64,000 bases of DNA from Candidatus Latescibacterota bacterium (lineage in GTDB: Bacteria; Latescibacterota; UBA2968; GCA-2709665). The notes below the pieces were generated by a model that saw only the letters and a program-made list of their open reading frames with translations, was not told where the DNA came from and did not search any database. The position numbers and the translations under genes are program-made. Positions 1-64,000 of the stretch are shown piece after piece; the stretch's first letter is position 1; each line of letters begins with the position of its first letter. The stretch lies in contig OZ241917.1 of NCBI GenBank assembly GCA_965203805.1, forward strand, positions 2,848,001 through 2,912,000, given 5' to 3'.

Positions 1-813
1 CAACGCGATCGGGTCTCTCTCTCTCCACGCGTCCACTTCGTCCCGCGTGCGGTAGCCGGTATCCCGCATGCCTTCAGCGTGGGGGCGGGTGCGATAGGTC
101 TTGCAGTCCAGCAGCGTAGGGCCGCCGCCTTCCCGTGCGCGAAGGACGGCGTCGCCGGCTTTTTCATAGACGTCGAGGACGTCGTTTCCGTCAACCTGAA
201 CGCCGGTGACGCCGTAGCCTTCCGCGCGCTCGGCGATATTCGTATTTCGGGTGGCGTACTCGAAGGCGACTTCGGTGGCGTACCGGTTGTCTTCGAGGAC
301 GAAGAGCACGGGTAGCTGCCAGATGGCGGCCATGTTCAGGCCTTCGTGAAAGGCGCCGTTGTTGACGCCTCCGTCCCCGAAAAAAGCCACGCTGACGCGA
401 TCGGTTTCGAGCATCCTGAACGTATACGCTGCGCCGGCGGCCTGGAGGATGCTGGGGCCCACGATGCCGCTTGTGCCCATCAGCCCGATTTCCGGCGAGA
501 ACAGGTGCATGCTGCCGCCTCGCCCGCGGGCGCACCCCGTGGACTTGCCGTAGAGTTCGGCGATGAGTTCGCGTATGGGAACGCCCTTGGCGAGCGCGTG
601 GCCGTGGCCCCGATGGGTGCTGAAGATGGTGTCATCGGTGCGCAGGTGGGCGCATACGCCCGCCGCGATGGCCTCCTCGCCCACGTACGTGTGGCAGGCT
701 CCCGGAATGAGTCCGGCCTGGTACGACCTGGCAATCTGCTCCTCGGTACGTCGGATCGTGAGCATCTGCCGGTGAAGAGAAAGGAGTCGCTCGGTACTGA
801 GGTCGCCTGGCAT
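1..813 (-). CDS. TPP-dependent dehydrogenase E1 alpha subunit (pyruvate/acetoin dehydrogenase type), runs off window start
   Basis: Translated by hand from ATG at 813: MPGDLSTERLL...GACHTYVGEEA...STHRGHGH...GRGGSMH...GDGGVNNGAFHEGLNMAAIWQLPV (TPP-binding GDG motif). Not in the ORF track because it is open at the window edge. Confidence 0.9.
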   Translation of the reverse strand, partial: MPGDLSTERLLSLHRQMLTIRRTEEQIARSYQAGLIPGACHTYVGEEAIAAGVCAHLRTDDTIFSTHRGHGHALAKGVPIRELIAELYGKSTGCARGRGGSMHLFSPEIGLMGTSGIVGPSILQAAGAAYTFRMLETDRVSVAFFGDGGVNNGAFHEGLNMAAIWQLPVLFVLEDNRYATEVAFEYATRNTNIAERAEGYGVTGVQVDGNDVLDVYEKAGDAVLRAREGGGPTLLDCKTYRTRPHAEGMRDTGYRTRDEVDAWRERDPIAL

Positions 814-858
814 GAAGGTCCCCTGCCTTGTAGATGGGGTGACGGGGATGGAACTCCG

Positions 859-1671
859 CTATCCGCTGACGATCGGGCCGCCGGGATAGGTGCCTCCCGC
901 GTTCATCGCGAGGTTTCCGCCGTCCATGGGCAACATCACGCCGGTGACCCAGGCCGACGCGTCGGATGCCAGGAAGATAGCCACGCCCACGATATCCTCC
1001 GGCTCGCCGAACCGGCCGGACGGAATGCCGCCCAGCCACGTGTCGGCCATGCGTGGTTCGGCCCGCAGGCGTTTTTCCAGGAACGGGTTCATGACCTGGG
1101 CGGGCAGAATGGCGTTCACGCGCACGCCGCGGCTGCTCCATTCCGTGCTGAGTTCCCGGGTCATCTGCGCGACGGCGCCCATGCCGATGCTGTAAGCGAC
1201 GTGGCCCCGCCCGATCGCGGTCAGGCTCGCCAATGAGCCGATGTTGATAATGCTGCCCTTGCCCGCGGCGAGCATGCGTCTGCCCCCCTCCTGGCAGCTG
1301 CAGAATCGCGCGATGACGAGAGACTGCATGCTCTCTTGAAGCTGATCCAGGGTGAGATCCTCCGGTTTGCCCAGCATGGTGGCGCCGGCGACGTTGCCCA
1401 GGACGTGGATGCGGCCGAATTCCCTGTCCAGCCGGGAGAACATCCCGCGGACCTGGTCGACGTCGGAAACGTCGCACCGCACGGGAATGGCGCGCCGGCC
1501 CAGCGATTCGATCTCGTGGGCGGTTTCCTGCGCACCGGGTTCGTTGACGTCGGCCAGCATGAGATCCGCGCCGGATTCCGCGAATCCGATCGCCATCGCC
1601 TTGCCCATGCCGGCGGCCGCGCCCGTTACGATGGCGACGCGGTCGGTGAGATCGAAGATTGGATGCGACAC
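859..1671 (-). CDS. SDR family oxidoreductase
   Basis: TGAAAGMG Rossmann motif, NVAG, YSIGM variant of YxxxK, VRVNAILP, DGG. Probable GTG start at 1671 inside the 859..1992 ORF. Confidence 0.88.
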   Translation of the reverse strand: MSHPIFDLTDRVAIVTGAAAGMGKAMAIGFAESGADLMLADVNEPGAQETAHEIESLGRRAIPVRCDVSDVDQVRGMFSRLDREFGRIHVLGNVAGATMLGKPEDLTLDQLQESMQSLVIARFCSCQEGGRRMLAAGKGSIINIGSLASLTAIGRGHVAYSIGMGAVAQMTRELSTEWSSRGVRVNAILPAQVMNPFLEKRLRAEPRMADTWLGGIPSGRFGEPEDIVGVAIFLASDASAWVTGVMLPMDGGNLAMNAGGTYPGGPIVSG

Positions 1672-1729
1672 GGTGGATCTCCGGTTTTTCGCGGCAACAC
1701 GCCTCCGCTTCCGTCCGCCCGGGGCGTTG

Positions 1730-2095
1730 CTACGCGCCCAGGTACGCGACGGCGTCGATTTCGACGAGAATGCCCTTATACATGTCACCGGCGCCGACCA
1801 GACGCCTGGTGGGCATCCGGCTCTTGTTGTTGAAATACCGCATATACGTGCGATTGAATTCGTCGCGGTCCGCCATGTCCAGGAGGAACACGTTGACGCG
1901 GACGACGTCGTCGAAAGAGGAGCCTTCGCTTTCCAGCACGCGCACCATGTTGTCCATGGTAAAGACGGTCTGTTCCTCGATGTTTCCGCCAACGACGTCG
2001 CCGCCCTCGACCGGGCCGAAGCCGGACAGAAAGAGCATATCGCCGGCGCGCCGGGACATGGAATAGAAAGGTTCGGGACTTGCTTTTTCGGCCAT
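1730..2095 (-). CDS. RidA/YjgF/UK114 family protein
   Basis: YSMSRRAGDMLFLSG...DDVVRVNVFLLDMAD..FNRTY..YF..MPTR..LVEIDAVA. Confidence 0.88.
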   Translation of the reverse strand: MAEKASPEPFYSMSRRAGDMLFLSGFGPVEGGDVVGGNIEEQTVFTMDNMVRVLESEGSSFDDVVRVNVFLLDMADRDEFNRTYMRYFNNKSRMPTRRLVGAGDMYKGILVEIDAVAYLGA

Positions 2096-2193
2096 TGGTT
2101 TATCTCCTGGGTGATTCGTCTGTTGCCGCAGAGACGTCCGGAGCGGTACTGGAAATTCGTCTGCGCCGGCGTTGCGTTCCGATTGCGGCCCTT

Positions 2194-3291
2194 TCAACCC
2201 CCGATGGCGAGCATCTCATCCCTTCGATGATCGAACAGCGAGGGATCGTGTTCCTCCAGTTGGATTCGAGGGCGTACGCCGGTGTTGACGACGTTGTCGG
2301 GATGGGGCCAGCGGCCGCGGAGTACCGAGACGAGATTCTCCACGCCGGTGATCGCCACGTCCTGGCTGGCCTGTACCGAGAGGCCGGAGATGTGCGGGGT
2401 CAGGATCACATTCTCGAGCCTGGCGAGCGCGTGGTCGGGCGGCGCCTCCTGTTCTCCGAAGATCTCGATGTCGTCGAAGGTGTCCAGAGCGGCGCCGGCC
2501 AGATGGCCGCTTCGAAGGAGGCCGGCAAGGGCGCTCTCGTCCGTGATCGCGCCGCGGCAGGTGTTGATGAAAAAGGAGCCGGGTTTCATTTCCCTGAGGG
2601 TGGGCGCGTCCAGCAGGCGGTAGGTCTCCCGGGTGAGGGGCAGATGCAGAGAAACAAAGTCCGACTCCCCCAGCAGCGTGTCCAGGTCCACCATTCGGAC
2701 GCCCAGGGCATCGGCCTCGTCCCGCGGCGCGCGCATGTTTTTCCTGGTGGCCAGCAGTTTCAGGCCAAATGGCTTCGCCCGTTGCACGACCGCTTTGGCC
2801 GAGGCCCCGAAACCGATCAGACCGAGCGTGAGGCCGGAGATGCGATGAAGGCTGAGACCCTCTTCCCGCGCTGTCTGGAACCTGCCGGCGTAAAAGTGCC
2901 GTGACATTGTGGGAATTCGCCGGGCGAGGCCGAGCAGGCAGGCCATGACGTGGTCGGCCATCTCTTCGTTGCAGAACGTGGGGACGTTGGAGACGACGAT
3001 GCCGTCACGCGTGGCGGCCTCCACGTCGATCTTGTCCGTGCCGTTGCCCAGACGGGAAATGATCGCGCATTTGGCGAGGCTCTTAATGACCGGTTCGGGA
3101 AGGGACGCCGACACGACGGCCAGGGCGTCGCAATTCGCAACGCCCGCAATGATGTCGTCCGGTTCGTACGCGTCCACAAGGACAGGCGTGATACCATAGT
3201 GCCTGTACAGCGCCGTCTCGGTCGGATTTATCGGTATGACCTCGGCGTTGAGGCGGACGAATCGGATATCTTCGAAACCGGTACTGGGCAT
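2194..3291 (-). CDS. D-isomer-specific 2-hydroxyacid dehydrogenase (SerA/CtBP-like)
   Basis: GNGTDKIDV, GLIGFGAS, SLHLPLT, INTCRG, AALD, LTPHISG motifs. Confidence 0.9.
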   Translation of the reverse strand: MPSTGFEDIRFVRLNAEVIPINPTETALYRHYGITPVLVDAYEPDDIIAGVANCDALAVVSASLPEPVIKSLAKCAIISRLGNGTDKIDVEAATRDGIVVSNVPTFCNEEMADHVMACLLGLARRIPTMSRHFYAGRFQTAREEGLSLHRISGLTLGLIGFGASAKAVVQRAKPFGLKLLATRKNMRAPRDEADALGVRMVDLDTLLGESDFVSLHLPLTRETYRLLDAPTLREMKPGSFFINTCRGAITDESALAGLLRSGHLAGAALDTFDDIEIFGEQEAPPDHALARLENVILTPHISGLSVQASQDVAITGVENLVSVLRGRWPHPDNVVNTGVRPRIQLEEHDPSLFDHRRDEMLAIGG

Positions 3292-3395
3292 CGGAAAAAT
3301 CGTCGCAAATGGACCGCGTCCGAGCAACGGCGTATGCGGCCTGATTCAATCTCTAGAACGGATCAACTTGCGGAATGTTCGTCCCGTTCTCCCTG

Positions 3396-3809
3396 TTACC
3401 CTTGCGGCGTCGGCGCCTCCGGCGAAAGAAGAAGCAATCCCGGCACGGATGCAAAGTGGCGGTCCATCGAGGCCAGCCGCAGGCCGTGCTCCATGGTCTG
3501 AGCCGCAATCCAGATATCGTTTGTCGGGATCGGGGTCCCGGCACGCCTCAACCCGTCCAGAATCTCGGCATAGAACTCGGCCGTATCAACGCTGACGGAG
3601 CATGTCTGCACGCGCGGCGAATCGAGGAATTCGGCCAGTTCATCGCGGTTCTTCTGCTCCCGGACCCCTCCTTTGAAGCCCGATAGCAACTCTCCGATAC
3701 TGATCGAACTCATCACGATTCGCGAAGCTCGCTGCAGCAGAGACACAACCGCCGGTTCCGCGCGCAGGGCGTGCGAGTAGATATTGGTGTCGATCAGGAA
3801 TTCGTTCAC
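3396..3809 (-). CDS. vapC: VapC PIN-domain toxin
   Basis: LIDTN, GELL, IPTNDIWIAA, SMDRHF acidic PIN residues; GTG start overlaps the antitoxin stop. Confidence 0.92.
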   Translation of the reverse strand: MNEFLIDTNIYSHALRAEPAVVSLLQRASRIVMSSISIGELLSGFKGGVREQKNRDELAEFLDSPRVQTCSVSVDTAEFYAEILDGLRRAGTPIPTNDIWIAAQTMEHGLRLASMDRHFASVPGLLLLSPEAPTPQG

Positions 3810-4057
3810 TGCCAGAGTTCCGGATCGATGCGTCGCTCGGAGTCGATCTTTCCTTGGATCCGGGCAAACTCATCCTCGTCCCAACGTCCGAACAGGTGGT
3901 CCAGGTCGCTATGGACCCCGGTGAACCGGCGCGGCTTGTCCAATCCGAACTGCTGTCGCAATGCGTCCAGAGCCGTCTGGTTCATGCTCTTTCCTTCCCG
4001 CCTGGCCACCTCCCGCAATTTGGCGGCGAGCCGGGGGTCCAGCCCGCGCAGGGTCAT
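3806..4057 (-). CDS. VapB-type antitoxin (ribbon-helix-helix/FitA-like)
   Basis: MTLRGLD..LAAKLREVARREGKSMNQ...DLDHLFGRW...RIDPELW, directly upstream of vapC; start position uncertain. Confidence 0.8.
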   Translation of the reverse strand: MTLRGLDPRLAAKLREVARREGKSMNQTALDALRQQFGLDKPRRFTGVHSDLDHLFGRWDEDEFARIQGKIDSERRIDPELWQ

Positions 4058-4445
4058 ACTCTTCTGAACATCAGCCAGGGCGCACTCCCTTCTTTTGCAT
4101 GCAATCAATCTATGATATCGAAATGATATTATCATACGATATCACGCCCCGCAGGTCAAGCGTAATCCGCTTGCCGCCTTCGAAACAACGGGCATCGACG
4201 GGATTCGGCGCAGGTGCTGCCGCTCCATCGTCGAGTTCCTCACAAGCTGCTTTAGAATTTCCAGTGAGGGAGACGACAACATACTGATTGGCCATCCTCA
4301 GGCGAACTTGATGCACGGCTCTGGCCAGACGTTCATCCGTGCGCTCCATACCAAGCGGCATTGAGCGGGCTGACATCGCGGGGCAGGCCGCCGCGTTAAT
4401 GATTTTGTCGACACCGTGTCGAAGTCGAGATCGGCCGGCAGCGGT

Positions 4446-5270
4446 CTACAGTTTCAGGAACAGCCCGACTTCCCAGACAGGGGCATCGAGCAGGTTGTGG
4501 CTTCGCGTGAACCTCGAAATGCCGGCGGTAATTCCCGCGTTGGGAGAAACATGGAAATCGATCTGGGATCCAAAGGACAGGTACTCGAGATCGTTGCGCG
4601 GGTGAAACTCATCGTCTGCTCTGTCAAGGGCTTCGACCCCGCGGAGCCAGACCGAGACGTCTATTCGCTCGGCGATCGTATATCCAGCCTGCAGACTATA
4701 TCGAAACTCGTCCGCGTAATTGTCATCGCGATTGTCACTGCTCTTTCGGTTGTTGTATCCGATCTCACCTATCAGATAGGTAGGTGCGGGATAGAGCGAA
4801 TGGCCTACTTGAAGGGAAACATGTTGATTGAATTCGCCGTCGCCTGTCCAGAGGACGATATCCCCCCCCGATTCGCCCAGCGGTAATCCTGCCATGGCCT
4901 GCAGACTGACCACCGTTGGTCCCTTTGTCAGAATCCGGATCCTGACACCTGCGTCCCCATCGCCAACACCGGTCGTTGAATCGAACCCTTCGGCGTCCAC
5001 GCCGAAGTGCGTATAGACCGGCATGTAGCCCACCAGCGTCACCCGGTCAGTCACGCCGAATTCACCGTAAAGACTTGTCGTATAGCCGCTCACGGTCGGG
5101 ATCTCGGTCTTCGATCCATTCGCGACGAAAAGTGACTCGGCGCTGATTACCTGTTGGCTGAGTTTGAAATACCCCTTACCCTTCGGCTGCGTCCATCCGC
5201 CCGCGTGGGCGATGGAGAAATCGAAACTCATCACGCCCGTGAACAACGCGGCAAGAACAAACCTGTTCAC
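4446..5270 (-). CDS. Exported, probable outer-membrane beta-barrel protein
   Basis: Signal peptide (AHA), GGWTQPKGKGYFKL start, alternating beta-strand pattern, C-terminal aromatic strand; co-oriented with the DM13-containing gene. Confidence 0.6.
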   Translation of the reverse strand: MNRFVLAALFTGVMSFDFSIAHAGGWTQPKGKGYFKLSQQVISAESLFVANGSKTEIPTVSGYTTSLYGEFGVTDRVTLVGYMPVYTHFGVDAEGFDSTTGVGDGDAGVRIRILTKGPTVVSLQAMAGLPLGESGGDIVLWTGDGEFNQHVSLQVGHSLYPAPTYLIGEIGYNNRKSSDNRDDNYADEFRYSLQAGYTIAERIDVSVWLRGVEALDRADDEFHPRNDLEYLSFGSQIDFHVSPNAGITAGISRFTRSHNLLDAPVWEVGLFLKL

Positions 5271-5288
5271 GTAATACTCCTTTGCTTA

Positions 5289-7544
5289 TCAATTGCCCAA
5301 TGAAGCGCTTCCGACTTCACGGTTGATCAGCCTGCAATGAAGAATGAGGTGGCTCCATGAATCAATATTCTTTCCACTGGCAGGAGTAAACGTCCATGCC
5401 TTATTCCCCGACTCCCGTGTCACTTCACCAAATTCCACGGCGCCGGCAGGTAAAGAACCACGTATGGGCCAGTTAATACTGTTGCTGGTGTAGAGAGCCA
5501 CGAACACATCCGGCGCCCCGTTCGGCGTTGACAATCCGGTAATGCTGAGTTTGAGCTTCCCGTCGGAAGTTTCGCTCAGCGTGACCGATCCACCTGATGA
5601 ATAGTTGTTTCGACCGCTGATCGTACCGGTACGGCTTCGTGGCGCCGATTGGGTCACGGTCAGCGAAGCCGTACCGGATACGCCGTCCACCTTCGCCGTG
5701 ATCGTCGTGGAACCGGCGTCCACCCCCGTTGCCAAACCGGACGCGTTGATTGTCGCCACCGAGGTGCTGCTGCTCGTCCAGGTGAAGGTCTTGCCGGATA
5801 TCATCGTGTTGTCCGAGTCATAGGCGGTGGCGCTGAACTGGTGGGTCCCGCCCTCTTCGATTGATACGGACGATGGACTCACCGCGACACGGGCCACAAC
5901 CGGCGGCGGCTCGGTCACGGTCAACGCCGCCGTGCCGGATTTGCCGTCCACCTTCGCCGTGATCGTCGTGGAACCGGCGTCCACCCCCGTTGCCAAACCG
6001 GATGAGTTGATGGTCGCCACCGAGGTGCTGCTGCTCGTCCAGGCAAAGGTCTTGCCGGATATCATCGTGTTGTCCGAGTCATAGGCGGTGGCGCTGAACT
6101 GGTGGGTCCCGCCCTCTTCGATTGTTACGGACGATGGACTCACCGTGACACGGGCCACAACCGGCGGCGGCTCGGTCACGGTCAGCGTCGCCGTGCCGGA
6201 TTTGCCGTCCACCTTCGCCGTGATCGTCGTGGAACCGGCGTCCACCCCCGTTGCCAAACCGGATGAGTTGATGGTCGCCACCGAGGTGCTGCTGCTCGTC
6301 CAGGTGAAGGTCTTGCCGGATATCATCGTGTTGTCCGAGTCATAGGCGGTGGCGCTGAACTGGTGGGTCCCGCCCTCCTCGATCATTACGGACGATGGAC
6401 TCACCGCGACACGGGCCACAACCGGTGGCGACTCGGTCACGGTCAACGTCGCCGTGCCGGATACGCCGTCCACCGTCGCCGTGATCGTCGTGGAACCGGC
6501 GTCCACCCCCGTTGCCAAACCGGATGAGTTGATGGTCGCCACCGAGGTGCTGCTGCTCGTCCAGGCAAGGGTCTTGCCGGATATCATCGTGTTGTCCGAG
6601 TCATAGGCGGTGGCGCTGAACTGGTGGGTCCCGCCCTCTTCGATCATTACGGACGATGGACTCACCGCGACACGGGCCACAACCGGCGGCGGCTCGGTCA
6701 CGGTCAACGTCGCCGTGCCGGATACGCCGTCCACCGTCGCCGTGATCGTCGTGGAACCGGCGTCCACCCCTGTTGCCAAACCGGATGAGTTGATGGTCGC
6801 CACCGAGGTGCTGCTGCTCGTCCAGGCAAAGGTCTTGCCGGATATCATCGTGTTGTCCGAGTCATAGGCGGTGGCGCTGAACTGGTGGGTCCCGCCCTCC
6901 TCGATTGATACGGACGATGGACTCACCGCGACACGGGCCACAACCGGCGGCGACCCGGTCACGGTCAGCGAAGCCGTGCCGGATACGCCGTCCACCGTCG
7001 CCGTGATCGTCGTGGAACCGGCGTCCACCCCCGTTGCCAACCCGGATGAGTTGATGGTCGCCACCGAGGTGCTGCTGCTCGTCCAGGCAAAGGTCTTGCC
7101 GGATATCATCGTGTTGTCCGAGTCATAGGCGGTGGCGCTGAACTGCTGGGTCCCGCCCTCTTCGATTGATACGGACGATGGACTTACCGTAACACTGGCC
7201 ACGACCGGCGGCGGCGGCTCGCAGGTCGTGCCGAATACTTCGGCAAAGAGCACAAAATCACGAAAGCCGATCGCGTCATTGCCGTCTATATCCATCAGCG
7301 CGTTGAAATTGGCATCGCCCGAAGAGGTGTTAAACACTGCGACAAAGGAAAGAAAGTCCGCGAATTCAACGATACCATTGTTGTCAAAATCAGCCTGACA
7401 GGCACGATTCCCGTCTCCGCCGTCGGAGATTAGATCGTGAGACACGACGGCCCTCGCGTTGGGACCGGCAAAGTCCGATGCTGAGAAGACGTGCAACAAA
7501 ACGGCGAGAAGTAACAGCTTCCTGTTTGTCCTGTTCGTAAACAT
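5289..7544 (-). CDS. Secreted surface protein: dockerin/EF-hand-like module, six Big_2 Ig-like domains, C-terminal DM13-like domain
   Basis: ADFDNNGIVEFADF and DIDGNDAIGFRDF loops; six 87-aa repeats (WTSSSTSVATINSSGLATGV); C-terminus GSVTL..GAPDVFVAL..LILHC..VGSASL resembles DM13. Confidence 0.8.
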   Translation of the reverse strand: MFTNRTNRKLLLLAVLLHVFSASDFAGPNARAVVSHDLISDGGDGNRACQADFDNNGIVEFADFLSFVAVFNTSSGDANFNALMDIDGNDAIGFRDFVLFAEVFGTTCEPPPPVVASVTVSPSSVSIEEGGTQQFSATAYDSDNTMISGKTFAWTSSSTSVATINSSGLATGVDAGSTTITATVDGVSGTASLTVTGSPPVVARVAVSPSSVSIEEGGTHQFSATAYDSDNTMISGKTFAWTSSSTSVATINSSGLATGVDAGSTTITATVDGVSGTATLTVTEPPPVVARVAVSPSSVMIEEGGTHQFSATAYDSDNTMISGKTLAWTSSSTSVATINSSGLATGVDAGSTTITATVDGVSGTATLTVTESPPVVARVAVSPSSVMIEEGGTHQFSATAYDSDNTMISGKTFTWTSSSTSVATINSSGLATGVDAGSTTITAKVDGKSGTATLTVTEPPPVVARVTVSPSSVTIEEGGTHQFSATAYDSDNTMISGKTFAWTSSSTSVATINSSGLATGVDAGSTTITAKVDGKSGTAALTVTEPPPVVARVAVSPSSVSIEEGGTHQFSATAYDSDNTMISGKTFTWTSSSTSVATINASGLATGVDAGSTTITAKVDGVSGTASLTVTQSAPRSRTGTISGRNNYSSGGSVTLSETSDGKLKLSITGLSTPNGAPDVFVALYTSNSINWPIRGSLPAGAVEFGEVTRESGNKAWTFTPASGKNIDSWSHLILHCRLINREVGSASLGN
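5650..7215. repeat. Six near-identical 261-bp intragenic tandem repeats
   Basis: The same sequence recurs at 5827, 6088, 6349, 6610, 6871 and 7132. Confidence 0.97.
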
Positions 7545-7786
7545 GGCAGGCGCGTCCTGTTGTAATGGTTCGGGTCTGTAAAGCTTTGTTCGTGTTGCCG
7601 TCCGACGCTCCGCTCCCGTCCGTCGTCTACGCGGTCATGATCTGGATGATGTCGTTGCTGGTGACCGCGCCCATGAACTTATCCGAAACCCTGCAATCAT
7701 CAGAATGGGGGTATCGGGTGAGAAACCAAACGCTGCGCCAGCTTCGTCATTGCGTTTTCCTCACTGGCAGATTGTAGAGGCAAGGC

Positions 7787-7878
7787 CTAACAGTCCGTTG
7801 ATAAAGTCGCTCTGCTGGCCTGCCGGTGAAGTCTTGGCAGGCAGGTAACCCGGACGGGATTTTTCAACGGGCTGCTAA
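7787..7878. mobile_element. MITE-like element (84-bp core) with internal CCTGCC/GGCAGG palindrome
   Basis: Terminal inverted repeats CAGTCCGTTGATAAA / CAGCCCGTTGAAAAA (13/15) flanked by CTAA direct repeats at 7787 and 7875. Confidence 0.6.
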
Positions 7879-8940
7879 TCACCTAATCCGACCGCGCGCG
7901 TGTACCGGCCAGGTCGCTTCGACCATCCCGTTTCGGGTGGCAACCATTTCGTCGTGTTCGTTGACGCAGGGACAGGGGTGAACGGGAAGCACCTGCACGC
8001 GCTCGCCGATCTCCGGTTTGACCTGACACCGGGAAATATCCACGTGGCCGTGCTCTTCGGACGCGATTCCGATCAGGGCGTCGGGGTATTCGACGATATG
8101 CCCCATGCAGTCTCCCCGGTCGGTCTTGTAGATGGAGGCGCTCAACGCCTTGCTCCCCGCATCCAGAAACATACGGTCTCCGGTGGGCCTGCTCACCACG
8201 GTGGTGACCACCCGCAGCGCGCACTGCTCCAGGGTGTGTCGCCCTTCCGCAAGGTGCATGGCGCCGCCAACCGGATATTCGCCGGCGCGGTATTCCGTGA
8301 GTTCGGGGATTTCGTGCGCTTCAAGGGCGTGCGGGGTGCCGCCGCCGCTCACAACGTCGCGAGGAAGCCCGGCCCTGTCGAACCGGTCTATCGTCTCCTG
8401 GATGAGCGGTCTCGAATCGGGCGGCGTGGGAAAGCCCATGAATCCCCTGAGTTCCAGTCCGGGAAGATCGTGGACGAGCTTCGCCAGTTCCGTGGCCTCC
8501 CGGGGCGTGGGTACGCCCGTGCGTTCAAACCCCATTTCCACTTCGATAAGGATGCCGATGGAAACGTCTTCAGAAGCGGCGGCGCGGGAGAGTCCCCTGA
8601 CGGTGTATTCGGAGTCGGGTGCGAGGGTAATCGGCAGTCGTTTCGCCAGGGCGGTCAGACGGTCGAGTTTCTGTGCGCCCATGATATTGTACGGTATGAG
8701 CAGGTCGGTGTGGATGCCGCCCGCCGCCAGGACTTCGGCCTCCCCGAGCTTCTGGCACGTAAGGCCAATCGCACCGTGGTTCAGTTGCATATGGGCGACG
8801 GCCAGCGTCTTGTGGGTCTTGATATGGGGACGGAATCCGATGCCGTGTTCTCTGAAATAGCCGTGGTATCGCTCGAGGTTTTCTTCCAGCGCGTCCAGAT
8901 TGATGGCCAGGAAGGGCGTGTCCATTTCGTCGATGCGCAT
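7879..8940 (-). CDS. D-threonine aldolase/D-serine dehydratase family PLP enzyme (fold type III)
   Basis: DTPFLAINLD, FRPHIKTHK (PLP lysine), CQKLGEAE, SGGGTP, DAGSKAL, SEEHG, HPCPCVN. Confidence 0.9.
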   Translation of the reverse strand: MRIDEMDTPFLAINLDALEENLERYHGYFREHGIGFRPHIKTHKTLAVAHMQLNHGAIGLTCQKLGEAEVLAAGGIHTDLLIPYNIMGAQKLDRLTALAKRLPITLAPDSEYTVRGLSRAAASEDVSIGILIEVEMGFERTGVPTPREATELAKLVHDLPGLELRGFMGFPTPPDSRPLIQETIDRFDRAGLPRDVVSGGGTPHALEAHEIPELTEYRAGEYPVGGAMHLAEGRHTLEQCALRVVTTVVSRPTGDRMFLDAGSKALSASIYKTDRGDCMGHIVEYPDALIGIASEEHGHVDISRCQVKPEIGERVQVLPVHPCPCVNEHDEMVATRNGMVEATWPVHARGRIR

Positions 8941-9259
8941 GCAGGGCTCCTTCGCCTGGAGTGGCCGGGTTGACCGCGGTGCCATTAAATAGCTTGCGCG
9001 CGGGCACAGGTCAAGGGATTTCGAAGGGGAGCCCGCGGGAACGCTTTTCGCTTGACATGCGGCGTCCCCGGCCCAAAGTTTAGTGGCATAAATGAGCCTC
9101 ATAAGCCTGTGGATCGGCTTCGCGGCGCCCCGTTGCCGGATTCCCGCGACCGACGACCGCCCGGCTTTCGTGCGATCATGGGCTGTTGACCCGCAACATC
9201 AGGTTGGATAGGTTTCCTGTAGAACGGTCCTCGCTGTCGACTCGATTTCCAAAAAACGG

Positions 9260-11746
9260 ATGCCCGGCTCGTGGAGTAAGGCTATGAAAAACCTGACCTG
9301 TCGTTGCGGCCCCTACCGTCCGGTCCGACTGTGTGTCTGGCTGTGGGTTCTCGCAGTTGCCGTGGTGCCTGAAACACCCGCGGGTGAGCAGTCTGAATCT
9401 TCCATTCGACCTGCCGCGCGCGACTCCCTGGTTTCCGTGTCCGAACAACACGTGCATTCGGGTGATTACGCGGAAGCTGCCCGGATTCTCGGGCAGCTCG
9501 TCGAGGCATTTCCGAAACACGTCGACCTCCTGACGCGCCAGGGGAACGCCCTGCTGAAAGCGGGGGACTTCGAATCCGCCATCATTGCATTTGAATCGGC
9601 GAAGAAACTCGACTCCGACCTTCCAGGCACGTACGTGGGGCTCGGACTCGCCAGATTACGAAACTCGGGAAGAGGGTTGGAGGCGTTTTTCAACTTTCGC
9701 CAGGCCGTGGGTGAAGCCAGGACCGCCATCGAGATCAACGCCGCATACGGGCCGGCATACCGGCTCCTGGGGGAGGCCTACGGACGATTTGAAGAAGACC
9801 ACGAAAAGGCCCTGGGCTACTATTCGACGTACATCGAGCTGGAACCCGACAATCCCGAAGGGCGCTACGAATTCGGACTTTCGCTGGTCCAACTCGGGCA
9901 ATTCGACAAGATCGACGAATACATTACCCCCTTAATCGAGACGCACCCGGCGGAAACCCGGCTGCTTCCACTGGCCGCGCAGGCGCATTTCTACCTGGAA
10001 CGGTTCGGACGGGCCCTGGAGCACTTCGACCGGTATCTGCAGACGCTGGACCCCGAGGAGCGCAGTCTCTATACAGACATCTCACTGGTCGCCTCCGCGG
10101 AGGAACTCGAAGCGTACCGGGCCGCCGCAGGAGAGGAAAAGGAGACCTTCCTCAAAAGGTTCTGGCTGAAGAGGGATTCCGACATCCTGACAGCGATCAA
10201 CGAACGGGTCATCGAACACTATCGCCGCGTCTGGTACGCCCGGACCTTCTTCGCGACGGGCGCCAGCCCCTGGGACAAACGCGGTGAGGTCTACATACGT
10301 TACGGAGAGCCCGATTTCCGGTCCCGGTCAACCCGCAGGCAATTTGTGCAGAATCCGAAAGTACAGGCCGTCCGCGACCGGATGGCCGTGGCTCTCTACG
10401 GAGACGAAGCCGCGCTGATGACGTTTACAGGCCCCGTGTTTCCGGTTCGCGCGAATCGCAGCCACCTGGAGGCCACGCTCTTCGACGAGAATGTCATCGC
10501 GGATGCAGCCGGCGCGACAACGGCTGACGACGACGTTGGCGTCGACGCCTCCCAGGTGTCAGCGCAGGCGGAAAACGAATACAACCCCATGGACATGATC
10601 AGGGAAGACAGCCGTTTCGACGAGTTCGGGAATCTGAATACCCGCCTCAATTTCGGCGGGTACGCCCCGGTCACACTGGACAATGAGGTCGGAACCGTCC
10701 CCTGGGAGACCTGGACGTACACACGTATCGGGAACGGCATGGAATTCACATTTACCGACGAGCGAGGTACCGGCGCGTTCGACTTCGCGCCCATCCCGCC
10801 ACCATCGCTGGACACGGACGTTTCGCGGCTGGCCCGGTTTACGGAATACGCCCCGCGCGTGGTTTTTCGCAACGCGGTCTCCCGCATGCCCGACGTCTAC
10901 CGTCCCAGGTTTCACCATCCCCCGCTGGACTTCTACTTCGATCTCGCCAGTTTTCGGGCTCCGGAGGGCGGGACCACGCTGGAAGTCTACTACGGGATAC
11001 CCGCCGCACAGGTGAGGGTCGGACAAAGGCGCGATGTGTCGTACATCCAGGTCAGGTGCGCGCTTGCCCTGGCCCCGGCGGATTACAGCGTTATCCATCG
11101 AACGTCTTCCAGCCGCGCCTACAGGGTCGCGAGCGATTTCAGCGGCGCACAGAAAGCGTTTATGCCGGAGCTTCTCAAACTCCAGGTCCCGCCCGGGAAA
11201 TACGACCTTCAGGTTCAGATCAAGGATCTGCTTTCCGGCCACAACGGCATCTACCGGCAGACGGTGGATGTGAAGGAATATCCCGAGGACCGGCTTCGGA
11301 TCAGCGATATTCAACTCGCCGCCACGATTGGTGAATCGAAGCTGCAGGAGCGTTTCAAGAAGGGAGACGTGTGGGTTGTGCCCATGCCAACCCGGAACTA
11401 CCGGGGCGCCCAGCAGGTATTCGCATATTACGAGATATACAACCTGAAGAAGGACCGTTTCGGCCAGACGCGCTTCAAGGTCAAGTACGTTGTGCGATAC
11501 GTCTCGAAGCCCATCCGAGGGGCGCTCGGCTCGGTGGCGTCCGGTCTCCGCTCGCTATTCAGAAGCAAGCGACCCTCGGTCTCGATTTCGTACGAACACG
11601 AGGGTACCGACCCGAACGAGCAGGGTTACCTGGAATTCGACCTCGACAAGGTGAAACACGGCGTGAATGTGCTTGAAGTCGAAATAAAGGATCTTGTCAG
11701 CGGCAAGAGCGAGGAACGCGAAATCCGCTTTCAGTACGGCGGTTGA
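9260..11746 (+). CDS. TPR-containing GWxTD-domain exported protein
   Basis: N-terminal hydrophobic stretch, TPR-like helices, FW..RD...NE...EHYRRV.YA...F....WDKRGEVYIRYGEPD motif. Confidence 0.82.
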   Translation: MPGSWSKAMKNLTCRCGPYRPVRLCVWLWVLAVAVVPETPAGEQSESSIRPAARDSLVSVSEQHVHSGDYAEAARILGQLVEAFPKHVDLLTRQGNALLKAGDFESAIIAFESAKKLDSDLPGTYVGLGLARLRNSGRGLEAFFNFRQAVGEARTAIEINAAYGPAYRLLGEAYGRFEEDHEKALGYYSTYIELEPDNPEGRYEFGLSLVQLGQFDKIDEYITPLIETHPAETRLLPLAAQAHFYLERFGRALEHFDRYLQTLDPEERSLYTDISLVASAEELEAYRAAAGEEKETFLKRFWLKRDSDILTAINERVIEHYRRVWYARTFFATGASPWDKRGEVYIRYGEPDFRSRSTRRQFVQNPKVQAVRDRMAVALYGDEAALMTFTGPVFPVRANRSHLEATLFDENVIADAAGATTADDDVGVDASQVSAQAENEYNPMDMIREDSRFDEFGNLNTRLNFGGYAPVTLDNEVGTVPWETWTYTRIGNGMEFTFTDERGTGAFDFAPIPPPSLDTDVSRLARFTEYAPRVVFRNAVSRMPDVYRPRFHHPPLDFYFDLASFRAPEGGTTLEVYYGIPAAQVRVGQRRDVSYIQVRCALALAPADYSVIHRTSSSRAYRVASDFSGAQKAFMPELLKLQVPPGKYDLQVQIKDLLSGHNGIYRQTVDVKEYPEDRLRISDIQLAATIGESKLQERFKKGDVWVVPMPTRNYRGAQQVFAYYEIYNLKKDRFGQTRFKVKYVVRYVSKPIRGALGSVASGLRSLFRSKRPSVSISYEHEGTDPNEQGYLEFDLDKVKHGVNVLEVEIKDLVSGKSEEREIRFQYGG

Positions 11747-11902
11747 CGGACAGCCGCCGCGTGATTCAGACGATCATGGCGCTCGGCAGGGTCTGCGTGG
11801 TGCTGAAGACGCGCCGCAATCGTTCCATTACTGTGCTACCACCATCCGGACGAGGACCCACCCCGGTTTTCTTCTGCACGCTAACGGGAAGATTTGTCTC
11901 CG

Positions 11903-11931
11903 TTGACGCTTGGTGTTATATTTGCCATCAT
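11903..11931 (+). promoter_or_regulatory. Putative sigma70 promoter with imperfect palindromic operator for the relE/XRE operon
   Basis: TTGACG-17 nt-CATCAT, with TGGtgttatatttgCCA between the boxes. Confidence 0.45.
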
Positions 11932-12290
11932 ATCCCATTAGAAGCAGAGATACCCGGCCGATCTCCTGGATCAGGGCGGCCCGTAAAGCTTTCAACAGCT
12001 TTGCCCAGGGGCCGCAGAGCGCGATCCTGCGGGCGCTGACGGTCGCGGCCGAAGGCCGTAAAGCCGACATCGCCAAACCTCTGAAGGGTTTCGGCTCCGG
12101 CATATTTGAAGTGGCAATCAAACACCGCACCGATGCGTATCGGGCAGTCTACGCTGTACGATTCAGGGAGCAGATTTGGGTCCTGCACGCCTTCAAGAAA
12201 AAGGCGGGGCAGGGCATCAAGATCCCAAAGAAGGATATCGATCTGATCCGTGAGCGGCTAAAGCGATTGAAGAAGGAGTTACGGCAATGA
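11910..12290 (+). CDS. RelE/ParE superfamily (Gp49/HigB-like) toxin; start codon uncertain, possibly lost
   Basis: TRPISWIRAARK..AKPLKGFGSGIFEV..DAYRAVYAV..IWVLHAFKKK; no ATG near the expected N-terminus. Confidence 0.82.
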   Translation: MVLYLPSYPIRSRDTRPISWIRAARKAFNSFAQGPQSAILRALTVAAEGRKADIAKPLKGFGSGIFEVAIKHRTDAYRAVYAVRFREQIWVLHAFKKKAGQGIKIPKKDIDLIRERLKRLKKELRQ

Positions 12291-12619
12291 GTACAACAGA
12301 AGACGATTTTGAGTTGGTGCATGGCAGCGGCAATGTTTTCCGCGACTTCGGCCGCGCTGACGCCGACGTACAGCAGACCAAGGCGCTTCTGGCTGCTCGC
12401 ATCATCGGCATTCTTGACGACGAAAGGCTTTCAACGCGCAAGGCCGAAGGGCGCACCGGTATCAACCATGCGGACTTTACTCGCATTCGCAACGTTCAGC
12501 TTGACCGCTTCACCATTGACCGTCTGATGACCGTCCTCAATAAACTCGGCCAGCACGTAGACGTACAAATCAACGTTCATCCGCGTGTGGCCGCTGAAGA
12601 AGTGCCGGCGCGTCGTTGA
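12287..12619 (+). CDS. XRE-family HTH antitoxin (HigA-like)
   Basis: GSGNVFRDFG..K..LAARI...FTIDRLM, overlapping the toxin stop codon. Confidence 0.88.
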   Translation: MSTTEDDFELVHGSGNVFRDFGRADADVQQTKALLAARIIGILDDERLSTRKAEGRTGINHADFTRIRNVQLDRFTIDRLMTVLNKLGQHVDVQINVHPRVAAEEVPARR

Positions 12620-12708
12620 GAGCCTTGTCACGTTCAGCTTGAGCTATTACAGGGAGCACTCTACAGTTTCCATTATTACACACCATTGACCGGGCACCCT
12701 GCGCCGCT

Positions 12709-12792
12709 CCCTGAGCCGTTGTCCTGAACTTGTCGAAGGGTTGTCGAAGGGTCAAAAAGGTACCGAAACGCGGGCGCTTCGACAAGCTCAGC
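12709..12792. repeat. REP-like inverted repeat cluster
   Basis: CCTGAACTTGTCGAAGG plus a second TTGTCGAAGG and the inverse CTTCGACAAGCTCAG. Confidence 0.6.
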
Positions 12793-12874
12793 GTCCCGTT
12801 CGGGCAAGCCCCTTTCCACCTTAGCAGGAGCTTGAGACGTCAACTATCTACTGCTCCTGGCAATAAGGGATGAT

Positions 12875-13621
12875 GTGATGACTGTGAGCAAGAGATACAA
12901 ATGGGCATTATTGTCCCTTGTGGCCCTTATTGCTGTCATCTGTAGATCGGGAGTGCTCTGGGCTCAAACTTGCGGACAGCTTCCACCTCGTGCCGATTTC
13001 AGCCAGCAAAGGCTTGCCGTCAAGTTATCCGGAAACTGGGAATTCTTCTCCCCCAATCCGGCGGGGCCAGCATACTTGATATCAGTCTCGGGAGCCCAGA
13101 CCCTCTGCCTCGCCTGGGAGGCCCCGCCGTACCCGCGCAAACGAAAACAGATTGTGTACACCAGCACTCAGTATCGAAAGAACCAGCCGATCTGGTTGTG
13201 GAGAAACAGCGCGCTCCAGATTCCGATTATTGGCACTCTTGTAGGTAACTGGAATAGAACTCCGGATTCTTTGGGACGCGATCCCGTGGAGACGTTCACA
13301 ACGTTCCATCGCGGTTTGCCCGGGAAGGTGGACATTACGCCGTGGAAGGTCTTGGCGGACTGGCACGACACTTCGGCATGGATGCCTAACCAGAGCAGTT
13401 ACAAAGTGGTTTCCGCCGCTTTGAGAAATATGGGGGACACTCTGCCTTACGGTACAGAAAGACTGTTGACGTTGAAAGCGGCACGTCCCCTAAGTTCCTG
13501 GGTTACGTTCACAACCTACACACCGTCGCCTCAGGATCAGCTTCTTGTGGCTGTGACATTCAGTGGAGATCTGGACAGCCGGGGACCACGGGTTTACCGC
13601 TACACCTTCGAGGTCCGGTGA
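12875..13621 (+). CDS. Hypothetical exported protein
   Basis: 248-aa ORF with signal-peptide-like N-terminus, AAGGGA RBS and lower GC than neighbours. Confidence 0.65.
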   Translation: MMTVSKRYKWALLSLVALIAVICRSGVLWAQTCGQLPPRADFSQQRLAVKLSGNWEFFSPNPAGPAYLISVSGAQTLCLAWEAPPYPRKRKQIVYTSTQYRKNQPIWLWRNSALQIPIIGTLVGNWNRTPDSLGRDPVETFTTFHRGLPGKVDITPWKVLADWHDTSAWMPNQSSYKVVSAALRNMGDTLPYGTERLLTLKAARPLSSWVTFTTYTPSPQDQLLVAVTFSGDLDSRGPRVYRYTFEVR

Positions 13622-13627
13622 TTTAAG

Positions 13628-14134
13628 ATGAAGGATATGACGGAACTCAAGAAAGTTCGAAAAACTCTGGATGATTTCGCGACTCTGCTTACCCAGGAGA
13701 TTGATCATCAGGATCTGCCGACATCCCTGAAAGCGGCCACCAGAGCCATCGGGCTTAGCACCCTCCCCGGCGTCGGTCTCGTGATCCGGCACGGAGTCGG
13801 CACTGCGGCCGAGATAGCAGGAACCAGCCTTGTGCTGGTGCTGAGCTGGATGGTGTTCACAGCCATCCTGTCCCGCGAGAAGAAACTGGCGATGGCGCGA
13901 AACCTGAACCTGCTATCATTTTGGATAGCCGCGACGCTTGTCTTCGTTTTTTTAACCGACCTTCTTTTTGACGACCCCCTCGAAAAGATGATCCGCTTCC
14001 TGAGTGTGGCTGGCGGGTTGTTTGTGTTTGTTCCGGTTCACCTGATCCGGAGTGCCCGCTCGTGGTCAATCTTGTGGCGGCTCCCGGCCCTGTGGCTCAC
14101 GATGGGCTACCTGGCGTGGAGCGTATTTTACTGA
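13628..14134 (+). CDS. Hypothetical multi-pass membrane protein
   Basis: 168 aa with about four hydrophobic segments, 6 bp after the previous gene. Confidence 0.65.
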   Translation: MKDMTELKKVRKTLDDFATLLTQEIDHQDLPTSLKAATRAIGLSTLPGVGLVIRHGVGTAAEIAGTSLVLVLSWMVFTAILSREKKLAMARNLNLLSFWIAATLVFVFLTDLLFDDPLEKMIRFLSVAGGLFVFVPVHLIRSARSWSILWRLPALWLTMGYLAWSVFY

Positions 14135-14336
14135 GGTTCGACGTATCACCAATCCCGGCCGGTTGAGCGAGGCTGGGTCCAGAAGCTGAACTCTTCGAGT
14201 TGCCACGTGCATCGCGCCGGAGAGAAACTCTTCACTCCTCAATCTGATCAAGCAGCAGGTAAAGAATAGCACCTTGTGATCGTAATCGTCGGAACGCCGG
14301 GGAGATCGGACGTACCAGTAACTGATGAGATTGGAT

Positions 14337-15920
14337 ATGAAACGTCGCGCTGGATCCGCCATGGTCGCGGCGGTCGCCATCCTCGCGGTGCTCGCACGCC
14401 AGGAAACGCCGGCGCAGACCGCCGGGTTCGATCCGGAAGCCCTGGCGAAGCAATTCGTGGGCTTCGACGTCTCGCGAAACGCGGGAAAGGGATATTCCGA
14501 GAGCGCGAGTTCCGCCACGCTGGCGTGGGGCGAAAGTTACTACCTGAACGCCTACGTAAAGATGTACCGGACAACCCGGTATACACGGTGGCTGGACAAG
14601 ATCGTGGACCACTTCGACCGGATGGTCGCCAATATGAGCGACCACGACGGCGACGGCATCCCCGGGTGGCACACGGACCGGTATTCGGTGTCCCGGATGC
14701 GGGCCCGGGCGTTGCACAACCGGGGGACGGCGTCGATCAGGCCGGAAGAAGCCACGGTTACGAACATCGAGCAGGCCCACGAAGCGATCGACGGGGAGTT
14801 CATCGTCGAGCGGGTCGCATCGAACCGGTACGTGGTGCGGGACCTCACCCGTTCGGTAGTGGTCTATGACGGTCCATATTCTCTGGGCCAGGATATCCCC
14901 GGCATTCCGGGGTTCAAATTGCGCCTGGACAGGATCCCCGAGATCGGAGACAAGTTCCGGGTGGAGACGTGGGCGGTGCGTCCCCTGGAATACGCCGTGC
15001 ACGAGGGGATGATTCTGTACCCGATCGCGCAGTTTATCGAACTCGCCCTCAGGGACGATAGTCTGAAGGCGCGCTACGAGGAAAAGGCGCGCGATTACCT
15101 CGATCTGATCGAGGAGCGCGTGTTGAGAAAGCAGGAGCGCTACTGGGTACAGATGGCGCCCGGCATGGGGGCCTACCGGTTCACCGAATCGTCGGCCGAA
15201 CGATTTCCCAACCGCATCCTTCCGCATAACCAGTACCTCGCGCTCGGCCGCGTCTACCTGGTGCTGAAAGACGTTTCGGACGAGCCGCTGTTCGAGGAGC
15301 GCGCCGCCCAGATGGCCGCGTTCTTCAGGAATTCCTTGAAGGAAACGGGCGATGCGTATACCTGGGCTTATTGGGACTGGGTCGAGGCGGGCAGGCCGGA
15401 TCAGAGCGGCACGGAGGACACGAGCCACGGGCACATCGACGTGGAGTTCGCCGTCGAGGCCTACCGGCGTGGCGTGGTCTTCACGCGGGCGGACATGCTC
15501 CGGTTCGCCGGGACGCTCACGGACCAGATGTGGAACGGGTCCCTCTCGAACCCGAAGATCGGTTCCCGCGTGGACCGGCAGGACGGAGACGCGACGATCA
15601 TTCGCGGCTGGATCGAGCTCTGCCGGTGGGACCCGCGGATCTGGGACATCTACTGGGCGCTGTTCGACCGCATCGGCAGACCCGGGCTGGAAATTCCGCA
15701 CATCCTCTACACCAGATCCGTGCTCGACGGCCCCCCCGAGCTCAAGTCGCCGGACTTCAACGGCGACCGAACGGTTGACTTTCAGGACTTCCTTGCGTTC
15801 GCGCGGCACTTCGGTTCGACGTCGGACACCGGTTCGTTTGACGAAAGGTTCGATCTGGACGGCGACGGCAGCGTCAACTTCGCGGATTTCATTGCCTTCG
15901 CCGCTGCATTCGGCGCCTGA
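14337..15920 (+). CDS. Secreted alpha/alpha-toroid-like (glycosidase/epimerase-like) protein with C-terminal dockerin-like module
   Basis: Signal peptide; WGESYYL..Y..MY..T...RWLD, HEGMI, PHNQ, EDTSHG motifs; terminal DFNGDRTVDFQDF...DLDGDGSVNFADF. Confidence 0.65.
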   Translation: MKRRAGSAMVAAVAILAVLARQETPAQTAGFDPEALAKQFVGFDVSRNAGKGYSESASSATLAWGESYYLNAYVKMYRTTRYTRWLDKIVDHFDRMVANMSDHDGDGIPGWHTDRYSVSRMRARALHNRGTASIRPEEATVTNIEQAHEAIDGEFIVERVASNRYVVRDLTRSVVVYDGPYSLGQDIPGIPGFKLRLDRIPEIGDKFRVETWAVRPLEYAVHEGMILYPIAQFIELALRDDSLKARYEEKARDYLDLIEERVLRKQERYWVQMAPGMGAYRFTESSAERFPNRILPHNQYLALGRVYLVLKDVSDEPLFEERAAQMAAFFRNSLKETGDAYTWAYWDWVEAGRPDQSGTEDTSHGHIDVEFAVEAYRRGVVFTRADMLRFAGTLTDQMWNGSLSNPKIGSRVDRQDGDATIIRGWIELCRWDPRIWDIYWALFDRIGRPGLEIPHILYTRSVLDGPPELKSPDFNGDRTVDFQDFLAFARHFGSTSDTGSFDERFDLDGDGSVNFADFIAFAAAFGA

Positions 15921-16020
15921 CGCGCGCGGCGCTACATGACGTAGCGGGAACGGAGAAACCGGACGACGACGACCGCGGGGCCGCCTGACGCGTACGTAAA
16001 GACAGATACGGAGGACGAAA

Positions 16021-18453
16021 ATGCTGAAATTAAGGGTCTTGCAGGCCGCAGTCAACCGGGTGCGGCTGGGAGTGGACCTTGCCGGTCAGACGGGAGCCCG
16101 CATATACAGGTCGCGCCGCGCGGCGGGTCCCTATGAAGAGGTCGGGGTGGCGTTCGAGGAGACGTACGACGATACGGCGCACCTGGAACCGGGAAAGACC
16201 TGTTACTATCTCGCGGCGGAATGGCGCGCCCCCAGCCTGATTCCGGAAACGAACAGTCTCAAGGGGGGCGACCCGCTACGGGTTGCGGTACCCCGGTCGC
16301 AGAAAGAACGGCGTTCGGTACTGACGGAAAAGCATGCGGAATTCACGATTTCCATGGGCGGGTACCTGGACGAATCCAATTCGGTCACCGTGGGCCCGGA
16401 AGTCTACTGTCCCGGTCCGAATTCGAGCATGCCACCGTACGACCAGGTCTTCGAGCCCAACCAGTACGTGGTCATCGAGAACCTGGGAGAGACCGACGTG
16501 GAGAACCCGTGGGTGGTGGCCAACGGGCAGCGGGACTGGTGGTCTGCGGAAACGATGACGAAAGAGATCGCCGGCATCGCCGGGGGCGGGCGGCTGGACG
16601 ACCGGGACAAGATGATGGCGATCTGGAAATTCGTGGTCGACGAGCTCTACGACAGCCGGATCGGACTGTCCTGGTTCGACCAGACCAGCGACCCCGTCAG
16701 ACTCTTCAATGTCTACGGTTTCGAGGGCTGCGTCGCCAACGCGATCACGAGCCGCCGCCTCGCCGAACAGATGGGCGTGAAGAGCCGGGAGATCTGGCTG
16801 GGCGGCACCATCGACGGATACGGGCGCGGGCGCAGTTGCGGGCACGATATCTTCGAGGCGTTCGCGGACGGGAACTGGCATTTTCTGGACACGGACCTGA
16901 TGGTGTTCTTCCTCAAGCGGGACAACAGGACGGTTGCCGGCTCCGAGGACCTTTCCCGGGATATCGACCTGCTGCGCCGCTCCCACCGCAACCTCGGCCT
17001 GTGCGGGCGAGACCTGCCCGAGAAGGACTATTACTACACGCCCTTCCGGGAGGGTCAGTACGTGTATCCCCCCAACAAGGGCGGCGCGTGGATGGACGCC
17101 GCGGGGAAGATAAAACAAACGCCGGGCGAATACCCTCCGGCGCAGACGATGGCGCTGCGGCTGCGGCCTGGGGAAAAACTCGTCCGCTACTGGGACAACG
17201 TTGGAAAGAACGTGATCCGGGGGAAGCGTCTCTATCCGACGGTAAGATATTCCAACGGGAAACTGGCGTACCGGCCCGACCTTCGGGGCCCGCATGCATT
17301 GAATGGGACAGAATCGGCGATCAACGTCGCGCAGGAGACTTCGGGGAGACGCGTCGCCCTGCATCCGGAAAAGAAAGAGGAGGTCTCGGAGGTGGTGTGG
17401 CGGGTGGCGTCGCCCTACGCGATTGCCGGGGCGCGGTTGGGCATCCGATGTCGATGCGATACGCAGGAAGACGGCCTGGAAGTCCTGTTTTCCAAAGATG
17501 GAGAAGACTGGCGGTCCTTGTGGGTCGCCATTGGACGGCGCCTGGACGCCTGCGTGGACCTGGACTGGTACCTGAACCCGGCGCTGAACGACTGGCGCGG
17601 GGAGACCGACCTCGGATGGCGGATGGGGCCATGTTACCAGTACTACGTCAAGGTGGCCATGTGGGCGGGGTCCCGGCCCCAGGCGGTGGGTCTGGACGCG
17701 ATCCGTTTCGATACGGATATCCAGTGCGCCACGCGGTCTCTGCCGTCGCTGTTCTGCGGCGACAATACGATCGCCTATCGGGACGACACTCCGGGGCCGC
17801 GGAAGGTGCGTGTGACGTACGGATGGCGCGAGGAACGGTCGATCCGTCCGCCCGGAGCGCCCGGGCTGATTTACCCTGACGATCGCGCCGACGTCGACCG
17901 GATGGATTTCGAATTCCGGTGGAAGCGCCCCCGCGGGGGCAGCGGAAACGTGGACGATTACCACATCCAGGTCAGCCGATACGCGGATTTCAGATGGAGC
18001 GTATGCCCCGCGTTCGACCGGTACGTTGGAAGGACCGCTTACGCCGGTGGGACGAAATGGCAGGCGGAGTTTCCCAATCTGTTGAATCCGGACGACGTCT
18101 ATTACTGGCGCGTGCGGGCACGGAACGAAAAGGGCGTGTGGGGAGACTGGAGTGAAACGCGTTCGTTCGTGCCCCACGGCCCGTGTCTTCCGGTGGACCT
18201 CAGGGTTGAGGGCCGGGGCCGAAAACGATCGCTGGTGTGGTCCGCAAACCAGAACGGGAACCCGGCGGTGCGCTATCTGGTTCACGGGTGCCGGGAGCCC
18301 GGCGGATTCTCCGCGACAGATGAGAATCTGTTGTGTACCGTCGATGAAGCCCGCTGGCCGCTGGACGACGCGGAGAAGGGGATGTCCTATCGGGTCGTGG
18401 CTGTGGATGCCGGCGGCGTCCCGAGTACGCCGTCGGAATACGTCACCGTGTGA
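16021..18453 (+). CDS. Transglutaminase-like domain protein with fibronectin type III domains
   Basis: Candidate Cys-His-Asp triad (GFEGC, GHDIFE, WHFLDTD); Fn3 signatures YYWRVRARN..GVWGDWS and YRVVAVD..G..S.PS. Confidence 0.65.
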   Translation: MLKLRVLQAAVNRVRLGVDLAGQTGARIYRSRRAAGPYEEVGVAFEETYDDTAHLEPGKTCYYLAAEWRAPSLIPETNSLKGGDPLRVAVPRSQKERRSVLTEKHAEFTISMGGYLDESNSVTVGPEVYCPGPNSSMPPYDQVFEPNQYVVIENLGETDVENPWVVANGQRDWWSAETMTKEIAGIAGGGRLDDRDKMMAIWKFVVDELYDSRIGLSWFDQTSDPVRLFNVYGFEGCVANAITSRRLAEQMGVKSREIWLGGTIDGYGRGRSCGHDIFEAFADGNWHFLDTDLMVFFLKRDNRTVAGSEDLSRDIDLLRRSHRNLGLCGRDLPEKDYYYTPFREGQYVYPPNKGGAWMDAAGKIKQTPGEYPPAQTMALRLRPGEKLVRYWDNVGKNVIRGKRLYPTVRYSNGKLAYRPDLRGPHALNGTESAINVAQETSGRRVALHPEKKEEVSEVVWRVASPYAIAGARLGIRCRCDTQEDGLEVLFSKDGEDWRSLWVAIGRRLDACVDLDWYLNPALNDWRGETDLGWRMGPCYQYYVKVAMWAGSRPQAVGLDAIRFDTDIQCATRSLPSLFCGDNTIAYRDDTPGPRKVRVTYGWREERSIRPPGAPGLIYPDDRADVDRMDFEFRWKRPRGGSGNVDDYHIQVSRYADFRWSVCPAFDRYVGRTAYAGGTKWQAEFPNLLNPDDVYYWRVRARNEKGVWGDWSETRSFVPHGPCLPVDLRVEGRGRKRSLVWSANQNGNPAVRYLVHGCREPGGFSATDENLLCTVDEARWPLDDAEKGMSYRVVAVDAGGVPSTPSEYVTV

Positions 18454-18469
18454 GCGCCAAGGGTGAACC

Positions 18470-20020
18470 ATGACCAGACGCAGACTGCCCATCGGCATTC
18501 AGACCTTCCGCAAAATTCGGGAGGACGACTGCTACTACGTCGATAAGACCGCCTACATCCGGAGGTTGCTCGACGAGGGTACTCATTACTTCCTATCGCG
18601 TCCTCGGCGCTTTGGCAAGAGCCTGTTTTTAGACACGATCAAGGAGGTGTTCGAGGGCAACGAGCCGCTGTTTGCCGGGCTGGCCATCCACGACCAGTGG
18701 GATTGGTCGGTGCGCCATCCGGTGCTGCGGCTCGACTTCAGCAGCGGCGCCTACCAGGGGCCGGACGACTTGCAAAAGGAAGTGGCGGCGCAATTGAACA
18801 CCCTGGAGGACGAGGCGGAGATCGTCTCGCGCGACGACGACACCGCTTCGGCTCGCTTCCGCCGCTTGATGAAGGTGCTGCACGAGCGAAGTGGTCAGCG
18901 CGTTGCCGTGCTGATTGACGAATACGACAAGCCTATTTTGGATGCGCTGGATACGCCGGAGGTCGCCCGTGCCAACCGCGACTTTCTACGCGGCCTGTAT
19001 TCGACCGTGAAGTTTGCCGACGCCCACGTCCGGCTCACGTTCATCACAGGGGTGAGCAAGTTCTCCAAGGTCAGCTTGTTTTCCGGCCTCAACAATCTCA
19101 AGGACATCACCCTGGACCCGCGCTATTCGGCTCTGTGCGGCTACACCGAGGCAGACCTGGATACGGTGTTCTCGCCGGAGTTGCCCGGCCTGGACCGGGA
19201 GCGGATCCGCGACTGGTACAACGGCTACCGGTGGCGGGGCGACGAGAAGGTGTACAACCCCTTCGACATCCTGCTGCTGTTCGACAGCCGCGAGTTCAAA
19301 GCCTATTGGTTCGAGACCGGGACGCCGACGTTCCTGATCGAAATGCTGCTCGAGCGCCGCGTCAGTTCCTTAGAACTCGGCGCGATGGAGGGCAGCGACG
19401 AACTCCTCTCGACCTTTGACGTCGATGACGTCGCCACGGAGGCCCTGCTGTTCCAGACAGGCTACCTGACGATCACCGACGAGGAGGACCTGGGCGGCGA
19501 GCCCGTCTATCGCCTGGACTATCCCAACCGCGAGGTGCGCCAGAGCCTGAACCGCAGTCTGCTGCGCTACCTGGTGCGGGATGCGACGCGGCAGCGGGCC
19601 AATAGCACACGGTTGTACCGGCTGTTGGAAGCCAACGACTTCGAGGGACTCAAGACACTTTTCCACGCTTTCTTCGCCAGCATCCCCTACGAGTGGTACA
19701 CCAACAACGACGTTGCCAGGTACGAGGGCTACTACGCCAGCGTTTTCTATTCCTATTTCGCGGCGCTGGGTCTCAATATCACCGTAGAAGACAGCAGCAG
19801 TCACGGGCGCGTGGATATGGCTGTACACTTCAACGACAACGTCTATCTGTTCGAGTTCAAAGTGGTAGAGTTGGCGTCTGATGGGGCTGCGATGGCGCAA
19901 TTGCGGGAGAAGGGATACGCGGACAAATACCGCGATTTGGGGCAGCCGATTCACCTGATCGGGGTCGAGTTCAGCAAGGATACCCGCAATATCACGGCCT
20001 TCGAGGCGGCCCGTGCGTGA
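18470..20020 (+). CDS. AAA-ATPase-like plus C-terminal PD-(D/E)XK nuclease protein, copy 1
   Basis: LPIGIQTF, YYVDKT, RPRRFGKS Walker A, LIDEYDKP Walker B, GRVD...FEFK nuclease motif. Confidence 0.9.
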   Translation: MTRRRLPIGIQTFRKIREDDCYYVDKTAYIRRLLDEGTHYFLSRPRRFGKSLFLDTIKEVFEGNEPLFAGLAIHDQWDWSVRHPVLRLDFSSGAYQGPDDLQKEVAAQLNTLEDEAEIVSRDDDTASARFRRLMKVLHERSGQRVAVLIDEYDKPILDALDTPEVARANRDFLRGLYSTVKFADAHVRLTFITGVSKFSKVSLFSGLNNLKDITLDPRYSALCGYTEADLDTVFSPELPGLDRERIRDWYNGYRWRGDEKVYNPFDILLLFDSREFKAYWFETGTPTFLIEMLLERRVSSLELGAMEGSDELLSTFDVDDVATEALLFQTGYLTITDEEDLGGEPVYRLDYPNREVRQSLNRSLLRYLVRDATRQRANSTRLYRLLEANDFEGLKTLFHAFFASIPYEWYTNNDVARYEGYYASVFYSYFAALGLNITVEDSSSHGRVDMAVHFNDNVYLFEFKVVELASDGAAMAQLREKGYADKYRDLGQPIHLIGVEFSKDTRNITAFEAARA

Positions 20021-20121
20021 CCTGCGAAGCGGGGTTGCGCACGACGATAGCAGGAAAACATCTGACGCGGGCAGACAGGAATCCCCCGTTTCGGCAGGTT
20101 TTCGCCGTGACAACGAAAAAA

Positions 20122-20216
20122 CTGCAGGATCACGGCGTTACGACACGCGCCGTTTCGCGCCGGTACCTTCTGTGCCCTTTGTGCATTTTGTGGCCGATGC
20201 ATTTTTCGACTTGAGG
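20122..20216. repeat. Non-coding repeat shared with 49601-49696
   Basis: CTGCAGGxTCACGGCGTTACGACAC...TTTGTGCxTTTTGTGGCC...TTTTCGAxTTGAGG at both sites, each beside an AAA-ATPase gene. Confidence 0.75.
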
Positions 20217-20240
20217 TAAATTGACATTCGGGGGTGATCC

Positions 20241-21290
20241 ATGTCCGAACGCGAATACAGCGGGGTTATCGTGGGCTTGACGGGAATCGGGGCCGGACGT
20301 CCGGCCGAAGCCGGGGGTCTGCCGCTATACGGCGCGATGCCGATGTCGCACGCCTCGGCCTATTACCGGTGTCCTCAGACCCGGCTGACGGCTGTGTGCG
20401 ACCTGCGTGAGGAGGCGCTGGACAGTTTCCGGGAGAACTGGAACGACGTGTGGCCCGAAATGCGCTACTACGTGGATTATCGGGAAATGTTCGAGGCGGA
20501 AAATCCCGAATTGGTGAGCGTCGCGACGTCGGACCACTTCCACGCGGATATCGTGGTGGATGCGGCCGAGCGCGGTACGGCCGCGATTCTCTGCGAAAAA
20601 CCGCTTGCGACAACGCTCGAGGACGCCGACAGGATGATCTCGGCGACCGAAGCGAACGGGACCGTACTTTCGGTGGATCATTCCCGGCGGTGGTACCCGC
20701 ATTACCTCAAGGCCCGCGAGATCGTCCGAAGCGGCGAGATCGGGCCGCTGCGCACCGTCGGGTGCGAGATGTTCGGCCTGCGTTCGATGTTGTTTCGCAA
20801 CGGGACCCACGCCCTGGATACGGTCTGCTTTTTTGCAGACGGAGATCCCCTGTGGCTGGTGGCGGACCTGGAGGACGGGTTCGAACACTTCACCGAGTAT
20901 CGGGGAGGCGGAGGAAAGGATGCCGCGAGTGATCCGTATGCCTCGGCCTATATCCGGTTCGGGAACGGCGTCAGGGCTTTTTTCAACTCCTACAAGACGA
21001 CGTTCGCCGGGTGGCGGTTCATTCTGACGTGTGAGGACGGGCGGGTGGAAGCCACCGATAAGACGGCCAGGCTGATTCGCGGCGCCTCGTTCGAGACCTC
21101 GGAGATCGTCCCGGAGCATTACATGCTGCATTCCAAGGGCGCCCTGGTGGCGGAACTGGTGCATCTGCTGGAACACGGCGGAGACCCGGTGTCTCCCGCG
21201 CGGGAGGCGCGGAAATCACTGGAGGTCATCCTGGGCATCCTGAAGTCTCATCACGCGGGCAACACACGCGTCGACTTTCCGCTGTCCTGA
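20241..21290 (+). CDS. Gfo/Idh/MocA family oxidoreductase
   Basis: AVCDL, VSVAT...H, LCEKPLA, GEIGPL, NGTHALD. Confidence 0.9.
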   Translation: MSEREYSGVIVGLTGIGAGRPAEAGGLPLYGAMPMSHASAYYRCPQTRLTAVCDLREEALDSFRENWNDVWPEMRYYVDYREMFEAENPELVSVATSDHFHADIVVDAAERGTAAILCEKPLATTLEDADRMISATEANGTVLSVDHSRRWYPHYLKAREIVRSGEIGPLRTVGCEMFGLRSMLFRNGTHALDTVCFFADGDPLWLVADLEDGFEHFTEYRGGGGKDAASDPYASAYIRFGNGVRAFFNSYKTTFAGWRFILTCEDGRVEATDKTARLIRGASFETSEIVPEHYMLHSKGALVAELVHLLEHGGDPVSPAREARKSLEVILGILKSHHAGNTRVDFPLS

Positions 21291-21302
21291 GGAGATCACG
21301 AC

Positions 21303-22598
21303 ATGAAATCTGTCGATCCCGTCGCGGTCTGGGACGTGCGCCCATGGGGCTGCCCGGCGTTCACGATCCGTGACTTCAACGGAGACGGGAAGAACGAAAT
21401 CCTGTTCGTGCAAAACGCGGGCGCGCACGCCAACGAGGCGTTCGATCCCAGGTTCAAGGACGTGCAGGGGTACAAGACCGGCGTGGAAGACCAGGAGCTC
21501 TTCTGCCTGACGCTTACGGACGGCGAGGGTCAGATTCTCTGGCAGGTTGGGGAACCCTGGGCGCTGGAGCGGCCCTTTTCCTGGAACGGGAGCAATTTCT
21601 GCGAGGTCGTGGACCTGGACGGGGACGGGCAGATCGAAATCATGATCGTCTACAAGGCGGAATTGCTGGTCTACAAGGGAGCCACCGGCGAATTGTGCAG
21701 CCGGCATGAGCTGCCCCATTCGGGGTTCTATTACTCGCGGGCGGTTCGAACCGATCACTCCGGAAGGTATCACATTTTTACCAAGAGCGTCACGTCTTCC
21801 GCCACGCATGGCTACGGCAATCCCAGCCTGCTGCTGGACCATGACTTCAACGTGGTCTGGGAGAAGGAGGTGGACGGCGCCGGGCATGGCGGCGACTTTG
21901 CCGACGTGGACGGCGACGGACTGGACGAACTTCTGATCGGCTTCAGCCTGTTCGACCACGACGGCAGTCCCCTCTGGTCGCATCCCCCGATGTCGGAGAA
22001 CGACCACCTGGACGATTCTGTGATTGCCGATATCGACGGCGACGGACGGTTCGAGTTCGCGCTGGCCCACGACGGACACGACGCGGTCGTCCACAATTCC
22101 GACGGAACCGTGCGGTTCACCGTTCCGATGAATCACTGCCAGAACATCCTGCCGGGAAGATTCTTCGAAGCCGATCCGGGGCTTCAGCTGGCCTTTGTGG
22201 ACAAGGCGCTGGGACGCGCGGAGGAGCGGGAGGCAGCGATCGTCAGTGCCGACGGCCGCGAGTTGTCCCGGCATCGGACGATGGGTTATTACTCGGTCAT
22301 CGGGTGGTCGAGTGACGTGGGCGAGGACAGCCTGATGCGTCTCGAATGGCCGACCGAGCCCGACGCCGACCACCGCGTATTATGGGTGGGCCCCACCGGC
22401 CGGGAACTGGCGCGGCTGAACGTGCGGGAAAATTTCCACGACCGCTTTCAGAAGTTCGGCCTCGAAGACTATCCCGGCCGCGGCCGCTATTTCGGCACCA
22501 GCCACACCGCGGCCATTGGCGATCTCGACGGGGATGGACGCGACGAGTTCCTGGTAACCGATCGGGAGAAGGTATGGGTATTCAAGAAGCCGCAATAG
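21303..22598 (+). CDS. FG-GAP/VCBS repeat beta-propeller protein (polysaccharide lyase 11-like)
   Basis: Five D.DGDG..E repeats; GAGH...ADVDGDGLDELLIG and HLD motifs. Confidence 0.7.
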   Translation: MKSVDPVAVWDVRPWGCPAFTIRDFNGDGKNEILFVQNAGAHANEAFDPRFKDVQGYKTGVEDQELFCLTLTDGEGQILWQVGEPWALERPFSWNGSNFCEVVDLDGDGQIEIMIVYKAELLVYKGATGELCSRHELPHSGFYYSRAVRTDHSGRYHIFTKSVTSSATHGYGNPSLLLDHDFNVVWEKEVDGAGHGGDFADVDGDGLDELLIGFSLFDHDGSPLWSHPPMSENDHLDDSVIADIDGDGRFEFALAHDGHDAVVHNSDGTVRFTVPMNHCQNILPGRFFEADPGLQLAFVDKALGRAEEREAAIVSADGRELSRHRTMGYYSVIGWSSDVGEDSLMRLEWPTEPDADHRVLWVGPTGRELARLNVRENFHDRFQKFGLEDYPGRGRYFGTSHTAAIGDLDGDGRDEFLVTDREKVWVFKKPQ

Positions 22599-22631
22599 AC
22601 TGCGTTCGACTCTCGCGATCGGAGCAGCCGT

Positions 22632-22753
22632 AGAAGCTACTTGGAAAATAACATCAGAAACTACAAAACACACGAAAAAAACGAAAAATCCGTGGCTTAA
22701 ATCAATTGCCACAAGAGGCCTGCCTGCAGCGCAGGGCACTGCGCAGGCAGGCG
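22632..22753. repeat. ~120-bp non-coding repeat, also at 26103 and 27222
   Basis: AGAAGCTACTTGGAAAATAACATCAGAAACTACAAAACAC..AATCAATTGCCACAAGAGGCCTGC..GCAGGCAGGCG is almost identical in three places. Confidence 0.92.
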
Positions 22754-22844
22754 CGAAGACCGCTGGGGAGTTTAAAACAGCTTCTCAAGGAAACAAAAGC
22801 GTGAAGCAGGAATTACATCACCCAATGCCTGGAGGAAATTGCCG

Positions 22845-24392
22845 GTGACCAGACGCAGACTCCCCATCGGCATGCAGACCTTCCGCGAACTCCGAGAGCA
22901 GGACTGCTATTACGTCGACAAGACCGCACATATCCGGCGGCTGCTCGACGAGGGCAAGCACTATTTCCTGTCGCGCCCTCGTCGCTTCGGCAAAAGCCTG
23001 TTTCTCGACACGCTCAAGGAACTGTTCGAGGGCAACCAACCTCTGTTTCAGGGGCTGGACATCCACGGTTACTGGGACTGGTCCATACGTTGCCCCGTCC
23101 TGCGTCTGAGCTTCGGGAGCGGGCACTTCAAGGAGCCGGGCCACTTGCATACGAACCTGATGGCCCAATTGGACGCCGTGGAACGAAAGGCAAACGTATC
23201 CTCTGAGTACGTCACCGGTCCCGAACGGTTGCGGCATCTCCTGGAAGTGCTGCACGGCAAGACCGGTCGGCCCGTCGCAGTGCTGATCGACGAGTATGAC
23301 AAGCCGATCCTGGACGCCCTGGAGACGCCGGACGTCGCCCGCGCAAACCGCGACTATCTGCGGGGCCTCTATGCAGTCGTCAAGGACAGCGACACCGACA
23401 TCCGCTTCAGCCTTATTACCGGGGTAAGCAAGTTCTCCAGAGTCAGCCTGTTCTCCGGCCTCAACAACCTGGTCGACATCACCCTGGACGCGCGCCATTC
23501 GTCCATCTGCGGGTACACCGACGAGGATATCGACACCGTTTTCGCGCCGGAGTTGCCCGGCCTCAACCGGGAGGAGATCCGCTACTGGTACAACGGCTAC
23601 AGTTGGCGGGGCGATACAAGGGTATATAACCCCTTCGACATACTGCTGCTGTTTCGCAACCGAGAGTTCGCCGCCTATTGGTTTGAGACGGGCACGCCGA
23701 CGTTTCTGGTCGAAACGCTGTTCAAGCGCCAGGTGAGTTCTCTGGCTCTGGACGAAATGCTGGGCAGCAGCGATCTGCTGTCGACGTTCGACGTGGACGA
23801 CGTGGCCACCGAGGCGCTTTTGTTCCAGACCGGGTATCTCACAATAACAGAAGAGGAAGATCTCGGCGGCGAACCTCACTACCGTCTGGGCTATCCCAAC
23901 CGGGAAGTGCGGCAGAGCCTGAATCGGAGCCTGCTGCGCTACCTGGTGAAGGACGCGTCTCGGCAGATGGCGAACAGCGTCCGGCTTTACCGGCTGCTGG
24001 AGGCCAACGACTTCGCCGGGCTCGAAACGCTGTTCCAGGCGTTCTTTGCCAGCATTCCCTATGAGTGGTACACGAACAACGACATTGCCAACTACGAGGG
24101 CTACTACGCCAGCGTGTTTTATTCCTATTTCGCGGCACTGGGGCTGGACGTCACGGTGGAGGACGCCAGCAGTCACGGCCGGCTGGACATGGCGGTTCAT
24201 TTTAACGACAACGTCTATCTGTTCGAATTCAAGGTCGTCGAGATGACCTCGGAGGGCGCGGCGATGGCGCAATTGAAGGCGAAACGCTACGCTGACAAGT
24301 ACCGTGATCCGGGACAGGCGATCCACCTGATCGGCGTGGAGTTCAGTAAGGAGGCCCGCAACCTGACGGCGTTCGAGGTGGAGCGGGTTTGA
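22845..24392 (+). CDS. AAA-ATPase-like plus PD-(D/E)XK nuclease protein, copy 2
   Basis: Same motifs as copy 1; GGAGG RBS upstream of GTG at 22845. Confidence 0.9.
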   Translation: MTRRRLPIGMQTFRELREQDCYYVDKTAHIRRLLDEGKHYFLSRPRRFGKSLFLDTLKELFEGNQPLFQGLDIHGYWDWSIRCPVLRLSFGSGHFKEPGHLHTNLMAQLDAVERKANVSSEYVTGPERLRHLLEVLHGKTGRPVAVLIDEYDKPILDALETPDVARANRDYLRGLYAVVKDSDTDIRFSLITGVSKFSRVSLFSGLNNLVDITLDARHSSICGYTDEDIDTVFAPELPGLNREEIRYWYNGYSWRGDTRVYNPFDILLLFRNREFAAYWFETGTPTFLVETLFKRQVSSLALDEMLGSSDLLSTFDVDDVATEALLFQTGYLTITEEEDLGGEPHYRLGYPNREVRQSLNRSLLRYLVKDASRQMANSVRLYRLLEANDFAGLETLFQAFFASIPYEWYTNNDIANYEGYYASVFYSYFAALGLDVTVEDASSHGRLDMAVHFNDNVYLFEFKVVEMTSEGAAMAQLKAKRYADKYRDPGQAIHLIGVEFSKEARNLTAFEVERV

Positions 24393-24681
24393 GCATCCGG
24401 ATGAGCATGAGGGGATGTGGCTGGATGGCCGTGAGGACGTTTCTCCGGCGGAAGTTATTACCGGAAGCGGTAAATAGTTTATATTTCATGCCTCTGCGAC
24501 AGCGCGACGGTGTCAACTATGCGCCCCGTGCCGCTCCGTGAACCCGTCGAAGTGCGTCGAAGGATTGGCGAAGAGCTGATGTAGACTATTTTCTTCTTCC
24601 CGTAGTATACGATTTCCAGCGCCTGCCTGCCGGTAGGCACGGCACGGGCGCCGGACGTTTCCGCGTCTGAGAAAGAAAAAA

Positions 24682-24951
24682 ATGGCTAGGGACAACGACG
24701 TAGAGCAGCCTTCGGGAAGCAAGGACAAGCCTGCTCGAACCACTCCTTCGGCGGCCAAACTCAGGCAGATTGTGGGCGCCTCGCCTGCTCCCAGGAATTT
24801 GACGCCGTACGAGGTCGACCTGCTACGGAAGGCCGCACGGGAAACTGCGGAGGTCGTGGACGAAGTCCTTGCAGAAGAAAAAGCGGCTCGAGATCAGGAT
24901 GAAACGCAAGCAACGACGGAAGCAGACGAACAGCAAGAGGAGTCCCGCTAA
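24682..24951 (+). CDS. Small family-A protein copy 1 (PSAAKL..PRNLTPYE.DLLRK)
   Basis: Conserved paralogue family with a conserved leader GCACGGGCGCCGGACGTTTCCGCGTCTGAGAAAGA. Confidence 0.65.
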   Translation: MARDNDVEQPSGSKDKPARTTPSAAKLRQIVGASPAPRNLTPYEVDLLRKAARETAEVVDEVLAEEKAARDQDETQATTEADEQQEESR

Positions 24952-24981
24952 GACGTTTTCCAACAACACACGGGGGGAACC

Positions 24982-25179
24982 ATGAACACCGCAACGCCCG
25001 AAGCACCCTCCGGCGCCGATTTCGAGGCACGCCTTGCGCGCCTGGAAGGTACCGTTGAGCAGCTTAGCCAGCGCATCGCTGCCCTCGAAACCCGCGTCGA
25101 TCAGGGTTTCCGCTGGATGATCGGCATTCAATTAACCATGTTCATCACGCTTGGCACGCTCATTCTCTTCAAACTATAA
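24982..25179 (+). CDS. Small family-B coiled-coil protein with C-terminal TM helix, copy 1
   Basis: FEARLARLEG heptads then FRWMIGIQ..LGTLILFKL; G-rich RBS. Confidence 0.7.
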   Translation: MNTATPEAPSGADFEARLARLEGTVEQLSQRIAALETRVDQGFRWMIGIQLTMFITLGTLILFKL

Positions 25180-25228
25180 CCCTCGCACGGGCGCCGGACG
25201 TTTCCGCGTCTGAGAAAGATAAGAAAAA

Positions 25229-25498
25229 ATGGCCAGGGACAACGACGCGGAACAGCCTTCAGGGCGTCGGAACAAGCCTGCTCGAACCACTCCTTCGGCG
25301 GCCAAGCTCAGGCAGATTTTGGGCGACTCGCCTTCTCCCAGGAATTTGACGCCGTACGAGGTCGACCTGCTACGGAAGGCCGCACGGGAAACTGCGGAGG
25401 TCGTGGACGAAGTCCTTGCAGAAGAAAAAGCGGCTCGAGATCAGGATGAAACGCAAGCAACGATGGAAGCAGACGATCAGCGCGAAGAACCCCGCTAA
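25229..25498 (+). CDS. Family-A protein copy 2
   Basis: Close paralogue of 24682..24951. Confidence 0.65.
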   Translation: MARDNDAEQPSGRRNKPARTTPSAAKLRQILGDSPSPRNLTPYEVDLLRKAARETAEVVDEVLAEEKAARDQDETQATMEADDQREEPR

Positions 25499-25531
25499 GC
25501 GGTTTTCCAACAACACACGGAGGCAGCCAAC

Positions 25532-25765
25532 ATGAACACCGCAACGCCCGATTTCGACGCCCGCCTCTCCCGCGTCGAGGGAACCGTCGAGCAGCTTAGC
25601 CAGCGCATGGCAAGCCTGGAAACCCGCATGGGCAACCTGGAAACCCGCATGGATCAGGGTTTCCGCGAAGTCAACGCACGCATGGATAGCGGGTTCCGTT
25701 GGATTGTCGGTATTCAGTTTACCACGCTGGTTGCGCTTGGCACGCTCATTCTCTTCAAACTCTAA
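25532..25765 (+). CDS. Family-B protein copy 2
   Basis: Paralogue with a 21-bp (heptad) tandem duplication; GGAGG RBS. Confidence 0.7.
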   Translation: MNTATPDFDARLSRVEGTVEQLSQRMASLETRMGNLETRMDQGFREVNARMDSGFRWIVGIQFTTLVALGTLILFKL

Positions 25766-25833
25766 CCCTCGCCTGCCTGCCGGTAGGCACGGCACGGGCG
25801 CCGGACGTTTCCGCGTCTGAGAAAGATAAGAAA

Positions 25834-26103
25834 ATGGCCAGGGACAACGACGCGGTGCAGCGTTCAGGGCGTCGGAACAAACACACTTGGATCAGTCCTT
25901 CGGCAGCCAAACTCAAGCAGATATTGGGCGACTCGCCCGCACCCCGGAATCTGACGCCGTACGAGATCGAGCTGTTGCGGAAAAGCAAGAAGGAGATGGC
26001 CCAGGTCCTGCGCGAAGTCCTTGCGGAGAAAAAAGTGGCTCGATACCAGGATGAAACGCGAGCAACGATGGAAGGAGAGGAGCGGCGCGAAGACTCCCGC
26101 TAA
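25834..26103 (+). CDS. Family-A protein copy 3
   Basis: ATG at 25834 (MARDNDAVQRSG); 89 aa. Confidence 0.65.
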   Translation: MARDNDAVQRSGRRNKHTWISPSAAKLKQILGDSPAPRNLTPYEIELLRKSKKEMAQVLREVLAEKKVARYQDETRATMEGEERREDSR

Positions 26104-26302
26104 GAAGCTACTTGGAAAATAACATCAGAAACTACAAAACACGCGAAAAAAACGAAAAATCCGTGGCTTAAATCAATTGCCACAAGAGGCCTGCCTGCAG
26201 CGCCTGTCTGCGTGCCTGCATGCAGCGCAGGGCACTGCGCAGGCAGGCGTGCCACACGCACAGGCAGGCGCTGGTAGGACGGCGAATAAGGATATGGTAG
26301 CA

Positions 26303-26587
26303 ATGCACGCAATAATCGAACAACACCGCGCCGGGATTCTCGCCCTCGCTGAACGGCACGGTATTACCGACGTACGTGTGTTCGGGTCTATGGCGAGAGG
26401 CGACGCCGATGATTCCGGTGACGTCGATCTGCTGGTGTCGCTGCCGCCCGATAAAACGGGCCTCGCGCTCGGCGCGCTGTTGATGGACGTGCGGGACCTT
26501 CTGCAACGCCGCGTAGAAGTCGTCACTGAAAAGAGTCTTCATCCGGCCCTCCGCGAGCGCGTTCTGAACGAGGCGCAGCCGTTATGA
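26303..26587 (+). CDS. Minimal nucleotidyltransferase (MNT/MntA-type antitoxin), copy 1
   Basis: VRVFGSMARGD...DVDLLV motif, ~94 aa; partner HEPN gene reduced to ATGAAACC. Confidence 0.88.
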   Translation: MHAIIEQHRAGILALAERHGITDVRVFGSMARGDADDSGDVDLLVSLPPDKTGLALGALLMDVRDLLQRRVEVVTEKSLHPALRERVLNEAQPL

Positions 26588-26671
26588 AACCCGAAAGTTG
26601 TAATCCGAATCCGTTGTGAATACTAAGCGAAAATTAGACGATTTCCAACCCAACACGCGGAGGCAACGAAC

Positions 26672-26884
26672 ATGAACTCCGCGACGCCCAATTTCGAGGC
26701 GCGCCTTGCGCGCCTGGTGGGTATCGTTGAACAGCTTAGCCAGCGCATGGGCAACCTGGAAACCCGCATGGATCAGGGTTTCCGCGAAGTCAACGCACGC
26801 ATGGATAGCGGGTTCCGTTGGATTGTCGGTATTCAGTTTACTACGCTGGTTGCGCTTGGCACGCTCATCCTCTTCAAACTCTGA
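26672..26884 (+). CDS. Family-B protein copy 3
   Basis: Paralogue of 25532..25765. Confidence 0.7.
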   Translation: MNSATPNFEARLARLVGIVEQLSQRMGNLETRMDQGFREVNARMDSGFRWIVGIQFTTLVALGTLILFKL

Positions 26885-26952
26885 CCCTCGCCTGTCTGCC
26901 GGTAGGCACGGCACGGGCGCCGGACGTTTCCGCGTCTGAGAAAGATAAGAAA

Positions 26953-27222
26953 ATGGCCAGGGACAACGACGCGGTGCAGCGTTCAGGGCGTCGGAACAAA
27001 CACACTTGGATCAGTCCTTCGGCAGCCAAACTCAAGCAGATATTGGGCGACTCGCCCGCGCCCCGGAATCTGACGCCGTACGAGATCGAGCTGTTGCGGA
27101 AAAGCAAGAAGGAGATGGCCCAGGTCCTGCGCGAAGTCCTTGCGGAGAAAAAAGTGGCTCGATACCAGGATGAAACGCGAGCAACGATGGAAGGAGAGGA
27201 GCGGCGCGAAGACTCCCGCTAA
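26953..27222 (+). CDS. Family-A protein copy 4
   Basis: Same protein as copy 3, 1119 bp downstream. Confidence 0.65.
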   Translation: MARDNDAVQRSGRRNKHTWISPSAAKLKQILGDSPAPRNLTPYEIELLRKSKKEMAQVLREVLAEKKVARYQDETRATMEGEERREDSR

Positions 27223-27396
27223 GAAGCTACTTGGAAAATAACATCAGAAACTACAAAACACGCGAAAAAAACGAAAAATCCGTGGCTTAAATCAATTGCC
27301 ACAAGAGGCCTGCATGCAGCGCAGGGCACTGCGCAGGCAGGCGTGCCACACGCACAGGCAGGCGCTGGTTGGACGGCGCGTAAGAATACGGTAGCA

Positions 27397-27681
27397 ATGC
27401 ACGCAATCATCGAACAACACCGCGCCGGGATTCTCGCCCTCGCTGAACGCCATGGTATTACCGACGTACGTGTGTTCGGGTCTATGGCGAGGGGCGACGC
27501 CGATGATTCCGGTGACGTCGATCTGCTGGTGTCGTTGCCGCCCGATAAAACGGGCCTCGCGCTCGGCGCACTGTTGATGGACGTGCGAGACCTTCTGCAA
27601 CGCCGCGTGGAAGTCGTCACTGAGAAGAGTCTTCATCCGGCCCTCCGTGAGCGCGTGCTGAAAGAGGCACAGCCTTTATGA
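27397..27681 (+). CDS. Minimal nucleotidyltransferase (MNT), copy 2
   Basis: Near-identical to 26303..26587. Confidence 0.88.
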   Translation: MHAIIEQHRAGILALAERHGITDVRVFGSMARGDADDSGDVDLLVSLPPDKTGLALGALLMDVRDLLQRRVEVVTEKSLHPALRERVLKEAQPL

Positions 27682-27842
27682 AACCGGACGCGCAGTCCGA
27701 TAGAGTATTGCTGGAACACATACGCGAGTGCATTGAACGCATTCGGGAATACACCGGCAGCAGGCGAGTTTCGTTCTACGGTTCACCTTGGTGTCCGAAA
27801 TCGGATGTAACCCTCACAGGAGCAATTGGGAAAGCAACGTAG
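27678..27842 (+). pseudogene. Truncated HEPN/DUF86 (HepT-like) toxin
   Basis: MKPDAQSDRVLLEHIRECIERIREYT..SFYGS resembles the DUF86 N-terminus; similarity ends near 27792 and the RxxxxH motif is absent. Confidence 0.72.
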
Positions 27843-27958
27843 GAAATTTGATGGACGAAGCGTTTGGGAAGAATGTCATCACAGGGTCGGAGGAGTCCTG
27901 ATCCTGAAGGGGAACCGGCGAGTTCCTCGAAGTACGTCTCCACCTGAAAGAGACAAGT

Positions 27959-28266
27959 GTGAAAACGATCGAACAGGTCGGGCTCAACTGACCACAGGCG
28001 ATTTTGACTTTTCTCGCCACGCCTTCAAGCGAGCGGTTGAAAGAAACATCAGCGAACAGGAGATCAGACAGGCAGGATTGTGGGCAACAATCATTGAGGA
28101 ATATCCTGGCGATAAGTACGCCCCGAGTTGCCTGCTTTTGGGTTTCACCCAATCGGGTAGACCTCTGCACGTCCACGTTTCGCTTGCCGACACGGAGGAA
28201 GTGAGAATCATTACACTATATGTGCCAGATCCGGATAAGTGGATCGAATACTATAGAAGGAGGTGA
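27959..28266 (+). pseudogene. DUF4258 toxin-like gene, frameshifted near codon 7
   Basis: GTG AAA ACG ATC GAA CAG GTC stops at TGA 27989; FSRHAFKR..IIEEYPGDKY..SCLLLG..RPLHV..IITLY.PD continues in another frame. Confidence 0.7.
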
Positions 28267-28268
28267 GC

Positions 28269-28499
28269 ATGTTTACTTGCCCGGTCTGCCATTCCCAGGA
28301 AAGCCGTGAGGAGTTGGTCGACGAGGTGTTTCGCGTTGATGGGCGTTATGCCCTGGTCGAGGGCATTCCGGCTCTCGTGTGCGTCCGGTGTGGCGAACAG
28401 GCCTTTAGTCGCGAGACGACGGAGAAGGTGCGATTGATGGTCCACGGAGAGGCTGAATCAACAACGTCCATACCCATGCAGGTCTTTGACTTCGCCTGA
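28269..28499 (+). CDS. YgiT-type zinc finger protein (MqsA-like antitoxin)
   Basis: CPVC...IPALVCVRCGE, immediately after the DUF4258-like gene. Confidence 0.85.
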   Translation: MFTCPVCHSQESREELVDEVFRVDGRYALVEGIPALVCVRCGEQAFSRETTEKVRLMVHGEAESTTSIPMQVFDFA

Positions 28500-28803
28500 C
28501 GGATTTAGACTGCCATTTGGGTGAGAGGATGTTGTCCCTCTCGGCAGTCCGCCGATCGAAAATAGGCCACTCGAATCGGACTCATCGTATATGGCCCCGG
28601 CCATAGGTACATCTCTAACGCGGATTTGCTCAGCCCGAATCAAATAGACGGAAGTGAACGTCTGAGCCCGATTGACGTTGCAATCACTCCCCCTTGAGGG
28701 GGAGTCGCCTGCCTGCCGAGCAGGTCTCGGCGCAGGCAGGCCGCCATTGGCGGCGGTGGGGGGTTACCTACTCTGAGCACGGCGTCTGAGAAAGATGAAG
28801 AAA

Positions 28804-29037
28804 ATGGCCAGGGACAACGACGCGGTGCAGCGTTCAGGGCGTCGGGACAAACACACTTGGATCAGTCCTTCGGCAGCCAAACTCAAGCAGATATTTGGCG
28901 ACTCGCCCACGCCCCGGAATCTGACGCCGTACGAGATCGACCTGCTGCGGAAGGCTGCGAAGGAAACTGCGGAGGTCGTGAGCGAAGTCCCGGCGAAGGA
29001 AAGAGTGGCTGGAGAGCAGGATGAAACCAGTCGATAG
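28804..29037 (+). CDS. Family-A protein copy 5
   Basis: MARDNDAVQRSG..NLTPYEIDLLRK, shorter C-terminus. Confidence 0.6.
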   Translation: MARDNDAVQRSGRRDKHTWISPSAAKLKQIFGDSPTPRNLTPYEIDLLRKAAKETAEVVSEVPAKERVAGEQDETSR

Positions 29038-29113
29038 GCTGTAAATTGATCTGGATCTATTGCGAATTATGTGCGGATATTATGGACGTTTAGTCATGAA
29101 CAGGAGGACGTCG

Positions 29114-29422
29114 ATGACCAACATGCGTTGGATGGAGGCCATCGAACAATGGCGCAGCCTCCCGGCGGAGGAACGTCGACGCCGGCATCTGGACGCGATT
29201 CCCCGTCACGTGGCGAATTCGATGGCGATGGAGGGCGAGCCGGTGGACGAGGCCTGGATTCGGGAAAGACTCGCCCGCGCCCCTGAATTTGACGCCGTAC
29301 GAGATCAAGCTGCTGCAGTGCAAGAAGGAGATCGCCCAATAGCAGTTGTTCCCCGGACGAAGAGCAATCGCCTGTTACTGCCAACTACTGCAATGAGGCC
29401 GGGCCTTGCGGCCCGGAAGTGA
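29114..29422 (+). CDS. Small VbhA-like (Fic antitoxin motif) protein whose 3' end is replaced by a family-A fragment
   Basis: AGGAGG RBS; ANSMAMEG fits (S/T)xxxE(G/N); from GACTCGCCCGC (29268) the DNA is family-A sequence read out of frame. Confidence 0.5.
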   Translation: MTNMRWMEAIEQWRSLPAEERRRRHLDAIPRHVANSMAMEGEPVDEAWIRERLARAPEFDAVRDQAAAVQEGDRPIAVVPRTKSNRLLLPTTAMRPGLAARK

Positions 29423-29496
29423 CACGCTCTACGCGTACATAACCGAAAACTTCTCTACTTCAATGAGGCCTAGAAACATGATAGCGTCCAGGAGAT
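29387..29496 (-). CRISPR. Single-spacer CRISPR-like mini-array (type I-G-like repeats)
   Basis: Minus strand: degenerate repeat ending GGCCTCATTGAAGT, 36-nt spacer, then ACTTCCGGGCCGCAAGGCCCGGCCTCATTGCAGT; the main repeat ends GGCCTCATTGAAGC. Confidence 0.82.
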
Positions 29497-29511
29497 GGTT
29501 CAAATTAAAAC

Positions 29512-29540
29512 TTGACAGAAGTATTTGGTTATGATATTTT
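29512..29540 (+). promoter_or_regulatory. Sigma70 promoter upstream of the cas3 stub
   Basis: TTGACA-17 nt-TATTTT with an AT-rich upstream tract. Confidence 0.7.
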
Positions 29541-29633
29541 AATTTTTAAGCTTGATTCAGTCGATGCGATGCGGGCAAGCCCAATAGATGTACTACCTCG
29601 AGGGTTAAATCAAACAAAAAAGGAACACGCAGT

Positions 29634-29816
29634 ATGTCGTTTGAGCAATTCTTCTCCACAGCGTTCGGCAAAGACCTCAGTCCTTACGACTATCAGCACG
29701 CACTCGCAAAACAGGCATGGCCAGACGCACTCATCGCTCCGACAGGCCTCGGCAAGACCGACGTGTCGTGTTGTCTATTGTCTGCCCTTGAGTACACTCG
29801 TCGAGCATACGGGTAG
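29634..29816 (+). pseudogene. cas3: 5' fragment of a type I-G cas3
   Basis: MSFEQFF..PYDYQ..LA...LIAPTGLGKT (Q motif plus Walker A), then unrelated sequence and a stop; AAGGA RBS. Confidence 0.78.
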
Positions 29817-29821
29817 GCAAT

Positions 29822-30000
29822 AGGCCGACTCGCCCGGCTGCCGGAGTTTGACGTATTACGAAATCGATCTGACGCGGAAAGGCAAGAAGCAGATAGCCCC
29901 GGTCGCGGGCGAAGTCGTTGCGAAAAAAATTGTGTCTGGAGATCAGGATGAAACACAAGCAACGATGGAAGCAGACGAACAGCGCGAGGAACTCCGCTAA
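29822..30000 (+). pseudogene. Degenerate family-A fragment, followed by an ORF-D tail and an MNT 5' stub (to ~30110)
   Basis: GACTCGCCC..TTGACGTATTACGAAATCGATCTG..GAACTCCGCTAA, then GGATCGAGACCATCAG..ATGCACTCAATAATCGAACAACAC. Confidence 0.75.
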
Positions 30001-30174
30001 GGATCGAGACCATCAGCGCGCCCTGCTCATCAAGCGCTGGCTGGACGGGCAGTAAGGATACGGTAGCAATGCACTCAATAATCGAACAACACAGCGCCGA
30101 GATTCTCGCACAGAATACAAAAAGAAAACGGGCTAATACGCATTTGGACGTTGGCGGTTTTGAGGGAGAACACC

Positions 30175-30366
30175 ATGGAATCTATTCAATCTCGCGTATA
30201 CGAATATCTGAAGCGCCGGAAAAACGGCGCTTCCGTGCTGGACATGGCCACAGCCCTGAACTTAGACTGCAAACAGGTACGCGGCGGCATTGACCGATTG
30301 AGAGACCAAGGCATCGAGATCGACAACGAACCCCCGCGAAGTAAGAATTTCAAGCTTCGCAGGTGA
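30175..30366 (+). CDS. Small winged-HTH-like protein
   Basis: GGGAG RBS; QSRVYEYLK...SVLDMATALNL..KQVRGGIDRLRDQG. Confidence 0.55.
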   Translation: MESIQSRVYEYLKRRKNGASVLDMATALNLDCKQVRGGIDRLRDQGIEIDNEPPRSKNFKLRR

Positions 30367-30382
30367 GCCCATAGCTACTTAA

Positions 30383-32063
30383 CCCCAATTATTCACAAAA
30401 AAGGTAGTTTCCATACCCAAGTCATTGTATTATATTGTGGTTACGCAAATAACCATAACACAATGAAACAGGAGGAAACTACCGTGGAAGTTCAAGATAA
30501 ACAAGCCGCACTTCCTTTCGCAAGTATTTCTGGCAAGCAGGTAGAAGCGGTCTTCGATGGCGGTGTGCTCACCAGCGATATGGGTTTGATGCTGCTTCGA
30601 GAGGTGGAGTCCAAAAACGGCATCCTGTCTCGGATCGTCGAGGCGTTGCCGGACCGTCGGCATCCCAGTTACGTGGATCACCCGATGGCGGATCTGATCA
30701 GCCAGCGTGTCTTTCAGATCGCGTGCGCGTATGAGGATGCGAACGATTGCAATTTGCTGCGCTTTGACCCTGCGTTCAAGGCGGCCTGTGATCGGTTGCC
30801 GATATCAGGGGCGCCGTTGGCCAGCCAACCCACGATGAGTCGATTGGAAAACGGCATTCGTCGCCGGGACTTATATCGCATTGCCGAGGCCCTTGTGGAC
30901 GGATTCATCGCGTCCTACGATAGGCCTCCCGAAGGGGTCGTTCTGGATATCGATGACACCGATGACGAGGTTCACGGCAAGCAACAGTTGTCGTTTTTCA
31001 ATGGCTATTACAATGAACGCTGTTATTGTCCCTTGCACATTTATGAAGGCCGGACAGGAAGACTGATCACGACGCTTTTGCGTCCGGGCGCCCGTCCTAC
31101 CGGCAAACAGATTGTCAGCATTCTCAAGCGACTGGTGAAAATGCTTCGTGAGGCGTGGCCGGACGTGGGTATCTATTTACGTGGCGATGGCCATTTTTCC
31201 TGTCCTGAGGTCCACGACTTTTGCGACGAGCAAGCGGTGTATTTTACGCTGGGACAGACGGGCAATGCCAGGCTTGCACAACGGGGACACGCGTTGATCG
31301 AGCAGGCAAAGGCCCGGTATCGGGAAACCGGACAGCCCGTGCAGTTATTTGCCAGTTTCGATTACCAGGCAACGACTTGGGCCGTGCCAAGACGCATCAT
31401 CTACAAAGCTGAAATCACCGCCTCGGGGCAAGCCAATACACGCTTTGTCGTCACCAACCTGAAAAGTAGCCAGCCCTCATTCATCTACAAAACCGTCTAT
31501 TGTGCGCGCGGCAGGATGGAAAACTTCATCAAGAATCACAAAACCTTTCTCCATTCCGATCGCACCTCCTGCCACACCTTCGAAGCCAATCACTTCCGTC
31601 TCCTGCTGCATAGTGCCGCTTATGTCTTGATGCACACCCTTACCGAAAAAGGACTCCGGACCACCCAATGGACGCACGCCCAGTTTAATACCATTCAGAA
31701 TCGCATCCTCAAAGTCGCAGGGAGCGTGTCCGAACTCAAAACCAAAATCAAACTCCATTTGCCAACCTCATTTCCCTTGAAACACCTCTATGACACCATC
31801 CTCTGTAATTTGGCAATGGCAGTTCCATAACGCCGCTTCACGCAGGTCCCGCCATCCCTTGATCATAGCCGCCAGGTAAGACCAAGGCATCCGTCCGTCC
31901 TCTCAAACCACAAATTCACGAACTCGACACCCCTTGATGCTGACGGCCCAACCAAAATCACTCATCAACCCGCCAACAACACCTCATTCTATTGTTTTCT
32001 CTTCTACAGAACACTTCCTACTTCCAAAAATACTGTTCCGGTCAATTTCATGAATAGGTCGGG
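30383..32063 (+). mobile_element. IS1380 family insertion sequence (1681 bp)
   Basis: Imperfect terminal IRs CCCCAATTATTCACAAAA / CCCGACCTATTCATGAAA (13/18); TTAA duplication at 30379-30382 and 32064-32067. Confidence 0.88.
30463..31830 (+). CDS. IS1380 family DDE transposase
   Basis: FDGG.LTSD.G, YEDANDC..LR.DP, LASQPTMSRLEN, LDIDDTDD, RGDG, Y..RG.MEN.IK. Confidence 0.93.
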   Translation: MKQEETTVEVQDKQAALPFASISGKQVEAVFDGGVLTSDMGLMLLREVESKNGILSRIVEALPDRRHPSYVDHPMADLISQRVFQIACAYEDANDCNLLRFDPAFKAACDRLPISGAPLASQPTMSRLENGIRRRDLYRIAEALVDGFIASYDRPPEGVVLDIDDTDDEVHGKQQLSFFNGYYNERCYCPLHIYEGRTGRLITTLLRPGARPTGKQIVSILKRLVKMLREAWPDVGIYLRGDGHFSCPEVHDFCDEQAVYFTLGQTGNARLAQRGHALIEQAKARYRETGQPVQLFASFDYQATTWAVPRRIIYKAEITASGQANTRFVVTNLKSSQPSFIYKTVYCARGRMENFIKNHKTFLHSDRTSCHTFEANHFRLLLHSAAYVLMHTLTEKGLRTTQWTHAQFNTIQNRILKVAGSVSELKTKIKLHLPTSFPLKHLYDTILCNLAMAVP

Positions 32064-32151
32064 TTAAATGATCCCTGCAAATCCAAAAGCGTATCAGCCC
32101 GTAAAGAATCCTGATGCTTACGTGGACACCTGAAGACAAAAGGAGGAACGA

Positions 32152-38819
<6,668 letters not shown>

Positions 38820-38926
38820 CATTCAGTCTTTACAAATGAAGCGAAGACATCTACACTGATTCATCTGGCATTGGCGGCGGCCTCTACGCATTGTGGAGGT
38901 CAGAACACCCAAAGAGCTAATCCAAT

Positions 38927-39010
38927 ATGGCCACGAGTAACAAGCGGTTCGACGCCGTCCGGATGATGCGCTCAATCCGAGACGCGTTGAGCGAACAAAT
39001 CGAGACATGA
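38927..39010 (+). pseudogene. Frameshifted copy of the family-E small protein (see 48385)
   Basis: MATSNKRFDAVRMMRSIRDALSEQIET then stop; MNFEEE continues in another frame, matching MTFEEE of 48385..48597. Confidence 0.7.
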
Positions 39011-39318
39011 ATTTCGAGGAAGAGTGGGAGGCCCGGGAGCGCGAGAAGAGGCGCGCCTCGCTCAGCCCGATTGAGCGCGAGATTGAGGAGATTCTCGACG
39101 CCCGGCGGGACAAGAACATGCCGGAGATCACCGCGATCATGCAAGAGGTCAGCAGCGGCCGCTGGGCCGACGCGGCCAGGATCGCAGTCGCACGGTGGCT
39201 CGAGATCAGGATGAGACGTGAGCAACGGTGGAAGGAAAGGAGCGCCGCGAAGAATCCCGCTAAGGATCGCGACCATCAGCGTACCCTGCTCATCAAGCGC
39301 TGGCTGGACGGCGAGTAA
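39007..39318 (+). pseudogene. ORF D: probable C-terminal remnant of a larger gene, resembling the tail of type III-B Cmr6
   Basis: ASLSPIEREIEE..GRW..WKE..AKNPAKDRDHQRTL.I..WL recalled from Cmr6 C-termini (not database-checked); followed by an MNT 5' stub at 39332. Confidence 0.45.
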
Positions 39319-39407
39319 GGATACGGTCGCAATGCACGCAATCATCGAACAACACCGCGTCGGGATTCTCGCCCGCAACCGGGTGTAACTCTCACAGGAG
39401 CAATTGC

Positions 39408-39638
39408 GTGAATTCGGACCACGACACGGGACATCCGTCGGGAAGGGATGACCGGACCGCTGGACTTACGCCTTCGGTAGCCGAACTCAAGCGCCTAATC
39501 GGCCCCTCGCCCACGCCCCGTCATCTGACGCCGTACGAGATCGACCTGCTGCGGAAAAGCAAGCAGGAAGTCGATCAGGTATCGGGCGAAGTCTTTGCGG
39601 GGAAAACAGTGGCTGGAGACAAGGATGAAAACAGTTGA
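39408..39638 (+). CDS. Diverged family-A protein
   Basis: TPSVAELKRLIGPSPTPRHLTPYEIDLLRKSKQE; GTG start after AGGAG. Confidence 0.55.
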   Translation: MNSDHDTGHPSGRDDRTAGLTPSVAELKRLIGPSPTPRHLTPYEIDLLRKSKQEVDQVSGEVFAGKTVAGDKDENS

Positions 39639-39671
39639 TAGGCTGTAAATGGATCCCGAAGCTGTTGAAGC

Positions 39672-39972
39672 ATGGCAATTGAAGTTAAGGGCGGAAAAAA
39701 CGTCGGTATTCGTGACATGCGGGCATTGCATGGTGTGATGGAAAACGACCTGGCAATGATTTATCCCGCAACCGCTCGGAGACCGCAAAGAACAGAATTT
39801 CCGGCGCGAAATGGCGCAAGCCGGAGACGTGCGGATCGGACAAGCGACGTATCCTGCGCTCCAGATGCTGACCGTGGCGGACATATTCGAGGGCAAACGA
39901 TTCGATACGCCGGGAGCGGTAGGGCGTGGACTCAATCAACCACAACTCAGGTTAGAGAACCGGGCAGACTGA
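39672..39972 (+). pseudogene. Mrr-like restriction-endonuclease-domain fragment, copy 1 (frameshifted)
   Basis: IEVKGGKNVGIRDMRALHGV, internal deletion, then sequence parallel to 40380..40676. Confidence 0.65.
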
Positions 39973-39987
39973 GCGAAAGGAAGACAT

Positions 39988-40266
39988 ATGCCACCGAATC
40001 GCGCGCAAGTTAAGCAGTTCATCGAATCCGAATTTCCCAAGTTGGAACTGAAACCACTTCCGAAGCAGCCAGGGTGGTCCGTCTGGCAGGGTTTCGTGCG
40101 TATTGTCCGGTTCCGACAGGTAAACCCAAACAGGAAAGTAGAGTTCAAGCCCGTTGTTTCTGCCAAAAAAGAGAAAAACAGAGGGCTGACGATTGAATTA
40201 ACATCTGACTGGAAGAACCAGATTCGCAAAGCAATTGAACGGGAGTTAAGCCTTTGCGGGGAATAG
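39988..40266 (+). CDS. Hypothetical small protein
   Basis: AAGGAAG RBS, 92 aa, lower GC. Confidence 0.6.
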   Translation: MPPNRAQVKQFIESEFPKLELKPLPKQPGWSVWQGFVRIVRFRQVNPNRKVEFKPVVSAKKEKNRGLTIELTSDWKNQIRKAIERELSLCGE

Positions 40267-40379
40267 CATCCCGAAAGGCCAAGCCCATATCTTATAATCC
40301 CGTTTCCAAAAATGGGCAGTCGAGGAAGTGGACGGCTTTGTCACGACGAAACGGACGGCGGACGCCAGATCTGCAAAGC

Positions 40380-40676
40380 ATGGCAATCGAAGTCAAGGGC
40401 GGAAAGAACATCGGTATCCGCGACATGCGGGCGTTGCATGGCGTGGTCGAAAACGACGTGGCCATGATGGGCGGATTGATTGTCCTGGAGCCGCTCGGAG
40501 ACCGCAAAGAGCAAAATTTCCGGCGCGAAATGGCGCAGTCCGGAGACGTGCGGATCGGACAAGCGGCGTATCCGGTACTCCAGATGTTGACCGTGGCGGA
40601 CATATTCGACGGCAAGCGGTTCAATACGCCCGGAGCGGTCGGGCGCGGACTCAAGCAGCCGCAACTCAGATTGTAA
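40380..40676 (+). pseudogene. Mrr-like domain fragment, copy 2 (C-terminus of an MTase-endonuclease type gene)
   Basis: IEVKGG ExK-type motif, MGGLIVLE, YP.LQMLTV.DIFDGKRF; N-terminal part missing. Confidence 0.65.
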
Positions 40677-40721
40677 GGTCGAATCGGACTAAACCCGAGA
40701 CCACTATTGAGGGGAGAGCTT

Positions 40722-41000
40722 ATGGTGCCGAAGAGTTTGGAGAATTGTATTGCGGTCATAAAGACAATGCGCAAAACAAACATGAGTTACAAAGATGCGT
40801 GTGACGAAGTGTTGCGCGCGAAGAACGATGGGGTGGTTCTTGGAACCATTCGGGATTCTTGTACTCGATTTGGGAAGGGTGGGAAAAATCGGTTGAACGT
40901 TTCCGAAGTAGAGGATCAAGTCCAGACGGGCGAAATCGTCAACACTTTAAAGCGAGAATTTCCAAACCATACGGACTATATTGACTCCCATTTGGGATGA
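40722..41000 (+). CDS. Hypothetical small protein
   Basis: GGGGAG RBS, ATG at 40722, 92 aa. Confidence 0.6.
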   Translation: MVPKSLENCIAVIKTMRKTNMSYKDACDEVLRAKNDGVVLGTIRDSCTRFGKGGKNRLNVSEVEDQVQTGEIVNTLKREFPNHTDYIDSHLG

Positions 41001-41023
41001 ATCTCTATCGGAAAAGAGGCGAA

Positions 41024-41167
41024 ATGAAGGGATTTGATTGGTGGCACTACCCGCTTATCGCCGTCCCAGTAGCGATTGTTGTATTCATTTCTTGGCTGGC
41101 CTCCGCTGAACGCGCCGAACGCAAACGGGGGAAACGGTCCAAGAAAACCAACACCACAAGCCCATAA
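41024..41167 (+). CDS. 47-aa single-TM protein
   Basis: GAGG RBS; MKGFDWWHYPLIAVPVAIVVFISWLAS followed by a basic tail (hand-translated). Confidence 0.5.
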   Translation: MKGFDWWHYPLIAVPVAIVVFISWLASAERAERKRGKRSKKTNTTSP

Positions 41168-41183
41168 CTTATAATCCCGAAAC

Positions 41184-41400
41184 CGACAACGCGAAGCAGC
41201 GTTCAGGGACTCGGGACAAGCACACTCGGATCAGTCCTTCGGCGGCCAAGCTCAAGCAGATATTGGGCGACTCGCCCGTCTGCCGGAACCTGACGCCGTA
41301 CGAGATCGAACTGCTTCGGAAAAGCAAGAAGGAGATGGCCCAGGTCTTGCGCGAAGTGCTTGTGGAGAAGAAGGACGCGTCGCAGAGAAAGCCCGATTGA
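41184..41400 (+). pseudogene. Family-A fragment without a start codon, directly upstream of cas3 operon 2
   Basis: ..CAGCGTTCAGGG..CCTTCGGCGGCCAAGCTCAAGCAGATATTGGGCGACTCGCCC..CTGACGCCGTACGAGATCGAA. Confidence 0.8.
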
Positions 41401-41431
41401 AAGCGATGATGAACGCATAAGAGTGATGATT

Positions 41432-44208
41432 ATGCACGACGAATTCCAAAGTAGATTTGGGAAATTGATGGGGTTTCCCCCGTTCGAATGGCAGGAAGGT
41501 CTTTACCGCGACTTTTTTGCCAAAGGGCAGATCCCTTCCGCGCTTGACATTCCTACCGGTCTTGGCAAGACCTCGGTGATGGCAATCTGGTATCTGGCGC
41601 TGAAAGCCGGAGCCGCATTGCCTCGGCGTTTGGTCTACGTGGTCGATCGTCGTGCGGTGGTCGATCAGGCGACGACAGAGGCAGAGAAGATCAGGGAAAA
41701 GTCAGATGACGCCGCATTGCGCGTGAGTACGCTGCGCGGCCAGCATATAGATAATCGGGAGTGGCTCGCCGATCCTGCTACGCCGGCCATCGTCGTCGGT
41801 ACTGTTGATATGATCGGCTCTCGGCTCCTGTTTTCGGGTTATGGCGTATCGCGCAAGATGCGGCCCTATCATGCGGGCATGCTCGGCGCGGACGCGCTCG
41901 TCGTGCTTGATGAAGCGCACCTGGTTCCGCCGTTTGAAAAGCTTCTCGAAGCGATTGCAAACGGAGCCGACACATTCGGTCCCCACAAGCCAACAAACCG
42001 GGAGATCGTACCGCCACTCAAGCTGCTTTCGCTGTCGGCCACGGGGCGCGAAGATGACTCAGGTGGAAAAGCGATCTTTCGGCTTTCGCCCGAATGTCGG
42101 AAGGACGCGGCTGTCAGAAAACGCCTTGAAGCACGTAAACGGCTTACTATTCAGGTGCTCGATGGTGCGCCGAAGTTGGTGCCACAGCTTGCCGAGCGGG
42201 CATGGAGTCTCGGCAAGGAGCCGGCCCGCGTACTTGTCTATTGCGACCGTCGAGAGGATGCTTTGAAGGTGAAGGATGAGATTGAAAAGAAGTTCAAGAA
42301 GGAGAAACGGGAGCCCGTTTACGAACTCCTGGTTGGCGGGCGACGGGTGTTTGAGCGGGATTCACTTTCTGACTGGTTGAAAGAGCATGGTTTCTTTGGC
42401 GATGCCGAGGGACCACCTGAGCAGCCGACTTTTCTAATTGCGACCTCAGCGGGTGAGGTGGGCGTTGATCTCGACGCGGATCACATGGTCTGCGACCTGG
42501 TAGCGTGGGAACGCATGGTGCAGCGACTTGGCCGCGTGAATCGGCGCGGCAAGGGAAACGCTTGTATTGCGATTATTGCCGCGCCCCACCCAAAGGAAAA
42601 GGACGAGGAATGGAAGGATCGCTTAGCCCGTCTCAGGAAACCGTTGGATAGACTACGCCCCGCCAGCGAAATGGAGATTGTTAAGCCGGGCGGCCAACGT
42701 CGCTTGTCTCTTGCGGAGTGCACTGCAAGTGCCGACGGAAATCGCAAAGAAAAGTCGATGCAGACCTCTGACTACGAGGGACCACGTGACGGAAGTCCAG
42801 GCGCGATTCTGGATCTCAAAGAACGTGCGGAGCAAGACCGGGATCTGCGAAAAGCGATTGAGGAGGCAATGACACCGGAGCCACTGCGCCCCGCATTGAC
42901 CCGCGCCCTCGTTGACGCATGGTCGCTGACCTCATTGGACGAACACACAGGAAGACCGGAAGATATCCAGCCGTGGTTGCGTGGATGGGAGGAAGACCAA
43001 CGGCCGCAAACTACGGTCGTCTGGCGCGAACATCTGCCGGTACGCAGAGGTGGGCCAGAGGTAACGAAAAAAGACATCGAAGCATTCTTTGAAGCAGCGC
43101 CCCCACATGCCAGTGAGAAACTTGAGACCGAGACCCACAGAGTGGTTGAATGGCTTATGGAGCATGCAAAAAACGCCATTAACAGCGAATCCCGGGATGG
43201 AGTTGGCAATCAGGATTTGGCGCTGAGGCGGAAGGACGTCATTGCTTACATCTTGTCTCCCTCAATGGATTTATGGGACACGCTATGCGGAGACAGTCTC
43301 ATGAGGGGAGACAAGAAAGAAGAGAAAAAAACTAAAGAGAATTTGAAGAAAAACCTGATGGGCGGCACATTGGTCATGGATAGGCGCTTCGGCGGTCTTT
43401 CCAAGGATGGTATGCTTAACGAGGAGCTTGGCGTCTCGCCGCGTGTGATCGACGGTGACAAGGAATGGTTGTCCCTGCAGTCCGATGATTCACCGGTCGT
43501 TCGATTTCGGGTGCGTTCCGTCACACCGGAAGAGAGTGCCGAGCCCGATGGAAACTGGCGGGAACGTCATCGGTTCGAGATAGAGAAAACGGACGAAGGT
43601 GACGTCATACGCTGGCTTTTTGTCGAAAAGTGGCGCAGTGATTCTGAGACCGATGATGACCGTTCCGCCGGGCCTCCGCAGGAACTGGCGGAGCATCAAG
43701 CTTGGGCCGAATGCAAGGTGCGAACTCTGGCGAGTACCTTGCGGCTACCGAACCCCTGTGTCGATATGCTCGCTGTCGCGGCAGGACTCCACGACGAAGG
43801 CAAGCGCCACGAGCGCTGGCAGCGCGCCTTCAATGCACCACGCGACGGAAAGGTCTATGCCAAGACCAAAGGGCCGATCAGTGTGAAGCGACTGGAACAC
43901 TATCGCCATGAGTTCGGTTCGCTGCCTTGCATTGAAAGCGATGAAAAATTCAAAGCCTTGCCGTGCGATCTTCAAGAACTTGCTCTGCATCTGGTCGGAG
44001 CGCACCACGGCTGGGCCCGGCCTGTAATCCCCACAGGTGGCAGCGACGGTCCGCTCTCCGTACTTGAAAAGCGTGCCCGCGATGTCGCACTACGCTTTGC
44101 GCGACTCCAGAAGCGATGGGGACCGTGGGGATTAGCTTGGCTGGAAGCACTCTTGCGCGCCGCAGATCAGCAAGCGTCAGGTGACAATGACGCCGGGGAG
44201 GGTGCCTG

Positions 44209-44209
<1 letters not shown>
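41432..44209 (+). CDS. cas3: Type I-G Cas3 with C-terminal HD domain, operon 2
   Basis: PFEWQ, IPTGLGKT, VDRRAVVDQ, DEAH, QRLGRVNRRG, LHDEGK, YRHE, HHGWARP, LRAAD. Confidence 0.93.
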
Positions 44210-46168
<1,959 letters not shown>

Positions 46169-46176
46169 GTTGAACT

Positions 46177-48378
46177 ATGGGCCGCGCACTTCTTCTCTCA
46201 ATCCGTTTCCACGACGGGCGGTATCACGGGACTGGCGAGTGGCCACCTGCACCTGCGCGGATATTTCAGGCGCTGGTCGCAGCAGCCGCCAGAGGTGCCA
46301 AACTGGTGGACGAGGACAGGAAAGCGCTCAATTGGCTGGAGACACTCGAACCGCCGTGGATTGCCGCACCAACTGCTCGCACGGGCCAACCCTGCAAGAC
46401 CTTTGTGCCGAATAACGATCTCGACAAGATCGGCGGTGACCTGAGACGAATCGGCGAGATTCGGACCGCTAAGAACACACGCCCGTATATTTTCGACTCA
46501 GGTGTCCCGCTACTCTTTGCCTGGACATACAATGGTGGCGGGAGTGCTGAAGACATCGCTCGAACCATCTGCCAGATCGCGGAGCGGCTCTATCAGTTGG
46601 GGAGGGGCGTCGACATGGCCTGGGCTTCGGCAGAGGTGCTATATGCGAGCGAGATTGAGACACGGCTCGCCCGTCATGGCGGCGTTGTGCATCGCCCGAG
46701 CGAGGGCGGGGCAGGCAAGGCGCTGCTTTGTCCAACAAAAGGATCGCTTGCAAGCCTCAAAGAGCGATACGATGCAAACAGGTCGCGCTTCACCTATGTA
46801 AGGGAAGGCAGGAAGGTCCAGCCGCTTTTTTCTCAATCGCCGAAGCCCCGCTTCGCCAAGGTCGCGTATGACGCTCCGCCTCGGCGCTTTCTGTTCGAGA
46901 TGCGGGCAGCTACGTACGACGAATCCTTCGTGCCATGGCCACCCACTAAAGCGGCGGAACTCGTCGTGGCTTTGCGGGACAAGGCGGCCGGGCGGCTGAA
47001 AGCGACACTACCCGGAGAGGGTGGGAAGATCGACCGCGTGCTCATCGGTCGTGAGGCCACGGAGGCAGACAAAGCCGCCCGGGTGCGGATTGTGCCGCTT
47101 CCGTCCATTGGCCACAGTCAAGCCGATTGTGCAATTCGTCGCGTAATGGTCGAGGTTCCGCCGAATTGTCCGTTGCGGGCTGACGATGTGGCCTGGGCGT
47201 TTTCCGGCCTTGAAGAGATTGACCCCGAAACCGGGGAAATTCTGTGGAATCTCGTTCGAGCCGAAGAGCGGCGAATGTTGGATCACTATGGCATCGGAGA
47301 CAGCGAACGGCACGACTACCGCGTCTGGCGCACGATTACTCCGGCTGCCCTACCGATTATGCCTGTTTCGGCGTCAGAAAGGGTGATGGGACGTCGAGCC
47401 TCTGGAGCCAAGCGCGCGGCAAGCGAGGCGAATGCAGCCTTCGCTGTCAAGCAGGCGTTGCGTCATGCCGGAGTGGTGGTACCGGTAGAGTCTATTCGCG
47501 TACAACGCGAGCCGCTCGACCGCTACGGCACTCGTGCAAAAGAGTTTGCCACCGAGCGATTTGCGGCGCGTGGCCTGCATCACGTGGAGATTGCTTTCGC
47601 GCAAGCTGTGCGCGGTCCTCTCGTCATTGGGAACGGGCGCTATCTCGGTCTGGGCTTGATGGCGCCGAAAAAGGATGGCTCGCACGACGCGCTGGTCTTC
47701 TCGATAACGCCAAGTATCTCAACTACCGACGCTACGTCGCTGCTTCACGGGGTTAGACGCGCCCTAATGGCGCTCTCTCGGGACGATAACGGACATGTGC
47801 CTCGGCTTTTCTCTGGACACGAACGCGCGGGAGCACCGGCAAGGTCGGGTAGACACGAGCATGTTTTTCTCGCTGCGGATGACGCCGATGGGGATGGGCG
47901 TATCGACCGTGTGATCGTGGCCGCGCCGTGGGCCTGTGACCGCACCGCAAAAGGAAGTCGCGAGGACCGTGCTTGCTTCGAAAGGATGGTGACGACCCTG
48001 ACCCATGTACGGGCCGGCAGATTCGGCGTCCTTACGCTTGGCCCCGCATTCGCCCTGGCGGATGGCGATCCGCTTGTTGGCCCTGCTCGTGTATGGGAAA
48101 GCCGCACGTCTTATCGCCCGGCGCGCCACGCGGGACGAGGCAAAGCTCTGGACGCCTCCGTCGTGCGTGATGTAATCACCGAATGCGAGCGGCGCGGCCT
48201 GCCCAGACCCGAAGTCGAGTTATTGGTACTCAACACCGGTCCAAACGGCGGCAACCTGGCTGCCCGCGTCCGTCTTCGCTTTGCCGTGGCGGTAGAAGGA
48301 CCGATTATGCTCGGCCGGGACAGCCACAGGGGAGGTGGACTCTTTGCATCCAGGAAAACAGAACACCCAAAGAGCTAA
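46177..48378 (+). CDS. csb2: Type I-G Csb2 (Cas5/Cas6), long 733-aa form, operon 2
   Basis: GRYHG..EWPPAPARIFQALVA, VPNND, LGRGVDMA; two Gly-rich loops GNGRYLGLGL and GRDSHRGGGL. Confidence 0.9.
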   Translation: MGRALLLSIRFHDGRYHGTGEWPPAPARIFQALVAAAARGAKLVDEDRKALNWLETLEPPWIAAPTARTGQPCKTFVPNNDLDKIGGDLRRIGEIRTAKNTRPYIFDSGVPLLFAWTYNGGGSAEDIARTICQIAERLYQLGRGVDMAWASAEVLYASEIETRLARHGGVVHRPSEGGAGKALLCPTKGSLASLKERYDANRSRFTYVREGRKVQPLFSQSPKPRFAKVAYDAPPRRFLFEMRAATYDESFVPWPPTKAAELVVALRDKAAGRLKATLPGEGGKIDRVLIGREATEADKAARVRIVPLPSIGHSQADCAIRRVMVEVPPNCPLRADDVAWAFSGLEEIDPETGEILWNLVRAEERRMLDHYGIGDSERHDYRVWRTITPAALPIMPVSASERVMGRRASGAKRAASEANAAFAVKQALRHAGVVVPVESIRVQREPLDRYGTRAKEFATERFAARGLHHVEIAFAQAVRGPLVIGNGRYLGLGLMAPKKDGSHDALVFSITPSISTTDATSLLHGVRRALMALSRDDNGHVPRLFSGHERAGAPARSGRHEHVFLAADDADGDGRIDRVIVAAPWACDRTAKGSREDRACFERMVTTLTHVRAGRFGVLTLGPAFALADGDPLVGPARVWESRTSYRPARHAGRGKALDASVVRDVITECERRGLPRPEVELLVLNTGPNGGNLAARVRLRFAVAVEGPIMLGRDSHRGGGLFASRKTEHPKS

Positions 48379-48384
48379 TCCGAT

Positions 48385-48597
48385 ATGGCCACGAGTAGCA
48401 AGCCGTTCGATGCCGTCCGGATGATGCGCTCGTTCCGGGACAAACTTAGCGAGCAGATCAGCGGCATGACGTTTGAGGAAGAGCAAGCCTACATTCGAAG
48501 GCGCCTTCGCGACGAGCCTGTGGACGGTAACTCCGCCGCTGAACTTGAGGACGCCGTTCAGAATCGTAGCGTCGTGGAGAGCGGTGGAAAGCCGTAA
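48385..48597 (+). CDS. Family-E small protein, probable antitoxin of a PIN-type TA pair
   Basis: KPFDAVRMMRSFRDKLSEQISGMTFEEE; overlapped by a RTPKELIRYGHE* tail resembling PIN toxin C-termini. Confidence 0.55.
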   Translation: MATSSKPFDAVRMMRSFRDKLSEQISGMTFEEEQAYIRRRLRDEPVDGNSAAELEDAVQNRSVVESGGKP

Positions 48598-49043
48598 TGC
48601 TTGTTGCTGAAGTTTAGCGCCTGTCGGGGATGCGCTATGGTTAACTTATTTCCAAGAGCAGCAAATAGTGGGCAGTGGCCAGTGGTCAGGAAGAGCAGTC
48701 GCCCGCTTCCATTTATTCTCAGGATCGGCAGTTAGTCGACACCCAGACCCCACGAAGGAAGAGTGGGAGGATGTAAACTATAGGGTGCTCCCCGTAATAA
48801 GTTAAACTTGAACGAAGCACGACGGTGCCGGAGGGGATCGGCGCCGAACGGCCCCCAATTCGTCTTCAGGATGTCCTTGATTCAGTGTGTCTTGGGGTGC
48901 AATTTATCTGCATGCAAGGCGCTGTTCTTCTGTAGGTTTGATCTCCCGTGCAACGCTGATTTTCGGCCGGATGTTGGACCCAGTAGACACGAGAAGATTT
49001 CTGTTCGTAGCTGCCCGTTTTGGATAAACGAAAGGGGGCGACG

Positions 49044-49388
49044 ATGACGGTACAAAACCTGTCAAGAGTTAAGGACGTTGTCGAAACGACTTTGAGAGAA
49101 CGATGCGGTAACGTATTCGAATTGATTGCGGTGAAGCCAGACTTCGATGAATACGGGGGCGAGATTCTTGTTATCAAGGCTGTCTTTAACATGGACCGAC
49201 TCGGAGCTCGGCGAACATCAGGCCTGATACGCCACCTGCGTCCAAAGCTGGCGGAGGTGGGCACGGAAGCGTTTCCAGTAATCTCGTTCATTGCCAAATC
49301 CGAACTGCGGGACCGGGACCTTGAAGCCCTCCGATCTAACCTCGATTCGTCAATATTCGGTGACGTTAAATCGAATATATGCAAGTGA
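49044..49388 (+). CDS. Hypothetical protein
   Basis: AGGGGG RBS; ~114 aa, PDFDEYGGEIL..LRPKL...FPVISFIAKSE. Confidence 0.6.
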   Translation: MTVQNLSRVKDVVETTLRERCGNVFELIAVKPDFDEYGGEILVIKAVFNMDRLGARRTSGLIRHLRPKLAEVGTEAFPVISFIAKSELRDRDLEALRSNLDSSIFGDVKSNICK

Positions 49389-49742
49389 ATAAAGGCGATA
49401 TGACATCGGATTTCCAGGATACTTCAGGTCACCGGACGTGAACGGAAAAAACATCCTCTTGGACGACCATTACGCTCCGTTTCGGGAGTTTTCTCCGCAG
49501 TGTCGGCTTGCTGGATTTTTCGAATTAAGGCAAATTGCCACAAGAGGCACAAGAACAACCATCCTTTTACAGGGCGTATCACCGAAAGACAAGGTAATAT
49601 CTGCAGGGTCACGGCGTTACGACACACGCTGTTTGGTGCCGATACCTTTTGTGCTTTTTGTGGCCAATTTAACGGTTATCTTTTTTCGAATTGAGGCTTA
49701 TTGAAGCGGCGATGGACCTGACGCGCCACTAAGGTAATATCC

Positions 49743-51290
49743 ATGCCCAGACGCAGACTCCCCATAGGCATCCAGACCTTCCGCGAGATCCGCGAGGAGG
49801 ACTGCTACTACGTCGACAAGACCGCCTACATCCGGCGGTTGCTCGACGAGGGAAAGCATTATTTCCTGTCGCGCCCGAGGCGCTTTGGCAAGAGCCTCTT
49901 TCTCGACACCTGCAAGGAGCTGTTCGAGGGCAACCAGGCGCTGTTCGAAGGGCTGGACGTCCACGATCACTGGGACTGGTCGGTCCGTCACCCCGTCCTG
50001 CGCCTGAGCTTCGGCAGAGGCAACTTCAAGACGCCCGGGTACGTGGAGAGGAACCTCATGGCGCAATTGGACGCCGTCGAGCGCCGGACCGACGTGTCTT
50101 CGGACTACGCCACGGGACCCGATCGGTTCGCTCACCAGTTAGAGGGGCTGCACGGCCGATTCGGTCAGCCGGTCGCGGTGCTGATCGACGAGTACGACAA
50201 GCCGATCCTGGACGCCCTGGAGGAACCGGAAATCGCGCGCGCCAACCGGGACTATCTGCGCGGCCTTTACGCGACGATCAAGGACAGCGCCGCTCACGTC
50301 AGGTTCACCTTGCTCACGGGCGTGAGCAAGTTTTCCAAGGTCAGCCTGTTCTCCGGCCTTAACAATCTCAAGGATATCACCCTGGACCGACGCTATTCCG
50401 CCATCTGCGGCTATACCGAGGCGGACCTGAATACCGTGTTCTCGCCGGAGTTGCCCGGACTCGACAGGGACGAGATCCGGGACTGGTACAACGGCTACAG
50501 CTGGCTGGGAGAGGAGAACGTGTATAACCCCTTCGACATTCTCCTGCTCTTCGACAGCCGAGAGTTCAAGGCCCACTGGTTCGAGACCGGTACGCCCTCG
50601 TTTCTGGTCGAGACCCTGTTCCAGCGCCGGGTCGGATCGTTGGCCCTGGAAAACATGGTGGGCACCGATGACCTGTTGTCGAAATTCGACGTCGACGACG
50701 TCGCCACCGAGGCGCTGTTGTTCCAGACCGGCTATCTCACGATCACCGGGGAGAGAAATCTGGGCGGCAAAACCTTGTACCGTCTGGGCTATCCGAACCG
50801 CGAGGTAAAGCAGAGCCTGAACGAGCATCTGCTGCACGCCATGGGGCCCGACTCCTCGCGGCAAGGTTCACACGACATCCGGCTCTACAACCTGCTGCTC
50901 GCCAACGACTTCGCCGGGCTCGAGACCCTCTTCCACGCCTTCTTCGCCAGCATTCCCTACGAGTGGTACGCGAACAACGATATCTCCCGCTACGAAGGCT
51001 ACTACGCCAGCGTGTTTTATTCCTGGTTCGCGGCCCTGGGACTCGACGTTACCGTCGAGGACAGCAGCAGCCACGGCCGTCTGGACATGGCGGTTTGCTT
51101 CAATGACAATGTCTACCTATTCGAGTTCAAGGTGGTCGAGATGGCGTCCGCTGGCGCGGCGATGGCGCAGCTGAAGGAGAAACGCTACGCCGACAAATAT
51201 CGAGCGTCTGGACAGCCGATCCACCTGATCGCCGTCGAGTTCAGCAGCGAGGCGCGCAACCTCGCCGCTTTCGAGGTCGAGCGGGCGTGA
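49743..51290 (+). CDS. AAA-ATPase-like plus PD-(D/E)XK nuclease protein, copy 3
   Basis: Same motifs as copies 1 and 2. Confidence 0.9.
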   Translation: MPRRRLPIGIQTFREIREEDCYYVDKTAYIRRLLDEGKHYFLSRPRRFGKSLFLDTCKELFEGNQALFEGLDVHDHWDWSVRHPVLRLSFGRGNFKTPGYVERNLMAQLDAVERRTDVSSDYATGPDRFAHQLEGLHGRFGQPVAVLIDEYDKPILDALEEPEIARANRDYLRGLYATIKDSAAHVRFTLLTGVSKFSKVSLFSGLNNLKDITLDRRYSAICGYTEADLNTVFSPELPGLDRDEIRDWYNGYSWLGEENVYNPFDILLLFDSREFKAHWFETGTPSFLVETLFQRRVGSLALENMVGTDDLLSKFDVDDVATEALLFQTGYLTITGERNLGGKTLYRLGYPNREVKQSLNEHLLHAMGPDSSRQGSHDIRLYNLLLANDFAGLETLFHAFFASIPYEWYANNDISRYEGYYASVFYSWFAALGLDVTVEDSSSHGRLDMAVCFNDNVYLFEFKVVEMASAGAAMAQLKEKRYADKYRASGQPIHLIAVEFSSEARNLAAFEVERA

Positions 51291-51369
51291 GCGCAGGAGG
51301 GCGCCGGCTACCTGAAACCGGCCCAAGCTGAAGCTGCCTTTGTCAGCATGGAGAGCGGCCAGCCAATAA

Positions 51370-51729
<360 letters not shown>

Positions 51730-51746
51730 CGGAGGTTAACGTCACT

Positions 51747-53552
51747 ATGAGCGCTCCCCACGCTCAGGGACTCTCCCCGTCCCGCCTGCCCGACGAGAAT
51801 ACCTCGCGGGCAGGTCGTCCGTTGCCGGACTATCTCCCGGCGCGCATGATCAACCAGTACGTCTATTGCCCGCGGCTGTTCTACTTCGAGCACGTGGAAG
51901 GCGTCTTCGTCCACAACGAATACACCGTCGAGGGCGAAACGCAACACAAACGCGTCGACAGGAAAACACAACCGGCGCCCCCGCCTGACGAAGCGGGCGA
52001 AAAACCCGTTGTCGCACGCTCGATAACGTTGTCGTCGGAAGCCCATCGAGTGATAGCAAAGCTCGATCTGGCAGAGTTCTCGGAGGGACGGGCAACGCCG
52101 GTCGACTACAAACGCGGCCGTCCAATGGACGGCGAGGACGGTCTCGAAGCATGGCCGGGCGACCGCGTTCAACTCGCCGTTCAGGCGCTCGTGTTGCGCG
52201 CCAACGCCTATCGTTGCGAAGAGGGCGTCATCTTCTACCACAGGACGCGCCAGCGGGTTCGCGTTCCGTTCGACGAGGAGACGATTGCGGAAGCCGAGCG
52301 AGCCATTGCGGACGCATGGGCCACGGCCGCGGCCGGCGAGAGGCCGCTCCCGCTCATCGACTCGCCGAAGTGTCCCGGCTGCTCCCTTGTCGGCATCTGC
52401 ATGCCCGATGAGACCTGGCAACTCAAGGCCAATGGCGAGACCGACGCTGCGCAGCAACTTGACCTGTTTCCTGGCGCGGGGAAAAATCCGAATGCTGTCC
52501 CGGAAGAAGTTCGGCGCCTGGTCGCGCCGCGGACGGACAGGAAGCCGCTGTATCTGAACTCTCAGAGACTTCGCGTGGGCAAGAGCAACGGGATTCTTCG
52601 GGTTAAAGAGCGCGACAAGGTCGTTCAGGACGTGCGCATCAACGAAATCTGTCAGGTCAGCCTGATGGGCAGCGTTCAGATGACGACGCAGGCCGTGCAG
52701 GCGCTGTGTACCGCGGAGATTCCTATCTGCTACTTCTCTCAGGGGGGATGGTTCTACGGGGTCACCTCGGGGCTGAACACGAAGAACGTCTTTCTGCGAC
52801 AGGCACAGTTCCGGCTTTCAGACCAACCCTGGTACTGCCTGCGCCTTGCCCGCCAACTCGTGGCAGGCAAGATTCGCAATCAACGAACGTTGCTGCGTCG
52901 CAATCACGTCGAACCGTCCAGGGCGGCGTTGCGTGAGTTGACGTGGATAGTCGATCAGGCGGAAACGGCCGAATCGCTTGAAGAACTATTGGGAGTAGAA
53001 GGCTGGGCGGCGCGCATCTATTTCGGACTGTTCGGGGGTATGTTGAAACGCGAGGAGGAACAGGGCGGCGAGACCGGGTTCACCTTCGATTTTCACGCCA
53101 GAAACCGCCGGCCTCCGCGAGATCCGGTCAATGCCCTTTTGTCGCTCGGCTACAGTCTCCTGACGAAGGATCTGACCGTTGCCTGCTATGCGGTGGGCTT
53201 TGACCCGATGATAGGATTCTATCATCAGCCGCGCCAGGGCCGACCGGCCCTGGCTCTGGATCTAATGGAACCATTGCGCCCGTTGATTGTGGACTCGGCC
53301 GTGCTGAGCGCGGTGAATACGATGATGGTCTCGGAAGGTGACTTTGTATTGTCGGGGGACGCGGTTTCGTTGACGCCCGCGGGTCGAAAAGGATTCTTCC
53401 GTGCGTATGAGGCCCGCATGAATACATTGGTCACGCATCCGCTTTTCGACTACCGCGTCAGTTATCGACGACTACTCGAAATCCAGGCCCGTCTCCTTGC
53501 AAAAACGCTCCAGGGGGAGTTGGGCAACTACCCGGTTTTCGTGACGCGCTGA
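51747..53552 (+). CDS. cas1: Cas4/Cas1 fusion
   Basis: Cas4: YCPR, DYKRG, CPGCSLVGIC. Cas1: GVEG..A..YF, RNRRPPRDPVNALLS.GY, LALDLMEP.RP. Confidence 0.95.
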   Translation: MSAPHAQGLSPSRLPDENTSRAGRPLPDYLPARMINQYVYCPRLFYFEHVEGVFVHNEYTVEGETQHKRVDRKTQPAPPPDEAGEKPVVARSITLSSEAHRVIAKLDLAEFSEGRATPVDYKRGRPMDGEDGLEAWPGDRVQLAVQALVLRANAYRCEEGVIFYHRTRQRVRVPFDEETIAEAERAIADAWATAAAGERPLPLIDSPKCPGCSLVGICMPDETWQLKANGETDAAQQLDLFPGAGKNPNAVPEEVRRLVAPRTDRKPLYLNSQRLRVGKSNGILRVKERDKVVQDVRINEICQVSLMGSVQMTTQAVQALCTAEIPICYFSQGGWFYGVTSGLNTKNVFLRQAQFRLSDQPWYCLRLARQLVAGKIRNQRTLLRRNHVEPSRAALRELTWIVDQAETAESLEELLGVEGWAARIYFGLFGGMLKREEEQGGETGFTFDFHARNRRPPRDPVNALLSLGYSLLTKDLTVACYAVGFDPMIGFYHQPRQGRPALALDLMEPLRPLIVDSAVLSAVNTMMVSEGDFVLSGDAVSLTPAGRKGFFRAYEARMNTLVTHPLFDYRVSYRRLLEIQARLLAKTLQGELGNYPVFVTR

Positions 53553-53639
53553 GCCTGGCCGCCCTGCCTGCCGAGTGCCGCTCGGCAGGCAGGGCAGACA
53601 AGCGAGCGGCGAGGCGATGAATATATCCCGGAGGATGCT

Positions 53640-53778
53640 CGCGTTGTTTAATGGCAATGTTTACAATTACTTAAACAAAGGAGGCATCTATGAAGGATCC
53701 GCACTCCGGCATCTGGAAGGTGGCTGCTCGCAACCGCGATGGCAAGTTGTTGAAAATAAGCAGTGTAGGGTAGGCGCT
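53640..53778 (+). promoter_or_regulatory. CRISPR leader
   Basis: Non-coding, relatively AT-rich segment between cas1 and the first repeat. Confidence 0.65.
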
Positions 53779-55868
53779 ATTTCCGCGATCATCTGATCGC
53801 GGCCTCATTGAAGCTACGATTGCGTCCATTGCGGCCCCCTTGTATCGGGTTATTTCCGCGATCATCTGATCGCGGCCTCATTGAAGCCTTACACTGGAGG
53901 TATCGCATGGAGCGAACACTTGCCCATTTCCGCGATCATCTGATCGCGGCCTCATTGAAGCCGTGTATTACGATCCGGACAGCGGCGAGCTGGTTCCCCA
54001 TTTCCGCGATCATCTGATCGCGGCCTCATTGAAGCTGCGCGATTTTCGGGCAAAATCGACCTGGCGACCAGATTTCCGCGATCATCTGATCGCGGCCTCA
54101 TTGAAGCTGTAAAGCCCTTAAAGCTGTGTTAATTTCTTCTTCAGCAGATTTCCGCGATCATCTGATCGCGGCCTCATTGAAGCTTTCTGAGGCGGACGCC
54201 AGGCTTGTGGCGCGGGTCCATATTTCCGCGATCATCTGATCGCGGCCTCATTGAAGCCCCGTCGAACGCCAGCCGCCAGAATCCGGCCATCATCGGATTT
54301 CCGCGATCATCTGATCGCGGCCTCATTGAAGCGCCATACCCCGCAGCGGATTTACCCCGGCGGGGATATATTTCCGCGATCATCTGATCGCGGCCTCATT
54401 GAAGCGTGCTCGCTACCGCGATGTCAATCGTTGCGCCCTGCATTTCCGCGATCATCTGATCGCGGCCTCATTGAAGCATGGCGTTGTAGGACAGGTCATA
54501 CTCGGGCGGCAAGGCCATTTCCGCGATCATCTGATCGCGGCCTCATTGAAGCAAAAGCCCCAGGGCGAGGGGAACGCCCCAGGGCTTGATTTCCGCGATC
54601 ATCTGATCGCGGCCTCATTGAAGCAAAAGCCCCAGGGCGAGGGGAACGCCCCAGGGCTTGATTTCCGCGATCATCTGATCGCGGCCTCATTGAAGCGGGA
54701 CCGATTCGAACATTCAGGGCACGATCGTTGCCCTGATTTCCGCGATCATCTGATCGCGGCCTCATTGAAGCCATTCGTCACGTGGACGTTCAGGGCGCCT
54801 TGCTGCGACATTTCCGCGATCATCTGATCGCGGCCTCATTGAAGCAGGGGTTCGGCGCAGTCGATGCTGTTGGCTTCGTGCGTATTTCCGCGATCATCTG
54901 ATCGCGGCCTCATTGAAGCTTTGCGGCGGCTAGCCAGGCGATACGGCCGAATATGTATTTCCGCGATCATCTGATCGCGGCCTCATTGAAGCCACTGAGA
55001 TGATTTCATCCATCGCTATCCTCCTGCCATTTCCGCGATCATCTGATCGCGGCCTCATTGAAGCTGATGACCTTTCGGGAATGGATGACTTTTCTGGTGA
55101 TATTTCCGCGATCATCTGATCGCGGCCTCATTGAAGCGTCTGGTGCCCGAAGTACCGCAAAAAGGTTCTGGCCGGATTTCCGCGATCATCTGATCGCGGC
55201 CTCATTGAAGCTGAATAATGGTAGAAAGAATCTATGCAGACTTCTAGGATTTCCGCGATCATCTGATCGCGGCCTCATTGAAGCGTTCCAACAAAAGCTT
55301 GTAGAGAAGAGCCTCCTAAAATTTCCGCGATCATCTGATCGCGGCCTCATTGAAGCCACCTTCCGGCCGTTTGCGTTTCGGGCAAATCGGCGCATTTCCG
55401 CGATCATCTGATCGCGGCCTCATTGAAGCTTCTCGAGGGCGTTGAGTTTGATCAGCGGCTGCACGTGATTTCCGCGATCATCTGATCGCGGCCTCATTGA
55501 AGCAAGTAACAAGACAAGGGAAGCCAACCAACACACAAAGGATTTCCGCGATCATCTGATCGCGGCCTCATTGAAGCTCACCAAACCGCGCAATGGAAAG
55601 AATAAACGTCCGTTATTTCCGCGATCATCTGATCGCGGCCTCATTGAAGCTCACCAAACCGCGCAATGGAAAGAATAAACGTCCGTTATTTCCGCGATCA
55701 TCTGATCGCGGCCTCATTGAAGCTCCTGGCGAACCGCACCGAGGACCGCGCCGTCGCGAAATTTCCGCGATCATCTGATCGCGGCCTCATTGAAGCGAAA
55801 AATTCCTCTACCTCATCTGTTCTGCCAGTAGAATTTCCGCGATCATCTGATCGCGGCCTCATTGAAGC
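53779..55868 (+). CRISPR. CRISPR array: 29 identical 36-bp repeats, 28 spacers
   Basis: Repeat ATTTCCGCGATCATCTGATCGCGGCCTCATTGAAGC with CCGCGATC/GATCGCGG hairpin; period 72-76 bp; counted by hand. Confidence 0.98.
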
Positions 55869-55981
55869 GATTCATTTGAAACCCCTTTTGAAAGGGGATT
55901 ATAACCCAAAGTCACATTTGAGCCATTCGGCAACGAAATCCAACCGCCCAAATTTCTGCTTCTTCTATTAAATATTCCACC

Positions 55982-56010
55982 TTGACAAGATTTAAAAATC
56001 TGCATACTTT
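55982..56010 (+). promoter_or_regulatory. Sigma70 promoter with internal palindrome
   Basis: TTGACA-17 nt-TACTTT with AGATTT-AA-AAATCT in the spacer. Confidence 0.6.
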
Positions 56011-56040
56011 TCCACTGAACAACACGTGGAGGAGTATGCT

Positions 56041-56289
56041 ATGTTACAGAAAATTCTCAGGAATGATTACTTCCAAATGCTCACCTTTCTCGTAGCCCTG
56101 GCAGGCTTAATGTGGGGCACCGTGTGGACACTCAACACCAGACTTGAAGACAGGATGAATGCCCGTTTTGATAGCATTGACATACGTTTTGACAAGATCG
56201 AAAGTCGCTTAGAGAAAATTGACACACGCTTGGACTCCTTTGGTGAACGTATTGCAAAAAACGAAGCCAGATTAGACGCCTTGAAATAA
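56041..56289 (+). CDS. Small coiled-coil protein with N-terminal TM helix
   Basis: GGAGGAG RBS; hydrophobic helix then heptads RFDSIDI RFDKIES RLEKIDT RLDSFGE. Confidence 0.72.
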   Translation: MLQKILRNDYFQMLTFLVALAGLMWGTVWTLNTRLEDRMNARFDSIDIRFDKIESRLEKIDTRLDSFGERIAKNEARLDALK

Positions 56290-56356
56290 ACTCCTCGTTT
56301 TACCCCTACCGCCACTCAAGCCACATCAAAAATTCCCTACCGCTTTCCTTAAGGAA

Positions 56357-56572
56357 CTACATTAGTTCCTGCGACCGCAAGTGGCGCGAGGCGCGCCAAG
56401 ACGTTTTCTTCGGATCAACGACCTTCACTTCCACGTCCATAACTACCGCACGCGCCAACTCCTCCGGCGTAGCGTCTATACTCACTTCCTCATCCAGATC
56501 CGCCTTCGTCGGCTGATACCCGCTGTCCGCAACCTCTACGACCGGCTTCTTCCTTATATCCTCGGAACCCAT
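56357..56572 (-). CDS. Hypothetical small protein (YQP.KA.L.E...IDATPEELARA)
   Basis: AGGAGG RBS, 71 aa. Confidence 0.6.
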   Translation of the reverse strand: MGSEDIRKKPVVEVADSGYQPTKADLDEEVSIDATPEELARAVVMDVEVKVVDPKKTSWRASRHLRSQELM

Positions 56573-56599
56573 AACATCCTCCTTTCCCGATCCTTCGCC

Positions 56600-56875
56600 C
56601 GAAATGTAATCCTGAAGAAGCCGTTGTGAGGGTGGGGCCTGCCTGCTTTGCTACGCCGATGAAGTCTCCGCGCAAATGTGTTTCCCGCGTTGCTGTATTC
56701 AGGACGATGGAGAAGACGGGAGATTCTTCGCTGCGCTCAGAATGACCTGTCTTGCAATAACCAGATGAGAAGTGTCTCGGTCATGCGTTTGCCAGTAATG
56801 TCATACTGACGAGGCCGCTGCCAGGGTGGGACCTGCCTGCCTGCCAAAGCGTGACTGGCAGGCGCAGGCAGGCGG
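56600..56875. repeat. Cluster of REP-like palindromes
   Basis: GAGATTCTTCGCTGCGCTCAGAATGAC at 56720, plus two related units (GCC..TG..AGGGTGGG.CCTGCCTGC) at ~56620 and ~56815. Confidence 0.55.
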
Positions 56876-57122
56876 ACATTCCTGTCTCCCCGCTCCGCTA
56901 CGCAGAATCAGCACCTTGGACTTGCATTTGTCAAACAACGATACTTCCGTATCTTGGTCGGAACATGGTAACCGATATGTCTTCAGGCATGGTGACGTAC
57001 AGCCTGTGGGTAATCGGTTCACCACAATCGCCCGGAAGACTGTGCGTCTTTTCGGCGACTGCGCCTTTATCCTGCTCATCCTGTCCATCCATGTAAGCTC
57101 AAGCCTATGAGACATTCAGACC

Positions 57123-58532
57123 ATGACGCCTGAAGCTATTCTGAACAAGGTCTGCGATTCGATCGACGTGCTGGTTGAGGCGGGAAAGCCCTACGGAGGT
57201 CTGTTCCCGTCCATGCTGGATCTGGAAACGCACCGGATGTTGACGGAAATGCCGCCACCCATTCATGGACAGCGCATGGGCGACCGCGCGTTCCTCGGCA
57301 GCAATCTCATGCACGACCAGCACGTGCTCAAGATCATGTACGCCCTGGACCGCGACGGTTACCGGGATGCGGCTGACAGGTACCTGCACCGGTTCGCGAC
57401 CCATTGCACGGACACGGTTACCGGCCTGTTCCCGTGGGGCGAGCACGCGTACTGGCACCTCGTCGAGGACCGTGTGGGCGACAGCCACCGCCTGGCGCTT
57501 CCGGATAAGGAGCCCGGGACCACGCTGCACGACCATCTGCGGCAGGCGCCGGTCTGGCTGTGGGAAAAGCTGTACGGATTCAATCCAGGGTGCGTCGAGC
57601 GGTTTGCCGAAGGGCTGGATTACCACTACAAGGACGGGGAGCCGAGGGAATATATCCGTCACGCCCACATCGAGCGCAAAGAGCGCCTCGAACGGGGACC
57701 GGCGTCTTCGGACTTTCCGCGTCACGGCGGGTTCTACATTCTGGATTGGTCGTTTGCCTTCGCGAAGTCGTCGCGCGCGGATTTTCTGAGGCAGATCGAG
57801 ATCATGCTGGACTACTGGTGGCCTCGCCGGGACGCGGCCGGTCTGCTGCTGTCCACGTCGAGGGGACCTCAAGCCCCGGCGCCGATGCACGACGCGAACA
57901 CCCCGCCGCAGACGGTTTCGCTTGCGGCCAGCCTCCTGGAGGCCGCCGAACTGCTCGACGGAAGAGTGCCCGATCTGACCGATAGGATGCGGAAGCGCGC
58001 CGGCGTGTATATCGAAGGGTTCCTGTCCGCCCCCCACGATCCCGATGCGGGCGTCTTCGTGGCGGCATGCCGGCGTGAGACGAATGAGGTCGTGAGCACG
58101 AACCCCGTCTGGGGAAGCGTATACGGGAATTGGCCGTTTGCTTACGTGGCGCTGATCGCCCTGTGCATCTACCGGCTGACGGAGGACGAACGGCTGCTGA
58201 AGTGGGCGGAGATTGCCGGACGCTGGTACCTGAAGACCCCTTTCCCCGAAGGCGTACCGATCCCGTCGATGGATTCGGGGCAGGCTGTCGAGTTACTGGC
58301 CGACCTCTACGATCTGACCGGTGACGCACATTGGCTGGAACGGGGACTGGAACTTGCCCGGACGGTGATTCCCATCTATATGGACCGGGACCTCGTACGG
58401 GGCGCGGCGGGTATCGATTGGTACGAGTCCCAGATGGTTCCGGGAGACCTGCTGCACGGGCTGGCGAGGCTGGCATTGCTCGCCATGCACGGGGATGCGT
58501 GTCCCCTGACAACGAACTATACCGCGAAGTGA
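57123..58532 (+). CDS. Hypothetical alpha-helical toroid (six-hairpin glycosidase-like) protein
   Basis: 469 aa; TGLFPWGEH, IYRLTEDERLLKWA and LYDLTGDAHWLE toroid-type repeats. Confidence 0.6.
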   Translation: MTPEAILNKVCDSIDVLVEAGKPYGGLFPSMLDLETHRMLTEMPPPIHGQRMGDRAFLGSNLMHDQHVLKIMYALDRDGYRDAADRYLHRFATHCTDTVTGLFPWGEHAYWHLVEDRVGDSHRLALPDKEPGTTLHDHLRQAPVWLWEKLYGFNPGCVERFAEGLDYHYKDGEPREYIRHAHIERKERLERGPASSDFPRHGGFYILDWSFAFAKSSRADFLRQIEIMLDYWWPRRDAAGLLLSTSRGPQAPAPMHDANTPPQTVSLAASLLEAAELLDGRVPDLTDRMRKRAGVYIEGFLSAPHDPDAGVFVAACRRETNEVVSTNPVWGSVYGNWPFAYVALIALCIYRLTEDERLLKWAEIAGRWYLKTPFPEGVPIPSMDSGQAVELLADLYDLTGDAHWLERGLELARTVIPIYMDRDLVRGAAGIDWYESQMVPGDLLHGLARLALLAMHGDACPLTTNYTAK

Positions 58533-58539
58533 GAATGAC

Positions 58540-59589
58540 GTGGGCGCGAGAACGTTCAAACTGTGGGCGGGAGGCGACGCGCACGTGGGCACGGATCTGG
58601 CGGCGGGGAACCGGCGCAGCCTGGCCGAGGCCATTCTTCAGGCCGAAAACGGCGGCGGCGGCGGCGGACCGCCTTTCGAGTGGGACATTATGCTCGATAT
58701 CGGGGACCTGTCCGGTTCGCAGACGCCGCCGGACGACGAGGAAGGCGAAGAGGTCGTCCGGCAGTACAACGTGTCGACCCACCACCCACGGGAGGATTTC
58801 TACAATATCGTGGGCAACCACGACGCGAGCGGGCCGGGCGAGCCCTGCCAGTGGTGGTTCCGGAAGTGGGTGGATCCAACGGGGGAAAATCCCGAATCTT
58901 CCAACGTCCGCGCCGGCAGGCGGCCGTTTCCGATCGAGGGGACCTGGGAGCGGTATTCGTTTCAGGTCGGGAATATCCTCTTCCTGGCGATGGGAGACCG
59001 GAACGACGGCGGGCCCCCGGCGGGCCGTGCCGCCAGAGGCGGGTTTCCGGCCGGCGCGGTGACGCGGGAGACGTTCGAGTGGTGGAAGGAGAAGGTAGAG
59101 GCGAACCGGGACAAGATCATCGTGACCGCGCACCACCACATGCTGCGGGACACGACGGTGGCGTCCGGACCCTGGGAGGGCGTAGACGGAGGATATCACG
59201 GCCGGTTCGAAGCGGGCGCGCCCGTCGGCGCATCGTACCTCTATTTCGTCGGCGGGAAGCCCGACGCGGGGGCATTCGAATCGTACCTCGATGCCCATCC
59301 GGGCGCCATCGACCTCTGGCTGGGCGGGCATACCCACACGAATCCGGACGACACCCACGGCGGGCGGTCCCACGTGGAGCGGAAATGGGGGGTGACCTTC
59401 GTTAATGTGGCGGCGATCTCGCGATATCACGGCAAGAAGAATATATCGATGAGCCGGCTCTTCACGTTCTCGGACGGGGCTTCGGAGGTCAACATCAGGT
59501 GCTACCTCCATATGAGCGATTACGCACCCCAGGGATGGTACGACAGGGCCGAGAGGACGGCGCCGCTTCGGAAGGCATTCTCATATTGA
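58540..59589 (+). CDS. Calcineurin-like metallophosphoesterase
   Basis: DAH, GD, GNHD, HH and GHTH motifs in canonical order. Confidence 0.85.
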   Translation: MGARTFKLWAGGDAHVGTDLAAGNRRSLAEAILQAENGGGGGGPPFEWDIMLDIGDLSGSQTPPDDEEGEEVVRQYNVSTHHPREDFYNIVGNHDASGPGEPCQWWFRKWVDPTGENPESSNVRAGRRPFPIEGTWERYSFQVGNILFLAMGDRNDGGPPAGRAARGGFPAGAVTRETFEWWKEKVEANRDKIIVTAHHHMLRDTTVASGPWEGVDGGYHGRFEAGAPVGASYLYFVGGKPDAGAFESYLDAHPGAIDLWLGGHTHTNPDDTHGGRSHVERKWGVTFVNVAAISRYHGKKNISMSRLFTFSDGASEVNIRCYLHMSDYAPQGWYDRAERTAPLRKAFSY

Positions 59590-59622
59590 CCGGCTGGATG
59601 GTGACGGCGGAGGGAGCGGGAG

Positions 59623-60615
59623 ATGAAGACATTCGAGATCGACGGACGGGACAAGCGGGGACCCATCCGGCTGAAGATTGAGGTCGACAACCAGTTCGAA
59701 GGCGGGGGTCGCTGGCTTCGGGGCGGCCTGCATTCCCACGTGGCGCAGATGGGCGAGTCCCGCGATGTCTGCGAGCACTACCGGAACCTGGGGTTCGATT
59801 TTCTTGCGACAACGGACTACCTCAGCATCACGCCGATGCCGGAGTCGTCGCCCGCTTTCACGCCCGTGCCCGGGGCGGAGATGTTCTGCCCCGACGGGGA
59901 CGATCTGACCCATATTATCTGCCTGGGCCTCCGGCATCTGCCCCGGCCGCTGGACGGTACGGTGGAAGACGTTTCCCGCCTGGTTCGGGACACCGAGGCG
60001 CAGGGCGGACTGGCGGTGATCGCCCACCCCGCCTGGAGCGACTATTCCTGGGAGAAAGCGTATGCCCTGGCGAGGTCCGGAGTCGTCGGGCTGGAGGTGA
60101 GCAACAGGCTGACGTGGCAGATCAACGGCAAGGAGCGTTCGGAGGAACTCTGGCAGATGCTTTTCAACGCAGGGGTCCGCCTGGCCGCGATCGGCGTTGA
60201 CGATGCGATTGTGCTGGAGGACGCGGACGTGACGGGACAGACCTGGACCGGCGTGCTCGTAAGGCGACCGGGCGTCGAAGGAATTCTGGAGGGGATTCGC
60301 GCGCAGCGGACGTACGCCAGCGAGGGACCGGAAATTCGCGACATCCGCATCGAAACACGGGGCGCGGTCGTCGTGGAATGCAGCCCCTGCACGGCGTGTC
60401 ACGTCCGGTCGAAGGGGTTCGGGGTCCGCAGCATACAGTCGGCGACGCCTTCGACGCGGTTTGAGGTCGACCTGACGGTGGAAGGTTACCGCATGCGGGA
60501 CTGGGTATTCGCGTGTGTGGAGGACGAAACCGGGCGCCGGGCCTGGACCAGCGCCATACCCGTCCGCGTTGAGAAGACAACCCTGTATCAGGGGAAAGGG
60601 GAAGGGGAAGGATGA
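59623..60615 (+). CDS. PHP-domain (CehA/McbA-like) metallohydrolase
   Basis: WLRGGLHSH, FLATTDY, PGAE, IAHPAWS, GLEVSN, YASEGP, RAWT. Confidence 0.78.
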   Translation: MKTFEIDGRDKRGPIRLKIEVDNQFEGGGRWLRGGLHSHVAQMGESRDVCEHYRNLGFDFLATTDYLSITPMPESSPAFTPVPGAEMFCPDGDDLTHIICLGLRHLPRPLDGTVEDVSRLVRDTEAQGGLAVIAHPAWSDYSWEKAYALARSGVVGLEVSNRLTWQINGKERSEELWQMLFNAGVRLAAIGVDDAIVLEDADVTGQTWTGVLVRRPGVEGILEGIRAQRTYASEGPEIRDIRIETRGAVVVECSPCTACHVRSKGFGVRSIQSATPSTRFEVDLTVEGYRMRDWVFACVEDETGRRAWTSAIPVRVEKTTLYQGKGEGEG

Positions 60616-62627
60616 AACGGACCATTCGACGGACGGCGATGCTGCACTTCGAGAGCGCAAGTTATTCCCGGGACTACGTCAGGTGGGTCCGCGGGGAGGG
60701 GTTTACCGACATCGGACTGGGGCTGAAACCCGAGGACGATAAATTCACCGGACAGGGGTACGTGTGGGAGAAGGTGCGCCGGCTTGCCGAGTGGGCCGAG
60801 GAATTCGATCTGGGCGTCATCGTGTTTACAGGATACATGAAGTATCGCGAGACGTTTCTGCGGACTCACCCGGAACGCAGCCTGGTGTGCATCGGGGGAA
60901 GCGGCACGGCCCTGGACAGCGACAATATCGTGAGGACCCGGTGGCTCTGTCCGTTCCAGCCTGAGAACAAGGCGGAATACCTGGATATGATTCACCAGGT
61001 GATCCGGCTGCCGTCGGTTCGGGAAGTTCATCTCAACGATGAGGCCGAGATCGGATTCTCGAACGGAGACGTGGGCTGCTATTGCGATCACTGTGTCGCG
61101 GAATACGAACGCGATACCGGCGAACCGCCGCCCCGCGAGGTCGACTGGTCGTCCCCGTCGTGGTGGCGGTGGGTCCAGCACCGGATGGAAGCCTGGACCG
61201 GGGTACACGCGTACTTTCGCGCGGAAATCAAAAAGGTGCGCCCCGACGTCGCGGTGGGCATCCAGCATTCGCCGAAGGTCGTGACCTTTAACGACAACCC
61301 CTGGCTGTCCGGCATCGATCTGTCCCGCGACGCGGAGGCCATGGACGTCCTGTGTACCGACCCGTACCACCACATCCACTATTCCCACTTCACCTATCGT
61401 CCCATGCGCCGCATTCAGGCCGAGGCGACGCGCGCGCTGGGCGGAGCGACCGTCGGGCGTTCCCTGTTCATCTATCCCCAGGGTTTCATGCCGCCGTCCG
61501 GGAGTCTGGAGATGACGCGCCGGGACGGCTTCATGGCCGGGTCCGTTCCGTTCGCGCTGGGCGCGGAGAATATCTCGCCCTATACATTTGAATTGTGCCA
61601 GATCATCCCTGGCTATTACGAAGGGCTGCAAGAGGCATCGCGGCTGATCCCGTATTTCGAAAAGACCCGGCCCTACAGCGCCGCCACGCTGATCAAGCCT
61701 TCCCAGACGGAAATCTACGGGTATCCCGACCGGCGCTGGGGCCGCGATACCCTGGCCATATGGCCGGACGTGATGAACCAGGTGGGGCTGCCCTGGCGAT
61801 GGGTCTTCGACGGGCGGCTTACGGACGCTGAAGAGGCGCTGAGCGGCCCGGTGATTCTGCCGGAGACCCATTGTCTGACGCGGGAACAGCGCGCCGTGCT
61901 GGACGCGCATGCGAAGGGCGGCAACGGCCTGCTCCGGGTTGGCAGGACGCTGGCCGGGGACTGGTCCGGCGAAGGCGCATTTCCGCCGCCTTCAGGCGCC
62001 GGGGCGGGGCTTTCAGAATTGAAGCCGGTCGTCTCCGATCACCCGCTGCTCGAGGGAATCGATACCCCGATAATGCTGGGATCGGCATTCCTGGAACCGG
62101 GCCTGGAAGGCGAGACGATTGCGGAAATTGACGGGCGCCCCGCGCTCATGTCGCGGGAGTCCGCGGGGGGGCGGGAGGTCTGGCTGGCGGGAACGCCCCT
62201 GTTCAACTACGTGGAACCCGGCGATCACGGCGCGGTCCGGACGCCCACGGGCGGGATGGCCCTGCTTCGGAACGCGCTGTCCTGGCTGTCCGCGGACGCG
62301 CCCGCGGCCAGGCTGTGGCCCTATCCTCCCAAAAACGACTATGGAGACCTTCGCCCGTGGGACCGGCGGGACGTTCCGACGATGGAGATGTTTCCGATGT
62401 TGGGAGACGGGTGTCTCGTCTGTCTGATTTTCAACTATCTCGGTCTGGCATACGAGACCAATCTGGTGATGCGGGTTCCGGAACGGGCGGACGCCACGGC
62501 GCTCGTGGATATTTTTTCGGGCGAGGACCTGATGGTCTCCGCGGAGGTCGGCGGACAGGTCGTAACGCTGCCGGTGTCCATGCCCGGAGACCGGGACTAC
62601 CTGGCGGTGGAACTGCGCTGGGAGTAA
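60612..62627 (+). CDS. GH42/beta-galactosidase-like TIM-barrel protein with trimerisation-type domain
   Basis: LCPFQP, HLNDE, CYCDHC zinc motif, TDPY, VILPET..L; substrate unknown. Confidence 0.62.
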   Translation: MKRTIRRTAMLHFESASYSRDYVRWVRGEGFTDIGLGLKPEDDKFTGQGYVWEKVRRLAEWAEEFDLGVIVFTGYMKYRETFLRTHPERSLVCIGGSGTALDSDNIVRTRWLCPFQPENKAEYLDMIHQVIRLPSVREVHLNDEAEIGFSNGDVGCYCDHCVAEYERDTGEPPPREVDWSSPSWWRWVQHRMEAWTGVHAYFRAEIKKVRPDVAVGIQHSPKVVTFNDNPWLSGIDLSRDAEAMDVLCTDPYHHIHYSHFTYRPMRRIQAEATRALGGATVGRSLFIYPQGFMPPSGSLEMTRRDGFMAGSVPFALGAENISPYTFELCQIIPGYYEGLQEASRLIPYFEKTRPYSAATLIKPSQTEIYGYPDRRWGRDTLAIWPDVMNQVGLPWRWVFDGRLTDAEEALSGPVILPETHCLTREQRAVLDAHAKGGNGLLRVGRTLAGDWSGEGAFPPPSGAGAGLSELKPVVSDHPLLEGIDTPIMLGSAFLEPGLEGETIAEIDGRPALMSRESAGGREVWLAGTPLFNYVEPGDHGAVRTPTGGMALLRNALSWLSADAPAARLWPYPPKNDYGDLRPWDRRDVPTMEMFPMLGDGCLVCLIFNYLGLAYETNLVMRVPERADATALVDIFSGEDLMVSAEVGGQVVTLPVSMPGDRDYLAVELRWE

Positions 62628-62628
62628 C

Positions 62629-62820
62629 GTGAGGCGGGGAGACGGGAGATGAAGGCGGTGAGACGGGAGACGGTAGATGAAAAACCTGAAAGCGGTGAGA
62701 CGTAAGAGGTGAGACGGTAGAAGACATCCTTGCCCGTTTGGTTTCTTCTTTATGCCTGCGGCAAGAGATGATGCCGGACAGGCGGTGACATCATCTCACG
62801 TCTTCCGTCTAACGTCTACC
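62629..62820. repeat. Degenerate 7-bp repeats (GTGAGAC/GGGAGAC) with inverse TCTCACG-type run
   Basis: Several GAGACG units at 62630-62720 and complementary TCTCACG TCTTCCG TCTAACG at ~62794-62815. Confidence 0.6.
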
Positions 62821-62874
62821 CGACTTTTGAAGAAGATTTAAAGTTTCTCCCTTAAATCAAGGAGGGACCAAACG

Positions 62875-63720
62875 ATGTCCGAACGAGCCGACGCGCATAT
62901 TCACCTGTTCGAGGGAGGTTACCAGGATTCCTTGATGAAGCGATTTGGCCGGCCCGTCGACGAAGCCGTTGTGTACGCCTCGCTGGCGAAAGACCACGGG
63001 GTAAAGGCCGCCCTGATCGTGGGGTACGCGGACGTTCCGTGGGCCCTGGAAAACACCCGGTATCTGACACAAATGGTGAAACAGTACGACTGGGTCCATC
63101 CCGCGGCCTATTTCGATGCATCGGAGCCCCCTACGACGGAGGAATTGACGCGATTGCAGGCAGACGGATTCGTAGGCGTGAGCTTCTATATATTCGGACA
63201 GGAACGCGTGGACGCGCTACTCAGCATTTCGGACGAGGTCTGGAGTTGGCTGGTATCGAAGCGCTGGCTCGTGAGCGTCAATTCAAAGGACGACGACTGG
63301 AACGCCTGGCAGGAGGTCCTCACGCGCCATCCGGAGTTGCGCCTCGTCGTCTCCCACCTGGGTCTGCCCCCGAGACAGGCGGTCGCGCCCGACGCCACGA
63401 GTGCGAGAGAGGCCATGGCCAGCGTGCTGGCGCTGTCCCGTTATCCCCAGTCGCGGGTCAAGCTGAGCGGCTTCTACGCGCTGACCGATCCGGGCCACGA
63501 CTATCCGCACCGCGCGGCCTGGCCCTACGTGGAGGCGCTGCTGGATGCCTATGGCGTCGAGCGTCTGCTCTGGGCGTCGGACTACTCGCCCTGCCTGGAC
63601 TGGCTGACGTTCCCGCAGACGTACGACCTGTTTTCGAAGATGCCGTTCCTGAACGACGCGGACCGGGAGCGGATCGAGGGCGCCAGTCTTCTGGCATTGC
63701 TGGACGAGGTCGAAAGGTGA
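62875..63720 (+). CDS. Amidohydrolase_2 family protein
   Basis: DAHIH, VVSHLG.P, VKLSG, RLLWASDYSP. Confidence 0.88.
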   Translation: MSERADAHIHLFEGGYQDSLMKRFGRPVDEAVVYASLAKDHGVKAALIVGYADVPWALENTRYLTQMVKQYDWVHPAAYFDASEPPTTEELTRLQADGFVGVSFYIFGQERVDALLSISDEVWSWLVSKRWLVSVNSKDDDWNAWQEVLTRHPELRLVVSHLGLPPRQAVAPDATSAREAMASVLALSRYPQSRVKLSGFYALTDPGHDYPHRAAWPYVEALLDAYGVERLLWASDYSPCLDWLTFPQTYDLFSKMPFLNDADRERIEGASLLALLDEVER

Positions 63721-63793
63721 CGCGGGTGTCGACACGGGAAGAATCAAGGCGGGACCGCTGCCGGATTGCGCAACCCGCCGGGGAGGAATTGTG

Positions 63794-64000
63794 ATGGAAA
63801 AACCGGGCGTTGGGATCGTGGGGATCGGACACGCGGGACGGGAACATTTCAAGGCGTTCGATGAGCATCCGGATGCGGAGGTGCGGGCGGCCTGGGCGCC
63901 CAGCGTACGCAGGCTGGACCTCTTTCCGGGCTCGATGGACCTGTTTGCCCCGACCTTCGAGTCGATGCTGGAACGCGACGATATCGACATCATTTCACTT
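63794..64000 (+). CDS. Gfo/Idh/MocA oxidoreductase, 5' part
   Basis: MEKPGVGIVGIGHAGREH..F...MLERDDIDIIS; open at the window end. Confidence 0.8.
   Translation, partial: MEKPGVGIVGIGHAGREHFKAFDEHPDAEVRAAWAPSVRRLDLFPGSMDLFAPTFESMLERDDIDIISL

Follow-up and report, generated by a model that had tools for sequence, protein, structure and literature searches.

A probable CreR-type mini-CRISPR linked to a type I-G cas operon in a Candidatus Latescibacterota genome

Type I-U is the old name of type I-G. The type I-G crRNA has been described as being cut by Csb2 4 nt 3′ of the hairpin base, which leaves an 8-nt handle, with Csb2 retained on the 3′ hairpin, a TTN PAM and every sixth base unpaired (10.1101/2022.08.08.503147). 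Autoregulation of cas genes by degenerate mini-CRISPRs was experimentally shown by Liu et al. for types I-B, I-E and V-A, and a manual search turned up creA-like elements for I-U (Figure S7 in 10.1101/2023.03.10.532045). According to Shmakov et al. (PMC10120712), repression in the validated I-F1 mini-array case needs Cascade, Cas3 is dispensable and mismatches fall at every sixth base; Table 1 of that work gives 235 I-G loci, 46% with a repeat-like sequence and 4% with a mini-array, and no I-G case is described in its available text.

The locus considered here lies in a 64,000-nt stretch of the genome of a Candidatus Latescibacterota bacterium, which was analysed as a whole and is hereafter referred to as the window. 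It resembles the canonical type I-G crRNA in the order of hairpin, 4 nt and 8-nt 5′ handle and in the TTN PAM (10.1101/2022.08.08.503147), and differs from it in having one fixed spacer, a host match of only about 19 nt and two unequal repeats that also differ from those of the array. With CreR it shares two degenerate repeats, a PAM-proximal match at an effector cas promoter, the lack of an obvious toxin and the proposed mode of action, namely autorepression by Cascade sensing crRNA load and anti-CRISPRs (10.1101/2023.03.10.532045); unlike the CreR cases, the window has insertions that displace the operon, and a mismatch in the seed. Like the mini-arrays of Shmakov et al. (PMC10120712), it is a standalone repeat pair in a cas locus with a spacer partly complementary to a cas promoter, but in contrast to the 4% of their I-G tally it occurs commonly within one I-G sub-lineage. 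CreA of the CreTA/CrePA systems (PMC12737573) has the same RNA architecture, partial-match repression and a target between divergent promoters, whereas the toxin RNA or protein partner under the repressed promoter, which defines those systems, was not found here.

CreR/CreA mini-arrays are a known kind and were predicted for I-G/I-U, and the supplements of 10.1101/2023.03.10.532045 and PMC10120712 may already include these loci. Judging from sequence comparison, the element is probably a CreR-type Cas-regulating mini-CRISPR of type I-G, tied by descent to the cas7g-csb2-cas3g-Cas3-extension operon. Its assignment to the CreR/CreA class is based on the anatomy of the mini-array and on the pairing of 9 of 11 loci with their own promoter beside TTN.

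Anatomy of the mini-array and its predicted RNA

The mini-array, the RNA predicted from it and the main array are located as follows:
29457–29496, minus strand: psiR1, degenerate upstream repeat of 40 nt (sequence, RNAfold)
29421–29456, minus strand: psi-spacer of 36 nt, the targeting part being positions 1–19 (29456–29438)
29387–29420, minus strand: psiR2, degenerate downstream repeat of 34 nt (sequence, RNAfold, Rfam)
29395–29464, minus strand: predicted mature crRNA-like RNA of 70 nt (from the Csb2 cleavage rule)
53779–55879, plus strand: main CRISPR array, 29 repeats of 36 nt with a period of 72–76

In psiR1 a 6-bp stem with a 12-nt loop is followed by CCTC and the 8-nt handle ATTGAAGT (29464–29457), and in psiR2 a 7-bp GC stem with a GCAA loop is followed by CCTC and the degenerate handle ATTGCAGT, the RNAfold energies being −8.7 and −16.2 kcal/mol, respectively. 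With 40 and 34 nt, respectively, the two repeats are of unequal length, and neither their stems nor their loops agree. On the minus strand psiR2 matches the Rfam family CRISPR-DR16 with 18.7 bits (E 0.17, below the gathering threshold), and the main-array repeats score 22.8–29.3 bits against the same family.

The main array is 24.3 kb away and has the repeat tail and handle in common with the mini-array. Searching the 64-kb window for the 13-nt repeat tail with up to two mismatches returned 32 matches (mean of 1.75 in the shuffle control), consisting of 29 in the main array, two in the mini-array, both on the minus strand and 70 nt apart, and an unrelated one with two mismatches. The copy in psiR1 is exact (0 mismatches) and the other mini-array copy has one mismatch. 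Genome-wide (5.87 Mb), a 14-nt degenerate form of the tail is present at 29 + 2 sites, i.e. only in the main array and the mini-array, and the same motif read backwards has no genome matches. The preliminary description had claimed two type I-G-like repeats on the minus strand 24 kb from the main array, and its coordinates and letters are confirmed, as is its claim of differing stems beside a near-identical handle. The mini-array is not an ordinary array, since its repeats differ, its lone spacer matches adjoining host DNA and the position of the spacer is conserved across genomes; near-identical repeats and foreign spacers by a leader, which characterize ordinary arrays, are not seen in it.

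Processing by the Csb2 rule would leave an RNA in which the 8-nt handle and the 36-nt spacer are followed by 26 nt of psiR2 that include its hairpin and CCTC, the cut in psiR2 being expected between 29395 and 29394. The arrangement of the repeats, in which the 8-nt handle comes 4 nt after the hairpin, agrees with the published Csb2 cleavage geometry (10.1101/2022.08.08.503147).

The distal part of the psi-spacer contains a possible 4-bp hairpin, the signal for which is modest (15–25 of 500 shuffles reach the observed measures), and this distal-spacer helix is suggestive only.

The promoter match and its counterparts in related genomes

The target region comprises these features:
29512–29514, plus strand: TTG PAM (spacer alignment)
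29515–29533, plus strand: partial protospacer of 19 nt (spacer alignment)
29512–29540, plus strand: predicted sigma-70-type promoter, 10/12 consensus positions
29536–29564, minus strand: candidate mini-array promoter, TCGACT, 17 nt, TAAAAT, 9/12, consensus match only
29541–29633, plus strand: 5′ UTR, alignable with the operon 5′ UTR of G001

The plus-strand promoter consists of TTGACA (29512–29517), a 17-nt gap and TATTTT (29535–29540) with TG ahead of the −10 box. This predicted promoter faces the cas genes and is homologous to the promoter of the winged-helix ORF and cas7g operon in G001, a genome of the same genus, and the window promoter and 5′ UTR align with those of G001 over the whole length as far as the ATG of cas3. 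The candidate mini-array promoter and the plus-strand promoter overlap in their −10 boxes.

Spacer positions 1–19 match 29515–29533 at 16 of 19 positions (mismatches at 2, 9 and 12) and positions 20–36 match the adjoining DNA at 3 of 17, in agreement with the earlier claim of a 16/19 match with an unmatched distal half. The overlap of the target with the −35 box and promoter spacer and the preceding TTG, also claimed before, were found again for the predicted promoter TTGACA-17-TATTTT, the −35 to −10 region of which is covered by the target. The target is 58 nt from the handle. Besides the spacer itself there are five sites in the genome with 16/19 matches, among which the promoter site alone is preceded by TTN, and a whole-genome scan found no better target for the spacer. 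When the spacer was shuffled 5000 times, no version attained 13 matches at the 15 non-sixth positions for any opposite-strand site within 552 nt that had a TT-N PAM.

A comparison across Latescibacterota, Nitrospirales and Proteobacteria brought together eleven related mini-arrays, and in nine of them (the window, G001, G101, G102, G104, G105, G098, G074 and G069) the PAM-proximal part of the spacer matches its own TTN-flanked site in or beside a divergent promoter, seven of the loci having been checked by script and two (G074 and G069) by eye. The two without a match (G072 and G103) are orphan relics that have neither an operon nor a target, so that the covariation of spacer and promoter in homologous loci, which had been proposed beforehand as a check, is seen everywhere except in orphans. 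In G100 there is a solo psiR2. The matches of six relatives are:
G001: 15/18, mismatches at 6, 12 and 18, PAM TTC
G101: 14/18, mismatches at 6, 12, 17 and 18, PAM TTA
G102: 15/18, mismatches at 12, 16 and 18, PAM TTT
G104: 13/18, PAM TTA
G105: 14/18, mismatches at 6, 9, 12 and 18, PAM TTA
G098: 14/18, mismatches at 9, 12, 15 and 18, PAM TTC

Each of these scores was equalled by 0–1 of 5000 shuffles, the control of foreign spacers against foreign regions giving scores of 9–14. Mismatches across the matching mini-arrays cluster at positions 6, 12 and 18, and the pairing in G001 is perfect at non-sixth positions (15/15). Positions 1–5 are mismatched only in the window (position 2) and in G104 (position 4) among the nine matching loci, which is in line with the earlier suggestion that the position-2 mismatch reflects decay; it is compatible with weakening or decay, and binding at the window target may be poor because this mismatch falls in the PAM-proximal seed. 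Targets in the relatives adjoin predicted promoters that are strong; those of G001 and G101 have 11/12 consensus positions and their targets begin 8–9 nt past the −10 box, the G001 target being located at the transcription start, unlike the window target.

In G001, G101, G102, G104, G105, G098, G074 and G069 the mini-array, encoded on the other strand, immediately precedes an I-G operon that begins with cas7g, and in all eight of these intact relatives the element heads an operon of the order cas7g-csb2-cas3g-Cas3-extension. The mini-arrays of G101–G105 are situated about 3.1 kb upstream of cas3g, ahead of cas7g, and none was found in these genomes directly upstream of cas3g within about 2 kb. 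At least six of the 12 phylum-sample genomes carrying the Cas3-extension marker possess the mini-array. A search with covariance model R1 found none upstream of cas7g in five cas7g-first loci of the phylum (G090, G172, G150, G078 and G082), and therefore it is not obligatory for a cas7g-first I-G system. The psiR2 stem is identical in eight genomes (the window, G001 and G100–G105), with one G-U change in G072, a constancy which is partly an ascertainment effect since that stem was the search query; the array repeats of those genomes have five different stems. The psiR2 motif had no matches in viral contigs and four in metagenomes, all of them duplicates of G105 (three) and G103 (one).

The downstream operon and alternative origins

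Downstream of the 5′ UTR the window contains:
29634–29762, plus strand: cas3 5′ remnant of 129 nt (43 codons) that stops at the GLGKT Walker A motif
29763–30144: debris of a small-ORF cassette (locally repeated family)
30175–30366, plus strand: small winged-helix-like ORF of 63 aa, the first gene of the putatively regulated operon in G001
30382–32063, plus strand: IS1380 insertion between the small ORF and cas7g, transposase 30463–31830
32152–38819, plus strand: putatively regulated type I-G operon (NCBIfam above cut-off; synteny with G001)
32152–33417, plus strand: cas7g (NCBIfam)
33417–35111, plus strand: csb2 (NCBIfam)
35077–37893, plus strand: cas3g (NCBIfam)
37890–38819, plus strand: Cas3-extension family gene (NCBIfam)

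Two type I-G loci reside in the window, and in both the signature genes Cas3g, Csb1/Cas7g and Csb2 are above cut-off (TIGR02621, TIGR02570 and TIGR02165, respectively), their Csb2 proteins (encoded at 33417–35111 and 46177–48378) being 26% identical; no second mini-array was found ahead of the cas3 of locus B (41360). The Cas3-extension protein is not called a large subunit here because its BLASTP match to Cas8g2 (E 0.006 over 77 residues) is only marginal.

G001 has the same psiR2 and left flank, followed by the winged-helix ORF and then by cas7g-csb2-cas3g-Cas3-extension; psiR2 and 350 nt of its left flank are orthologous between the two genomes, the small ORF is 95% identical to its counterpart and the operon 92.8% identical, with all four ORFs open. 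The view that the RNA has outlived the operon it controlled, put forward in the preliminary description, needs correction in view of this retained and syntenic operon. The distance from the promoter to cas7g is about 2.6 kb and includes the cas3 fragment, the cassette debris and IS1380, so that the operon may have slipped out of the control of the promoter. The cassette debris and the preceding stretch 29473–29762 together take up 672 nt in place of 132 nt of G001, and IS1380, three further copies of which in the genome are 100% identical, was recently inserted. As to the neighbouring cas3 mentioned earlier, cas3 sequence does adjoin the promoter, but it amounts to no more than the first 43 codons of another gene, of the Csx17 type, the reading frame of which continues as junk to 29816 and which shows 83% DNA identity to cas3 of the Csx17-type locus of G057 (gene order cas3g-csx17-cas7g-csb2).

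Given this fragment and the G072 relic beside the same type of cas3, the module could stem from a lost cas3-first operon of the Csx17 type (cas3g-csx17-cas7g-csb2), the cas3 promoter of which it would have regulated, and would now be a pure relic with a secondary adjacency to the cas7g-first operon. We regard such an origin as unlikely. The promoter directly precedes the 43 codons resembling G057 cas3, and the G072 mini-array adjoins decayed cas3 fragments with 82–92% aa identity to G057 and has a spacer seed similar to that of the window (13/19); the −35 to −10 placement of the window target, differing from that in G001, points the same way. However, psiR2 with its left flank is orthologous to the head of the cas7g-first operon in G001, where pairing is 15/15, the eight intact loci are all cas7g-first, and the alignment of the window promoter and 5′ UTR with those of G001 is complete up to the cas3 ATG, and G057, the only intact Csx17-type locus examined, has no mini-array in 17.5 kb according to covariance model R1.

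Far less probable is a CreTA/CrePA addiction or abortive-infection module, in which the promoter would drive a toxin released upon loss or inhibition of Cascade, the candidates being an RNA in 29545–29633 or the ORF 30175–30366. CreA-repressed RNA and protein toxins are documented for other subtypes (PMC12737573), and a small ORF of about 63–88 aa lies between target and cas7g in five of the nine matching loci (the window, G001, G102, G098 and G105), but in G101 only 28 nt and in G069 about 85 nt separate the target from cas7g with no ORF in between, so a toxin does not belong to every copy of the module. The ORF of the window and G001 yields weak winged-helix matches only (Pfam HTH_39/HTH_11/RPA_C below cut-off, BirA N-terminal domain with E 0.008, phrog_1123 of unknown function), no toxin family profile matched the small ORFs of the matching loci, and a toxin under a seed-mismatched guide would put the cell under stress. 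The toxin half of the earlier CreTA-like proposal is not sustained either, 29545–29633 aligning with G001 as an ordinary 5′ UTR. That the locus is no regulator at all, being a decayed array end or a tolerated mismatched self-targeting spacer with an accidental promoter match, has a next to negligible probability. Repeats that are degenerate at an array end or stand alone as orphans are common, and the solo psiR2 of G100 and the targetless mini-arrays of G072 and G103 could be read in this way, but the comparative data already contradict it: no shuffle out of 5000 reproduced the match, only one of the five equal genome matches is TTN-flanked, nine loci in three phyla have different spacers each matching its own promoter beside TTN, mismatches are concentrated at 6, 12 and 18, and the position and orientation relative to the operon are constant.

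A faint common motif was observed in the alignment of the small ORFs of G102, G098 and G105, which have no family match.

Proposed mechanism and significance

The features in favour of a CreR-type regulator are a repeat pair with a single spacer-like sequence beside a cas locus, 2.6 kb upstream of cas7g, complementarity to a TTN-flanked host site that is confined to the PAM-proximal part, and the location of this site in a predicted promoter of effector cas genes that is orthologous to that of G001, with the operon displaced here. For such a regulator we infer the following course of transcription, processing, Cascade loading and repression. A short minus-strand transcript would start, probably from the candidate promoter that overlaps the cas promoter at the −10 box, and would be cut by Csb2 4 nt past the psiR1 and psiR2 hairpins to a crRNA-like RNA of about 70 nt with an 8-nt handle and a 3′ hairpin. 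The I-G Cascade loaded with it would recognise the TTG PAM at 29512 and pair only about the first 19 nt with 29515–29533, a pairing so short that the complex would stay on the promoter as an obstacle to RNA polymerase, while Cas3 would not be licensed. With ample free Cascade, Cas output would drop, and it would climb when crRNAs or inhibitors occupy Cascade. The circuit is rearranged in this genome and, if it still works, probably weakened, considering the cas3 fragment of a third type, the debris, the recent IS1380 and the true mismatches of the guide at positions 2 and 9.

It is a tentative and rather doubtful idea that the I-G CreR lineage carries two built-in features, namely the constant psiR2 hairpin for Csb2 tuning and the distal-spacer hairpin as an R-loop stop, and that one RNA might couple both I-G effectors; neither feature is described for CreR/CreA in the available text of 10.1101/2023.03.10.532045, PMC10120712 and PMC12737573. 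If true, the psiR2 hairpin with its GC stem and GNRA-type loop, kept across three phyla, could bind Csb2 with high affinity or be otherwise tuned for it, and this tuning would set the competition of the regulator with crRNAs, the distal hairpin could physically halt R-loop extension and so guard, in addition to the sequence mismatch, against the licensing of Cas3, and one RNA with the handle of the single array might couple two effectors with Csb2 proteins of only 26% identity.

What the available text of the literature holds on mini-array autoregulation in I-G is a table count and a supplementary figure. The finding accounts for the otherwise odd orphan repeat pair in the window, which shows a regulatory module in the middle of decay, with its seed mismatched, a piece of foreign cas3 next to it and an IS element newly inserted. 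The set of loci constitutes a natural mutagenesis series for the seed rules of I-G Cascade and for CRISPRi-like repression, in which loci of the G001 type are better test material than the rearranged copy of the window.

The mini-array and its predicted target promoter

The minus strand from 29496 to 29387 reads as a degenerate repeat (psiR1), a 36-nt spacer (psi-spacer) and a second degenerate repeat (psiR2).

Repeat features of the window
29496-29457, minus strand: psiR1, a 6-bp stem with a 12-nt loop, CCTC and the 8-nt handle (the 5′ crRNA end) ATTGAAGT
29456-29421, minus strand: psi-spacer, 36 nt
29420-29387, minus strand: psiR2, a 7-bp GC stem with a GCAA loop, CCTC, then ATTGCAGT
53779-55879, plus strand: main CRISPR array, the only array of the window, 29 repeats

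The main-array repeat has an 8-bp stem unlike those of the mini-array, yet shares with it the tail CCTC plus ATTGAAGC. The 13-nt repeat tail, with at most two mismatches, was found 32 times in the window (shuffled control: mean 1.75), namely in the 29 array copies, in psiR1 and psiR2, and at one unrelated site with two mismatches. In the complete 5.87 Mb genome a degenerate 14-mer of the tail occurs 29 times in the array, twice in the mini-array and nowhere else, the reversed control giving no matches. The Rfam model CRISPR-DR16 scored 18.7 bits against psiR2 on the minus strand and 22.8-29.3 bits against the main-array repeats on the plus strand, all below the gathering score. The two minus-strand type I-G-like repeats of the preliminary description are borne out by these tail counts, genome-wide search and model scores: the pair is genuine and its strand unambiguous. 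The main array itself contains duplicated spacers, with two pairs of adjoining identical repeat-spacer units (repeat family D3) at 54517-54661 and 55542-55687.

According to the available part of a type I-G study (10.1101/2022.08.08.503147), the PAM is TTN, the Csb2 cleavage site is 4 nt beyond the 3′ side of the repeat hairpin, which leaves an 8-nt 5′ handle, Csb2 remains on the 3′ hairpin, and each sixth base of the guide is kinked out and does not pair. In psiR1 and psiR2 the order hairpin, 4 nt, handle is kept exactly, so a mature RNA of 70 nt is predicted, running from 29464 to 29395 on the minus strand.

The reported promoter match also held: spacer positions 1-19 are identical to 29515-29533 on the plus strand except at 2, 9 and 12 (16/19), TTG lies ahead (29512-29514), and the distal 17 nt match the target flank at 3/17. 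Five sites score 16/19 genome-wide, of which only the window target, 58 nt from the handle, is preceded by TTN. None of 5000 shuffled spacers equalled the observed score when non-sixth positions (other than 6, 12 and 18) were scored on the opposite strand of 552 nt beside a TT-N PAM. Of the promoter-like sequences in the region, the one that scores highest (TTGACA, 17 nt, then TATTTT preceded by TG; 10/12) contains the target. A weaker promoter-like site on the minus strand, whose -10 box overlaps the plus-strand promoter, could drive the mini-array.

Cas genes and history of the window copy

Two I-G loci are present, the cas7g-first operon (locus A) and the cas3g-first locus nearer the main array (locus B), and their Csb2 proteins are only 26% identical.

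Cas genes of the window
32152-33417: locus A, cas7g
33417-35111: locus A, csb2
35077-37893: locus A, cas3g
37890-38819: locus A, Cas3-extension family gene
41360-44209: locus B, cas3g, followed by cas8g2, cas7g and csb2
51747-53552: locus B, Cas4g/Cas1g, with the main array beyond

The target had been assigned to the promoter of a neighbouring cas3. A Cas3g start does adjoin the promoter; the ORF (29634-29816), however, matches the Cas3g N-terminus over its first 43 residues only, ending at the GLGKT motif, and its start shares 83% DNA identity with that of the intact cas3 in genome G057, so by its sequence it is only a 129-nt remnant left by a third I-G variant. The G057 locus runs cas3g-csx17 (split)-cas7g-csb2 and has type III-A genes beyond. 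Three I-G variants, namely cas7g-first with Cas3-extension, cas3g-cas8g2-cas7g-csb2 and the 129-nt Csx17-type cas3 relic, are adjacent within 29634-48378, with one array and one Cas4/Cas1 gene only.

Alignment of the window with G001, a genome of the same genus
G001 1-445, window 29035-29472: 84%; left flank, identical psiR2, spacer, psiR1 tail
G001 578-815, window 30145-30381: 95%; 63-aa winged-helix-like ORF
G001 813-7748, window 32064-39022: 92.8%; four cas ORFs, all open

The suggestion that the mini-array has outlived its operon was not supported, the four locus A ORFs being open and 92.8% identical to those of G001. An IS1380 element (30382-32063) splits the small ORF from cas7g. Four copies in the genome, the window's included, are 100% identical and several more are 88-90% identical; from the three further identical copies the insertion is judged recent, and the element appears to have been recently active. 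The 132 nt of promoter and UTR in G001 have 672 nt of the window (29473-30144) as their counterpart. Direct alignment shows that promoter and 5′ UTR of the window (29497-29633) are still recognisably homologous to those of G001, with the surroundings of the -35 box, the -10 region and two blocks of the UTR in common. Beyond 29633 follow the cas3 fragment and parts of a small-ORF cassette that recurs in this region.

These arrangements would also fit a module derived from a lost Csx17-type cas3-first operon that carried a similar one, as is hinted at by G072, whose mini-array lies beside cas3 fragments. However, in each intact mini-array locus cas7g comes first, and G057, the one intact Csx17-type locus that was examined, has no mini-array; we therefore favour the module being the native regulator of locus A, with foreign debris inserted behind it.

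The cassette family has 8-10 copies (repeat families D4, D5, D6, D10 and D14) at 24600-30110 and 39190-41450, with a common conserved core of 25-49 nt. The stretches between copies contain an ORF with a nucleotidyltransferase domain (26177-26587) and a DUF4258 ORF (27826-28266), which gives the region the look of a toxin-antitoxin-style island. A copy is located directly 5′ of the locus B cas3 (about 41186-41400), with a homologue directly 5′ of the G057 cas3; neither Pfam nor NCBIfam gave a match for the 94-aa copy at 29060-29341. Three paralogous genes of about 515 aa (18470-20020, 22839-24392 and 49743-51290; 73-84% DNA identity) include one inside locus B between csb2 and Cas4/Cas1, and that at 22839-24392 encodes AAA-ATPase_like and PDDEXK_9 domains. 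Six tandem 261-nt units (5641-7245, 87-100% identical) lie within a 751-aa minus-strand ORF (5289-7544), which encodes a repetitive protein.

Mini-arrays and their promoters in related genomes

Among 101 related genomes compared with 29380-29765, two, G001 and G072, have the mini-array, and G100 has psiR2 alone. The psiR2 stem-plus-tail pattern, searched in genomes of 185,579 species, gave seven loci: G001, G072, G101 (labelled Latescibacterota), G102 (Nitrospirales), G103 (Gammaproteobacteria), G104 (Alphaproteobacteria) and G105 (Rhodospirillaceae). A metagenome scan returned duplicates only, and viral contigs gave no match. In G001, G101, G102, G104 and G105 the mini-array is on the opposite strand directly 5′ of cas7g-csb2-cas3g-Cas3-extension, with an array of matching repeat tail a few kb further on.

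A phylum survey independent of the psiR2 stem used the Cas3-extension marker, which exceeded the cut-off in 12/168 genomes; inspection 5′ of cas7g uncovered a further mini-array, that of G098, whose psiR2 stem differs, and none in G090, G172, G150, G078 or G082. A covariance model built from nine mini-arrays and run on 151 phylum genomes contributed two more loci, G074 at 53 bits and G069 at 45.3 bits, each just 5′ of a cas7g-first operon, while its other hits at 43-45 bits (three in G090, two in G098, one each in G154 and G057, a second in G074) look like array units. The G074 and G069 loci are composite, beginning with mini-array, cas7g, csb2 and an ORF of about 600 aa whose N-terminus resembles that of the G101 cas3g, followed by a block of ORFs with N-termini RAMP-like by eye and, beyond it, by a full cas3g plus a Cas3-extension gene.

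Each mini-array's upstream region (about 550 nt) was scanned with its own first 18 spacer bases.

Spacer-promoter matches (score; mismatches; PAM)
Window: 15/18; 2, 9, 12; TTG
G001: 15/18; 6, 12, 18; TTC
G101: 14/18; 6, 12, 17, 18; TTA
G102: 15/18; 12, 16, 18; TTT
G104: 13/18; 4, 12, 13, 15, 18; TTA
G105: 14/18; 6, 9, 12, 18; TTA
G098: 14/18; 9, 12, 15, 18; TTC

Apart from G098, whose target starts 69 nt from the handle, the best match fell on the opposite strand in 6/6 loci, at a distance of 76-151 nt from the spacer boundary. The observed score was equalled by 0/5000 shuffles in six loci and by 1/5000 in G098; foreign spacers in an 8 × 8 cross-test scored 9-14. Read by eye, the G074 guide pairs at positions 1-11 save 6 beside TTG, and that of G069 matches at 15/18 (mismatches 12, 13 and 18) beside TTT. 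The spacers of G072 and G103 lack a target (scores of 11/18 or less, equalled by 4998/5000 and 3365/5000 shuffles, respectively); neither mini-array adjoins an operon, that of G103 lying 113 kb from the nearest cas3g of its contig. The covariation proposed in the preliminary description as a test was hence found in 9/11 mini-arrays, G074 and G069 by eye, the guide tracking its own adjoining promoter region beside TTN. Mismatches across the matching loci accumulate at the unpaired sixth positions.

Target sites
G001 and G101: 8-9 nt past the -10 box of 11/12 promoters, i.e. the transcription start
Window and G102: spanning the interval between -35 and -10
G104 and G105: immediately 5′ of a TTGACA
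G098: AT-rich stretch ahead of a small ORF

Small ORFs of about 65-88 aa between target and cas7g in G102, G098 and G105 share a faint acidic motif that ends in E-P in alignment A1; they matched no family and bear no relation to the winged-helix-like ORF found in the window and in G001. The psiR2 stem is uniform in the genomes found with it, partly a result of searching with that stem, G098, G074 and G069 having another version; array repeats of the former genomes have five different stems. The distal, non-pairing half of the psi-spacers may fold into a short hairpin with 4 pairs (88.9% of cells paired, two pairs with changes on both sides), which is a lead only, as 15-25/500 shuffles reach the observed measures. 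At 29421-29437 and its equivalents in the ten other mini-arrays (G074 and G069 by eye) a 4-6-bp hairpin of locus-specific sequence is possible.

Proposed regulation and relation to known mini-arrays

The mini-array RNA would keep Cascade at the promoter without licensing Cas3, which should give negative feedback, analogous to that of the partial-match regulatory RNAs CreR/CreA and the I-F1 mini-array, for which the available sources describe experimental demonstration in subtypes other than I-G. The feedback is probably weakened in this window because of the position-2 mismatch (only G104 among the other matching loci has one at positions 1-5) and the 2.6 kb, including the IS, between promoter and cas7g. 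The idea of a linked toxin found no support, as nothing at the locus suggests one in ORF family scans, the UTR alignment or the spacing between target and cas7g in relatives.

This class of regulatory mini-array is already known. In the accessible parts of these sources, Shmakov et al. list 235 I-G loci, 4% with mini-arrays (PMC10120712), and Liu et al. show in a figure I-U creA-like elements that had been found by hand (10.1101/2023.03.10.532045). Our literature search yielded no experimental I-G case and no account of the cas7g-first lineage; one may be present in supplements, which lay outside the search. The mini-array of the window is well supported as a genuine further member of the CreR/CreA class, in a decaying context.
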